Origin: Marsupella aquatica
Lineage: Eukaryota > Plantae > Marchantiophyta
Length of the DNA stretch: 64,000 nt
Reading direction: 5' to 3'
Assembly: GCA_973895155.1 (NCBI GenBank)
Contig: OZ316893.1
Coordinates: 13,656,359-13,720,358 of the forward strand
The notes below the pieces were generated by a model. It had not been told where the DNA came from and made no database searches. It was given only the letters and a program-made list of their open reading frames with translations. Shown here piece after piece: positions 1-64,000 of the stretch (positions are counted from its first letter, which is position 1; every line of letters starts with the position of its first letter). The position numbers were made by a program, and so were the translations under genes.

Positions 1-749
1 ACGAGAAACCTTGCAAATAGCCAGAGTTTGCACTCAAGAGTGCACTTAGCGAGCGCTGACCGTAACAGAGATTCCCAAAGATTCCCGTGCTCACTCGCCA
101 ACTTTTAGCACGAATCAGATGAGGCAGCATTGCAGCAAGGTCCTGTACTTACCGATTATTTACGGTCGGTACAGTACTTGGGGACTCTTGGCGTTTCGAG
201 ACGGTGCGACTCCAGAGTGGAGACTCAAGAGGCTACAGTGGAGAAGGCAGTAACGTAAACCCCGTTGCCAACTACAGTAGGATAGTGTAACTACAGTAGA
301 GAGAGCCGTAAGGTGGAACCGAGTTGTCAACGATTTGCCAGCCGTCATTCTTTTTATACAGTACTTGACCCGACCCAAAACGGGGGAGGGGCGCCGGGCG
401 ACTCTAACCCAGGTAAGCGAAACCCTAATAGTCTAACCCCGGCCCGCCGCCTGAAGTTGGTGAAAAAGCCCGGGCATAAAAATGCTGTCGCCGATTTGGG
501 TGACCGCACACTTTGGGGCCGCGTACCATCCCACAAACAAATGGCCTGGACACCCGCATTTTGAATACTTTGAGACGCCCTAGTAGTGTCTTTAAAAAAA
601 TATTTTTTAAATGTCTAAGAAGGGTTCCTTCACTCTTTCTACGGGTTCACTAGGGTTGAGTCTGCCAAGCCCCATAAAGGGAGACAGGATTCTAATGACA
701 AGTACCCAAATAAAGGGTTGAAAAGTAAGGAAAACAAAGGAACACTAAA

Positions 750-942
750 GAGCCATAAAGCCCAAGAGCTTGAGAGTCCCTAAAGAATGGCAAAAGAACT
801 AAAGCTAGGAGCAACAAACTGAAAAGCTGGGTTGAAAAGGAAGGAAGAACAAGGGAAGGCCAAAGAGCCATAAAGCCCAAGAGCTTGAGAGTCACCAAAG
901 AATGGCAAAAGAACTAAAGCTAGGAGCAACAAAATGAAAAGC
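750..942. repeat. Short direct duplication (~80 bp unit, two copies at ~750-828 and ~864-942)
   Basis: agagccataaagcccaagagcttgagagtc...ggagcaacaaa.tgaaaagc occurs twice with few mismatches. Confidence 0.8.
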
Positions 943-3900
943 GTGCTAGAGCTCCTGATGACTCTGTTTGGAACTAATTTTTTTCATCAGAGATACAGAA
1001 GCTCATGAACGGACATAACATTGGTTGACTGACAAGCCTGGATTGACCAAATAAACTATTTTGGTACGTAACAGTACTGTTCTTTGTGAAAATATCCACA
1101 TTTTTGGTCAAAAGTGACCTGGTCCATCTGGGCTGCGTGGTTCAAGGGAGGGGTTCATGTGAGCATCTTTTTCTGTTTTTAGTTCTGATTAAGGAGGACT
1201 TTAATACAATAAATGTTTGTTGAGGTCGATGACGTATTACAACATTTGACCTCAGGACTCAGGTGGACTAATAACTATTTGGTGACATAGCAAAGCAGAG
1301 CATCTATACAAAAGAAACATTTGAGTAGAGCAACGAGTACTGTTCAAAGTGATCCATACAAAAGTGAACAGTCCTTCTAAGCAGCTGTCAAATGCTGTAG
1401 TCTATGAGTCTTCCTCCTTCCTCCCCTTTATTAGGTTTTTTTGCAAATCTTGAGCATCATTATTCTCCCATAAGGTCTTTAAAAAATACAAAAACAAAAG
1501 TCACAAAGGGCACTAAGGTCAGAAATAAATTTGCCATTCTGATTAATGATTATTTGTATGTATAGCATGGGATCTAATTGGTTAACTTGGACTTCAAGTA
1601 ATCCAACTTGATAAAATTTCAAACCTGGGGTTGGTCTACTTACTCCAAGGATGAGGCAATTATTTCTTCATGAAGCTGTTTTTTTATTATTATCAAAATT
1701 CTTAACTCTTAAGGAACCTCGGACCTCTTGCACAAGCATGGGCCTCGGACCTGGTGATTTGAGGTTAAGTCCTCAAATCTGCTGGTAACTCTAATGCCTG
1801 ATAAGGTTAGCTGGAGTGTATCCTAACCATGGTTAAGAATTTCCTCAGGTTAGACTAGTGTAGAGGCCCTATATCAATGCACTAGTGAAGAAGCCAAAAG
1901 TCAGAAAAAACGTTAGGCAAGCCTGATGACAGTGAGGCCCCACGTCGTAGCATGAAGGCTGGAACCTTGGACCTGGTGTGCTGCAGCAAAGTCCTCCACC
2001 ACTAGAGCAAATTTGAGAGGAGACAAATGGACTGTTGTTATTTATTCAATCAACCAACTGGTCCCTAGCCTCGCCTGTCCTTCCCTGAAACCTCTAAGAG
2101 TTGAGCAGCATGATGTTGTCCTTGCTAGTCTTCTGCACCTGAGAGATATTGGCCACCACTGAACTCATCCCCTCACTGTGCAGATTCTCTTCGACTGAAC
2201 TTGTGACACTCATCTTGACTGTGCATTTTTCTCCCTAAATGCGTTGCAAATTTAAAAGACAAAGTGAAGTATTTCTTCCAAAAAATAAAACAAATAAAAC
2301 AAATAAATAAATTTAAAAGACAAAGAGCACAAGGCCATGAAACGAAGGGGCAGAGTCAGCTTGAGTTTTGGTGGATTACTATTGGCCATATTGCCCTCCC
2401 TTAATACACTTACCGGTCTAAGAGCTTCTTGTAACTGTTACTAGTTTCAGTAGAAGTAGATCATAATGCCACTAGAGGCAAAAATTGGGCAAATTACACC
2501 TATCAGCATCATTAGACACTTTTGGCCAAAGATTGCAACTTTTCTTGCTCTCATTAGCCAATTTCCTACCACACCACAGGATCCTTGTCACAATCTGACC
2601 ACTCTCGTTAAATCTAGTGAGATCTAACGGTAGAGAGTTGATATTTAAAATTGAGACAAACAACATTGTTAGCATCTCCTCCCGGTTACCATTTGTTACT
2701 ACATGACAAATGGTAATAAATCCTTAAAGATTACCCTCTCCATCACAGCGACAAAGTCCTTCTTGTCGGGTGCCATCGAAAGTGCAGTAGTGGGTTTTCT
2801 TTTGGCTGTTCCCTTCCGTCCACAGCTTGTAGGGACCGGAGGAACATTCGCTGAAGAATATTTGGGGCCCCAGTTTTATGGTTAGCAAGAAGCACTTTTA
2901 ACTTTATATATCGAGAAAACTGCTTTGCGGGGAAAGTTGGTGGGGCACGTTTACTTGGTGGGACTCCTTATTAGGGCATCTTTCCACTCACCTCCTCACC
3001 CGTTCTTGCAAGGGGCAATCTAACTAATGATCGCTGAATCGCTGATCCAAAGCTGCCATCTGGAGCCTATGGTCTAAAGTGAAGTCTCTAATATAAATCG
3101 TGATACTTGGGTAACAGCAAGTTTCTGTGAGAGTAACTGTGGGCCTGACCCAAGCTCGGCGGGCATAGTCCGTCCCTACACGTTAAGGGTCATTGGATGA
3201 TTTTTACTGCTCTTCCCTTATCAGGGTTTGCCATGTAGGCAGATTTTATATTTCATTATTTTAAACCATATTTTGCGGTGTATTTGTAGGGTTGAAGTTG
3301 AGCACAGTGCATAGCCAGGGGTGTCAGAAGTGGTGTCTGTACACGTGATTACACCAGATCGACAAATCCCAACCGTTTATCTAGGGTATGACCACTTAAC
3401 ATATATTTAGGGTCTTTCATTGCTCCTTAATGGAGCAATGGGGCTCCCGTATGCCTGCGGGTCGGCATGTGGTCGCCCCATATGCTCCATTAAAGAGCAT
3501 ATTAGGACCATAAATATATACTTTATGTCATTATCACCCTCTTTGCAGTAAGGGGGAAAATGGGCCTGATGGTTTAGCAGTCCTGAAGCCTGAGAGGCAG
3601 AGGGGTGCACTACCCCCCTACGGTGCTTGCCACCTCCTGTTTGGCTCTCCTCTGTTCTCATCCTCCTAGGTTTGGTTGCGGAAAAACTGGGCTGAAATTG
3701 TGTGTCCAATTCCAGGTAGGCTCACTTCTCCGCTCTGTCAGTGATGATCAATGCTGAATTTTCATGCTTGTTTGTTTAAACACAGAAACTTTTTTTCATG
3801 CCCCCCTGCCCAAAACCAGATAAAATGGATGGGCCAAGACTGTTGCCGGTCCCATAAGTTTTGCCAGGGAGCTTGCAAGATCAATTTTCACTCCCAATGG

Positions 3901-4434
3901 GCCCAGAACGTTTTCAACTTACTTCCCTTCTTGAAATAAGTAAAAGTAAGTACCTCTATGTCACTTTTCATAACTGCAATTCCTTACTAATCTATGACCT
4001 ACAATTACTAAAATATGATTAAAACACCACTTACTTGGCATGTGAATCTAGAAGTTTAAAGAACCTGCCGCGTCCCAGAGCTAGCCAAGGTGGTCCCAAC
4101 TCTCAATATGGACTCGGGTTGTCTTTCCATCAGTTTGGGGCCATGGACACCCCTTCCTAATTCCTTCCACCATGTGGTTTGCTTATAGTGGGACACCTTG
4201 TGAAGAACTCTCGCTTACTGTCCTTGTTCATTCATTGGCTTCTATCTCTTTGAAATGTCCACATGTCAATACAAACAACCCAGATGACAAGATGGATCCA
4301 AGACCAGCACCTTCTACTCCGCTAGACTAACCGAGTCAACCACAATAGGACTCATTTTGACCGTGGATATTAATGTGTTAACCATCTAAATCCGCTCGAT
4401 TGCGGCGGGAACATTCTCCCTGGTCATCCCAACG

Positions 4435-4471
4435 TAGCTTACTTTAGTTTACTTTAGCTTACTTTAGCTTA
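4435..4471. repeat. Minisatellite, ~10-bp unit (tagcttactt) x~4
   Basis: tagcttactt tagtttactt tagcttactt tagctta is visible directly. Confidence 0.75.
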
Positions 4472-6114
4472 GTCATAGATAGATAGTCATACAGGACAGA
4501 AGTAAGCGGCGTTCCCCAGACCGACCGCCAGCTTGCCGCCACTCGCAGGACGGGAACGGATAAGGGGACCCGGCCTTCCCCGGTTAAATTACCGTACTGG
4601 GATATTATGGGAGCGGATGGAAAGGTAAAGTCTCTGACAGTTATCGAGCCGTCCGATTGAACGTTGAGCGAAGTGCTGCCGTCCGTAATTGAGTGGTAGG
4701 CCCCGTTCTGCATTTAAGTTTTTAATCTTGGCGGGAGTAGATGCACTGGGGCCTGGGAGCCAAGACTTGTGGATAAGGGGCCTTGGCGACCAGAATTGCA
4801 TGGAACGCGATCCTGGTCCGCCTAGGACAGCCACCGGCTTCGTTGGAGTGCGGAGGACGCGTGTCCGTCGTGAGAAGAGGGCGACTGGCTATTGTCGGTC
4901 ACGAGAACCGGGAATGATGAAAAGCTCCCGACAGGTGTGTTCCTCAACTTGCAGAGATCGGCATGTGGACCAATGAGGACAGCGGTCTGTAGAGAATATA
5001 TGTAGCCTGGTCCGTCCAGGAGGGGTGGGACTCGGGCAGGGAAACTTTGAGGGTTTTCTCTTTTTCCGAAGTGTGTGAAAGAGTAGATTGCTCTATGACC
5101 ATTAGATCTCACTATATTTATGGTGACAGCCAGATTGCCAATTTCATGGGCCAACTTTCGTCAAAACAAGGCTGGATTGGGGCCTGTGGGGTCAATAGCT
5201 TCAATCAATCGGTAGGAATGTATTTATTCTTTTTATGAATTACTCCAATGAAAGCAAACTATTTAACTGATATTTTGTTGTCCTTCATGTTATCATACAA
5301 CCTAATGAGCCTATGGGTCGGTAGAGCTCTTTTGGCTTTTCTAGTTGTGGAAAGGTAAGGACAGAACACCTTTCCATGAACTTTCCTGTTTATTGCTAAC
5401 TAACAACAGATTACCACTCGCTAGCATATAACAGTCCCATGCGAATGAAATCTTTTGGGATGACATCACTCGACACGCTTTTATATCTCTCCTGAGCGAC
5501 AAAATGATCAACTTCGTTACAACATTCCATGCCTCCAGATGATTCCAGCCAAAGCTTCAACTTGTCTGAATAAATATAACCAGGAACCAGGGTCATACTT
5601 CTTCCCTCAGAATGCACCAAAATGGAAGGCTCCTGAACCGTTCAGGTTTCATTGGACCCAAAGTCGACCCCCACCTGTTATGTACTCCACTCCTGCAGTT
5701 GGATTGAGGGCAGGCCCCCAAACAGATTTTGCATGTGCAACCAGCCCTCAACAGTCCAGCTCTAGATCTCCTCCCCACATTCCCAGAGAGAGGCAGTCTA
5801 TCGCTAAGTCTACTGTCCAATCATCGTTTTGCCGAGGACTCTAAAGGGATGAAAAATTCCAGTCCTCTAAGTTTTGTCTTGCCCTTACTTGCCTAAAGTA
5901 CTCCCTTACTTGCCTAAAGTACTTCCTATTCCACTGGGTCGCTCTGCAAATCACTTTATGCTAGGGAAATCAATGGATCTCATACTGGTAAGGTTCAATG
6001 GATCTCATATTGGAAGGTTGCAGACATACGAGATGGCCTTAGCCAAACATAGAGGCAAGCCTCTCCAAGATATTTACTCTAGTTAATTTAGAAGTTTTGA
6101 CCCTAAGATGGGAT

Positions 6115-6355
6115 TGTTCATCTACAACTATAATAAGAGATTTTATTTTTTTGTCCTTCGTCCCAATACAAAATGCTCCTGGGCAGGAGATATCCACAGC
6201 CGTTGGATTCTATTAGTTGTTTTTCCTGATCATTGATGGAAAAAATATGCACCCCTGACACATATGTGCTTCCCGTTGCTCCATAAATACCCCGGCCGAT
6301 ATCTATGGACCAGACCTCCTTGCACAGTGCAAAACACTGGCACAGGGCTCATACC
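6115..6355 (+). repeat. Dispersed repeat / putative non-autonomous TE fragment; second copy at ~12555-12800
   Basis: Shared blocks in the same order in both copies: catctacaa.tataat, gtcccaatacaaaa, acagccgttggattc, aaatatgcacccctg, atgtgcttccc, aaa/gcactggca.agggct. Confidence 0.6.
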
Positions 6356-6697
6356 TTATAATTGTGCACAATTGTATGTATATATGTCTTCCTATGGAAA
6401 AAACCCAGCCCTAAAACCATGTTATCCTAGTTCAACATAAGTTTCCATAAATCCTGTGCAAGCTTAAGAATCATATTCAAGAAAGTTTGGATCCCATTTA
6501 ATCTTATATCTCCAGAATTCACTAGTTCCCGAGATTTCTCGAGAAGTTTCCCAAAACTCATTCACTAGGCCAGATGAAGTTGTAGGGAAACTTCCAGTTG
6601 CGTCCCACACTTTCCAGACAGACTGCTCTTACTAAGTAGAAGTTATTGCTTACATTGTCGGCCCTTTAAAATCTGGAAGGTAACTTTCTATCAAAAT

Positions 6698-9523
6698 ATG
6701 ACATATACTATGTACGACACCCCTATATACAATGATAATACTAATTTTTTCCTTCCAATTAATGAATGTAATCACATTTTGATGTGTGATTACCATAGGT
6801 TGTTAGCGTTGGCCTCTCGGACCTCTGAGCCAGTCGAGGAGCCATCTGTCCCTCCAGGGCAGCGCCGGCTTCGCCAGTGCCTTCTATTGGGGCAGGCGGA
6901 GGAGTTTTCTCGGGCTGCTCGCTCCTTGGTCCCCCTCTCCCCCTCTCCTCCATCAGCCGAGACAGTTCTTGCCTTACGGTCTCTTCATCCCCCGGCTGCA
7001 TCTGAGGTTCCTTGTTTTCTCGGGAGCTTTACCCCTGAGACCGAGTTCTCCCTATCCCGTGAGGTGTTCTCCTCTGTCTTCCTTCATCTACCCCGCCTAT
7101 CCGCGGGCGGGATTTCTGGGATGAAGTTCGAGCACCTACGCGATTGCTTTTGTCCCGACGACTCGGCATCTGGTTTTTCTGAGTTGTTCCAGGTTTGTGC
7201 CCATGTCGCGGGGGGCCGTATTCCTCCCGTGGTCGCTTGGCTTTTGGGGGCCTGTCGGCTTCTGGCTATGGCCAAAGAGACTGGGGGTGTCAGGCCCTTG
7301 GCCATTGGGGAGGTCTTGTTTCGCTTGGTGAGCCGTTGTGTTTGTCTGCAAACTCGGGCTCCCTTTTCGTCACACTTTTTTCCTCACCAGTTTGGTGTGG
7401 CCACCCCTGGCGGCTGCGAGAGTGTGGTGCATGGCCTTCGTGCCATCTTGGATATCCACCCCGACTGGGCGGTTATTCAGGTGGATGTGGCTAATGCATT
7501 CAACTCTGTATCCCGTCGGGTCATGTTTGAGGAGTTGCGGGCCGCTGGAGGGGAGATCGCATCCCTCATCCCCTTTGCCCAGGCCTTCTATGGGGCCCCG
7601 ACCCCCCTGGTTTACCCTGACCATCTTGTTCCTGGGTCCTATGTGACCATCTCATCCGAGTCCGGGACTAGGCAGGGTGACCCCCTTGGTGGGGCGTTGT
7701 TTGCTATGGCGCACCTTCGTGCTATTCGTGCCTCTTCGGATGCCTTCCCGGGTTGCATGTTTCCTTCTGTTGCGGATGACACTCACATTGTTGCCCCGGT
7801 CTCACTTGTTGGGGACGCCTATTCCCACTTTGTGGACCAGCTTACCCTTATTGGTCTTTCAGTCCAGCCTCGGAAGTGTGGGGTTTGGTCTCGTCTCCCC
7901 CTCCCCCACTCTTTCACCCCACCTCTTGGTATACCCATTTGGCTCGAGGGCATTAGAGTCCTTGGGGTGCCTTTCGGGGGAGCGGTCTTTGAGCAGGATT
8001 TTCTTCTTGCGGCCCTATCCCAGGACGTTTTGCATATTGACCAGTTGGCGTCCTTGGGGGATGCCCAGATCTCCTTTTTGATCTTGGTCCTTTGTTTTGT
8101 TCGGCGTCCTTCCTATCTTCTCCGGACAGTCCCTCCTACCGCGATGTTCCTGTCCTTACTCTCGTCATTTGACACCACTGTGATGAGAGTCTTTGGTCAC
8201 CTCATTGGTCCGGGAGCCCTTGATGGAGAGGATGGTTCTTTTGCGGCTAGGCAGGCTGCGTTACCCCCATCGGGAGGGGGTATGGGGATGGCCTCGGCAG
8301 TGGACACTGCCCCTTGTGCGTTTCTTGGTAGTTGGGGGCAGGTGGCCCCTACCTTGGCCTCACGTTTCATTGTGGACCTTCGGCCTATCCTCTCTGACTC
8401 GGTCATGGGAGTGGAGACTTCGTCATGCACGTCCTTATTGCCGGAGGACGTGCAAAGCGTGGTCCCTGCTTTCGAGGGAGTTGTTATGGACAGCCCGGAT
8501 CGAGTCCAACAGGTGATTTCTGATCGCATGCACCGACACACCCTTTCCAGCATGCTTTCTGAGGCACCCTCGGATTTGGTACGAGCTCGTCTTTTATCCG
8601 GTTCGGGCGCTGGTTCGGGGGCTTGGCTATTGGCGAGTCCTCTTTGGGCCCCCTTTCGTATGAGTTCTTTTATTTTTACCACATCCACGCGCCTTCGGTT
8701 GGGTCTTCCTCACCCTTGCCTCTTGGGTCAGCCCACTTGCGTCTGTGGTGCGCCCCTTGATGGGCAAGACATTCACATTCTCAGGTGTGGTCATGGTAGT
8801 GAGAGGACTGCGACACACGACGACATTCGGGACGTGGTGGCGGCCATTGCCCGTGATTCTGGTTACCATGTCATGATGGAGCAGAGACATGTGTTACCTC
8901 CACGGGATGGGGTTTCTGATCGCCGTCGTGCAGATTTGGTATTCTCTCGGGCTGGTGTTCGTGCCCTTGGGGATGTCGTTGTTGCTGATCCGACTAGTGG
9001 GGCCAACGTGGCTTCGGCGGCTCATATACCTGGCCATGCCGCCGCGAGGGCAACTCGGCTGAAGGAGGAGGCCTATGCTGTGCGGTACCCCGGGGACCTC
9101 TTCTACCCGTTTGCCGTGGAGGTCTTTGGGGCGCTACACCCATCCTTTGACCGTTTTCTTCGCTCTTGCGCAGTTCAGTACGTCGAGCGGAGGCCCTTTC
9201 CCCCTATGTCGGTCATCACTGCATTCTTTAGACAGAGGGTGTCTGTTGCGCTTCAGCGGGCACAGGCGTTCACTATTCTTCGTAGGGGGGAGACTGTTGG
9301 TCTTAGGGCCGCTAGTAGGATTCCTTTCCTTTGCTTGACCCCCTCATGCAGTTCACACCGGAGCTTTACCAGGCTCTCCAGTTTGCTGATAGGTAGGCGT
9401 TTGGGTTCTTGTGTCTTTGGGCTTGCTTTTCTTGGCCCCTTGGTGGTTTCCCCCCTTGATTGGGTCTTTTGGCTGTGGGATCACGTCTCCCAGTTCAGCG
9501 TCCTTTGTTTTTTGGCAGTTTGA
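6698..9523 (+). CDS. Reverse transcriptase / RLE endonuclease ORF of the CRE-like element. The first ~35 codons are probably AT-rich flank, and the last ~60 aa may be out of the native frame.
   Basis: RT motifs: RPLAIGEVLFRLVSR, QFGVATPGGCE, DVANAFNSVSR, GTRQGDPLG, SVADD (YxDD position), VLGVPFG, GGMG. C-terminal motifs: CVCG..HILRC, R..HD, RRADLV, GDVVVADP, K..Y, PFAVEVFG (RLE). Confidence 0.85.
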   Translation: MTYTMYDTPIYNDNTNFFLPINECNHILMCDYHRLLALASRTSEPVEEPSVPPGQRRLRQCLLLGQAEEFSRAARSLVPLSPSPPSAETVLALRSLHPPAASEVPCFLGSFTPETEFSLSREVFSSVFLHLPRLSAGGISGMKFEHLRDCFCPDDSASGFSELFQVCAHVAGGRIPPVVAWLLGACRLLAMAKETGGVRPLAIGEVLFRLVSRCVCLQTRAPFSSHFFPHQFGVATPGGCESVVHGLRAILDIHPDWAVIQVDVANAFNSVSRRVMFEELRAAGGEIASLIPFAQAFYGAPTPLVYPDHLVPGSYVTISSESGTRQGDPLGGALFAMAHLRAIRASSDAFPGCMFPSVADDTHIVAPVSLVGDAYSHFVDQLTLIGLSVQPRKCGVWSRLPLPHSFTPPLGIPIWLEGIRVLGVPFGGAVFEQDFLLAALSQDVLHIDQLASLGDAQISFLILVLCFVRRPSYLLRTVPPTAMFLSLLSSFDTTVMRVFGHLIGPGALDGEDGSFAARQAALPPSGGGMGMASAVDTAPCAFLGSWGQVAPTLASRFIVDLRPILSDSVMGVETSSCTSLLPEDVQSVVPAFEGVVMDSPDRVQQVISDRMHRHTLSSMLSEAPSDLVRARLLSGSGAGSGAWLLASPLWAPFRMSSFIFTTSTRLRLGLPHPCLLGQPTCVCGAPLDGQDIHILRCGHGSERTATHDDIRDVVAAIARDSGYHVMMEQRHVLPPRDGVSDRRRADLVFSRAGVRALGDVVVADPTSGANVASAAHIPGHAAARATRLKEEAYAVRYPGDLFYPFAVEVFGALHPSFDRFLRSCAVQYVERRPFPPMSVITAFFRQRVSVALQRAQAFTILRRGETVGLRAASRIPFLCLTPSCSSHRSFTRLSSLLIGRRLGSCVFGLAFLGPLVVSPLDWVFWLWDHVSQFSVLCFLAV

Positions 9524-9530
9524 TATATAT
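6800..9530 (+). mobile_element. CRE-clade-like non-LTR retrotransposon (RT + CCHC + restriction-like endonuclease), 5'-truncated, ending at a short (TA)n
   Basis: GC content rises abruptly at ~6800 and falls after gatatatatag (~9522-9533). The internal ORF has RT and RLE motifs. Confidence 0.8.
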
Positions 9531-12500
9531 AGTAGGGACTTTCTATTGTTCTCCTTCAATATTCAAGTAGATAATTTTCATCTTTTCCGATTCCCCAAAA
9601 GGATAAGGATAAGTACTTTTCGAACAAAGAATCTAGGAGCCCGGGACGCCCTTTATGGACAAAAGACATCATTCGCCCCTGCTCGCATAAATAAATTTTC
9701 ATGGGATCAGCGGAGGAGGGAAAGATTCTGTCAACATGACAGGTGTCCATAATTATTCTCCAATAATGAATAAAATTTTATATATTTGTTTCCCTCGATG
9801 TGGGTACTTTGTTGAGTAATAAAGTCCAACATGGCGAATAGATTCGCACACAAGCGAAAGATATAGGTACAGTGCACTCGTAGAGCGAGCTTTTGGCACT
9901 CGGTATCGACGGCCACGATGGTCAGATCCGAGATCGTGTTCCTGGGCTGGCCTACCGTGGAAGATGCCGGATCGTCATCCTTGTCACTACTTTTGGAATG
10001 TCTGGCAGCATTTGATTCGCCTGGTGGGCTACCACTGGTCCTACCCTTCGCGGGTGCAGTATGGCCCGTCGGTTGGCGTGCGGGTGACCTTCGGTTATTT
10101 CAAAAGGCAGGCCCTCCCTCTAATTACCTCACTCGATCCAGTGGACTAATAAGTGATATTCTTCAAGAGATATACTGTAGTTGATGGACCTCTAAATTGA
10201 ACAGTCTTATTTTATGGCCCCCATGAGATTTTTCGTAAGTAGATTTGAGGTCTATCAATTCTGTAGATCATTCATTGGGTCTATTCTGTGATATGGCTTA
10301 CTTCCGTGCATTGGTTTTCCGGCTGTGGGCTGTTATGTGGACAATTCTGAGAAGCTGACATGGGATGGCACACTCACACACTCCCCAGAGAAGAAACAGA
10401 TTGCAAGATGGCAGCCTGCAGAAATATCATGTCACAAACCCTTAGAGATAAGAAAGAGCAGGAAAATCATGTCACAATCCCTGAGAGATAAGTGTTAAGG
10501 GACCATATATGGCAGTGCAGGCAACATAGATGTGTTTGCCAAGGCAAGTACCTCCTGGGGTTTTTTTTCCACAAAAATGACAAATCATGTGCAATAAAGG
10601 ATATGATAGTTTTATTGATTTTAAGAAAAGATTTTTAAAAAAGTTGAGAAAAATAACAGGGTCTTTTAAATCCAACTTTGAGACTTATAAGTACATTAGA
10701 GTCTTTTTAATAAAATATTCCAAGAATATTTCAACTTTATAGGGGTCAAAACAAAAAACAAATCTTACATTTTAGGAGTCCAAGGCCTAAAAACACGCAG
10801 GTGATGGGGAGGGCCCCATAGAGAGAGACCCCCAAGAGGACATGCATTTAAAGACTGCGAAAACAGCACAACGCTAGTCAGCATCCTGAGTTTGAGTCTG
10901 TGTTGTTGAGCAAAGATTACATTCACAATGAGAAACTCATGATCGTCCAACACACAAGTAGTCAAAAAATAGAGATATGTGTTTCACTTCAAGTGAAGCT
11001 ACTTCCACAGGAGATTGAAGGAACTCAAACTCGTCATTACAGAGCCAATTGAGAGAGTGAGAACTTGTATTCCAGAGACTCTGCATGGCCAATGGGCTTA
11101 GAGTGTAGTAACTCTTGTGTTCTTGTGAATCTAGCCTCAGATGAGGTGAATTATGTATCTTCTATGTCAACTACTTGTGTATTTGGTGGATATTGCTTAT
11201 GTGCATGTTGTCTTATGAGTAATGGTCGTTTGTACTCAACATGTGTCATCCACTCATGCAAGCCGAAAGCCCCCCAGAAACCCTGAATGACTCCGATTAT
11301 GGTGTGGAGCAATCGCAACAGGTTTTCCACCAAGCTAGGGAGTCCATCAAGCATATGGCCCTTTAGAGAATAGATTTGTGAAAGAGCACATGCGTCTATC
11401 TCCAACCAAAATGGATTAGTAGTTTATGCTGAGATTGCACCATCTTGAGGAGAATTATAACACTCTACATGTGAGGTGGTAAGATCTAGGCCTGGCTTGA
11501 ATAAATTGCTCGCAGTCCTGCCATCTCACTCTCACATCTAACCATCTATAAAAGTTGGCTCTATCACTCTACTCTTATAAAAACTTGGCACTAGAGGGAA
11601 ACAAATGAAGGTGGCTTGCATGGCTCTACTATCACACATGATCATGCGTGAAAGTTGGATCTATAAAGGTGATATGCATCCCAGAGAGGCAAGGCTATGT
11701 GATAGCTCACTTGAGTGAAGGCTATGTGGTAGTTCACTCGAGTGAACTGATATTCTTTGGTTCAAATATTGTGACTGACGGCTCCTTTTCTGTGGAGTTT
11801 CACAGATTTCCCCTTTAAAATAAAAGTGACTTGCATAAGCTGGCTCTCTATTGCATTACTCTCACATGGGACTATGTGTAAAAGTTCGGCTCTACAAGAA
11901 AATAGAATTGGGTTTTCATTGTCGTTTTGCCTGGAGTAAGTTGACACTAAAACATGGTCAAACAAGGCAGAATCACAAAACATTGACTAAAAGAATGTAA
12001 GACCAACTGTAGATCTCAACCTGAGAACTGGGCAGGCTTCCTCCAGCACTCCACTTGGTCACAAATATTGCAACACACATCAGTCTATGGCACCTGAGAT
12101 TGTTGCAATCTATGCTCACTTCCGTGAGGTGGGCTTCATGCAAGCCTACGTAAGTGGTGGTGTTCCAAGTGGCCACGCACCGTTGGGCAGGCGGTGCAAT
12201 GTTCTACATGACTTTTTGTAAGCTAACCTACCTCAGTCTGGCCTAAAGTTGGTTTCACACGAAGGTCACGTGAGAGTTCTTACTCACAGAAAATGTCAAA
12301 CAGTTATTACTCAATTTTCATGATCACGTTGGGCAGAAAATTTTAAATAAATTTTCATCAATTGCCTTTATCACGTTGGGAAGAAAATGGCAGAAATTAA
12401 TTATTACGCAATCGCCATTATCACATTGTGAACTTGTTCTTGCTTTTGACGAGACTACTAGGTTTAATGTCTCAGCTTGCTCGTAAATGACTACCATTCT

Positions 12501-15089
12501 ATAATGTTTCCATTTCTAGTGAAGCCTCTAGACCCCGGGCAAATATGATACTCTCCATCTACAATTATAATTATAATAAGGGATTCTCTTTTTCTAGTCC
12601 TTTGTCCCAATACAAAAAGGTTCTTGGATAGGAAATATCTACAGCCGTTGGATTCGATTTACTATTTTCACTGACCATTGATAGCGGAAATATGCACCCC
12701 TGGCACGTATGTGCTTCCCTCTGCCCAATAAAAATGCCCCAGCACTACTCCCTATGGGCCGACCCTCCTTGCGCCATGCAAGGCACTGGCATAGGGCTTG
12801 TGATATCATACTTGCCCAAGGTCAGGGTCTAGAGACTTCACTCACACCTCTTCCACTGCACCTAGAGCTTCACCGGAGTCCTTTGACACTTTGAGTGAGT
12901 TGTACCCTTAATAACCATGCCCTGTCTCCACTTCCACCCTCTAACTACTTAGAGTCAGTGTCTCCAAGGTTCACTCTAGACCCTAGGCCCATATCCTACT
13001 TTTTGAACCCACTTTATCACAGTACTTTAGATAGATTCAGCCAGATTAATTTCAAAATGCAATGTCAACTAATCGTGCCAGTCGTCCAAAAGCTATTGAC
13101 CAACTCCAATCAACTTCCTTATAGTTAATTTGGGAATCACTGCTTGCAGCACGTGAACTTCTCTAAACCTAAACTAAACCTAACCTAACTGAATGTTTTG
13201 CATCCCAATGATCCCATCGGGTACACCAGCTTTTTAGTCTTTTATTCGGTGTAAACTGTGTTTGTGCTTTACTTGGTCCATGGTAGTGGTCAGGGACAAG
13301 GTCCAGTCAGGCTTCAACTCCAAAGTTGGCCACTCAAGAAAGGCAATAAACATTATTTATTTATTTATTATTATAGTATTGGACCAAAACTCTATCCTGT
13401 ATTCCAGGTTAGGGTAGCCAGGAATACTAATAGTTGTAAGACTCCATGCATATATGGAACTACATAGCGAAGCAATCAAAAATAAAGACAAGACATTAGT
13501 TCAGTCTTCATGAGACCAAACCAGGGAAACCAAAACCAAACTTCTGAAACTAGTGTCAGGGCTTAGGGCCCAGGAATGATACCTTATCATTTGAAGGTGC
13601 CTAGATTTGGAACTTCATTTCTGACCCTTTTTTGGGCCAGCCCTATCTGTCTATCTTTATGAGCTCTAAATTGATTCTTTCTGAAGACTCTCTATGATTG
13701 CTTGTAATGCTATCAGCACCCCTGAGATGGCATGTTTGGAAAAGAGAATTGGTAGAGGTTAACAAAACGTAGAAGGATAATCCTTTTCAGAATCAAATCT
13801 AACGCTTAGAGACCTCAGATAGAACAAACAAATAGAGGTGTAGGTTAAGCAATCTTATAAACTGACACAACGGAACCCGACAAGAGATTAAATGAAGGAA
13901 GGGTTGTGATTTAAGCAACCATAGAAGATAACACCAAGAATCCCCAACATGACAAATTAAACAGGGGTATGATTCAGGCAAGTTTAAAACATCACGGTCA
14001 CGGCCCCAAACATGAACAAATGAATCAGGGTTATACTTTAAGCCACGTTTCTGATTTATGAAATGTAAAAGAGCCTGTTTATTGAACACACCCACCTTGC
14101 ATTTATTTGGTAAAGCAAAAGGGTCAAATAAAGAAATGGTTGCGATGTCTCCCTGAAGAGAACCATATTTTATATTTTCAATGTCCCTAACTATATTGAA
14201 TGAGGTTTTCCTCTAACTTAATTCCTTCCGGTATTTTGTGCAAGAAAACATTGAAAGTTCAACAAAACCAAAGATAGAAAAATTTTAGGGCAGAGTTTGC
14301 AGAGTTTAAACCCTCTAGACACTAATTCTAAGTGAGGGCAGAACTCAAAGTGAGGGTCCACACATGGATGGGGGCAACAGGAAATAAAGGGGAATCCTTT
14401 TCTCTGCAAGGGTTTTTTTGGTCTCCTCCTCCTCTCTATTTATGTTTAAACCATGCCTGCCCATTTAAAAGCCCCATTCCTGCTTGGCTACTGCTCATTC
14501 CTGTCTTATGGGGAACACTCATCATAAAAGGTGGAGCAGTCAAGCCCATTTCTAACAAAACTGGCTTTAAAATGAGAGCTACTGGTAACCCGTAGCTCTT
14601 ATGGGGCAAGTTGTTGTTTAAAAGTAACAATAATCAAGCTTGTGTGTACCAAACACAACACAAGAATTGAAAGGGGTAACCCTTAGCTCTTGTAGGGCAA
14701 GTTGTGGTTTAAAGTAATTGTAATTAGGCTAGTGTGTGCCAAACACAACACAAACATTTTATTACACAAACATTTCAAGAGTAAAGTACTCTTGAAAGGA
14801 GTACTTTACTTAGAAGACAAGTAATACCCAAGTAAAAATGGGAGTAACACGGCCAGACCACATTCAGCCAGGGGCCAAAGGTCACCCAAAGCCCAGACAC
14901 ATCCATACATGGGGACAGAGGCAAAAGCAGTAACAAGAGCAAAATGGCAACCAGAGGGTCACCCAGCCAGAATCAACTAATCAAAGCAAACCAGAGGGCT
15001 CACTCAAGCCCAACAAAAACAGCAACTCAAACATTGAGGGACACAATAAGTGAGGAATCAGCATGTTATCGCTAGTGTGCACCAAGCAC

Positions 15090-15221
15090 AACACAAGCAT
15101 TGAGGAACACAAGCATTGAGGAAAACAAGCAACACAAGCATTGAGGAACACAAGCATTGAGGAAAACAAGCAACACAAGCATTGAGGAACACAAGCATTG
15201 AGGAAACCAAGCATTGAGGAA
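15090..15221. repeat. Compound tandem repeat with core acaagcattgaggaa (~7 copies)
   Basis: Visible directly: acacaagcattgaggaacacaagcattgaggaaaacaagca... repeated. Confidence 0.85.
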
Positions 15222-15872
15222 TCACCATGTTATCGTCTGTGACGGTTATGGGCGGGACCGCGCGGGCCAGCTGGTTACGAAAATTCCTGTGACACTCATG
15301 GAAAGTCCAGAGATCAATACATTCATCTAAATTTCCAACCGCAACATCCGCTTCTTCACCAGCGAGCCGATCATGAATCATCGATGCATCAATGTGTGGA
15401 TCGGTTGATTGATCGATTAATTGATAGATCGATTACAATTATTCTTCTGCATACTACCAATTCTGTCTTTGTTGGGCTACCGACCAGACCTGGTGAAGAC
15501 ATTTAGACGCAGATTGTTCTTTCGCTCGATTCAGATGGTAATTTAGACCTTGACGGCCCTAAGTTTCGATGTCGAATGAATCAAGACCCACAAGGCCGGC
15601 CGGGATGATTGAATGCGCCGAGAATTATATCCTTGATAGAAGATTTCCATAACTTGCTTGATTTGAATTACATAGATCGAGAGAAAATGAGGTCAGCCGA
15701 ATTGGAGGTTCACATCCGGGAAAGAATGCTGGAAAGGTGTAGGCCATCACGTACAGATTGACGGGGAATATGCTGAGTTGAAAGTTGGCTTGCTGTATCG
15801 GTGCCACTTTACATCGGAGAATTTGCAAACTAAGATCAAAATCGTAGCACTGCAGAGATCCAGTCATTCCTC

Positions 15873-17875
15873 ATGGGGATCTTCAGGTTCGGATAACTAA
15901 ACATCGATTTCGAACCTTTAGAACCTTCCTGGCCAGGGGAACGAACCTTGAAACCTTGAACGTGATCATGCATGAATCTGAAATCTGAGTGGAATGTGCC
16001 ACAGAAATCGATTGAAGCTTACAGACGGAAGAAATGTTGATTGTTGAGATTGTAGGAACTAAAAATGCTCCATGACTGAATTTCCTCGCAGTGCCAATTA
16101 CTATTAATTATTCAAATTCAATGCAAGCTGGCAGATATCTGCAATGTTAGCTTTGCCGCCTTCGCAGTTCGATCTGCTGAAATTGTTGTGTGGTCAAAGC
16201 TCAATTCCCAGGGATGCCAATTTTCTTTTTCGCTTTCTGGTTTTTTTCACGTTGTATCAGACCGAGTGCACGCTTTTGGTTTCAAGTGAGTAGTTAAATT
16301 TGACCGAATCGAAGTGTTTCCTTTGGTGGCATGATCATATGTACACGGGTTACACATATACTAAATCAATAGTGTGATCTGCACACCGTGTGAATCAGTG
16401 GCAACCAAATTTGATTGAAAAGAATAATGAGGCAGCGTTGAGGGAATTCTATGCTTGGAGCCGGTTGGGTAAAATATCGAGTCGACATAGATGCTATCGT
16501 CAGCAGGCTATTTGGATTCTAATACTCAAATTCATGAGCTGATTGCAGCAAAAAAAGGTTGCCAAGGTCCGAGGCGGCAATGGCGGAAGCAGCCGACCTG
16601 GGCCCAATAGGTCTCTGTCTGGATGGCCATCGTCTCACATTTGACAATGGCGAATGGCAACCAGGTATATCACCGACGTCTCTCAAAATTTACCGTCAGC
16701 AATCTCCCATCCATTAACTGACCATCAAATCACCGGGCTTCCCCTCTATGCAGATTTCAGGGCCTCTCTGGGTTCCAATGGTCCAATTCTGGGCTGCTCT
16801 GTACCCTCAGCCAAGTTGAACTTGTTCATGTTTCTGTGGGCCAGAGTATGAAGAGATGCCGGAAGGAGAAGGGGCCCTGGAAGCTGAGCTGGTGCAGCTC
16901 AGGCGTGAAAAACGGAAGATGGTTAGTTTAATTCCAATTTCTCTCTTGTTCAATCAGTCCAGCTCGATCATCCGACCATGAGTTTAGGCACGCAACTGTA
17001 CAATCCCCCATCCCTGGAATACATAGGAATAGTCAGTGCCAGCTGATCATGCCAACATACTCGACCCCTGACTTGGAAGTGAACCTGTCATTTCGAACGC
17101 TGAGTAGTGTCCCAGGGGACAGGATATGAAGTAGAACACCTCAAACGAATCTGATAATTTGGGTAAATATCTGACTATCAAAGCAATTGGAGAGTCTATG
17201 ATGTGAGTTCTTAATTTTGCTCGGCTGCTGATTTTCAGAAGAAAGATTTGGAAAAGTATCAAGCACAAAGAGAGGAGATGAAAAACCTTAAAGAACGGTG
17301 GAACCTTTTGGATTTCAAGTATCAATTATTACTCGACATGGTACATATATCCTAAAAACCTTAAAGAACGGTGGGACCTTGTTGGATTTCAAGCCTCAAT
17401 TATTGCTCGACGTGGTACATAGATCCCATCAAACTTATGAGGAGTTGTTCACTCTTTTTTAGCACATTTAGGCGGCTCACTAAGCCACTGCAATAATGGA
17501 CTCATGGAATTTTTGTAAACCGATCGAGCACTTGACACGTCTAGAAATGTCTCGACAAGTAATGTGAAGTCTTCCCTTCCCTAAAATATTCAATGGTTTA
17601 CAAACTGAACTCATTATGCGCCACAATGACAGTCCATTTCAGGTGACTGCAGAAATTTCTGAATTTTGATCTAAACAGAGTATTCCCTTGAGCTCGTTAG
17701 GCTGAAGGAATTCTTACAATTAGTACGATGAATGGTGCGTCCAGCCCAAAGATGCGGATGAAGCTCAGACTGACCAAACATTGCTCCTTGTGTCTATGTA
17801 TGGCAGTGGACTATGAGGGAGCTCGACATCAAGAAGGCCCAAGAGGATAGGGACTTGAAGAAAACAAGACATTGA
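15873..17875 (+). CDS. CBY1: Chibby-family (basal body/ciliary coiled-coil) protein, ~125 aa; exons 15873-15886, 16549-16664, 16845-16921, 17239-17340, 17807-17875
   Basis: Manual splicing with GT-AG introns and consistent phases gives MGIFSKKRLPRS...DLGPIGLCLDGHRLTFDNGEWQP...LVQLRREKRKM...ERWNLLDFKYQLLLDMW. This matches the recalled Chibby motifs FSPKK, G.P.M.L.G..L.F.NG.W and ENNLL.LK...LLDM. The gene is absent from the ORF track because the exons are small. Confidence 0.8.
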
Positions 17876-18419
17876 TGATCACGCCGACTAACTTCCTCTT
17901 TCAAACAAATGAATTACGATAGTCATGAATATTGACAATCGATTGACATGAAGTACAAGATGATTTCCGAACCAGTGAAGTGAAGAAGCTAGGCCTGCTC
18001 GAATCTCTTTCCTTATGACCTTAGGATATCACCCTTTTCCTTAAAATATTGCCGTTAGGGAATGGGGCTCATTGATCAATCTTCACATCTTCGCCCTGGG
18101 GTTACTTCGTGACTGGTGCAGTAATACAGTACTCCATGTGACGTCTAACTTAGTAAGCTTACCACAAGTCGACATTGGATTTCTCTCTGATAGATGTAGA
18201 TCGAAGAAGTAGATTGCTCACCTGAATGTGATCATAATCATCGCTTGCAAATCAGCCAAGTCAAATTGGGCCCATTTCTTTATCAAATTCATAGATTAAG
18301 CTGCGATGCTAGGCTACGGTAGGGTGTAGACGGAAGACATATTGTCCATGACTTCTTGTAGCCATTCAAACTATTTTGGCATCGATTTCCATCTGATGGA
18401 TGTAACTCAGATTAACAAC

Positions 18420-18985
18420 AGATGTATGATTGCCATGAAAATCATGAACACTTAGCTTTTCATCACTAAATTTTGCCTGGAGGTATAAAGTGAGTGCAAC
18501 CACACAAAGTGGAATAAACCACTGAAATGTAGACGTAGAATACACTCAAGCTGTGACTCTTCCTGACTGATGGATATGACACAGATTAAAGAACAAACTA
18601 GCCCAGACTAACTGGCCTGTAAAAGTGAGTAGTGGAGACTACAATAAAATGTAACAAAATATATTCACTATTTGCATTCTTTGAATGTGAATGAAATAAA
18701 AAAACATTCATTCATGTCATCATTCACATACATAATATATCATCTTCTTGTCTAGTACATCCTTCTTTACATGCACATATATTTTGGTGTGGCCCTAGAT
18801 TCACTACCTAGAGTCCTCACTCTAGAAACTAGACCCCAACTCTAGCTTCCCCTAGTGCTTTATAAGTAAGATGTATGATTGCCATGAAAATCATGAACAC
18901 AGAGCTTTTTGTCACTAAATTTTGCCCACGGGTATAAAGTGAGTGCAACCCACACATTAGTGGAATAACCACTGAAATGTAGACA
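18420..18985. repeat. Diverged ~115-bp direct duplication (~18420-18535 and ~18869-18985)
   Basis: agatgtatgattgccatgaaaatcatgaacac...ggtataaagtgagtgcaacc...actgaaatgtagac occurs twice. Confidence 0.75.
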
Positions 18986-19876
18986 CAGGTCACACTCATT
19001 GTGTAACCCACCTCCACCAAACTCACACGTCCGAAAGTGTTGGTTCCTTGTAAAAGGGTGGCCACATAACGAGGGTCACATTCTTCTCCAAATTCAGCTG
19101 CTGAAAGCCATCCTGACTGCTCAATCTATTGTAGGGACAATCAGGTCAGCACATGCCCTGCACAAAACATTTAAATTTTTACCTTTCAAAATATGTAGTA
19201 AAGCAACTAAAAACTTATCTAGATTTCATCTTTTAACTTCAAAATTAGTTCCATCAACCCTTAGTTATGTAACCTTGTTTTATTGAACTATTTGGAGCCA
19301 TGAAGAGTTGCTAATTTGAAAAGATAGATGAGAGTACAAAGTGTAAATGGAGTATTCTAAAAGAGTTGAATTTTAGAGGTAATTAGGACAATTTATCAAA
19401 TAAGATTACATTCATGGTACTATGGAGGGTAACTCTCTATGCCAAATATTTTCCTTAGTACTTCTATGTCTATACAAGTATATAGTTCATGCAAAATATT
19501 ACTCTATTCATAGTAGTTGAAAGGTCTTTGAGTCACTTGGTATTCTTTTACCCATAATAGTTATGGTGTTTCTTACCTTTGCTTGTTATTCCTCTATCCA
19601 TAGTAGCCAAAGGGTTTCTTATGTTACCTTGATAAATGTTATAGTAGTTGAAGAATTTCTTTCCATTTGTCATTATTTCAAAAATGTGTAAATTAAATTG
19701 AAAAATTGAAACAGATACCAAAAAATATTGATATATCAATTACAATTCATCCATAGATTATTTTCTTTCACCCTTATTTTTTCTTTTTTATTTGTTTATT
19801 TGAAATGTTACTTTTCAGTTTTCCATTGTTTTTAGTGTTGCAGAACTTACCTGATTTTCTTTTGTCTTACCTCAAA

Positions 19877-20017
19877 CACAAATAATCAAATTTGATTATT
19901 TTTGCATAACTAATGATTTTTGTTTGTGACAAATCATGCTAATGTGACACAAATAATCAAATTTGATTATTTTTGCATAACTAATGATTTTTGTTTGTGA
20001 CAAATCATGCTAATGTG
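19877..20017. repeat. Perfect ~71-bp tandem duplication
   Basis: acacaaataatcaaatttgattatttttgcataactaatgatttttgtttgtgacaaatcatgctaatgtg occurs twice. Confidence 0.85.
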
Positions 20018-22624
20018 TTGCATATGCATCCAAGAATTTTGAAAGAAACTTCCTATGAGAGGTCTCTAAACAATGTATATAATGATCCACTTGCTCTGCA
20101 AGAGTGCAAATGTTTTTAAGACTCATAATCATTAAGTTACTGCCTCCAAATTCACATTGACCACCAAATGTGTCCAACCTGGTGGTCCATCTTGGCTTCA
20201 ATAGCTGAGTTTTCAAATCCTATTAGGAAGGCACCTCTCAAATCCTATTAGGAAGGCACCTCATGAATCTTATCAATACATCACAATGAGAAACTACACT
20301 TGGAGTGAAGGTTTCTATAGTGAAGTATTTTACTCTGACTCTAGGGCCCATCACATCAAAAAAATTGTGTGTTAAAATGATAATATGCATGATGATTTTT
20401 GTGATCATTTCTATTATAATTCAAAGTGACTCTAGGTCCCATCAAAATATATGGGGATGGAATGTTATGGCGATAGAATATTATCTGTTAATGATGACAG
20501 ACATGATGATTCTTGTCATCATTTCTATTAACGTTAAAAGAATGGACATTCTGGCTGCACAACATTCAAAGAATGTGCATCCAGGCTACACAAACTCAAG
20601 CTTCGAGAAAGGGTCACCGTCCTCTGTGGACCCAAAGAAGGAGCTCAAAGTTCGCCGCTGTCCTGTTCTCTGGAGGCTTTTTCACACATCATGACAAAGC
20701 TCCACACTCGTTGTCCTGCATTGTGGAGGTACCTTGCACATCGGTACAAAGCTCCACACTCCAGATTCCCCGAAATGGTCATCTCCTGTGTGGACCCAAC
20801 AAGAGCTCAAAACGCATCAATATCCTGTATGTACCGGGCCCATCGAGGCGCTCAACATCAAATTTTGAGGGACTGGACCCACAACTCAAGACCTTTTGCA
20901 AGTAACCGCTTTGTCTCGGGATTGCCGGCAGACAGTTTGAATCTTTGAGTTAGAGGTCTTTCTGACGACAAAACCTCAAGGATGGCAGTGCCCACACCTC
21001 TTCTCCTTCCATGCTCCCCAATCAGAGTCTCACCAGTCCCTCAATTTCAATTGCTTCAGTCACCTCAACAATTGAACTGTGCGCAGCTAGGTGCGCATCT
21101 GAATGACTACCTAAATGCCATCTCAGCCCAGTCAGCCACCTCCAGAGCTGAATCGATTTACGTCAGCCTGCAGTGGGTCTGGAGTACTGTCTCACATAGT
21201 CGTTTCTGTAATTGAGCTACCTTCACATCTCAGATGCATTTTCGTTCAGCTGAGACGAGGTCACACGAAAGCAATTACTTCTATCAGTTCTCTATCCCGC
21301 GCATGATTCTTTCCTTCCCTGGCGTGGATCATATCTTGTGGCAATGTTGGTCAACACGGACCATGAAGTCGAAGTTGCAGAGGTATTCACACCAGAAAAT
21401 CTTGACGCTATAACCGACAGTCACGTTGATTGCCTCATCGTGCTCACGCGAATCCGATTACGGAGAACAAGCACAATTGAACTGGGGATAGAATGATTAT
21501 CCAGTGAAATGACCTTCAAGCATTGTTGGCAAAATGAACTTCACGTGCGCCATGAAATTGAGGCTCGTCATACAATTGATCGTCTCCCTACAATTGCAAC
21601 ACAAAGACACGACCTTAAGATTTTCACATTTTAGGATTTTAATTAAGCTAAATAGTGCAACAGAAGCACGACACAAAACTTCACAAACGGCGAGGCGGGG
21701 GCCCCCGGCATACACAGACGTAAAAAGCGAAACTGTAAGGGCAGAGGAATAAACGCAGTTACATAAGTCAATAGATAAGGTCAGCAAACTCAGACACATT
21801 CCTCGTTGGAGCACAATGGAATCCCAACGCTAGAATTCACGCAGGAAGGGAGAGGAAGACTCCAAATTTGTGCAGGATATACACGACAGCTCACTCTAAT
21901 TGCATCGTGAAATGGTGGACTGCCATATCCAAATTGCGCCCAACCAATGAAACAGAAAGCAGCTACAAATCATTCCAGAGGAAAATCAGGGCAGATCCAT
22001 AAATTTCGTACCTTGGACGACAAACTCAAGTGTGACAGAATGTCAAACAGAACAATCTAAATCAATACTCTTAGCTAACCGTGTGGATAGGTTGAAAATG
22101 TACAACGGCTTTCGCATCTTCCACACCTCCTTGCAGCATGAGAGCACATTAAAACCTGCTGTTCGCGACACATTGCATTCGAAAGGAAAATCGAAAGTGG
22201 AGCTGGATGGGAGGAATTATTCTGGAAGATTTACAAGAAGAATGTTACTATGACAAATAAGTGTTTCAGTTGTAAGAAACGTCTACCAGACCACTTTCGA
22301 CATCCATGCTGGAATAGCAAAACGCTCATTACAGTGAACACCCTGTTCTGTACAGCGACATAAAACGCCCTGATTTACAATTAAATTACATGAATGATGA
22401 AGATTTCCCCGCCTGCAAATTTGCATAGAAACATATGGATGTTCTAACTGCGGTCTTGATATTCCTCACAAGCTGAAAGGCGAATTCTCTAAGGTTGACC
22501 TATCCTCCTAGTTGAACGGAAGAATTGAGCGAAACAGTGCACAAATGAGCTTAAATCTCTAGGCTTGGCAAAGCTCCATGCTTGCATAAAAAACTCCGTT
22601 AAAATGTCGAATAATTTGCCGTCT

Positions 22625-23329
22625 CTAATTTTGCCCAGCCTCTGCGTTGAAGGGAAAAACTTCGGCCGACTTGGCGAAAAAGCGCGCCCTCGCGTTGTAA
22701 TCAGTCGGAGAGCGACCGTCTTCGGCCAAAATTGAGTCCACTAACATCTGCATCGAAGTCCAGGCTTCATCCTTTTCGGAGCTGTAGGCCCTCCCTTGGC
22801 GGAAGAACTCAGCAATTAAGTTGAAATACATCGCTCGTCGTTGGTAGTCTTCGGCAGATTGGCCCTCCTCCTGCAGCAGCGCTTCGACAAGTCTGTCCAT
22901 GTCAACCTCCGTGATTTCTCCTCTGTTGGCCAACGCTTCTCTGGCCGACCAGCTGCTATCGTCGTTTAGCGTTGCGAGCTCGTCTCTGCCGGGCTCACTC
23001 CATCGCTGAGCTTGGAACAACTCGAACTCGCGGGAACTACTTGGCGATGATATTTTGGAGTGGAGAAGGCCGACGTCATCCTTGGCGGACTCGACACCCT
23101 GCCTGGCGAATACTTTCCCTCCTGCTCCTCCTATTCGGCCGGAGCGAACGAGCGTTTCTGTAGGATACGATGAAAACAGTGCGGAAAAAGAGCATTTCGA
23201 TGCACTTGTCCGAAGAGATCCCACTCCCTGCATTTCGATTGGCGCTCTTCCTCGTCCTCTGCAACTGCCACAACTACTCGTATAACATACAGCCACACTC
23301 GATACAGCAGAAACACCACAAGCGGCCAT
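22625..23329 (-). CDS. Uncharacterized, probably plastid-targeted protein (~234 aa) with two copies of a C-terminal S(P/A)xDYxxRAxxF motif
   Basis: Long open frame starting at ATG 23329 (MAACGVSAV...). The Ser/Arg/Ala-rich N-terminus resembles a transit peptide. Repeated motif: MDRLVEALLQEEGQSAEDYQRRAMYF and MQMLVDSILAEDGRSPTDYNARARFF. Confidence 0.7.
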   Translation of the reverse strand: MAACGVSAVSSVAVCYTSSCGSCRGRGRAPIEMQGVGSLRTSASKCSFSALFSSYPTETLVRSGRIGGAGGKVFARQGVESAKDDVGLLHSKISSPSSSREFELFQAQRWSEPGRDELATLNDDSSWSAREALANRGEITEVDMDRLVEALLQEEGQSAEDYQRRAMYFNLIAEFFRQGRAYSSEKDEAWTSMQMLVDSILAEDGRSPTDYNARARFFAKSAEVFPFNAEAGQN

Positions 23330-26100
23330 TATTTTCTCGGCGCACAAGCTCTATCGGCTTCAAACTCTCGAGCTACGGCGGCCGCAGCAACGAAGCGAGA
23401 CCAGTCGCCCTTTCTGGCCCGGACTTGAAACCTCCTCGGATTCTCGAACGAAACAGCGGATTCAGTCCTGAGATGTGGACGATGATTTCGTTCGGAGCTC
23501 ACTCTCCCTCCCCTCTCCAAGAAAACGGATTCGCTAGCAAAAACGAAACGCCTCGAGAAAATCTAGCGCAGAGCCGAGAGAAAAATGCACCAGACAAGCG
23601 TCCCAGAAGAATAAGCAAACCCAAACCCTTCTCAGTTTTCGAAGCGCCCGCGAGTTGGGAAACCAAATTTCGCAGCTTCCTCTCCACCCTCTCGACCGAT
23701 TCTCGAGCCAAACGCAACTCCCCACCGAAATCTCTCACAGAGACGAGAAAAAAAATGGATCACAGCGTACGAGAGGACGGAAACCAGATCCTACTCAGTT
23801 TCTGGGCACTCAAGAGATCGTCGGAGCCCAAATTTCGGTGCGCAGATCTTCGCATGCAGAGGGAGCAGAACGCAGCTTTTACGAGAAATTTATCGTTAGG
23901 AATCGTCATGTCCGCCTGTCAGGTCACGAATCATCCAGCCGAACGATCTCGCCAGCCGCCGAAGAGTCCACTCTCCTCAGTTCGCATGAAAGCGAAAGTC
24001 TCTCGATCGCTAACACGTAATCATCAATCAAATCTTCATCGAACATTGTAAACTACCCTATCCCGCCAAAAATGTCTTCCGTTCATTTACAAAACGAGAC
24101 ACAATGGGAACCAATCCAGGTCCTTCATTGAAAATTATTTTTTTCACACCGTCAGATCCTCCGGTACATCCCTTCTATCTCAGCTATCTGCCCAAGCTCC
24201 ACTTCACCTTCACCATCCCAAACATTATAATACCCAAAAACGTTATCTATTCCTTTACAAAATGACATTAAAGCAGGAGCCAATCCTGGTCTTATATCAA
24301 AAACTATTTTGACTCGTGGTTTTATATAAATATTATTATTATTACTATATTTGCATGGTCAGATCCTCCTTTACATCTCTTCTATCTCAACTATCTGTGT
24401 GAGCTCCATTGAGCCGTCCAGCACCTGTCCACACATTATAATACCCTATCCAACCAAAAACGTTTTTTACACATTAAATCTCCACACATTCTATCGCAGT
24501 TGTCTGTCCTAGTTTGCCCCAAACCTGCCTGAGACTAATTTAAAGATTAACTTAAAAAAATTTGCCTAATTTCAGAATTCTTATGTGTTCTCATTTCCCT
24601 TGTTTTGCGTTTGTGTTTCATTCCTTAGGGTATTGCATGGCTTTGTGAAGATGTCCACCAACGTTTACTAGCACCTAAAATTTGTTAGAGAAACTTGCAT
24701 GGCTCCGTTACCTTGTTGTGAGTGAGGTGGATCATGACAACACTCAACCAATGGCCAAGACAAGTGATCAAATCTAGTGGACTATAACTAGATTTGATCA
24801 AAAACAAAGAAGGGTGCAATAGTTGGTAGAATTCATTTGATAAAAATTACATACTCGAGAGAAGAAACAAATATACTCATTCTAAGTGTAAAACAATCCA
24901 AATAATATCCCTCCATGTCCCTGCATATAGCATCCTCATCCTGGAACATGAAAAGTTATTTTGTCCTCTAGCAAAAAGTTTAAGTTTTTTAGTGAAATAC
25001 AGGTGATCTAATTTGTTTGTGGCAAATATAAATAGTACATTGATTAGGAAGCCTGACATTGAAAAGTTGTGCACATAAGGTACAAGAATAAAAATACACA
25101 TGTAAAGAAAATTAATAATGAACAGGAAAATTTTAAGTCTATGATATTGGGTTCTGCATATACTATACACCAGTAAAGATACTTATGTATTTATCTTAGA
25201 TAATGACACTCAAATAAATTAAAACCATAAATTTAGGACACAAAACCATGAGTAGAACTTAAAGACATGAGGAGTGCACTTTAATTAGATCATTTCTTCT
25301 TCACTAAGGGCTAGAACTTCTGTGAGCTTTGTTAAAGGGTGGATGATCAAAAATATATCAAAGATTGAAAATTTAGAGGGGTGCCAGATTAAATTCAAAA
25401 TCTAAAGTATACAAGGGATGCACCCTGGTAAGACACATTGAATTAAAATACACAAGAAAAGAAGTTTGAATAAGACAAAATACTGGAAGATGGATTCACC
25501 ATATAGCAGTTTCATTCTTGAATCTGGATTTTTGAAGCAGTACAATATGAACAATTTTCGTAGAAAAAAATGAACATCACTTGTGTAAATAGTTCAATAA
25601 GCAGTTGGACAAAGGGGGTCAAACACAGAGAAACAAAGGGGAGGTAAAGAAGAAATGGGAAAGGGGAGGGTGTTGGACCTGATCTACTTTTTGGGTTTTG
25701 CTTATTGGGTTTGGTCAGCATTGTGTTTAGTAATAAAATCCCCTTGGGTTGGAGATGCTCTAAAAGAACAAAGAGGTTGTAGTACATGAGTTTTTGGAGT
25801 GAGGATGTACACTCTTTACAGTACTTAGCCACACATGCTCTATTTAGTGTGAGGTTATATTTGGGGTAAGTGCCAAAAGTGTGTAACACTAATGTGATCA
25901 CAAGTCAAATAGTGTCCCCTTCACTTACATTTTAAAAACAGAATGGGCATAGTCAAACCTTGGATATGAAAATAAATGAACCCGTGAAAAATATTTGAAT
26001 ACATCCTTACTTTACAAAATTCACATATCCTACATATAGCAAACTTCATAAATACCTTATTACAATATGGCTTGCTGGAAAGATCTGTTTGACTCTCTTT

Positions 26101-26283
26101 TATCAGATTATGAATAACCCATGTCTCATAGAAGCAACAAACTACCATCATATTTAGTCACATGAAACTGGTCCCCTTTGTCTCATCTTTATGAGACTAC
26201 TTACAGCCCAAAGAGAAGTGGGTTGAATCTGCTTTTCACCTGGTTCATCAACATCACTTTTATTAGATTATGAATAACCCATG
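26101..26283. repeat. ~160-bp tandem repeat; the second copy is split by the Gypsy insertion and resumes at 35795
   Basis: 26105 agattatgaataacccatgtctcatagaagcaacaaactacc...catcaacatc is matched by 26265-26283 plus 35795-35930. Confidence 0.9.
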
Positions 26284-26889
26284 TGTCGTGCGCATACAGA
26301 TCGCTACACAACATACATCGCTTGTCACATACATCCAAACATAGTCACACTGCCACATCACAAACACAAGAGAATGGAATACAAGTGGAACTCATGTCCA
26401 CACATGTCCAAAACCCACAATAATCTCCACACAATCGGCACAACGATCCCGGTCAACAATACCCCATCGATCCCGCACCGATCCGATCACACACGTATGT
26501 CAAGCCAACGCACCTTGCACTACTCAAGGAATCCACGTTACACAAAGCGGAGCTCACAGCCACCATAGCCACTCAAGCTCCTCTCTCTCCAAGGCTCAAC
26601 ATTGAAAGATGACCTTTCAATGCCTCACAAGTGAGAAGTACCCTCTCACACAAACCTGACGAAACCTTATCGGCTCCAATAGCACTCATACCAAACATAC
26701 ATACTCTAATAGCACGATATACTACTACACTACTCAGAATGGTGTGACAGCTGTCGTGCGCATACAGATCACTACACAACATACATCGTTTGTCACATAC
26801 ATCCAGACATAGTCACACTGCCACATCACAAACACAAGAGAATGGAATACAAGTGGAACTCATGTCCACACATGTCCAAAACCCACAAT
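26284..26889 (-). repeat. 3' terminal repeat block: segment a (26284-26421), segment b (26422-26749), GC spacer (26750-26751), second segment a (26752-26889)
   Basis: The two a copies are 138 bp each with 3 transition differences. Segment b matches 35467-35794. Confidence 0.92.
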
Positions 26890-26900
26890 TGCCCCCCTAG
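26890..26900 (-). promoter_or_regulatory. Polypurine tract (CTAGGGGGGCA on the element sense strand)
   Basis: The G-run lies immediately upstream, in element orientation, of segment a. Confidence 0.75.
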
Positions 26901-27062
26901 CTGGGAGTAAGGTCCCCTAACTCTAGCTAGCCATGAGTTTTACAAGGTTGATATACACCTTTTTAGGTGTGAAGATCAGGAGGCCGGGTGCAAGGGAGCC
27001 CCATCGATCACCTACCTGCAATCCATATCTGCCAAGAGAACACAAATGATAACTAGTCGGCT

Positions 27063-27584
27063 TCACCGACACTGAGGACACAACCATGATCCACTAGGAA
27101 TCACCTGCAATGGTGGTGTCAAACATGACATGTGCCATCCTCTAGAACACTTATCACAAATCAACATAGTAGTTGCTCCCTGAGCAGATCCACACAACAT
27201 ACATTTCAAGCCAGCACGAACATGTGCCAAGCTTGGATCTACTGTACCATCAATGTTGGGAAGGTGATATGGTGCACAGTTGCGCACATGATCCTTCCAA
27301 ACCATACCATCGCGTCCCTCCAACATCAGGACACCAGAAGGCCATACTTCACGCACACGTAAGATTGTCCGGCCTGTGGTCACATCAAGTGTCATGGGTG
27401 CTGTCTGCTGCAAATAAATATAATCACCAGGATGAAATCGCCGAATGCTTGCACGGTAACCTCCTCCACGAATAGTGGCATACCTCAAAGTATCACGATG
27501 TTGGGCAATGGCAAGGTTGTCGAAAGCCATGGGCATCACTCGCTGAAATACCCGTGCTCTCTCTGAACCTACACCTTGACCCAA
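27063..27584 (-). pseudogene. Integrase C-terminal region plus PHD finger (frameshifted relative to the integrase core)
   Basis: CMLC...MLICDKCSRGWHMSCLTPPL..IPSGSWLCPQC is a C4HC3 PHD pattern. Confidence 0.88.
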
Positions 27585-28633
27585 ACATCAGGATCATCCA
27601 AGTTCACAACTGATGCAGCATCACGACGAATAGCTGCTGGCAAATCTGGCTCTCTACCATAGAGCAAAAAGTAAGGTGAGAAGGATGCAAGTGATGCTTG
27701 CCGACTGAAACGGTAGCCCATAGCTAACCAAGATAGCTGGAGATCCCAATCTCCCAGATGACCAACCTGCAAGCCATACTTACGCAATCCTCTCTTCACA
27801 GTTTGCACAACTCTCTCAGCTAATCCATCTGCCTCAGGATGATCACGAGAGGTAGTACGATGATCAATCAGAGCTTGTTCACACAAACTCTCAAACTCTC
27901 CACGAAACTCAGTTCTCTGATCAGTCAACACCTCAGCTGGTGCTCCAAAATGACTGAGTACACGATCCAAAAATGTAGCAGCAACTCCTCCACTGGCTTT
28001 ATCTGGCAACGCCACTAGCTCAATCCACTTGGAGAAGTGCTCCACCATGACCAAAACATACCGATTATGACGTTGGGTAAGAGGTAATGGACCAGCAAAA
28101 TCCAAACTCCAACGATATCCCAAACCCATGATCGGCAACGGGTGCAACTGGGGAGTGGGAGCATTAAATGATGCTCTCACTCTATCACATACCACACACT
28201 TAGCTATCAACTGTTGGACATGAGTGTGCATACCACGCCACCAATACTGTGTCTGCAGCAAGCTGTAAGTGCGCTTTACACCAAAGTGACCCAACTCCTC
28301 GTGCGCATGTCGCACCAAATGTACTCTCTGTGATGGTTTTGGGACCACCAACACTCTACCATCATGCAGTACTCTCAAAAGATGGTTTCCCTCCCATTGA
28401 AACCTCTTGGCTCTCTGTAGAACCCTGTCACGTTCCTTGGCATCAACACTCCCAACAATAGAACCACTGTGCAAATATTCCAACACTCTCGCATCATTAT
28501 GAATATCTTGTTGTCCAGTAGTTACCTCACTAACATCCACATCTGAAGACTCATCATCCACTCCATCCAATGAGGTAGAGTCCACAGATCCACTGTATGC
28601 TGGCACCCAACAAAGAAGGCAGATGCATGCCAT
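27569..28633 (-). pseudogene. Gypsy integrase (HHCC zinc finger + DDE core)
   Basis: HEELGHFG...CVVC, SLDFAGP, VLTDQ, HPEADGLAERVV, SPYFLLYG. Confidence 0.93.
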
Positions 28634-28689
28634 CCTGGCACCATCTCCTTATCTGACTCATCATGCCATCTGGCTCCAGTCTCATCTTG

Positions 28690-30144
28690 CTGACTGGTAC
28701 ATGGATTGCGGCTTAATCCATCTGCATCCAAGTTCACTTTTCCAGGCCTATGCACCACCTGGAAATCATACTCCTATAACAACAATGCCCATCGTGCAAG
28801 CTTCCCTGTAAGTTTGTCAGACTCCATTAACCACTTAAGAGGCTGATGATCAGTGATCAAGGTGAAGGGGTTATCAAACAAGTAGCAACGAAAGTGTGCA
28901 ACAACCCACACTGCTGCCAAACACTCTCCCTCATAAGAGCTATACTTAGCCTCTGCTGAATTGTTTGATCTACTGGCATAAGCCACAACAAACTCATTCC
29001 CCTCATCATCCTTCTGAGTCAGCACTGCTCCAAGTCCTACTCCACTCCAATCAGTGTGTAGCTGAAATGGTCTGCCTGAAATGGGTCTTCTCAAAATAGG
29101 GGATGATGCCAACCTTTGCTTCAACTCCTGAAAGGCATGCTCCTGGTCATCACCCCAAATCCATTCCTGATCCAACTTAGTGAGTATGATCAAAGGTTTA
29201 GCAAGCTGGCTAAATCCTTTAACATACCTCCTGTAGTAGCTCGCCAATCCCAAGAATGCACGAACTCTACTCACATCAGTAGGACAAGAAATTTGTGTAA
29301 TGGCCTCCACTTTAGTCTGTTGTACACCTAATCCCCCTGGGTATATAGTGTGGCCCAAATACTCAATCTGGTCTTGGAAGAACTTACACTTGCCAGGATG
29401 GAGCTTCAACCCATGTGCTCTCAATCTCTCCAACACAATCTGCAAGTGCTGTTGATGTTCTTCCACAGTAGAAGAATAGACCAAAATATCATCAATATAA
29501 CATCTGACAAAATCCAAACCTGCAAGGATTCGATCCATGACTCTCTGGAACTCAGCTGGTGCATTCTTCAACCCAAATGGTAAGAATAACCACTGATACA
29601 AACAATCTTTGCCATAAGAATCAATCCCCTAGAATGCTGTCTTGGACCTGTCAACATGCCTAATTGGAAGCTGATGGTACCCTGCCCTCAGATCCAATGA
29701 ACTGAAAACCTTTGCATGCCCCACAGCATCAAAGATCTCCTCAGGTGTGGGCATGGCATATCGATCAGATTTTGTCTGGCGATTAATAGGTCTGTAATCA
29801 CCACACATGCGCCTATCTGTGTAATTGCCATGCACATCCTTCTTGGCTGGCATCACTGTGGCAGATGCATACTCCCCATATGAAATCTCCACCAATCCAG
29901 CCTCCAACAAATCTTGAGTTTTGCTTTGAATCAGAGCTCTCTCCATGTCACTATAATGGTATGGTCTACGAAAGATTGGCGCATCACTAGCCAATTCAAT
30001 CTGAATACCAGGGCCCTTCAGTGTCCCCAAATCCTTCATGTTGAATGCAAAACAATTCCAATAACTCTTCAAGAATCGATGCATGCAACGTCTCTTCTCC
30101 CTTGTTAACTTAGGGCCAAACTGTGGTTCCCAACTCTCCACCAA
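28690..30144 (-). pseudogene. Gypsy reverse transcriptase and RNase H, interrupted by in-frame stops
   Basis: RMCGDYRPIN, SLDLRAGYHQL, KTAF*G, LPFGLKNAPAEFQ, YIDDIL, LHTDWS, YEGECLA, LITDHQPL, LARWALLL*, HRPGKVNLDADGLSR. Confidence 0.93.
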
Positions 30145-30399
30145 ATCCCTAATATCTCTTTGTAGGGTAGAAGAGATAGCCGATGATTGCTATTTAGCAG
30201 TAGATTGAGCAGTCCCTTCCTGCTCAACAATCTGTCCAGCCTTGGCCAATCCTGCCATAGATCCATGGACTGTCTGCTCGCCCCCAGCTGTGGTCAATAC
30301 TGTCTCAGTGGACCGCAAGCTCACCAAGGGACAATCAGTAATTCCAGCAGAGCACATCCGCAACTGTTCAGCTACTCTCAAGCTGATAATCCAAGTCAA

Positions 30400-31340
30400 A
30401 CAATTCAGGTCCATTGCTTGACCAAGAACTTGGCGCCGCAAACCCTCTGACACAGAGACAACTGCAGTGGTGCCAGTCAAAAATCCCATAGCACGCTCTC
30501 TCTCATCAACAGTAGGCTCCACTAACTGCTGGAGAGCTGTGTCTCACACAAGTCCAGGGCCACCTACTCTGAATGCATATGAAGCAGAGTGGCTTACAAG
30601 AGTGGGTAATGCACAACGTGGGCGCCCAATTGCATTGACCATTGCCAATGGAGGTCTATCAGGTTGGGTCACACCCTGTGCCCGACGCCCTAGATCCAAA
30701 ATATCATCCACCACTAAGGCTGGTGAGCGTGGAATGCTGTCAAATGCGCGCTTCAGCACCTCATATGGGATCAAATTAGTCCACCACAAGCGTGGATAAT
30801 GTGCACGAGAACCCACACGTGCAGCATCCAATAACACAGCAGGTCCAATCCAAGACCTCACCTGGTGAACACTGGCAATAATTCGACTACGATCATCACC
30901 TAACAATGGCACATTCTCCAAAATGTATGCTGGAGACTATGTCTGATGTAGCTAGAGATGACGCAGCACCCGTAACATCTCCCAAAACAATGCAGAGCGT
31001 GGATCATGAAGTCCATGCCCAATGCCAGCTCTAGATTAGCCCTGACATGGCCAACCAGCAATCACCAAATCAATGGGGCTAACACGATGTAGATGATCCG
31101 CCCCCAACAATGAAATATCAGCAGGTAGTGCATGTTGATAACCACGAACAACATCCACTGGCAGCAATTGTGGATATCTATCCACCAACATAGCCACATG
31201 TCGCAATGAGACTCTCCGTGCTGTCTCATCTGTCTCCACATACAAATAACGACGCACATGAATTCCTGCCTGAAGAACTGTAGCCAATCCAGTGCTAATC
31301 CCACCAAAAAGATCCAACAAACAAATACCCTCCGGTGGAT
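30400..31340 (-). pseudogene. DNMT3/DRM-like C5 cytosine DNA methyltransferase domain within the Gypsy polyprotein (in-frame stops)
   Basis: Motif I LDLFGGISTG; YLYVETD; motif IV IDLVIAGWPCQG; DPRSALFWE; motif VI ILENV; motif VIII RAHYPRLWWTNL; motif IX ERERAMGF; motif X RRQVLGQAMD. All are in one frame with the flanking protease and RT ORF segments. Confidence 0.88.
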
Positions 31341-31739
31341 ATTGCCAAGCAATAGGAGTGGTATCCAATGGTGAAAGAGTCACAGGTCCATCTGCAAGAG
31401 ACTGCTCTGCTCCTGACTGTGGTGTAAAAGCATGACGCCATGCATCATGTACCAATCATGCTGCTGCCTGTGGCAAGGCTTGTGCAGTGCCCCACACTGG
31501 TGGCACAACACTGCCAACAGGTAATCCTCGCATGATGTGCTCCTCATGAGACTCCTCCAATGGTGGAACATCGGCTGCATGCGCATTACCTTCAATCAAA
31601 TCATCAGGTCCAGCAATTACACCACTGAATGCTGCCAAAGATAATGGTGAGGATTTAGGGCCTCCCACAGGTCCACTAAATCTCACTGAAAATTTGCTCA
31701 ATCGAGCATCTCCTAACTGCCAATCAGGTCTATATGACA

Positions 31740-32110
31740 CTGATTCCTCCCAAAAATCAAGAATAAATCCCATGGGGTAGAGCACTGTACATCCCACCAA
31801 CACATCATATGACTCTGCCTTAGTCAAAATAGCTCACGCCTGTATCTGTGAGCTATCTGTGGTATGACCTTCCTGAATCCTCAAATCAAGTGGTCTCCTG
31901 GTGATATGCTGTGTAGGTGTAGGTCCCCCCAATGAAGTCTGAATGGGAAAGGGACAATCCTCCAAATCCTTTGGACGGAATCCCAATCCACGTATGGCAG
32001 ACTTCCCCAACATCAAGGGCTGAGCACCAATATCCAATAACACTCTCTCTGGCTGGTATACTGCTCCAAAAGGCCCAACTAATCGAAAGATACCACTCCG
32101 ATTATCCAAT
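31740..32110 (-). pseudogene. Aspartic protease domain of the Gypsy element
   Basis: VLLDIGAQPLMLG (D-T/S-G-like) and downstream YDVLVG. Confidence 0.75.
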
Positions 32111-32939
32111 GACACAACACTAGGTTTAAACCTAGTCCTCTCAAATGCAAGGCGTGCTGGTAAATCCACCAACCTCGCTGCTGCTGCATGCCATGTCTCA
32201 CTAGTAGCAGTAGGTGGTATGGTCTTCACTGCTTCAACACTGCAAGCTGCTTCTGCATGGGAAGCAACAACTGGAGTGTCCTCACAGAGTGTAGCTGCCA
32301 ATCTGAACACTTCTGCAGGACCAACTCCCAAGTTCAGCATGTCTATCGCTGAAAATAATGGGGCGCGTACCATGGCAGTAGCCGCCCCCAGCAAGGTACC
32401 TATCATCCCTACTGCATCACTACCTGATTCTGCCAACTTACACACATCAGGGTTTGTCTGAACCGAATTCATAGAGGCAGTGTGAACTGTCTCTGACAAT
32501 GTAAAAGACTGAGGAAGCTTTGTCTACCGACGTGCATCCCCCCTCTATGGATCTAGCTCCACTACTGCTCCTTGGGGCTCAAGAGCTTTGGCTGCCCCAC
32601 GTGTCAAAGCTGCTGATGCATCAATATGTGTAGTGCCACACATGAATCCCATGGTGGCAAGATCTCCATCAGCTCCATAAGATGTGGAAGGACCATGGGA
32701 TGTGGAAGGTCCATAGGATGTAGATGCCCATCACCAGAAGTAGGTCTCACCTGGGAACTAGCCATGGCAGCTAGCTGTTGCTCCAATTGAGCAATCTTAG
32801 CATCCTTTAGATCTATGGTTACAGCAGGGGCAGCGTCACCTCCCTGTCTCCCTGCATGTGGCATGCCACGACCACGTCCACCACCTCTACCTCCTCCTCC
32901 TCTTCCCTGATCATGTGTACAGGATCCTCCTCTCCGTAA

Positions 32940-34181
32940 CTCAGGATGGAGTGAGAAACACCTATCTTTGGTGTGTCCAGGAGCTCCACAATGATCACAC
33001 TGTCACTGATCAGGTGCTGCTGCTCCTCCTGATCCTCTGTGATCTGGGCAATACCTCTGTGCATGATCCCCACCACAGGTCCAACATCCTGACTGCTGTC
33101 TAGCATAAGAGGGCACAGGTCTCTGGCTGGTAGACTCTCGTGCAATAGGCTTCTCCCTTTGGCTCTTCCGTGCAATAGGCTGTGGTGTAGATGTAGATGC
33201 AGCCTTTGGTGCTTCCTTGGCAAATCCGGAAGTCACCACCTTCTCATTCACCATATTGAGCTCAATACGCTCAGAAAGGGTGAAAACAATTGCTAATGTG
33301 GGATCTGCATCCCTAAGCAGAGTGACATCTCTCACTCTGCATCGCAATTCTCTGTCTAGAATTGCATACCAAAACTGGACTGCTTGAGCCTCTATCACTT
33401 CCTTGGTGACAGTGATCAATCTGCGCATACGAGTATATGCCTCACGTAGACTCTCTCCAGTCTTGCGCTGGAACTCCTGGAGACCCTTCAACTTATCAGT
33501 TCTCACACCCTGATAGTTCTGCTTCAGTACCTCAAAGAATTCCACCACAGGATTAAATGCTGGCGTAACTCCAGTTCCTGTCATAATCACACTGGCAGGA
33601 GTAGCGGTGGATGCTACTGGAGTGCTGCTAGTGGATGGTGTGCCACTCTGGCTAGTGCTGCTAGAAGAGGCAGCAGCTGTGGCAATGGGTTGGGCAGCCG
33701 CACTAGTGCCATAGGTGATGGACACGTAATTAGGTGACCAATGCTGCCTCCATGCCTCAATCTCAACCAAATGAGTCTTCCGAAACTCATGGTAGTCATC
33801 CATGGGTGGCCCCACCAAATGCTGAAATAATCCCTTCCATGCCATGAAAGGGGTAAACAACGTGGCGTTACGCAATGTCTGTATATCGCACCACGTATCA
33901 AACTCCTGGATGAAGTCATCCAGATCAATTGTGCCAACTGCACCAGAGTATCGTCGTGGGCCCTTTGTAGCCCCGTACATCTCGTCCATATCCCACAACA
34001 AAGATGCAACCACCTGATGACGAGGAGAACTGGTCATTGAGTCCTCGTCGGAATCACTGTCTAAAGCTGCACTGCTGACTGCTACCAATGCCGCTGGCCA
34101 AAACTGTGCCCCACTCCGAGTGAAACCGGTTCGTCGTCCATCGGGTAATCCAACAGCACCAGAAGAATCCATGGTGACCAA
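32940..34181 (-). pseudogene. Gag with two CCHC zinc knuckles
   Basis: Retrotransposon gag-like QRKTGESLREAYTRMRRL; knuckles CWTCGGDHAQRYC and CDHCGAPGHTKDRC (~32957-33000). Confidence 0.85.
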
Positions 34182-35454
34182 CCCTAACCTAATCTATGTG
34201 CTAACCCTAAGGGCAATCTATCCCTGTCAGCACCACAAGCACTCACCATGGTGTGTTGGGCATCACTCCAACATCACCAGGAGAGAAATACATAGCACAA
34301 CTAGAATGTCCGGTTGCAAACCCGGATCACTCCGGTAGAATCAAGCGCCAACGCCAACTAACATGGCGCATAAACAGGAAGCATGTGTGGAGAGGATCCA
34401 ACAACAAGAAGAGGATTTACCACAACTCTCCACACCAATCAATCAGAAATATATGTAAATAATATGCATATAGTTCAATGTAGGGCCTTCATAATAGGTC
34501 TCAAGAATCCCGCGTCAAATATTCAAGAATCCATCGCAAACTAGCTAAAACAGAGTATCTAGATGAATTCAAAAGTGCATAAAACCCCTAAGGCCTCATT
34601 CCTTGGACATCAAATGTGGAAGGAAGCATGTACAATGCACCACATAGAAACTTGCTAGTTAAGCGCATGAGAGGAGGAATAACTTTGGGATGGGTGACCT
34701 CTCACTTGTCATTATGCACCAAATCTGCCACTCCAAAATGGCAGCACTTGCAACTACTCCTCACGTACCAGCAAGCTGGCCCGCCCGCTCCTGCTCCGCC
34801 CTCACGCCCCTCGTCCCGAGTTGCCTCGAAGCCTCGAAACGCTGAGATGAGCCAAAGAGTGAGCCCTTCACGCCCGCAACGCTTCGCTATGCCGAATCGA
34901 GTTTCAGATTTCCGTCTCTCAGTTTCCCTTCACAGAATGACGGATAGTCGGGAGTTGCGGATCAGCTGCGAGCAGTCGGCGCCCTGTCGATCGGATTCGC
35001 GAGTTGCAGCAACTTCGCGCGGATTGGCCCTTCCACATAATCGCGCGGAGCATCGGCAGATCGCCACTTCACTTGCGCCTTATCACAGTAGTCGAAAATC
35101 AGATCTGAAGCCTCGCGGATGACTTCCACTGTTCGACGATCTGCCAACATTCGCGGAATGCTTTCCTCCACGAAAACCAACATTCAAACTCGGCTACAAT
35201 AGCAGCGTTATGTGCCCAGATCCGGTGACACAATGAGCGATCTGCGATCTTCAACGATCTGCGATCTCTCTCCTCAAAATAGCATTCGCCAACACAAACT
35301 GCAGCAGATTGAAGGACTAACAATCTACTCAATGAGATCCGAGATACCACGGATCCATGCAACAGATTGAAACGATTTCCACAAACCGTCACCAACTCAA
35401 TCAATCCGAAACGAACTTCTGTTTGCACAGTCCGCACAACAGAGTTCGCATCTG

Positions 35455-35466
35455 ATCTTTCAATGT
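35455..35466 (-). promoter_or_regulatory. Putative self-priming PBS (ACATTGAAAGAT) complementary to a 12-mer inside segment b (35644-35655)
   Basis: Exact 12-nt inverted match abutting the 5' repeat. There is no TGG-starting tRNA PBS. Confidence 0.7.
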
Positions 35467-35794
35467 AATCTCCACACAATCGGCACAACGATCCCGGTCA
35501 ACAATACCCCATCGATCCCGCACCGATCCGATCACACATGTATGTCAAGCCAACGCACCTTGCACTACTCAAGGAATCCACGTTACACAAAGCGGAGCTC
35601 ACAGCCACCATAGCCACTCAAGCTCCTCTCTCTCCAAGGCTCAACATTGAAAGATGACCTTTCAATGCCTCACAAGTGAGAAGTACCCTCTCACACAAAC
35701 CTGAAGGAACCTTATCGGCTCCAATAGCACTCATACCAAACGTACATACTCTAATAGCACGATATGCTACTACACTACTCAGAATGGTGTGACA
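35467..35794 (-). repeat. 5' terminal repeat, segment b only (328 bp)
   Basis: Matches 26422-26749 with about 5 substitutions. Segment a is absent here. Confidence 0.92.
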
Positions 35795-37829
35795 CATGTC
35801 TCATAGAAGCAACAAACTACCATCATGTTTAGTCCCATGAAACTAGTCCCCTTTGTCTCATCTTTATGAGACTACTTACAGCCCCAAGAGAAGTGAGTTG
35901 AATTGGCTTTTCACCTGGTTCATCAACATCAAGAGCCACTCTGACAATACCATCAATGTCAAGGGCAACCTGCTTCCTTCAAAATTCACTCAGTAATTTG
36001 CTATGATATTCTGAAGCTCAATTGTGAGTTGGTTTGTAGACCATACACCATTGACATTAAGTGACAAACTGGTCCTTATCATTGATTCTTGTGCATAAAA
36101 CATGCCATGTCAGTCAACAAAATTGTTCACCTTAGCTAGAGAGTCCCTAGCCTATGTCAAAAACTAATGCTTGCCTGGATCTATCAATTCCCTACAGGTA
36201 CCTGGTGTCCCAATTTTCATGCACTGTTCAGCAAGCAACATCTCTGCCTTCTTCTCTTCCCACCTCTTTGTCTAAACATCTTTTACCTTTGAAATCACAA
36301 ATGAATCACACTGGTGGCAAAGGTAAGTTGAATTTGATACCAGATCTCTCTCATAATGTCTTACAAAGCAGCAATGGTACCTGGTATATGGTTGTGCCCA
36401 TAGTAATTGTCCATCAATTGAATCAGTTAACATTCAAGAACAACTGACTTTGGAGAATTATATGTGCATGATGCTCAGCCAAATTGGCAATGTTGGGCTC
36501 TTGGAAAGCACACCTAACGAAGTTTCTAATGGTAGAAGGATGGGGAGTTTTCATCAATGATGAGAGAGAAAGACAAAAATGAATATTTCACTGGTTGCTT
36601 CAAGAAAACAATAGCATAGTTTGACTCAGCAAAAAAAACAATTCTAGACTTGAAATTGTCTAGTGCAACAAACAAAGACAAAAAGATACACATACTACAT
36701 TACCAGTGACATTTTGACATAATCCTGATTCTCTTTCCCTTGCTCTAGCAAATCCAGCTATGATGAGCAACCCACATCCTTCCCATGTTCTCAACCAGTC
36801 AATCTTGCACAAACATTAAGCCAAAACACAAGGAAAACTTTACTACGCACATATATACAAACACATATGGCTGCTGATATGCATACCATTGGAATGGGTT
36901 ACCACTAAAAACATTAACACCTCTAACTATCAATTTTTAACAAATTGGAGGTGACAGTAAATAGTGTGACTTGTCTGGAAATTCAAGAGCTACCCCTAAT
37001 TAGTGTGTGGATGTGACACTAATTGCTTAGTGACAGTAAGGCCCAACTCGCAAGGCCCAAATTGCATGTGAAGGGGTAATCGTTGCTTGCAAGCAAACAA
37101 CAAAAAACTTACCAATGTGAGTTTAAAAAAAAAACCAATTCACTATCAAAGTTAGTCCATAGCTAGCCAAAACTTGGCTAATAAAATACCATTTTTGGAA
37201 CTACTCTTTTGGCTAGCCAACTCGCTAGCCATGTGGAGTCTTAGAAATTCACTCAAAATATAAAAGTGAGGCAAACAAACAAAAGAAGTTAAAAACCACT
37301 AGGGACTAGTGAACAACATTCTCCTTGCTCTCAAAAATTCCTGCCTGCTCGCATGCTTGGTTTGTAATATGGCCGGCTTTCTACAGGGCTGCCACATGCG
37401 AGTTGGGTCTAAATTCTGTGAGGAGTGTACCTTAATTTTGAACTTCTAAAAGAGAACCGACCAGGTCCACCCCAAGCCTCAATCCCATCCATGATTTAAG
37501 CTTATCCTAAAATGGTGCCTTCACACATGTCGCTGGGCGTTTGTTCGTCGTCATTCTGACCCACTTGGCTCATCTCCACAGCAAATCATATGTGGAAAGC
37601 CCGATCCATCGCGAAAAGGTCTGAATTTGCTTTACTGTGTAGCGTCGATCGTCTCTTGAAAGTCTTCCTGTCCATTTGTTTGTGGTTCCGAGTTTCCGAC
37701 CCACTTCGACGAATCTTCCCTTTGAATTGATTTCTGTGCATTTGCCCTATCCATCCATTCCTGAAAGCTTGAAGCGAAGATGAACATGACGAATCGCAAA
37801 CCAGTCAAATGCACCGGCTGATGCAACAG

Positions 37830-38240
37830 CGAGCGAGCCAGGCTGCAATTATTGCGTGCTTGATGTGTTGCTCTGTGCGGGATAATTGCGATTTGTTTAT
37901 CGGTTCATCGACGACACGAAGCCAGGAATTGCTGCTGTGGCAGTGAAGAACGAAGCTGTCACTCAGCGACAGCTCTTAGCGGGCTCCGTATCGTGCTCCT
38001 TTCTTTGCTCGATTTCAGGTGCGTTTTTTGTCATCGGACCAAGTAGTTAGTCAGAGACTGTCCGACTCCGTATCATTTGTGATTGTTGGTTCCAGGTTCT
38101 CTTCCCATTCGTTGCCGATCGAAGAGGCGATGCCGCCTGTCCTGTCAGTTCTCATGGCACGAGGAGGATGAATGATTCCCTCACTCCCCTGCTTCCGTTT
38201 CTCGTTCCGCTCTGATTTCGGTCCCAAATGTATACGCCCA
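37830..38240 (+). pseudogene. Degenerate duplicate of MOG1 exon 1 and the start of its intron (ATG mutated to AAG), probably serving as the 5'UTR exon of the next gene
   Basis: tcatcgacgacacgaAgccagg...ctcagcgacagctctt...gctcgatttcag|gtgcgttttt aligns with 42961-43085. Intron similarity continues to ~38240 (vs ~43300). Confidence 0.8.
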
Positions 38241-38507
38241 GCGTATGACAGTCGGTGACCATTTTTCTGCCGTTGAAGCCTGTCCTAAGGCCTTCACGAC
38301 ACAACTCACTAGGGAGATCTTCTCCTCATGATTTTTCGGTAATGCTTTGGTCGATTGGACATTCTTCGGGTAAATTTTGACATAGAATTTGTGCTCTATC
38401 GATTCGGGCGCCATCTCCTCGTACAACCGTAGTGGAACTACCAGCTGAATACATTTCCCGTGATTTCAGAGAATCAATCTACTCATCAGAGTGTGCTCGA
38501 AGTTGGA

Positions 38508-40223
38508 ATGGCCCCGAAGAAGGGGGCAAAAGCCAAGGCTACCAAGAAGTTTGCGGCCGATGCGCCTTGGCGTGCAGCGTCTGGAGAGAAGGCAGTACCG
38601 AGGATTTCGCATGGGATCGTGTTTGCTGTACGTGAAGGCCCCCATTTTAAATACGCTATGAGCGTTATGAAGGTCCGTGCTCTTTCGTTTCTCTGTTTAT
38701 GTTGATCACGATCCTTTTTAAAAGAAAATTCAGTTACTTGCCATTTACATCTGAGATGGAGCGTGCTCGACTCTGCTTGGTAGGCAAGTACAGTAGAACT
38801 GCTTGTTTTTTATTTCACATTTTTCTGGGCGGTAACGAGATCCAAAGCACCAGAAGTTGTGCACCTCACGACTGGCGCTTGCCACTTTCTTGCCCCGCCA
38901 AATCCCGTCATTTCTTCCGGCTAAGACCTAAACCCCTCAACCCTGCTAAATCCCTATATTGGAAGGGTCAGTCTCACTGAGGTGCTCGAGAACAAAGGAT
39001 TTCTGCCTTATGGTTTGCTGTGTCATAAACTAAGCTGCAGAGGGAAACACAAACACTCAATCAGCCATATAAATTGATGTCCCACTTTTAAGTGATCTGC
39101 TCAGTCCCCCGAAAAGGTTCCATAGAAAGGGGCCACAAAGGAAAGCCAATTCAACTGGAGGGAAGATAATTTGCTGGTAGAGTTTAGAGATATTGGTTTT
39201 CGAAAGCAGTGTGAGTATCACACGTCATTTTCACGCTCTTGCAGGACATGCATGAATTTGTTGTCCACAGACACTCACCTCTACATTTTATGGCTGCAGC
39301 ATCCAGACCCAGTTGGAATGGGATTAGCTACGGAAGCATTTGTGGAGCCTGCAGGGCCTGATTGTATCATTCCGGGCCTCAGAAGACCCGTCAGATTTCT
39401 TGGAATCCAGGTCGGTGGTGTTGGAGGTTACTTCTTCTTTTCGCCCAGAAATTGTTGGCCTGACCACGAAATGCTAATTTCACGTCATGATTGACAGGTG
39501 TGGCCTCTCCCTTTTCAACAAAACCTCAGCTTGAAGGTCTTGCAACCCATCGGGCATGAGTTGAAGACTGTTGGCAGGGTATGTCTCCATCCATTGAACT
39601 GAAATTTGGCCCACGCATTTACTTTAATGCAGGCATTATTCTAGTTCTCTTAGGACCATTTTGGTGGAACAAACGTCAGTGATAAGAGCCTCACTGTACG
39701 TTCCGGTTTCTGCTTTACAATGTATTGAAGAAAAGTTCCATGTGGACATTGCACCGGGTCAGCAGATTAGGTCATATCGTTTGATTCAGTCAGAATCATG
39801 GCTGCCCCTCGGTATCGCTGTGTACACTAGGAGTGACTCCATCAAAGTAGCAAGATCGTGCATTTACAGAATCAGAGAGCTACTGGTTGGTACTCAGGGT
39901 CTAAACGCTCAGGAGATTTCTGAGTATCTCCTGTTTGAATTGGGAAATATTTGCACTGAGGGTGCCTACGGAGCCTTGGGGACACCGAATTGCCGGATAT
40001 GGTGCCATATGCTACGTCTCTCAGACGATTTCTGAAGTAGCGGCATATCAGTGCCTTAGCAAACCTTGGAAGCAGTTTGGTCAGCCTTTTACTATTTGAT
40101 AAGCGTGGAAAAGAGGTTTCAATTGTCTGCATGTGCTGTGAAAACTAACCCCCTCGTTTGTGTGTTTGGCAGGTTTTGGACAAAGCTTTTGAGCTTATGC
40201 AAGCACCTTTTGGAGATCGATGA
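38508..40223 (+). CDS. Conserved plant protein of unknown function, ~135 aa; exons 38508-38672, 39300-39410, 39498-39578, 40173-40223
   Basis: Phase-0 GT-AG introns give MAPKKGAK...APWRA...PRISH...SVMK|HPDPVGMGLATEAFVEPAGPDCIIPG...LGIQ|VWPL...LQPIGHELKTVGR|VLDKAFELMQAPFGDR*. This resembles a recalled uncharacterized plant family (HPDPIG..LA.EA..E.AGP.C..PG). Confidence 0.8.
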
Positions 40224-41109
40224 GTTGGCACGTCTGAGGGCCTACCAGAAACTCGGAGCCATCATGTCGACAGACTCCCCACATTTGGGGCTGATGAGCA
40301 ACATTGCTACATTTGGAAGATAGTGGCAACTACCATGAGTCAGGGTCATGTGCTTAATCGTGACCGAATGCTGTACTACACTTCCAGTCGATATCTCCTG
40401 ACGTTTGCTGTTCTTGACTAGAGTGTGGTAGCAACGCTGAGAAAAGCATCTTCCTAGATTATTGTGAGCTTCAACCAAAGGAAGAGGTAACACCACATCG
40501 AAGGATGGTTTCAGAATAGAAAGTCCTCTTTATCTTGTGGAGTAAGTTTTGCCGTCGGATCCCTAACGGAGCAAGATGTTTTTGCTACGTCTTGCATTAA
40601 GTTCTACCATTTCAACAGGTAGTGATTATAATTATTGAGATCTATCGTTGCATGGTGATCACTACAGTAGCTGGAATGGGCACCTTATTATCAACTTCAA
40701 GGATGAAAATCGACTTTCACCCAAAATTGTGCATTGGTGTAGCTTGACTGAAAAGGCAGTTGAGAGGTTTGGATGGGATGGGGCTCAAGGGGTGAAGAGG
40801 GCTTAAGGGGTTTTATGCAGGCCAGGAACGGATTTGTGGAGAGAGTATGCACAAGTTGCAGGCTGGGGAGAACTGTTTCTGGAATTTGTTTGTTCAGATC
40901 TCCACAGCTCGAGAAGGAGTGGGTTTGGGAAAGTTTGGGGGCTTGTTTGGAGAGGTTAGGGGGTCAACCCCACAACTTCTTTCAAGAAACCCTATCTGCA
41001 CAGGACATGTCAATTTCTGGAGGTACTCGTCATTCCCATAATCTGTTGCCTGGAAAGTCCTGACCAGTAATCCCTTTCTGGACAATAATCATATACTTCC
41101 TATAAAGGA

Positions 41110-42025
41110 GGTCTGGACTTGGGTTACTAGCCTGTAACCTGTGAACAGAAAATGAATATAAACCAACTGGCCGACAAGAAGCTTTTCTGAGCATTCAGGG
41201 AGCCGGGTTCAAGCTACAACCCTTGCCCAGACCACCTCCATCCTATACTTAATAGGGTGTCTCAAACCTTTAGGTCTGCAAAAGTAACCTTGGGCTGAAA
41301 GTACCAGTTTTGGTCTGTGGTCACAAGTGCATGGACAATAACTTTTTGTGTCCACCAACTTTAATTCCGGGAAAACAACCATGATCAGAGGCATACCTCT
41401 AAGATTTGAGAGCCCTATTACCCTCTTTTGGGGTGCCTGGGTTACCCTACACTTAAAACACCTTGTGAATTTTTTTCTTTGTATGTCTATGCATGGTTAT
41501 GGTCATGAGGCATACCCTCAGGTGAGGCCATGGAACCCCTGGGCCAGCTTGGCTGGGGATTCTATGATTTGAATGGTTCCAAATTGCACTTAGGCTTTAT
41601 GTTCGGTAACTCATCCCCACTTGGGGATAATGGGTTGTAATCCCCTCGGGCTCATGTCATTTTTGTCGTGGCAGTAAAATCTCTTTATGTCCTTGGCCGT
41701 AACTCAATTACAGCCGTGCTTTGACATGCCCTATTACCCCCTCTTGGGGATAGGCTACCCTACACTTGGTTGGATTAATTGAGCTTTGAGTTACCTTCTT
41801 CTTCTTTTCCACTCAAGGTATTTGTTCTATGGGACTCAGTCATGAAAAGTGTTACTTGATAGGACCTCTGAGGTTTTGCATATGTATAGGGTAATGCAGG
41901 TCTGGGTGTACGGTTACTAGGCTGTAACCTTGCATCCGGAATATGAAAAGAAGCTGACTGGCGGCAGCTGTAAAGCTTCTTTGAATATTTCGGGAACAGG
42001 TTACAGTCTATAACCCCAGCCCTGC
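41110..42025. repeat. Dispersed repeat (putative non-autonomous TE) related to the 56300-56700 and 60990-61400 blocks, with an internal duplication (~41120-41225 vs ~41910-42020)
   Basis: Shared motifs: ccttgtgaattttt.ctttgtatg.ctat.catggttatg, gtgaggcca, gaatggttc, gg.tgtaa.cccctc, ggttactag.ctgtaacct. Confidence 0.6.
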
Positions 42026-42974
42026 CCTACACTAGCATACGTAACTCCTGCCCGGAAACATGTTACCGGCTCAACTTTTCAGGACAACAAATTATGACTA
42101 TAACAGGCCCCTGCAGAAATGGTTACACACTGGTAACCTCTTCTCCCGACAGGAATTACGTCAATTCAAGGTCAATCAAGAGTCTATCACTGAGGGGTCC
42201 TACAAGTAACATTTTTCATTTGGAGTCCTGTCAAGAAATTACCTTTGGGCTATGGTCAGTTGGTCAGGGGATTAGCCTAGAACCGAGAGATCCCTTTCTC
42301 AATCCCCCCCTCCACATGCAAGGGGTGTGGAGGGTAAGTGTGTGTATGTGTGGGTGGGGTGTAGTGGTGGAAGTCCTGGTTTCTCCTCAGCCCCTGGCTG
42401 GTCCGCTTTGGGGTCCTGGTCCAACCCTCTCTCCCTCCTGGTCTGGTCCCTGTCAGATCCCTCAGTATTGTCCCTTTGTGACTACCCTACATGAAATTGG
42501 ATGCTCTGGAGCTGGACCCTTGGATATTGTCTCCCTTGTGACTACCCTACACATAATCAGATGTTCCCACATTAATCAGATGTTCCCACATAATCAGATG
42601 TTCCCAAGCAGGACGTTTGTCCTCTATTGGATGGGCCTCCTTTAGGCTTTTCGAGGCCGAAAGAAAGAAAATACCTCCTATGAATTAACATTTTTGATTT
42701 TGGGGTCCATCAAGAAAATACCTACGTGTGTCACAGCGCGTTTGTTTTGTCAATTCTGAACTACTTTGAGGGGTACTGACGAGAATTGATTATGTGGGTC
42801 TCCCCGATCCATTGCGAAAGTTTGAAATACAAACGCAGAGCGGAGGGAAACCCGCTGATTCAGCACTCAGCAGTGAGCGAGCTTGCGAACAGCCTGCGAT
42901 TGCTTTCTGTGGTGCTGCGGACCGACGGGACTACTATTATTGTTCGATCTCTCTGTCGGCTCATCGACGACACG

Positions 42975-45900
42975 ATGCCAGGGATCCCCGCTGTTCCAGT
43001 GGAGAACGAGGCTGGGTCTCAGCGACAGCTCTTCGGGGGCTCCATATCGTGCTCTTTCCCCGCTCGATTTCAGGTGCGTTTTTGCCCTCGGCCTTCGGAA
43101 CTTATGGAGTTCGAGTCTGTGTGGCACCGCATCACTTGTGATTGTTTGTTCCAGCCTCTCGTCCCACGTCCTTGCCGATCCAAGAACCGATACTGTCCTG
43201 CTTTTGCCTTGTCGCGAGCTGGATTGATGATTCCCTCGCTCCCTTGCCTTTGGGTTTCTTTCCTCTCTGATTTCCGTGCACCTTGTCCCCAATCTACAAG
43301 TTCGGCAAAGGACCGTGTTGAGTCAATGATTGCACTCTCTCTGCCTCCTCGCCGGCTAGTCACTGACGAGACGACGCGGTCGAATGAATGCAGGAGGCAG
43401 TCACGTCATTGTGTTTGGTGCATAAAGGAACTTTCTCCACACTTCAAGAGGTTCTCATCATAAGTTCCTGGGCACCCTTGGCCTAGCTTTGCTTTCGGGA
43501 CACAGCCTGCCATATGGAGACCTAATTCAATCAATGTAGTGGCTTTGTTGTCCTTCGACAGTGACGTTGCTGTTTCTTCTTTTTGCTATCTTCTTTTAGT
43601 GGGAGTGTCTGAATCTCGTTTTGGGTATCTCCTTGGACTGTACAGCAATTTTGTTCCTGATTTTATCTACTTTTTGTTTTATGAGCATACGTTGAATTGG
43701 TTCGGTTGAAAGCGAGAGGTTAGGAAGGAAGAATAGCCCGAGTTTGTGTTCTAGGATTGACAGTAACTCGTGCAACATCTTCGATATTAAACGACGCCTC
43801 TGGTCGGGCCGAAGGCAAAGGCTTTCGTCCTGGGGAGGCAGCGCGCGGTTGAATAAAAAGGCGTGGACTGCCGATTAAATGATATTGTGCAGCCTAGACT
43901 TCTCCGTACATCTGTGCCTACTTTTTGGTTATCTTCCAGTGTTTTTGCGGGTTGTGCTCTGACAACGCTCCGCAGCGTGACCTGAATGTTTTTCCCGTAC
44001 CACTCTAGATTGCTACAATGCCACATACTGGCGTGATTTAGTGTCCCGTTGCTCTTCCCCTTTATCAGGATTGTAACCCTTTGGGCCTTCTACTCTTGGG
44101 ATTGGAATTCATGTATCTCTTACATCGATCAATGTTTTCTCTATTCGTTTTCTTTTGTGTACGAGTCAAGATGATCTGAGTCCGATGAAATATAATTGCA
44201 TTACCCAAAAGATAATGATGTCAAGATAGTGAAAAGTTGAAGTTTCTTTGGTGATGCTCTAGTCTCTTTCGTGTAACCGTATCTTAGTTCATCAAGTTAA
44301 CATGTGACCGGGCGGTATGAGCCGTATGAAGTTCAAAAATTTTCGAAATTGATTGTGTTCAGTATATCTTATCTAGTCGTTGTCATTGTGATCAGGACGT
44401 GAGTGACATAAGGGATGTTCCAAGTAATCAGGTCAGACTTATTCAGTTCACACTTTGAAGCTGTTTTGATAGTTTTGAGCCTTGTTATCCATTCATAAAT
44501 TCCTATAAGTCAGTTTTTAAGCGAACTTCCGGACATAATGTTTTAAGTTCGTGACATTGTTCGCTTGCAGAAGGTAACGTGGGCTGTCTATTTGCAGGAA
44601 GTCTTCGTTGATCCCAATCGCGATGAAAGTATCATAGTGGAGCTCTTGGAGCTCAAGGAGGATGTAAATGACCAGTCCAGCGCATCCTGGTTCTTAGAAG
44701 ATTTAGCTTCTGAGCAGGATGCCAAGGACGATTTGGTATGTTCTGATCCCTGTACTATTCCTGCCCCCGGCCCAATAAAAATACCCGAAAAAGTTCCTCC
44801 GACGACGTTTTTAATCTTTTTCTTGTTGAAGCAAGCGCATGCAAAGTGTGGAGAACTGTCACCTGATTTATTTGGTCTGAAGGGTGGGGCCAGTTTGTAG
44901 AAGCGGGAGGACATCTACCAGTATCCCAAGTTCCTCTTATGGACCCCTCCACAGTCGTAAGCTCAGCCGTTGGAACATTGGTCAGTAAACACATCGTATA
45001 CCCTCCCTTTCTCTTTAAAATATCTTGATGGTCAATTGCATGAAATCTTGACGAGAACTTTAGTAAATTGCTGGTCCCATAGTCCAAACTGGGCACCGTG
45101 CACTTCAAAGTTATTTATGATGCATCCACCTATTCGTTACTATCCTTCTGGTATTCACGAAACTGAACAGTGGGATTAAATCAGATGTACGTGAGATGCC
45201 TTCTTGTACGCTATAAAAGGCTCAGGCATAGTTTTACCACTTTTTTCTAATTGCATACTATGCCTTGTTCCCTGCATGTGTACGTCAACTTCACTCAGGC
45301 TTTCCCCTCCGTGTAACCTGTTTAGATGATACTTGATGGCAGTTTGTCACAGTTGGGTTGAGCGGTATTGGTCACTCCACCTACCTGTTTCAGTGAGCAA
45401 TTGTGCAACTCGTTCATAGGTGGCATGAGTCGTAAGACTAACTGGGCTTTTCACCACGGGTACTACGAGTTCTGACTCGTAAAGATATTTCAACTGAGTG
45501 ATTCTGCCCATAATTATGTTCCTCAGGCAGTGTCTAAGGCGAGGGAGGGCGTTGAAGCATGCAATTCAGTTAGGGTAAGTCTGATGTTTTGTTTTTTTCC
45601 AGATCTTCTGGGGTGTAAGCAGGGTTACCTGTGCTTTAACTCTAGTATCTATTATCATGATCGTTCAACTTAGTGTGAGACTCTCTGAGTCCATTGTTAA
45701 CCTGTCATCGTCTGTTGGTTATTTCTGGTGTGTCCTTGACCAGCTTCAGGTTTAGACCTTTACCGCGTTCCGAGGGACAAGTTCTTGGCAGTGCTCTCTT
45801 TACTAATTAAGCTCGCAAAGAGCTCTGCCAAAAACATGTCAGGATGTGATTGGTGAATGCCAGAATTGTTGTTCATGCTGAAAAACCGTAAAATGGAAGG

Positions 45901-46486
45901 CAATCTGGTTTATGCTGTAATTAAAGATGCAATTCTTATCTTACCTGAATTGGTGGTGTTTTCTATCATTGGTTCGCAGGTTTACCTAGCAAATATGCGA
46001 TTGACGAGTGTACAGACTGACCTTCTCATTACTGTCTATCAGCCTTTGGTCATCAGGTAGTTTATGATACAACTTTCTTGGTGATGTTCTTGAAGGTCAT
46101 CATGCCATGAATGCCAGCAGTTGTGGGTCTTGCTCGGCATCTTTTTAATTTGTCAACGTCTTATCGTCTTGATGGGCATCTGTAAGTCTAGGTAGCAGAT
46201 ATGTGATCAAATCCTTATGGTCCCCAAAGACATTTGACTTTTCTCCACCGAAACTTCAGGAAGACTTGACCAAGTGAGTATCCTAGATTGCTTCTGAAAA
46301 TGCTGATGCTCCTGTTTCCCCCCCTTGCTGTTCTTTTGTTGTAGTGAACACAGCTCAAGTGCAGCATCTGTAGGGGTTGTTGGCAGCACCATACCTGCGG
46401 AACATGGTGGGTACATGAGTGTTCCAGACATCTTCAGCCTAATTTTACGAACATTTAAGATAGAGGATTGGGGTTTATTTGGATGA
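42975..46486 (+). CDS. MOG1: Ran guanine nucleotide release factor (Mog1/PsbP-like); exons 42975-43073, 44396-44431, 44598-44735, 44894-44980, 45527-45574, 45980-46056, 46345-46486
   Basis: Spliced product contains RQLFGGSISCSFPARFQ|DVSDIRDVPSNQ|EVFVDPNRDESIIVELLE...AVSKARE...YLANMRL..VQTDLLIT...TFKIEDWGLFG*, the hallmark Mog1 motifs. Intron phases are consistent. Confidence 0.93.
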
Positions 46487-47269
46487 AGCAGAACAGTAAT
46501 TGTTCCTTACTAATGACTCTAGTACTGGAGAAAGCTTGGTTAGGAATCCTCGTAGTGTACACATGCTAGATTCTTGTGAAGAGATGTCTAGAAGGGTTCC
46601 AAGAAGAGTGAAGTATCCAGGCACTTTTGGGGACATCTATTGACAGGGTGTATGAATACGGCTTTCAAGAAGGGGAAGATATTCAGGAAGATAACTTGGA
46701 TATCTCGTGCAAGGATGTAAAATAGCATGGTACTGAGGTGTCTCCGATTTGGGGAACTGTATTACAACTATGTATATATTATGGTTCCGACCAGCTAGTT
46801 GTACCCCATTTATCAGCATCTCCTATACCACTCTTTTTGCTTTCTCGCTTCTCTATGCCACTGAATCTTTAATCCCTTGAAGATGTCGGCAAATATGTAG
46901 AACATTTTTTGGAACACGTTTCCGAACGGACATAACTACAAGTTCTCTGATTTCCGTCCTAATTTCTTTAATACCTTTGCCATATCCCCTTATGCTAGTT
47001 GCACTGGTGCAGTCTTGATGTTCAACAATCGACTGCCCCTGCTCTAACCTAACACGAAGTTCATTGTATTAATTGAAGATTGATTTTTAAAGCATTAGAC
47101 TCTTCAGCAAAAAGGGATGCATAGAGACTGGAACACATCGATGGCAAATGGGCTGGGCATATGTAAATACCTTCGTGTCTTGTTTTTCTCGAAGGAGCCA
47201 TTGATGCAGCAGAAGCAGGATGTGTTGAGATACCATGTGATAGAGGTGACCTCCTTGTCAGGTGGAACT

Positions 47270-47428
47270 GTGCATGTATGATGGTTGGAAGGTGGGAAGA
47301 TGGTGGCCAAGATGTACTTTACAAGTCCAGAATGAAAGGGTTCAAAGTGCATGTATGATGATGTTTGGAAGGTGGGAAGAAGGTGGCCAAGATGTACTTT
47401 ACAAGTCTAGAATGAAAGGGTTCAAAGA
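47270..47428. repeat. ~78-bp tandem duplication
   Basis: gtgcatgtatgatg...ggtggccaagatgtactttacaagtc.agaatgaaagggttcaaag occurs twice. Confidence 0.8.
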
Positions 47429-48406
47429 GAGTGCAAGTTGCCTTGGGGAGCTGGGGAGAAAGGGGAAGCAAAAGGATCAGTCAAATTGCAAAGTCACTTC
47501 ATGAGAATTCCACATAACGACTGTTGTTAGGATCGTCTTCCTTTCAAAGGAAGCCTCAGCCTTAACTTCCAAACTAGTTCCGCAACTGAGCAAACATGGC
47601 AAAACGCCAGTTTGGAAGGTGAAGAAACCAGATGGGTGATCATGAGTAAAAAGATGCCAACGGCTTCTATGAACTTCCTCCATTACAACGGAATGGTAGA
47701 TACATCTGCAATCTCTCCTATGTATGCATGTTTCGAGAAAGTAACAGCTTGTGATGGAGGGTTCAATACTCCTGCTGCAATCAAACCTATAATAAAATTG
47801 GTGGTTAGAAAATTTAGCCAGATTGGATTCTCCCACATTTACAGTTCGGATGAAGGCTTTTGTTGCTGAGCATGGTGTTATCACCTCAGTACAAGACTTT
47901 TCAAGCTATTTGTAGGATATAATGTACTGCTCTTCAAGGGACCCAGAGACCTGAGTTGGAACATAAGTTCTGAGCTCGAAACGGAGCTGGAATAGTCAGG
48001 TGAAAGCCATCTTTCCCGACGAGACTATCCTGAGATCTCTCTTTGATCTGAATGAAACTAAAGAAGAGCTTATATGATCATTTAGAGATATTGACATCTT
48101 TCTCCAGTAGACGATCCTGAGAGATCTGTGGTGAGCTCAATTGAATGAGACAAACAACCACAAAATATGAGAGTTGAATGGAACTTCCCATCCCGAATAT
48201 TTCAAACGTAGATACACTGGCATAGTAAGAGCCTTTATTGAAAAATCTAGCCAAAAAATTCGTTGCCACATCACGGGCATCAGAATATGCGGGCCATTTT
48301 GTGCTTTGGATTTACAAAGTGGATAGATGTGAATCGCTGAAGCCAAATTCCATACTCGGTAGAGCCAATAAACATCTGGATGGAACTGGATCTCTCAGGC
48401 CCTCAG

Positions 48407-51400
48407 TTAAAGTGGCTTCTTTGCAGTTATGAGAGCAAATTTGATAAGCCCTTTTTGATAGCCTTGGACCATCAAAGCCATTGCGAAAGCTCCCTTCAAA
48501 GTCGTCCAACCTATCAATAACCACATGAAACAAGCTATCACTCCTTTCTAAATAGATGAAAGGACTAGCTAAACAAATCTCGCTCTCGGCATTCCAGGAT
48601 ACAAAGTGGACCCCCACTGCACTCAACGGATCAAAGTCCAATACATGATCTTAAAACGGGTTTAAACCAGTAGCTGAAATTTGAAGATGAGGTTCTGTAT
48701 CAAGTCAACAAATGTTACAAGCCCTTAACAGAGGTTTTAGGGGTTTGGGATCGTACATCCATTTGAAAGGAAAATATTAAGGATGAAGGTAGAGAAATTC
48801 CGCACCTGCTTTTGCCAGTCCAATCAAGCCTTTTGGGCTCAATGCTGACATAATGACGGCAGGCCAGAAAGGAGTCACGTACTCAGACCAATCAGCTGAT
48901 TTCACATCCTGTTGAATATAAAAATAATAATAAGCTCACGAAAGGCAAAATCGAAAAAGACGAAGCATTTTTACCAGTGCTGATGAAGTCCAATATAAAT
49001 GGGCCACGGCAGTGCCTGTAGAACTGGGTTAAGATTCACTGTATAATTACTTCCTTCTCATAATGGCACCCCACAAAACCACATCCACACCCACCCTCGC
49101 GCACATGGAGGATTTGAACCTTGCACAGATCTTGTATAGAAGAAGAAGGTACCTACCTTCAGGTTTAAGCCTTCTGCTATTTTCACGTAATCAGAAGGAG
49201 AGCACCAGGCAGGAAGATAGTAGGCATCACAGATTTTATCCAACAGTTCCTGCCAGAGAAAACCAATCAGTAGTTGGAGAAATTTTGCGACATCTCTGAC
49301 AAATTATCCAGCATTGACGATGCTTCAAGATGTTCCCAGCTCCATCAGTGAAGAAAGTTTCCTGTACATTTTAGGCTTCCAAAAGGGGAATCTTATTTAG
49401 GCTTACTTGTTCATCTGCAGTTAAGGATTCTTCCCCCGGTTGGAGATCTCGATGGCACCATGTAACAATCAGAATGTGACCATTGGGAGCTGTGACTCGT
49501 GCTAACTCCGTCAAGAACTGAAGAGAAAGACAACACGAGGATCACCTAATTAGATCGCATCAGCAAGAGTATACCTTTAGAAACATTAAACAAGTGTCTG
49601 AGCAGATCAAATGTTACAGCCTCGACTTGAAACGCAATCTCAGGGACGGGAAAGTTTCCTCCTACCATCAACGATCAACATGTGAATGTTATCACTATGA
49701 CACAGTGCAAAATTTTGGCGCTGGTCCTGTTTCTATTGAATCTTAAATCCTTTGAGAAACTTATACACAAATTCAAACAATTTTCTCAGCTGAGTTGAGC
49801 AATACCTTCGTTTTGTCTGGCATGTGCTCTCCACTCTCCATTGACCAGACAAGATCGAATTCACCATCTGCAAAGGGCTGGTTCAAAGCATCCGCTACCT
49901 GGAAACTGACCTAATAAAATAGCAATAGTTCAAGTGAGGGCTAGTCAGGACGTGCTAACAGAATCCAGTGTACTTTATATATAACTAGGGCATTGACTCT
50001 TGAGAGTGATTTGGGCATTGCATCAGTGGGGCTTAGTTCTCATACATGCTTTGATGGATAGAGCTTGGTGGATAGAGAAAAAACAAACGATAAAACTTGA
50101 ACAAGTAAGCCACAACACAGCTTCTCCTGACCAGGCCACCCGTATTTTCAGAATGGGCAAGGACTCAGGAATAGCCCTGCAAAAGAAAGAAGCAGACGGA
50201 AGGTCACCGGATGTTCTTCATACCTGCTCTGAAAGGCCTTGTTCTTCTGTCAAAGAGGTAGCTCGCTGGGCTTGTCGTGGACTCAGAGTAATCCCCTTGA
50301 CCTTCGCACTGTACTTACGAGCCAAATGACGAGCACTGCCCCCAATTCCGCATCCCACATCCACTACAGTCCGTGGCTCATTCTCACCCTCTGTGAGAAT
50401 GATCTATTGTCAGAACTTTAGGATTTCCTTGCAGACTCTTCCAAGCAATGACACTTTCGCCCGTTTCCGCTACTTGTTCTGTCAATCCATTACTACCGTT
50501 GTTGTTACTCGGGACCTCTCAATCTCAGCCATTCCCAAATGCCCAATTTTACGACAAACGTCAACTACACAAAGAACGTTAGTCGAATTATCTGGGCAGA
50601 GAAGGAAATTTCTACGAAACTGCAAGATTATGCTTTCCCTTGTTGTGTTCTTAAACGCTTTGCAGATTCCTTTCCAGCCAAGGTCCAGGGACCATTCATA
50701 TGACTTCGAAGGCTATACAAATAGCTTTGGCCTCACTGGTGTTAGTGGACTAAATAGGTTTTCCAGAGATTCAATGTCGACCTCTCGATGTTTGCCCCGT
50801 CCAAGAAACCCAAGAGGAGGTGGCCATCTTGGGGTCCATCGTTTAGTCTCTCATTCTTCACCTCCCCGCATCCCACTTAGTCTACTGAAACGAGCATTTG
50901 TGGAAAAGGCCTTGGCCCTCCAGAAATTGAAGGTCAAAGTTCAAATCCTCCGGCCAAGAAACTCAAATCTGAATGATTCAAGGAGCACGGTAACATATTT
51001 AGGAGGGATGATGGGCGGGCTACGTACCAGGAATTCCGGCCCAAGAAAGACTCTCTTCAATCATTCGGACTTGAGCAGCCAGGTGCCCTCCTCCATTCTC
51101 AGGCGAGTCTCCGGGCGTGTAATAGCCGTGGTGCATGTGCTCTCCCCAAATGTCCTCCCACACTCCGGAAGAGGAGTCATAGAAGTTGGCAATGCCCTCA
51201 TTCAGCTCCACCACTGTACGTTCTTTTGCGCCTGCTGCTGCTGCTGTAACGACGGAATATCTGCCAGCCTTGGGAACGTTTCTCCTCCTGGAAGGAACGG
51301 CAGCTGACGCAAATCCTCTCTCGGTGTTCAAACTGGTCGGCCTACTGGCTCCCACTTGCGGACGAGAATGGCCATTCAATCTGCTTATGGAGCAAGCTCC

Positions 51401-51415
51401 AGATATGGCTGACAT
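48407..51415 (-). CDS. VTE4: Gamma-tocopherol methyltransferase, plastid-targeted; ~7 exons (approx. 51415-51026, 50393-50223, 49911-49806, 49518-49408, 49250-49156, 48909-48807, 48511-48407)
   Basis: GIANFYDSSSGVWEDIWGEHMHHGYY, VDVGCGIGGS, GITLSPRQA, DALNQPFADGEFDLVWSMESGEHMPDK, VTWCHRDL, ICDAYYLPAWCS, ADWSEYVTPFWPAV, GLIKFALIT. Confidence 0.95.
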
Positions 51416-52687
51416 TTTGCTTAGAATCGTCTCCGAGGCGTTGCAATGCTCGCTTGCTCCCTGCTCGAGGTCGGTATCTCCGAGCTTTATGACCCAACTG
51501 AAGGCGTCTCACCCCTCACTGAATATGGCTGTGCTCGACGAACATATAATTAGACGCTTTTGGTTGCAGCATTTCCCTTCTGCGTGTCATCAGTATGAGC
51601 TCTCTCTCTCTCTCTATTGTGGACCCTCCATTTTCTTTTCCACATGCAACATCAGCATCCACGAAAGAGATCGAGTCCGTTATGGCTTGACGACTGTTTC
51701 TGTTGGGTCCGTCAAAATCTAAAATTAAGCATTGTTGTTCGTGTCGTATAGCATTATTTGGCCGAACATCTTTCACGTAGACCGATAACATAATGGTACT
51801 CTATGACGCACACAATTTAGTCGGCAAAATCAGAGTGACACGTGCTTCGTTGCATGCCCTACTCGTTGACCCTTTGAGTACAATGGGGTTTTTCTAATGT
51901 CTCACAACTTGGCCTCGGTTTCACTGTAAAGATGGATGCTCCTCTTTCGAGTGGCATAAATCAGTTATCTTCATTCCCTCGTATGGACGAGTGCGGTTTG
52001 ATGTAGCATGCTAGGACGGCGAGGAAAAATGCCGGGATTGATAACAGCTTTTCGCATCATTTCAGATTTTGAGAGGTCGTACCAAAGAGAATAATGTGGA
52101 GAGAGAATGGGATATAGGGAACATGCAACCGCAAACTTCCACTTGTACTACACTTTATTGTTTCTGAAGGCTAGATGTACGAAGTTGGGGGATGCCAAAG
52201 TGAAATCCATGAATGCTTATTTGGTGAAGAATTAAGTTCTGAGGAATTCCCAAGACATAGTTTCGGCGCGTCCGTGCGACCACCGTTCCGACAGGACACG
52301 CTGCACTTGGTTGTTCTTGGCCTCCAGTCCTTGTTGTCTTTCGGTGGCCTTCAAAGGGATCCGGATGTCTAAGCAACCTGCACGACATGGGGCTTCAGAG
52401 GAATGCGTCAGTTGTAATTCCCATGACCCCCAGCCTTCGTTCTGTTTTGCTGGCATTGAAAGCGATGTGGTTGTAGTTTAAACTTCTACAAAATTGAAGA
52501 TGACCTCAATCCCCATAAACATTAGCGTTCTCTTGACAGTTTGCCTTACTTTGTAAATTGGAAGAAACTCTCAAGGATTTTTCCGCCGAGGAGTAGCTGG
52601 GAGCACCATTGTTAAGAGCAATTACTCATAACCAGCACTGACTCCGGAAGATTTTACTTTTCAGAGACTGAGTTTTGCGAGTCTCAG

Positions 52688-52792
52688 CACTACCGTAGCT
52701 AAACCGAAAATGGATATTCCCAATCCTTGGCCCAGGAGTACTACCGTAGCTAAACTGAAAATGGATATTCCCAATCCATGGCCCAGGAGTAG
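52688..52792. repeat. ~51-bp tandem duplication
   Basis: actaccgtagctaaa.cgaaaatggatattcccaatcc.tggcccaggagt occurs twice. Confidence 0.8.
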
Positions 52793-53350
52793 TTTGAAGC
52801 ACGACGGTTCACCCGTAAGATTCTTACTGTTCTTCAGGGCTCAACTGTTGTGAGTCTCATAACCAGCTAAACACACATGCCTTGCCCATAGGAGTACAAA
52901 AGCGGACAACAAAAACGATAGAAACAAAGAATGGGAGCTTTTCGTAGTATCATAAGTGGTGCGCATTCAGAGAACGGCTTCAAGCTTTCCATGGCATATG
53001 CAATATCATCTGCTATTTCACATTCTTGGCTCATCTTATGGCACCGTTTGGCCTGCTGCATATTTGGACAACATGCTTAATGAAAATAAGGGCACTTTCA
53101 ATGAATTGCGTGTACAATCATTCTCCAACTTCTGAGGAGTTGTTCCCGTTGGCTTATGGGAATCTGGCACACTTGTAACGACTTGAACGTTCAGCTTCTG
53201 GTTGTGGCTTATTAACCACGACGACATTCACCTTCTTGCAGAGCATCAGCTTCCAGTGTGAATTCTCTCACCAGCATGTATACTTGTGCCCGGGTCAGAG
53301 CCACCTCTGAATAAGTATGCATATTCTCCTCATGAACCCTAAAATCAACC

Positions 53351-54763
53351 CTAAAAGAACACAAAATGGGTAGCAAGGTTTGTGACAAAAGGGTCTAGGA
53401 GAAGCCTGGTCAAAAAATAGAACAAGACTCCAAGAGAAATGGAAAATGGAAGAGCTGGAAGTGCACGACGCCAGACAGCTAGCAGCAACAGCGTTGCTCC
53501 CAGCCCAGCAACGATTGCGAGATAGCACGCATAAACTGTCATCATATCATACATAGCAGCCCTGCCCACCAGAACACTGTAAAATATGAAGTCACCCAGC
53601 CCCAATTTGATTGAACCTGACAGCACCCCTCCCTCCCCATCGCCAGCAACATTATCTAGAATATCCTCGATGTTCGTCCCGCCTCTAGTGCCAGCTTCCA
53701 TGCCATCCATGGCTACTGCAGACTGCGTTGCAGTAAGTGCTTGAGCTTGAGTCTGATGGCTTACCAAGGCCAATGTCTCCTCATCTTCACCAGTAGCGAG
53801 AGTGCTTACTGGCAAAACATCATTATCACCTGCAGAAACTAGGGAAGGAGGACGAGCCACACCTTGTACCTGACCTGATTCTGGCCTCGGTAGATTCCTC
53901 TGAGAATGTCCAGCAGGTGCCAGCCCAAGTTCAGTCGAATTACTTCCCGGAGCACCTGCACCAGGTCTTCTTCTCCATCTCGGAGGCCGCTGGACAGGTT
54001 GCGGAGGCCGAATTGAAGTAACAGAACCATCACGTGAGCTTGCTTCAGGGGCGGCTGTTTGGGGGACGTACCCTGGCCGTGTAACTGGCCTAGCTTCATA
54101 AATCAAGGCTGGAATGTCTTCATCTCTAGCAATAGCAAGCTCAACGAGCATATTTAGAGGTCCCCCAGGAACCAGAACAGCAACCACATCGTACAAAGCC
54201 ATGGCCAGGAGGAGAATCCATGTTGTCCACTCGGGCAGCATAGTAAACCAGTATGCCACAAGGACACCGATAAGCACAAGGTAACCCTGAGTGAAGACAA
54301 TTGGCATTTTGCAGAAGAACACCGCCATAACGCCCACTGTTGCAAAATTGTAAAGAATTATGCTAAATGTGATAACATCAATGGGGATGGAAAAGTACTG
54401 TACCAGTTGGATGGCCAAGCCACCCCCCATGTAAGCCAGGACCATGAAAGCCGAGAAACCCATGTACCCTTTGAGAATCCTGTTACATCTAAAGTAGAAG
54501 AGAGCCACAAGGACAAAGGTGACCACAGTGACAATTGCCACAAACACCAGAGCATTCAACAGTGCACCTCCCAATTTCTCTGAAAATGAATCTGATTCCT
54601 GCTCATCGTACACCAGCATGGCAATGCTCGCAGCTGGAGCATCCCCTCCGTGTGGAACGAGGGTGTGCACCAACAGCACTACAAGAAGCATACAGAGGGA
54701 GACTGGACTGATAATCCCTAAAATCTCTGCTCCCAGATGATCCAACACACTGCCTTCTGCCAT
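53351..54763 (-). CDS. PSN: Presenilin (gamma-secretase catalytic subunit), intronless CDS
   Basis: SPVSLCM, LPEWTTW, ALYDVVAVLVPGGPL (YD), IPALIYE, IKLGLGDFIFYSVLVGRAA (GxGD), ALPALP (PAL). Likely start is MAEGSVLDHLG at 54763. Confidence 0.96.
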   Translation of the reverse strand: MAEGSVLDHLGAEILGIISPVSLCMLLVVLLVHTLVPHGGDAPAASIAMLVYDEQESDSFSEKLGGALLNALVFVAIVTVVTFVLVALFYFRCNRILKGYMGFSAFMVLAYMGGGLAIQLVQYFSIPIDVITFSIILYNFATVGVMAVFFCKMPIVFTQGYLVLIGVLVAYWFTMLPEWTTWILLLAMALYDVVAVLVPGGPLNMLVELAIARDEDIPALIYEARPVTRPGYVPQTAAPEASSRDGSVTSIRPPQPVQRPPRWRRRPGAGAPGSNSTELGLAPAGHSQRNLPRPESGQVQGVARPPSLVSAGDNDVLPVSTLATGEDEETLALVSHQTQAQALTATQSAVAMDGMEAGTRGGTNIEDILDNVAGDGEGGVLSGSIKLGLGDFIFYSVLVGRAAMYDMMTVYACYLAIVAGLGATLLLLAVWRRALPALPFSISLGVLFYFLTRLLLDPFVTNLATHFVFF

Positions 54764-57387
54764 CGCTGCCGCTACGGCAAAGAGAGAGATCTCAAGAATT
54801 GTGCATCTCCCTTGCACTAACCTCTACACAAATTAGAATTCCAAAAAGCAGAGAAAAAAGATGGCATCCAAATGTCCGTCTAATCCAAACCAAGGCTCCG
54901 CTCCATCGCAGGAGAACCCTAAATGTCGAAAAACGCTACGAAACATCAGCACAGAGACGTAGAGATCCGCAGTCAAATTGCGGGCGAGATTTCCAGAATC
55001 GGTAATGATCATCCGCCACATTACACTTCTCGCCTCCGGCAGCTACGCAATCCGCTCTACACTCCAGAGCTGCAACACTTCAATCCCTACAAGAGTTTTT
55101 CTCTTCGTATATTTCTGTACTTTATTGAAGAAACCCACATCGAGGGCACTCCAAGGTCATTTTGAGATTTGTTCTGGTTGACTCTTCGAATATTTGGGTT
55201 TTCTAGATTGCAACCCCTTTTTTGGCATAGTAACATCTAACAACCTTGCCACTCAATTTGTTTATCACAAGAAGTGCTTTTTGTTTGTGGGTTAATAGAA
55301 TTAACCACTGTTAGCTCATTCACATCCAATGACAGCACTTGAACTCAGTTTTGCATTGCAATTTGACAGCTCAAGTCTGCCTTAAACCAAATAAAAAGAG
55401 AAGTGCCCAAGATTTCTTCATTTTTCACATTCTTCTCTTCTAGGGTGAGATTTTGCTCCACAATTTCAAGACTGCTTATATTCCCTGCCCTGCCCCAGCC
55501 GACCTTTCCCCATACCCTGCCCTGCCCCGGCCCTGCCCCGGCCCTGGCCTGTCCCAGGATGGCCGGCCGGGAACTGACGGACAAGTTGTCTTGTTGTCAG
55601 ACACGACAACTTGTCATTTGTCGGCTCCAAAAGGGGTCAAATGTTGGATATTCGCTTATATTCCCCGGCCGGTCGGGAAAGGCCAGGACAGGCCGGGGTT
55701 GGGCCGGGGCCAGGACGACCGAGTGTGACACATGCCGGATGTTGGGGTCCAGACCCCTCATTTGTCGAACAAGTCCAAACCCAGTAGTCCCCCTGGGCAG
55801 GAAATGGGCCACCCAGTTCCAATTATTTTCATTGTTTCCCCTGGGCAGGAGGGGGTTGGTTATTTTGTTTGTTTGTTTTGTGCACCCGGGCAGGAGTTGG
55901 CCCTCGTTCATTTGTGTGTCCCTTTGTTCAATTTTTCCTGTTTCCATTCATTAGGAAGGTCAACCTTACCCGACCGACCCTTTTACAGCAGCCCAAACTC
56001 TGGGGTCAGGGCCATGACACAGAATGAGTGGGGCAAAGTTTTTGGCTCCAATGATAGTGTTGTTAGGTGTTGAAGTGATTCCAGCAATTGAAACTCAGGC
56101 TACCCAAGTCACTAACAGTTATCCACTGGTAAACCAACACTGAGTTGATGCAGTTAACCCTAAATTTTGTTTATTTTGACCTCAGTCAAAGCTGGCTTTG
56201 GTCAAGCCACCATTCCTGCAATCAAACTCAGTCTACCAGCGTCACTAACAGGTACTGTTAACTGATACCGAGTTGATGCAGTTGCACTGCGTTTGGGTCT
56301 TACCACCCAGTCAAAGCTGGCACCTGTAGTATTCTCAAGTGACAATAAATCCCTTGTGAAATTTTTCTTTGTATGACTATACATGGTTATGAGGCATTAC
56401 CCGGGGTGAGGCCACCAAAACCCATGAGCAAGCCTGGCCTGGGGATTTCTCAAATTTGAATGACAAATATGGTCAGATGCAAGTGGTAGACAGTGACAAA
56501 CACAAATTTTTGCAATGTAAAAATGAAATGAATGGTTCAAAAGTGCATGCCCAGAAATTCATCTCCGCCCGGGACAATGGGCTGTGACCCCCTCAGATTC
56601 ACTGCCCTGTGAGATTACAGCCCATTACCCTCTTGGAGATGGGTTACCCCTACACATTCCCGCAATCAAGATTGAGCCAGAGTCATTAACACTTATCAAA
56701 TGTTGAGATGATACAAGTAACTGCATGCCATCGGACCTTCTGACCTCGATCAAAGAAAATAACCAACCTTCTTTTATACCCTCTAATAAAAGTAGTCTCT
56801 CCCTCCCAATCCAACCACTTGGGGGCCACAGGGTTCCTTTTTAGGCTTGCGGGCAGAAAGTTCTGCCCAAATGGAGAGACCAACTTCAATTCAACTGGTT
56901 CCAATTATTTTCATTGTTTCCCCAGGTCAGGAGGGGGTAGGTTATTTTTCTTTGTTTGTTTTGTGCACCCGGGCAGGAGTTGGCCCTCATTCATTTGTGT
57001 GTCCCTCTGTTCATTTTTTCCTGTTTCCATTCATTAGGAATGTCAACCTTAGAGCAACCGCACCGGTTTTCCAGTCCAACTCCTGTAAAGGGGAATTCTT
57101 TGGCCTATAGCATTTGCCGGCCCGAAGCCTGCCTCCCCCTGGCACCGGTCAAGACTCTGAAGGCCGCCAAACTTCTTTAACCCAAGTTCGAACCAGCACT
57201 TTCCAGTTCAAACCACACTTTTTGCCCCAACACCACAGCGAGAAGCTCTCCCGCGACCATGACGAACAAGGTCTACTTCTGAAACATCATGTGCAGTCGA
57301 TGTGCACTGCGAGCCCAAAAATTGAAACATTGCGTCGCCTTCTTGAATTGCAATTCTTTGTCTATTCTTGGCTTGTGCTGGTGAATC

Positions 57388-58718
57388 ATGGACAAAATTG
57401 AAGAGTGGCGACAGAAATTCCAAAAGCAAATGGAGAATGACCTCTAGGATGAAGAGGACGAGTAGGCATTTTGGGAAGAGACAATCTTCACATGACCAAT
57501 GTCCAACCTATGCAATCACAACACACTGCAGAAACGAAGACGAGGTGGATCTGTCCCTGGCAAACGGCCCAACAAGGATCGTAAGAGAGAGCAAGGGCAC
57601 CAAATGATTTGGGACGACTACTTTGCTGAAAATTCAACATACGATGTTGTGGATTTCCGGAGAAGATTCAGGATGACTCCTAGGCTTTTCTACAAAATTT
57701 ATAAGGCCATTGTTGCACATGACAAGTTCTTCCAGCAAAGGCGAGATGCAGCAAAAAAGAATGGGTTGTCTGGCCTACGGAAAATCACTGCTGCTCTTCG
57801 ACAGGTTGCACAAGGAATTGGAGCAAACTGTAGAGATGAGTATTGTAGATTGGGTGAAAGCACTGCTAGGAAGTCCCTCTATAGATTTACAAGAGCAATT
57901 CAAATTTTGTTTGAGTCTGAATACTTGAGGAAGCCCTCTATCTCAGATGTTTTAGTGCTTGTTGCCATTAATGAGAAGCGAGGGTTTCCAGGGATGTTTG
58001 CCTCCCTTGATTGCATGCACTATGAATGGAAAAACTGTCCAATGGCATGGCAAGGCGAATTTACCGATAAGGACGGCAACAAACCGATTGTCTTGGAAGC
58101 CATTGCTGACCAGGAGCTCTGGATTTGGCATGCCTTTTTTGGGCTTCCCGGAGACAACAATGACCTCAATGTCTTGGACAGGAGTCCTTTGGTCAATGAT
58201 TTCCTTCATGAGCAATATCATTGTCCTAGCTATACTATCAATGACAAAGAGTACAAGAGGCCTTACCTACTTGTAGATGGGATATATCCAAAGTGGTCCT
58301 GTTTTGTCACTGCAATTCACAGTCCCCAGACAGAAAAAAAGTTAAAAATTTGCAAAAGCTCAAGAGGGCTGCAGAAAGGATGTTGAACGAGCCTTTGGTG
58401 TGTTGCAAGCTAGATGGGGAATTGTAAGGCAACCTGCAAGGTCGTGGCACTTGCAACGAGTCACAAACATCCTCTTTGCATGCATTGTGCTTCATAACAT
58501 GATTATTGAAGATGAGGAGCATGGAAAACTTTCAAACGGTTGAGCCCAGATTGCAAGTACATAGAGGCCGAATGCCATGGAAGGATTATCTGAAAGCTAC
58601 TAAAGAGCTGGAAAGCAAAAACTGTCATTACCAATTGCGAAATGATCTCATTGAACACCTATGGAAGAGAAAAGGTGAAGTCCGACTAGCAAAATGGGTT
58701 CAATCAATGAACCGGTAG
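57388..58718 (+). pseudogene. Harbinger (plant PIF/Pong-type) DDE transposase with N-terminal stops and a frameshift in the A-run near 58335
   Basis: FRRRFRM, RGFPGMFASLDCMHYEWKNCP, LWIWHAFFGLPGDNNDLNVLD, YLLVDGIYP; after the frameshift RKDVERAFGVLQARW and CIVLHNMIIEDE. Confidence 0.9.
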
Positions 58719-59277
58719 CTAGAGTATCAAATTCTGATGTACCTTCTTTCATTGACCAAGCAATTAATAAAAAGTGTGCACATTGTGTCCAAAATTGCTT
58801 TGTATTGCCAATTCACTGCGCAAGATCCACTACAATTGCTTTCTACTGTCAATCAAACACATTTCATGTCTAGAAGAATTTTCTGTTGTTGTCTCAACAA
58901 AGTCTTGAAAATTGTGTCTCAAAAATTCCATATACTTTTTGCAGATTACATAATTAAATCAGAACTATGGAAAGATCCCATGTTCATCTTGAGCTACACC
59001 CAAATGTTCTAGTAGATGGTGAGCACAAAACAGAAGCAAATAAAAGCTTCTAATTTCTGCACATTGACAACAAATTTGATAGGAAAAGCAATTCCGACAG
59101 AAAAAACAGTTTCAACAGAAAAAACATAATTAAACTACTCACAAACCTCACCTAGTGGGAATTTCTATTCTCAGCAGAGTGAGAACCGAGGAAATAACTT
59201 CACCCTGGTTCTCACCTATCGTGCTATCCCTATGTCAAAAGTGTCTGCCACAATGTCATCTTCAAAAGTGTCTCGAA

Positions 59278-60234
59278 CTACTTCCGGTTGTTCCAAGTCT
59301 TCATCAAATGCCACAGGAATTGGCAAGGTGGTCTGTGAAGCAATAGGGGCAGAGTGGGGGAAACTGGTTTTGCATCCTGAGCCATCCTCTTGCTCACCCT
59401 GGTCATCTCCTGCTTTTTAGAAATTCTCCAGAATTCCAGCTCCTCCGGGTCAATCATGTGAGTGGGCATTGTGAACATGTTCATCAAGGACTGACCCTGC
59501 AATATTCTCAATCGCTCTCGTCCATTTTTGGCCATAATCTTTTGAGCAGCAGCTGACACCTTGAGGGAATCTTCTTGAGTCCTTGCTTTTTTTGCTGCTT
59601 CCTTTGAAATTTTGCTTCCCGCTGGCCTCTTGCTATCAAAGCCTTGTGTGCTTGCACCATCGTTGGAACTCTTCTCTGGTGATCCCTGTGTACTATTTTT
59701 GCTCAATGGAGGGTCGTTCTCCTTGTCTGCGAGGTCATGCAATTCCCTGGGCTCCTTCCTCACTGGGGTCTGTTTGGTCTTGGCCTTTGTCTTTGCCATA
59801 GAATCGAATGGCATTGCCCACCTTGGGCAATCTTTCAAAACGTAGTAACACTCTGTGAATGCAAATGCTTTTCCCTTTGCATGCCGTTGCTTGTACAACT
59901 CTCGTGCCTTCTCTAAGGTGTCCTCAACATTGGTTCCAGAAATGTTGAGGTCTTCCATAGCTTGGAAGCATCCAATGAATCTAGCAGTATCATGACGGAT
60001 TTCTCCCCACTTGCTCTCAAGTGACTTTGGCGTTTTGTACTCTGCTCCTCGTGGCTTGTTCTTCTCGTAATGCTCCCCCACCCTTTCCCAAAAAGAATCC
60101 TTCTTTTGGCCAGAACCTACGCAGGGATCTTGTGAGATGTCGAGGTAGCTGAAACACAATTGTTTCAACTCTAGAGCACTAAAGTTTTTCCCTCTCTGGA
60201 CAGCCATGTGTACTGACAGACGATCCTTGTGCAT
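59278..60234 (-). CDS. Harbinger-associated Myb/SANT-like DNA-binding protein (NAM-associated type)
   Basis: NFSALELKQLCFSYLDISQDPCVGSGQKKDSFWERV, SLESKWGEI, AFAFTECYYVLKDCPRW, RPAGSKISKE. Lies inside the TIRs, opposite the transposase. Confidence 0.85.
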   Translation of the reverse strand: MHKDRLSVHMAVQRGKNFSALELKQLCFSYLDISQDPCVGSGQKKDSFWERVGEHYEKNKPRGAEYKTPKSLESKWGEIRHDTARFIGCFQAMEDLNISGTNVEDTLEKARELYKQRHAKGKAFAFTECYYVLKDCPRWAMPFDSMAKTKAKTKQTPVRKEPRELHDLADKENDPPLSKNSTQGSPEKSSNDGASTQGFDSKRPAGSKISKEAAKKARTQEDSLKVSAAAQKIMAKNGRERLRILQGQSLMNMFTMPTHMIDPEELEFWRISKKQEMTRVSKRMAQDAKPVSPTLPLLLHRPPCQFLWHLMKTWNNRK

Positions 60235-61426
60235 AGTGTCAAAGTACTGTGAGCATGGACCACATGTAGAACGTGAAAGAGCAAGAGAGGACTGTGCACA
60301 TTGTGTGATCTGACGAAACTGGTCTCCCCACCCATGTCAATGGTCCCCTGCAACAGCGCATGGCCGGGAGGGAATAGTGAACAGATGCACGACATGTGGT
60401 TGCACTACGAGCGTTGATTTGTTTTAGCAGGGAAGGCAAAAGAAATTTGGCGCCTTGAAAATTGCCCGAAAGTGGCGGTCCGAAAATGTTGTTTGGAGGC
60501 GCCCTAATAATGCTTTAGGGATTCGGTGGACTGGTGCAAGAGTGAAAATGCTGTGGGCCCGGATATTTGTGGTATTTGGCATACAGGGAGCTTTTAGCAA
60601 CCACCGGTGCGGTCGCTCTTACCCGACCGACCCTTTTCCAGCAGCCCAAACTCTGGGGTCAATGCCATGACACAAAATGATTCGGGCAAAGTTTTGGCTC
60701 CAATAATAGTGTTGTCATTTGTTGAAGTGATTCCAGCAGTTGAAACTCAGCCTACCCAAGTTACTAATAGATATCCACTATTAACCAACGCCGAGTTCAT
60801 GTAGTTAACCTGCATTTTGGTTCTTTTGACCCCAGTCAAAGCTGGCTTTGGTCAAGCCACCATTCCCGCAATCAAAACTCAAAACTCAGTCTACCAGAGT
60901 CACTAACAGTTACTATTAACTGATACCAAGTTGATAAAGTTCACCTGCATTTGGGTCTCCCAACCCCAGTCCAAAGCTGGCACCTCTAGTACTCTCAAGT
61001 GACAATCAACCCCTCGTGAAATTTTTTCTTTGTATGTCTATACATGGTTATGAGGCACTGCCCCGGATGAGGCCATGAAACCCATGCGCTAGCCTAGCTT
61101 GAGGATTTTTCAAATTTGAATGACAAACATGGTCAGGTGCAAATGGTAGATAGTGACAGCTAAAAAAATTTGCAATGTAAAATTGAAATGAATGGTTCAA
61201 AAATGCACTTGGGATTTACGCCCCAAAACTCATCTCCATTGCGACAATGGGCTGTAACCCCCTCGATTCACTACCCTGTGAGATTACATCCCACTACCCC
61301 CTCTCGGAGATGGGTTCCCGCAATCAAGACTCAGCTTGTGAGAGTCATTAACAGTTATTCAATGTTGAGATGATACGGGTAACTGCATGCATCGGGTCTT
61401 CTGACCCTGGTCAAAATCAAATAACC

Positions 61427-63234
61427 CTCTACACCCGTGAATTGGAAGTCAATGATGGATCAACCTTTCTGGTCTCCTTCCACAAATCACAAGGATGGAA
61501 AGATAGTAGGCTGTAGCACTGTACCTCAACAGCACATGAAAAGCAGAGGTCTTCTGAAGTGGGAGGATCTACATGTCAATGCTTCGATGCCTAGATCTTG
61601 GGAAATCTTTTGTGGAGAGGATTATCCTAGGTACAAGAGGTCGTTCCAAGTGATTTTGGATAACTCGTTATTTCCTAATGTACCGATGCTATCTCAAGAA
61701 GCTGAATCTAACGTGATGAACCCAATTCCCAATCTTGGAAGGCAACAAGGTTTGGGAAATCAAGATTTGTAATAGCCTGGTGAAGGATAGTTAGGAGTTA
61801 TCTAGACGAAATTCCAATGATTCCGGTATCTTCGTATACTATTACACATGGTATTCTTCGGAAGATTGAATCACAGCATATTTCTGGCACCAGATTAGTC
61901 CGATTGGTTATGGGTCGTATGAAGAGCTGGTTATCTCATAAACCAGGGATTGGAGTGATGGGGCCTTCATTCAAGGATTTTGGTAAATCGGATCATTTTC
62001 ATTGGAAGGATGGGAAGCAATTCTTCCATGCTTCCACGGAGAGCTTACGATGTTTGCTACAAAACAGGCTGCCAATGGTCGGTGGGGGGATCTCAAAATG
62101 GAGAATGGAAGTTTGGGCGGTTCCTTTGGAGAAGGAAATCTGGAAGAATATCTGGAAACCATTTAGGGAAGAAAAAGTTAATCATTTTCTTTGGCAAACT
62201 GCTCACAAGTTGGTTGCGACCGAGGTTGCGACTAAACACTATATTGGTTGGCATTCTAAGAGGCTGGACGAACATGGTCACATCATTCCTTTTTCCAGAT
62301 CAGATGAGCTTTGGTGGTGCAAAAGATGTGAGATGGGTGCACATGAAGATTTGTTCCATTGTCTTTGGTCATGTCCTGTTTCCCGTTCTATCTGGACTTG
62401 GATTGAAACTCTCTTGCATATTGCAGGAGTGGCTTCGGTGAATACGCATTTCGAGGCTGTCCATGCTTTATTGGGAGCTCCTTTCGATGATAAGCATAAT
62501 TTCCTCTCAAATTGTGGCAGATCCTTAGAGGGATTGCCATATGGCAAATTTGGAAATCTCGCTGTGCCTTGGAGAAAGAGAATTTGGTCACTTCACTGCT
62601 GGGACTAAAGATCAAGATTTGGCTGGAACTCCATTCTTATCTCAAGATAGCTTGGCTTCAGGGTATCTCTCTGCTTTCTACGGGTGGAGACGACAATCAT
62701 GTTGTGTCTGGTCGTTTGCGTAGGGACTTTGGCTGTAATGGTGGATTATATAGGATTAGTGATGGTCTTTTTATTGTTGACTACCGTCCTCTATGGACTT
62801 TTGATCCACCTTGAAGGATTAGGTTTGTTACCTTTTGGTCTCACTTTCATTTTCTTTGACTCCATTTGGTGTTAGCTTAGTTGTTGGTTCCTTTCGTGCA
62901 GATGAATTTATCCTCATGGATTTTTTTGCCCTGGTGACAGCTGTTCAGGCCTTTGCTCTTGCTGGTCCTCACACTCCTATTCTGGTTCTGAGTTAGCCCT
63001 CATATTTGCTTTCTCTGTTTGTTAGTTGTTCTAGAGTGAGTGGCAAATTTGTCCACTTTGCGCTCTTGTTAATCACTTTTGCCCTTGTCCCCGTGCTTGG
63101 ATGTGCCTGAGCTCTTGGTGACTTTTGGTCCTTGACAGCATTTGGTCTGGCCGTTTTATTTCCATGATTTACTGGGTTTTATTTGTCTTATGAGTAAAGT
63201 ATTCCTTTCAAGAAAGGAAAAAAAAAAAAAAGAG
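61427..63234 (+). mobile_element. 5'-truncated L1-clade LINE remnant (ORF2 C-terminal zf-RVT region, 3'UTR, poly(A))
   Basis: IWKNIWKP...KVNHFLW, CKRC...EDLFHCLWSC..SRSIW, WQIWKSRC. Poly(A) at ~63218-63231. Candidate TSD caaataacc at 61418-61426 and 63235-63243. Confidence 0.8.
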
Positions 63235-63294
63235 CAAATAACCAGCCTTCGATAATTTCCTGACAATTCTGACCGGGCACACTTTTCTGTCTCG

Positions 63295-63440
63295 GGGTGG
63301 GGCAGGAGGCTCTCTCCGAAAAACACGGGTTCGGGCAGGTTTTTGTGTCCACGGGCAGGTTTTGTTTGCCCACGGGCAGGAGGTGGCTCTCTCCGAAAAA
63401 AACGGGTTCGGGCAGGTTTGTTTTGTCCACGGGCAGTAGT
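63295..63440. repeat. GC-rich imperfect tandem repeat (ggcagg..ctctctccgaaaaa.acgggttcgggcaggttt..gtccacgggcag), probably TE subterminal
   Basis: Two ~75-bp units plus shorter cacgggcagg subunits. Confidence 0.6.
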
Positions 63441-64000
63441 TGGATCGCTCCCTTCCGCCCTTCGTGCCGGGACTCAAAACAAAACATTCACTCTGCTCCG
63501 CGGGGGCGATTACTCGTTTTTCATCGTGCTTCTTGGCGACCCCAAAAATATGCCGAAAGACTCTCCCAAATCTTCCTTCTTCACCAAATTGGGATTCGGG
63601 GTGAACGATCGCAGAAAGGGAACGAAGGAAGGAAGGAAGGAGGAGGCAGGAGAGCGCAATTGACGAGACCATTTTCGGCGGAGCAGAGCGAAATCGATTG
63701 ATTGTTTATTGACTCGCAGACGGGACGGGCTTCTTGAGATCGTGCTCGACAATTTGATCGGGCCCAGCTTCTAATTTCCCCGCAGATTGACGTTAGAGTG
63801 ATGTTCTTCTTCGGCCGGATGATGCGTTTGTTGCGGAAGAATCGATGAACAGGTTGAGCGGCGGGCGGATTTGCGGTGACGGATTTTATTTCTAGCTGCA
63901 AGAGTCGTGCACAGAGTGGATGTGGAACTCGTCCGGCTACTGGTACTCAGCTGCAAAGATCGCCGCGTGTTTGTCCGACATATTTGGCTATAGATTGGTC

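Follow-up and report, generated by a model that had tools for sequence, protein, structure and literature searches.

Where on its cDNA does an integrase cut if the Ty3/Gypsy copy found in the chromosome carries a single complete LTR, and split LTR parts form its outer ends? This question is raised by an insertion in the 64-kb stretch of Marsupella aquatica DNA analysed here (the window). Read in its sense, along the minus strand, the copy has the order TSD-b-PBS-ORFs-PPT-a-GC-b/a-TSD. The first-pass annotation had claimed this layout, together with a palindrome inside the LTR and a 4-bp TSD, and all of its coordinates held on re-checking. The 5' end is formed by b1 (35466–35794, sense starting TGTC) and the 3' end by a2 (26284–26421, sense ending GACA), while a1 (26752–26889), a GC spacer (26750–26751) and b2 (26422–26749) make up the sole complete a-GC-b LTR. 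The a copies are 138 bp each and differ at 3 positions; the b copies (26421–26749 and 35466–35794) are 329 bp with one shared base counted and differ at 5. The b/a join (26421–26422, minus strand), the predicted junction of two reverse-transcription ends, may be placed at 26421 or 26422 because of a 1-nt microhomology. Where a1 meets b2 lies the palindrome GACA-GC-TGTC (GACAGCTGTC, 26746–26755), a putative uncut integrase attachment (att) site with a single exact occurrence in the window.

The termini are TG..CA, and CATG stands on either side of the element (26280–26283 and 35795–35798), within the 4–6 bp TSD range of Gypsy elements. The TSD can be set at 4 bp because the target lies in a tandem duplication of about 160 bp, whose upstream copy (about 26117–26256, 94% identical) is unoccupied and carries CATG once. 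The right junction (GACA-CA-TGTC) resembles the palindrome; this likeness was rejected as chance because the targets of other insertions are unrelated. The copy is decayed: its pol frame is interrupted by 8 in-frame stops, and there are frame changes too.

Judged by its sequence, the element is a Ty3/Gypsy element and a probable relative of KnitGypsy-Dnmt3, sharing with it a DNMT3-like domain inside a Gypsy Pol and A-coding-B-A-B repeats. All coding regions are on the minus strand. A likely gag (32604–34193) has two Cys/His knuckle-like motifs and no Pfam match, and conservation at that position extends to relatives. It is followed by a likely protease region (31459–32523), also without a Pfam match in the window copy; two relatives (P0017 and P0019) have an aspartyl protease before the DNMT. 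The C5 cytosine methyltransferase domain (30547–31455; PF00145, E 7.1e-10), broken by stops, finds DNMT3A (E 3.7e-10), 3C and 3B as its top PDB matches, ahead of bacterial enzymes. Downstream are reverse transcriptase and RNase H (28774–30189; PF00078, PF17917, PF17919), broken by a stop, an integrase (27572–28648) with an H2C2 zinc finger (PF17921, E 7.7e-17) and an rve core (PF00665, E 2.7e-13) in which D, D and E are present, and a C-terminal integrase part with a PHD finger (27066–27587; PF00628, E 1.4e-11), encoded in a separate frame in the window copy. The order RT-RNase H-integrase, with an rve DDE core and an H2C2 finger, is that of Gypsy pol. A chromodomain, the mark of Tcn1 and the chromoviruses, gave no match, the PHD finger being present instead. 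The first-pass annotation had overlooked the methyltransferase domain, the PHD finger and the self-priming PBS described below.

The priming signals are also those of a Gypsy element, with a PBS after the 5' repeat and a PPT before the 3' repeat. The PBS (35455–35465, minus strand) consists of 11 nt complementary to 35645–35655, a pairing matched by 0 of 100 shuffles; by likeness to Tf1, the latter segment would be the first 11 nt of the transcript (the self-primer), with a predicted start at 35655. Pairing of at least 10 bases from the last base of b was found in 9 of 17 copies, with a different sequence in two families, and was no better than in shuffles in 6 of the 17, which are old copies. 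The PPT is a G-tract, TAGGGGGG on the sense strand (26892–26899, minus strand), which precedes a1 in all four LTR families. The Tf1-like self-primer and the G-tract mark the predicted ends of reverse transcription. An earlier reading, with GATTACA as the LTR terminus and loss of CA at the join, was abandoned, since an 11-nt primer assigns CA to the PBS.

Host DNA adjoins the palindrome halves, and not these predicted ends, across the family. In the window family, contigs joining unrelated flanks to the a end at 26284 occur in all four sequencing runs (31, 17, 35 and 28 contigs, agreement 0.37–0.39), and unrelated flanks at the b end in one of the four runs among the matches listed (at least 4 contigs). 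In 80 loci of relatives, taken from short-read metagenome contigs, 52 of 73 probe matches have host DNA next to the a end or the b start, as predicted by the first-pass annotation for independent insertions, and 0 of 79 have it next to PBS/PPT-defined ends; both are counts without de-duplication, and the canonical-end test took in the relatives' loci rather than the window's own family. Of 11 complete and distinct insertions in the metagenomes, 8 are flanked by exact 4-bp TSDs, two by 3-of-4 matches and one, which has a truncated end, by none; across overlapping contigs, both of two further insertions have exact 4-bp TSDs. Loci L046 and L048 share 99.4% identity across 2,713 bp but diverge at the a end, so that at least one chimeric contig is suspected. 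Four LTR families with b parts that cannot be aligned to one another retain the palindrome and its 2-nt spacer. In all 13 a/b joins examined the palindrome is recognisable with a 2-nt spacer, two being exact, nine having C>T/G>A changes only and two having one transversion. For three more distant LTR families, 5' ends were not found in their contigs; an exact 22-nt LTR pattern had no match in the metagenome contigs, and viral contigs held no relative of the element. The clade is present in land-plant sequence, with named matches in Marchantia, Calypogeia and Sphagnum. Use of an internal att site by the family is strongly supported by these data.

The copies differ in form at their 3' ends. In the best-sampled family, 16 of 23 3' ends are of a plain b-ORFs-a form, which the first-pass model did not contain, and 7 are of the a-b-a type. 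This count omits L031/L032, in which 12 nt are missing at the palindrome and a further insertion follows, L014 and L066, whose a part is interrupted, and L071, which stops at a contig end and represents the same insertion as L070. The b-ORFs-a copies are predicted to be dead. Since a two-LTR circle has two equal palindromes, cutting it at random would be expected to give mirror copies (b/a-GC-b-ORFs-a) as well, but they account for 0 of 17 5' ends, versus 7 of 23 3' ends of the a-b-a type (Fisher p = 0.013). The proposal of a two-LTR circle cut inside one LTR agrees with the observed insertion ends and fails in its prediction of mirror copies; the missing mirror form and the b-ORFs-a majority are new and unexplained. 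In a tree of 26 integrase rows, star-like and weakly supported, a-only and a-b-a copies are mixed, with 6 changes versus 8.2 when shuffled (34–40 of 500 shuffles as low).

The b/a joins vary like circle junctions, as had been anticipated for end-joining. Seven joins in one family are of four types: four are short, as in the window; one retains 2 extra PPT-side bases; one contains 17 inserted nt that in part match b sequence close by; and one retains 9 nt of the PBS plus 5 nt. The type common to four of the seven is also found in other window-family contigs (ending at 26426), a prevalence that would be expected from inheritance too.

Copies of this DNMT3/PHD Gypsy clade are inserted at the palindrome halves. 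We consider it probable that the reason is an integrase that cuts CA/GC there, not at the predicted reverse-transcription ends, and that host end-joining makes these ends into a circle before insertion. Transcription would start in b1, and the first 11 nt of the RNA would pair with the PBS and prime synthesis in the manner of Tf1. Standard strand transfers and the G-tract would then give a linear cDNA, a-GC-b-ORFs-a-GC-b, whose ends lack the common TG/CA signature, and b would be fused to a by end-joining, as the junction spectrum suggests. Cleavage of GACA-GC-TGTC, presumably by the integrase, would complete the pathway; its product, with GC lost and a 4-bp TSD made, is what is observed. A single cut in the 5' LTR would yield b-ORFs-a-GC-b/a, able to regenerate both LTRs, while b-ORFs-a could arise from a one-LTR circle, from cuts at both palindromes or from later recombination between a copies. 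The circular intermediate itself we infer from sequence.

The best-surviving alternative, although unlikely in our judgement, keeps the internal att site and dispenses with the circle: the palindrome is cut in linear cDNA, both att ends are inserted, and the free reverse-transcription ends are joined later in the chromosome by host repair. The product is identical to that of the circle route, with the same junction spectrum, and cuts at both palindromes would account for the majority b-ORFs-a form. Each productive insertion would, however, have to survive a chromosome break, and no large flank deletions were seen at the seven b/a joins; the missing mirror form is left equally unaccounted for. 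Templated copying of the PAT/Ngaro kind, in which the transcript passes b/a so that the join is inherited, strand jumps onto the internal a-GC-b rebuild the outer ends and the integrase cuts the rebuilt junction, we also regard as improbable. It would explain the forward-only form and the dominance of one join type, and its A-ORFs-B-A-B topology is identical (PMC4157794); against it, the self-priming PBS and the G-tract lie exactly at the join boundaries, as in ordinary LTR priming, and three of the seven joins retain bases from the PBS or from the PPT side, or contain an insert.

The other explanations fare much worse than joining of the cDNA ends into a circle. In cut-and-paste remobilisation, existing insertions would be mobilised at their TGTC..GACA termini by the integrase in the role of a Ginger transposase. 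The Gypsy-like integrases, TGT ends and 4-bp TSDs described for Ginger (PMC2836005) fit this reading; Ginger also has terminal inverted repeats of 40–270 bp and no RT. The inverted end of the present element is 4 bp, its RT and RNase H are conserved along with the PBS and the PPT, and the GC-spaced head-to-tail junction would be left unaccounted for; we consider this very improbable. Hardly credible is integration of the circle by a tyrosine recombinase in trans, of which split repeats would be typical (DIRS/PAT; PMC4157794): the 4-bp TSDs are unrelated to one another and unlike the junction, the ends are TG..CA and the 2-nt spacer is lost. Moreover, 29 of the 55 integrase rows retain D, D and E intact, most of the remainder having G>A-type changes, and no recombinase match was found in the scanned frames (sense-strand ORFs, the three sense frames of most of 30100–33100 and all six frames of 34100–35460). 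An aberrant one-off insertion of an ordinary LTR element, or a misassembly, is just as implausible and already largely refuted: the whole a-GC-b-a block of the window copy is spanned by no read or contig obtained, but the layout and TSDs recur in independent assemblies of relatives, none of 79 matches has a canonical end, and the repeat copies of the window differ from each other. Contigs of runs X1 and X2 reproduce the left junction (26180–26313) without a single difference, with 30 letters on the element side, one below the 31-letter bridging rule.

Two-LTR circles are normally considered dead ends for other LTR elements. A wider reading, which we offer tentatively and rate as short of probable, is that a widespread green-lineage clade with a DDE integrase has moved its att site from the cDNA ends to a palindrome within the LTR, that end-joined two-LTR circles are its sole productive intermediate, with the site in the 5' LTR preferred, and that most insertions are one-LTR by-products unseen by LTR-finding programs. 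If true, a natural DDE integrase would act on an internal site of a (likely circular) cDNA as its normal route, and insertion ends would be decoupled from reverse-transcription ends. The old question of whether LTR circles are true integration precursors would become testable with a 10-bp substrate, and split direct repeats could have originated without a tyrosine recombinase. A high-copy plant family could likewise have been overlooked or mis-cut by programs that require two whole LTRs, a rule applied in one survey (PMC6317226).

The closest known system is KnitGypsy-Dnmt3 of Klebsormidium nitens (de Mendoza et al., 2018), which combines Gypsy domains, a DNMT3-like domain in Pol and DIRS-like A-coding-B-A-B repeats; the window clade differs in occurring in land-plant sequence. 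The pathway had been called potentially undescribed: the topology was already noted there, in one sentence of the Figure 4c legend (PMC5890265). In the text and supplementary material searched, neither a TSD nor an att palindrome was found, nor any priming signal, b-ORFs-a form or mechanism. A K. nitens protein (P0068), which may differ from the published element, shows 49% identity across 445 residues of RT-RNase H. Streptophyte Gypsy-DNMT3 elements are named elsewhere, without a mechanism in the accessible text (bioRxiv 10.64898/2026.05.21.726589), and the literature outside subscription journals and Repbase yielded no description of an internal att site as the normal route of any LTR element. 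Troyka (PMC12440569), as far as its accessible description goes, is unrelated, and REM1 of Chlamydomonas has a truncated reverse-frame integrase according to a review (PMC2774666). Tf1/Sushi and Tcn1 share with the window element the 11-base pairing between RNA 5' end and PBS and the Gypsy domain order, but are described with two whole LTRs and, in Tcn1, chromodomains (PMC7175516, PMC6317226), where the window element has split LTRs together with DNMT and PHD domains. PAT, Toc, Kangaroo and Ngaro have the A1-B1-A2-B2 repeat order in common with it, but use a tyrosine recombinase (PMC4157794); the window element has an rve integrase, and its ends are TG..CA with 4-bp TSDs. Retroviral integrase can cleave an internal palindrome in which two att ends meet, and circles can feed integration (PMC1905944, PMC4372172). 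In that side route the circle junction forms the palindrome, and its cleavage restores a normal provirus, whereas in the window family the palindrome has a fixed position within the LTR and is the source of all ends seen.

The Gypsy-type element occupies positions 35794 to 26284 of the window on the minus strand, and its ends consist of direct repeats of two parts, a and b. Repeat a (138 bp; 26284-26421 and 26752-26889, minus strand) differs at three positions between its copies, and repeat b (329 bp; 26421-26749 and 35466-35794, minus strand) at five. On the sense strand the order is b - internal region - a - GC - b - a, with GACA-GC-TGTC at the a/b join; this 10-mer has no second exact occurrence in the window. 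Both ends of the element are bordered by CATG, and the presence of one CATG in the upstream tandem copy of the target, an empty site for comparison, fixes the TSD at 4 bp. The layout and 4-bp TSD described in the first-pass annotation agree with these coordinates, repeats and the empty target copy. The tandem duplication at the insertion site (about 160 bp; 26094-26283 and 35799-35931) holds the element in its second copy. The left junction is matched with no differences by contigs of two sequencing runs (X1 and X2), a match that includes 30 letters of the element; no contig of the runs searched spans the whole a-b-a block of this copy.

Pfam matches within the element comprise RT, RNase H, an H2C2 finger, the rve core and a PHD finger, as well as a C5 methyltransferase located 5' of RT (X substituted at stops). 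In the PDB this methyltransferase is matched best by DNMT3A, 3C and 3B. The integrase retains D, D and E, and a profile search of the element frames scanned yielded no match to tyrosine recombinase. The copy is decayed, with eight in-frame stops across the 1,250-codon pol frame, plus frame changes. Relatives carrying organism names belong to Marchantia, Calypogeia, Sphagnum, Klebsormidium, Closterium and Tetraselmis. Among related proteins the DNMT domain lies either in the RNase H/integrase interval or in the protease/RT interval (P0028 and P0035 versus P0017 and P0019).

The window also contains a Harbinger-like convergent ORF pair (57496-60336; Plant_tran, E 3.9e-55; NAM-associated, E 5.3e-13), flanked by 82%-identical direct repeats (55965-56764 and 60618-61426), a 981-aa ORF with an RT domain (6578-9523, E 1.5e-10), likely a non-LTR retroelement, and an intronless presenilin ORF (53354-54763, minus strand, E 3.1e-121).

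In four runs, representing two organism labels and two studies, unrelated flanks before 26284 were found for the window family in 31, 17, 35 and 28 contigs (agreement 0.37-0.39), and its b end had unrelated flanks in at least four contigs of one run among the matches listed. Relatives (53-83% identity in RT-RNase H) were analysed in the best 80 of 222 metagenome-contig loci. With probes from one family and hits counted without de-duplication, the sequence outside the a end was non-element in 29 of 40 hits (b in 10, contig end in one), and that ahead of the b start in 23 of 33 (a in 10). In the same census, 31 of 44 hits had the PPT ahead of the a start, 12 had b there and one an internal deletion; past the b end, 20 of 35 ran into the PBS, 12 into a and three into other element sequence. 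Among the 11 distinct insertions whose two ends both fall on a single contig, 8 are bordered by exact 4-bp TSDs, two match at three of four positions and one has a truncated end. Many insertions end at the palindrome halves, as had been predicted. Although the b parts of the four families are not alignable, all 13 of their a/b joins examined have a recognisable palindrome with its 2-nt spacer. The a-b-a block is also present in the more distant L042, L073, L075 and L080, whose 5' ends were not found in their contigs. In L077/L078 (about 1283-1690), a distant family is represented by a solo-like b|a fragment with no clear TSD, which could be a product of b x b recombination or of a double cut.

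On the basis of this end census, the TSDs, the conservation of the palindrome and the recurrence of the a-b-a block in relatives, both a misassembly and a one-off aberrant event were rejected as the source of the layout.

Twelve bases running from the last base of the 5' b copy into the internal region are complementary to 35644-35655 within b, a pairing that beats 100 of 100 shuffles. An equivalent self-pairing of different sequence occurs in a related family; among 17 copies, nine have at least 10 bases starting from the last base of b, two pair at nearby offsets, and six do no better than shuffles. Tf1 is described as primed in a like manner by its own first 11 bases (PMC7175516). This self-pairing, together with the G-tract present 5' of the first a copy in all four families, predicts a linear cDNA beginning with a and finishing with b, whose LTR would be a-GC-b. 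No TG/CA signature is common to the predicted cDNA ends across the families compared. TATAAA about 31 bases upstream in the b region of several copies (L018, L034, L077) supports the predicted self-primer start; the window copy has no TATAAA there. An inverted repeat surrounds this predicted start of transcription, with a second PBS-like 9-mer directly upstream of the self-primer (35645-35667 and 26600-26622); such a 9-mer, different in sequence, is also found in b copies of the L017 family.

Seven distinct b|a joins of one family fall into four types, a variability between copies that the first-pass annotation had named as a sign of end-joining. Four resemble the join in the window, where the b end meets the base three after the G-tract with 1-nt microhomology; this commonest type could instead have been inherited. 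Another keeps two extra PPT-side bases (L046), one carries a 17-nt insert (L021), and that of a rearranged copy (L034) keeps nine PBS bases and five others. Retained primer-site bases and inserts are typical of retroviral circle junctions. Two-LTR circles are reported to be made by end-joining in the nucleus (PMC7197481).

The a-b-a copies had been foreseen, but not that most copies would take the short form b-ORFs-a: 16 of 23 distinct 3' ends in one family have a alone, and seven are of the a-b-a type. Six complete short copies on single contigs have TSDs (four exact, two matching at three of four positions), and two more have matching TSDs across overlapping contigs. Identical a-flank junctions were assembled repeatedly (L027/L037 and L040/L041/L044), and some contigs may be chimeric, since L046 and L048 are 99.4% identical yet disagree at the a end. 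Both forms are intermixed on a weakly resolved integrase tree. Lacking a 3' copy of R, the short copies are predicted to be dead.

Cutting of a circle at the palindrome, as proposed earlier, fits the insertion ends and the forward form, b-ORFs-a-GC-b|a. Random cutting of a two-LTR circle, however, should produce mirror copies (b|a-GC-b-ORFs-a) about as often as forward ones, and a precedes b in none of 17 5' ends examined, against seven a-b-a types among 23 3' ends (Fisher p=0.013). Mirrors may be lost quickly if their two 339-bp b copies, which lie close together, recombine; alternatively, the cut may be polar, or the b|a join may be templated.

The palindrome halves are the insertion ends, where the GC spacer is missing and TSDs are 4 bp, and the ends defined by the PBS and PPT are joined to each other. 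Reverse transcription would be self-primed, giving cDNA probably bounded by the start of a and the end of b; end-joining would fuse these ends, and the integrase would cleave the palindrome. A precedent for this chemistry is HIV-1 integrase, which is reported to cleave the palindromic two-LTR junction, and circles can feed integration (PMC1905944, PMC4372172). Use of an internal attachment site by the family is very probable, and its version with a circle intermediate is moderately favoured.

No account of an internal attachment site in LTR elements was found in the literature searched. KnitGypsy-Dnmt3 is described as combining Gypsy domains with repeats as in the DIRS retrotransposon (PMC5890265, Fig. 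4c legend); the parts of that paper searched, among them section 9 and three supplement files, give no mechanism for these repeats. We conclude that the element is a real, family-wide variant rather than a one-off copy. It resembles self-priming Gypsy elements up to the cDNA but departs from their two whole LTRs, and it shares the repeat layout of PAT/Ngaro elements but, in the frames scanned, has no match to their tyrosine recombinase.

Follow-up and report, generated by a model that had tools for sequence, protein, structure and literature searches.

The locus described here raises again a question that has stood since 2018, namely why a transposon carries an enzyme that normally silences it. 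We examined a 64,000-nucleotide stretch of the genome of the liverwort Marsupella aquatica (contig OZ316893.1; hereafter the window), in which a Gypsy-type retrotransposon encodes a cytosine methyltransferase (DNMT) between protease (PR) and reverse transcriptase (RT). Elements of this Gypsy-DNMT3 kind, repeat layout included, were already published in 2018; what is added here is a conserved and apparently leaky stop between DNMT and RT, a sister architecture in chlorophytes, and target-site duplication (TSD) evidence for a circle-type integration. The reading that we favor, at a probability of roughly 0.55, is that the window element is a dead copy, in a liverwort, belonging to an ancient Gypsy lineage of green plants in which Gag, PR and DNMT form the first reading frame, that this frame ends at a leaky TAG-CAA stop, and that the enzyme methylates element cDNA.

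The Gypsy domain set of gag, PR, RT, RNase H (RH) and DDE integrase (IN) is present in order, and the whole element reads A1, PBS, gag, PR, DNMT, RT, RH, integrase, PHD finger, polypurine tract (PPT), B1, GC, A2 and B2 (Table 1). The integrase C-terminus of the window element gave no match to a chromodomain, and a PHD finger stands there instead. Nine in-frame stops, four of them within the DNMT, interrupt the 1266 codons from PR to RH, frameshifts separate gag from PR and RH from integrase, and a further one lies within the integrase tail; judged by these lesions the window copy is a dead element. Over 464 positions, its terminal repeats show 8 differences. In the near-intact relative L024 and the fully intact L087, the gag reading frame is the PR-DNMT frame. 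The PBS is complementary to the interior of repeat A, which suggests a self-priming type of arrangement; the complementarity spans 12 nt in the window and 17 nt in locus L059, and at most 10 nt in five other complete or near-complete copies. No tRNA gene lies within the window, where neither a tRNA nor an Rfam match was found. An inverted repeat, CATTGAAAG-N5-CTTTCAATG, lies within repeat A (35599-35655), includes the PBS-complementary bases, and may mark the transcript start and regulate self-priming. The insertion site is a tandem duplication in host DNA, of about 165 bp, whose second unit the element interrupts (26117-26283 and 35795-35931).

Table 1. Features of the retrotransposon, in window coordinates.
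Feature	Position	Strand	Remarks
Target-site duplication CATG, 5' side	35795-35798		4 bp
Whole Gypsy-type element	26284-35794	-	9511 bp; TGTC...GACA ends; layout A1-coding-B1-GC-A2-B2
Terminal repeat A1	35466-35794	-	329 bp; ~98% identity to A2
PBS position	35455-35466	-	12 nt complementary to 35644-35655 within A1
Gag	32700-34172	-	two CCHC-like knuckles; one stop; frameshift near 32700 at short tandem duplication
Aspartic protease	31714-32139	-	triad DIG in window copy; DSG or DTG in relatives
DNMT3-like C5 cytosine methyltransferase	30364-31344	-	motif order I-X, no permutation; four stops from decay; Tyr for Arg in motif VIII
Conserved amber stop, CARYYA context	30184-30192	-	TAG CAA TCA; ends Gag-PR-DNMT frame; predicted readthrough site
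Reverse transcriptase	29314-30054	-	YIDD at 29499-29488
RNase H	28702-29169	-	
Integrase	27572-28510	-	H2C2 zinc domain; DDE core (SLDF, LTDQ, LAER)
PHD finger, integrase C-terminus	27066-27203	-	PF00628, 1.3e-11
Polypurine tract AGGGGGGCAA	26889-26898	-	immediately ahead of B1
Repeat B1	26752-26888	-	137 bp; att-like GCACGACA at its end
Palindromic B1-GC-A2 junction GACAGCTGTC	26746-26755		right end joined to left end
Repeat A2	26421-26749	-	
Repeat B2	26284-26420	-	joined to A2 at PBS and PPT boundaries, resembling an end-to-end cDNA joint
Target-site duplication CATG, 3' side	26280-26283		4 bp

The first-pass annotation of this DNA had reported C5 methyltransferase motifs in canonical, non-permuted order, in frame with PR and RT and with an intact catalytic cysteine, and in all of this it was correct. 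The DNMT, like protease and RT, is read from the minus strand, and the three share a frame; the DNMT motifs follow one another as I (LDLFGG, 31317-31300), II (YVETD, 31242-31228), IV (AGWPCQG, 31059-31039, Cys codon intact), VI (ENV, 30918-30910), VIII (AHYPRLWWTNL, 30804-30772), IX (ERERAMGF, 30504-30481) and X (LGQAMDL, 30426-30406). The Pfam search that had been proposed as a check was run, and PF00145 matched with an E-value of 1.3e-10 (41.7 bits against a cut-off of 22). The top PDB sequence match of the window DNMT alone is DNMT3A (1.6e-10), and a profile of 34 family sequences ranks DNMT3A (1.8e-27) ahead of DRM2 (7e-13), M.HhaI (7e-10) and DNMT2 (1.8e-6). Foldseek also placed DNMT3A best (9.4e-17) for an AlphaFold model of a natural relative, P0038 (pLDDT 71), and the ESM Atlas returned C5 methylase clusters alone. 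Of the label DNMT3/DRM-like, therefore, the first half holds and the second does not: the domain is to all appearances DNMT3-like and not DRM-like, because the motifs run from I to X without permutation and the DRM2 score falls far below that of DNMT3A. A circularly permuted order, as in DRM, was rejected on the same motif order. Motif VIII, described at first as DNMT3-like, is present, but its first Arg reads Tyr in the window copy, where 34 of 34 divergent relatives have Arg (alignment A3); the window enzyme is therefore probably inactive despite its intact Cys.

Relatives of the element are numerous. Protein searches returned 36 longer relatives and 160 of similar length (120 of these listed), and the named hosts among the listed matches were Marchantia polymorpha, M. 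paleacea, Calypogeia, Riccia, Sphagnum and Mesostigma. A metagenome scan found 97 loci, of which 80 were kept; loci of sufficient length read gag-PR-DNMT-RT-RH-IN-PHD, and the name moss-type is used for loci because the linker matches a Sphagnum fallax protein. The stop-free consensus suggested earlier was replaced by natural intact copies. A DNMT profile search gave 476 clusters (50% identity) at an E-value of 1e-30 or better, a count which, like those of all the family searches, was baited with the DNMT and which DNMT-less sister copies would escape. Among the best 150 of these clusters, the DNMT lies after PR or before RT in 21, and after RT/RNase H or before integrase in 86, with the remaining 43 being DNMT-only fragments; Mesostigma, Scenedesmus, Closterium (three), Klebsormidium nitens and Cymbomonas were the named hosts among 30 proteins looked up. 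A large sister group has its DNMT between RNase H and integrase and a C-terminal PHD finger (P0030, P0033, P0387 of Scenedesmus and most of P0306-P0443), an architecture for which no report was found in the parts of the literature covered. The lineage, with 476 clusters (the best 150 examined) and two architectures, is thus far wider than published.

In the DNMT tree, of 119 rows, the two architectures are set apart, with 2 changes compared with 28.5 after shuffling, and the same is seen in the RT-RH tree, with 1 change over 50 rows; the deep splits of the DNMT and RT trees are concordant, and the two domains have descended jointly. In another tree of 29 rows, midpoint-rooted and lacking a host DNMT3 outgroup, a branch with support of 99/96 joins the window DNMT to proteins of Klebsormidium, Closterium, Mesostigma, Marchantia, Calypogeia and Sphagnum in a group of 18 rows. 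The K. nitens PR-DNMT protein GAQ93235.1, which we infer to be a copy of KnitGypsy-Dnmt3, falls within this same group under the midpoint root and aligns with the relative P0002 at 31% over 571 aa (5e-60), spanning both PR and DNMT. The link to Klebsormidium retrotransposon methyltransferases drawn in the first-pass annotation is borne out by this branch, and by sequence the window DNMT and GAQ93235.1 appear to share common descent. Viral contigs contained no relative of the RT query and, with the DNMT profile, six weak phage-type methylases (31-53% over short stretches); no close viral source was seen among them. In GTDB genomes, one true element, L087, was found in an assembly labelled as a cyanobacterium, together with one weak bacterial methylase. 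L087 (positions 1-9285), a natural copy that is fully intact, lies on a collapsed circular contig of that bacterial assembly and is likely eukaryotic contamination. A different bacterial assembly is the named source of protein P0060. Marchantia and Sphagnum gene models (P0003, P0005, P0045, P0049 and others) are Gag-PR-DNMT frames of the element or pieces of them, labelled either hypothetical or "DNA (cytosine-5-)-methyltransferase", and some of these models join across the conserved stop. Bryophyte DNA methyltransferase annotations therefore include element proteins and can distort DNMT inventories. The occurrence of the family in Marchantia polymorpha places it in a genetic model with methylomes and methyltransferase mutants.

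We also examined the stops that interrupt the coding region. The domain had been described as broken only by point stops and as part of Pol; decay stops are indeed present and the DNMT does share the frame of RT, but one stop, at 30192, is by comparison of copies conserved across the family and not a product of decay, and this amber codon in its CARYYA context separates DNMT from RT. L087 is open from within Gag to the PHD finger except for a single stop, TAG CAA TCA, between DNMT and RT, and its context is identical to that of the window although its identity to the window is 49% in DNMT and 66% in RT. The corresponding contexts are TAG CAA CCA in L024 (which has two stops, at 3192 and 4509), TAG CAA CTA in L079 and TAG TAG CCA in L062. 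Of the 80 loci, the site could be aligned in 59, of the moss type (the other 21 did not align), with 39 TAG, 19 TAA, one GAG and no CAG, and CAA follows directly in 57 of these 59; the CAA CCC context of the large moss-type family is one base away from the CARYYA consensus. The two closest proteins (85%) terminate exactly at the window's TAG at 30192, and many relatives' proteins terminate 70-180 residues past motif X. The DNMT-RT linkers measure 309, 366, 408, 435 and 486 nt, and the frame is kept in all. The exact Type I, TMV-like signal, UAG followed by CAR YYA, is present in the window, L087, L024 and L079, whereas CARYYA follows TAG in 44 of 10,112 background cases in the loci and none of the window's other eight stops. 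The distant relatives P0282 and P0287 are without the stop and have one ORF. A stem-loop 3' of the stop was rejected as a readthrough stimulator, its signal being weak (z -0.6 to -2.5 in seven sequences).

With the stop conserved between DNMT and RT, the DNMT closes the Gag-PR-DNMT frame, and RT-RH-IN-PHD likely needs readthrough, as the CARYYA context suggests. UAG-CARYYA gives readthrough of about 6-32% in plant reporters (6-10% for stable lines, with transient assays reaching 32%, in the sections of PMC2754532 covered). A readthrough stop here would put the DNMT at Gag-like levels, and in predicting the dose and location of the enzyme it narrows its role. The window site resembles the TMV replicase in UAG followed by CAR YYA (PMC2754532, sections covered) and the env of SIRE1 in being a candidate for stop suppression in a plant retrotransposon (cited in the part of PMC2829016 covered); it differs from both in belonging to a Gypsy element, where it would determine how much Gag-PR-DNMT is made relative to RT-RH-IN. 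No report of such a readthrough site was found among the titles, abstract openings and passages covered, which included few subscription papers.

The proposed comparison of dN/dS was made for 15 pairs chosen from the 80 loci. Between lineages, dN/dS of the DNMT was 0.125-0.17, far under 1, in nine pairs with finite dS (1.7-2.3, near saturation), with dS saturated in two more; that of RT was 0.04-0.06 where finite. Among dead copies within one family the values were 0.57-0.72 for DNMT and 0.32-0.62 for RT, as expected from decay, and the close pair L024-L079 gave 0.43 for DNMT vs. 0.10 for RT on few changes. Amino acid identity to the window is higher in the DNMT (64-70%; 51% in the distant L062) than in PR (51-59%) or the PR-DNMT linker (41-42%). 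Across 34 relatives (31-72% identity), no variation is seen at the catalytic or recognition residues Cys of motif IV, Glu of motif VI, both Arg of motif VIII and Thr of the recognition loop, nor at three further columns, and the catalytic Cys is present in 71 of the 72 loci that cover its position. These ratios indicate that the element family keeps its DNMT under purifying selection. Of the three outcomes that the first-pass annotation had set as refuting, a missing PF00145 match and a dN/dS near 1 thus did not arise; the third, a lack of the domain in most copies of the family, was probed with DNMT baits.

Base composition does not identify the target of the enzyme. At four-fold sites, C before G occurs 4 times in 99 in the window and 7 in 172 in the near-intact L024; in the fully intact L087 it is barely reduced (62/173 vs. 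174/365 for CHH), and in the same window it is low both for a host gene (9 of 52) and for a DNA transposon (3 of 22). CG depletion thus appears not diagnostic of self-methylation, because the loss, pronounced in the window and L024, is slight in L087 and also affects the host gene. Decay between the repeat pairs of nine elements (41 of 157 CG, 20 of 74 CHG and 117 of 1187 CHH sites) is consistent with host silencing and says nothing on the element's own enzyme.

The closest published system is KnitGypsy-Dnmt3 of Klebsormidium nitens, which, in the sections of de Mendoza et al. (2018, PMC5890265) covered, has a non-rearranged Dnmt3 in Pol, DIRS-like repeats and a Ka/Ks below 0.2, the authors placing the DNMT in one ORF with RT and RNase H; the word "Marchantia" is absent from the main text of that paper. 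The window element shares with it the Gypsy domain set, a non-permuted, intronless DNMT3-like domain, A-coding-B-A-B repeats and purifying selection. However, the algal DNMT is described as lying in the ORF of RT and RNase H, whereas the liverwort element has the conserved TAG-CARYYA stop between DNMT and RT; the hosts are an alga and a land plant, respectively, and DNMT identity is 36%. SymbioDIRS-Dnmt3 of Symbiodinium likewise has a DNMT3 in a retroelement with A-coding-B-A-B repeats, but it carries a tyrosine recombinase and represents an independent capture, as opposed to the DDE integrase and 4-bp TSDs found here (PMC5890265, sections covered). DIRS, Ngaro and PAT elements also differ in having a tyrosine recombinase where the window element has an rve DDE integrase and a 4-bp TSD. 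Mammalian DNMT3A/3B and moss PpDNMT3 match in motif order and are the best sequence and fold matches (TM 0.57/0.74); the window DNMT differs in its identity of about 22%, its place within a polyprotein, and the lack of PWWP, ADD or plant companion domains.

EpiLTRs of Cymbomonas and Euglena likewise pair a cytosine DNMT with a chromatin-reader domain in an LTR element, but their enzyme is DNMT4-related and comes with DAM and a chromodomain, and their authors separate them from Gypsy-DNMT3 (bioRxiv 10.64898/2026.05.21.726589, parts covered). Gypsy-7a_cRei of Chlamydomonas is a green-lineage Gypsy with a PHD finger, but no DNMT is reported for it in the section covered (bioRxiv 10.1101/2022.06.16.496473). 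The chromoviruses Chlamyvir and Tcn1 have a C-terminal integrase chromodomain in place of the PHD finger, although Tcn1 resembles the window element in its self-priming-type PBS (PMC6317226, part covered); the words "methyltransferase" and "PHD" are absent from the main text of PMC6317226. The parts covered of PMC12344493 and of bioRxiv 10.64898/2026.05.21.726589 mention "streptophytes" and name no land plants. We found no report of a land-plant Gypsy DNMT in the literature covered, which included parts of PMC10952607, PMC11982613 and bioRxiv 10.1101/363937 and few subscription papers.

The ends of the element bear on how it integrates. The A-coding-B-A-B layout of the window copy, bounded by a 4-bp TSD, is complete in five moss-type loci as well (L031, L034, L059, L061 and L080), and the TSD is exact in the window and in seven of the nine loci with both ends, with one mismatch in the other two. 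Among 80 loci, none of the 23 5' ends with flanking sequence has B before A (some of these are one insertion assembled twice), and a B-A-B 3' end is found in seven. Together with the window, L013, L031, L034, L059, L061, L071 and L080 are split-repeat Gypsy elements with the intact palindrome always on the 3' side. Reverse transcription would yield an LTR of the form B-GC-A; the integrated form corresponds to a circle with two end-joined LTRs that has been opened at GACAGCTGTC, in the 5' copy of this palindrome, where the opening step is one that we infer. Eleven loci end in one B followed by other DNA, an A-coding-B form (L019, L020, L021, L028, L029, L030, L052, L053, L055, L069 and L075), and L028 and L075 among them have exact TSDs. 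These could be either one-LTR circles integrated at the palindrome or products of B-by-B recombination. The sequence CACGACAGCTGTCA is present in the window junction, L003, L013 and the distant L087.

Under the favored reading, ribosomes would make Gag-PR-DNMT and, at about one tenth of that amount, a readthrough polyprotein with RT, RNase H, integrase and PHD finger, so that DNMT would be made at Gag-like levels. The protease would free the DNMT, whose flanking linkers are poorly conserved, within the particle, in which it is likely packaged, and the enzyme would likely methylate the element's own new cDNA before integration, presumably in CG context by analogy with SymbioDIRS and moss DNMT3. 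Methylation may benefit the element by protecting a circular intermediate that is long-lived or by letting element DNA pass for that of the host, and the circularized cDNA would then integrate via its internal att palindrome. Related retrotransposon DNMT3s, SymbioDIRS-Dnmt3 among them, carried out de novo CG methylation in yeast; the Klebsormidium domain gave no methylation there, a result which its authors deem inconclusive (PMC5890265, sections covered). A high dosage of DNMT appears not to be needed everywhere, since P0282 and P0287 are without the stop and 86 of the best 150 representatives have the DNMT after RNase H or before integrase.

Other roles for the enzyme have to be weighed against cDNA methylation. 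It might act together with the PHD-bearing integrase on host chromatin, methylating the insertion site, its vicinity or wider host DNA and not free cDNA. The PHD finger that ends the integrase and the position of the DNMT immediately ahead of the integrase in many relatives are in keeping with this, as is the de novo setting of CG and CHH marks by moss DNMT3 (PMC6453930, part covered); however, the stop uncouples DNMT from integrase in the window lineage, and particle products of the Gag frame would be closer to cDNA than to chromatin, and we regard a role on host chromatin as doubtful. The DNMT might instead decide which att site is used, by methylating one of the two cDNA att palindromes (the first to become double-stranded) so that integrase opens the other; the outcome, A-coding-B-A-B, would be the sole arrangement that retains the 3' R region. 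We consider such a choice of ends unlikely. The uniform 5' ends (0 of 23 with B before A) and the seven loci ending in B-A-B agree with such a choice, CACGACAGCTGTCA (with CG and CAG/CTG) has been retained in both L087 and the window in spite of the scarcity of CG in the window lineage, and DNMT and repeat layout co-occur in Klebsormidium and, separately, in SymbioDIRS; but integrase binding would also demand that the palindrome be conserved, and the order of reverse transcription alone can produce the asymmetry. The combined proposal, that a Gypsy lineage as old as green plants has kept its DNMT3, that a bryophyte-type leaky stop yields Gag-level enzyme and that cDNA methylation fixes which att palindrome is opened, is likewise unlikely; if true, methylation would steer integration by way of a circle in an LTR lineage that has hundreds of divergent members from chlorophytes to mosses and liverworts. 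That the domain methylates element RNA, or serves as a nucleic-acid-binding protein, would fit Gag-like amounts, a dose which far exceeds the presumable need of a cDNA of about 10 kb, and would fit the inactivity of the Klebsormidium domain on yeast DNA. It is highly improbable, though, given that the catalytic residues are all invariant and that the family profile favors DNMT3A over the tRNA enzyme DNMT2 by 20 orders.

The conserved stop itself could be bypassed by splicing, with TAG|CAA as a 3' splice acceptor and a spliced RNA that might skip part or all of the DNMT. In Ogre elements the gap between protease and RT is spliced, and the site ends in AG in every lineage. TAA variants, considered as proof against splicing, were rejected as such: they make up 13 of 39 non-redundant copies and arise through 12 changes on the tree, as in shuffles, so that they represent scattered decay and not an active subfamily, and do not show the AG to be dispensable. 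However, the window, L024 and L087 lack a U-rich sequence upstream of the site, conservation is seen in the bases that follow it (CAA-YY), and in each of the five lineages the TAG shares its frame with the coding sequence on either side, which makes splicing distinctly unlikely compared with the readthrough that we propose. A host gene fragment captured only once, or an artefact of assembly, might be suspected because DNMT served as bait in the searches, but the same intronless PR-DNMT-RT order recurs at dozens of loci, and several genera have named proteins with it, at a dN/dS of 0.13-0.17; relatives at many loci, low dN/dS and the intact L087 refute this explanation, to which we attach next to no probability.

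Finally, the window contains other genes and elements. Two first exons of plastid-targeted-looking host genes lie on the minus strand at 51020-51508 and 22625-23350; the former gave no Pfam match and resembles gamma-tocopherol methyltransferase. An open frame of 981 codons on the plus strand (6578-9523) encodes a non-LTR-type RT (PF00078, 1.5e-10) and had no endonuclease match in Pfam. A convergent Harbinger-like pair, consisting of a Plant_tran transposase (3.9e-55) and a NAM-associated protein (57496-58386, plus strand, and 59278-60336, minus strand), lies between 800-bp direct repeats at 55965-56764 and 60618-61426 (82%). An intact, intronless presenilin gene at 53351-54763 (minus strand), which marks the host as most likely a leafy liverwort, shares 90% identity with Calypogeia fissa; the figure is 62-65% for Riccia and does not exceed 56% for named mosses.
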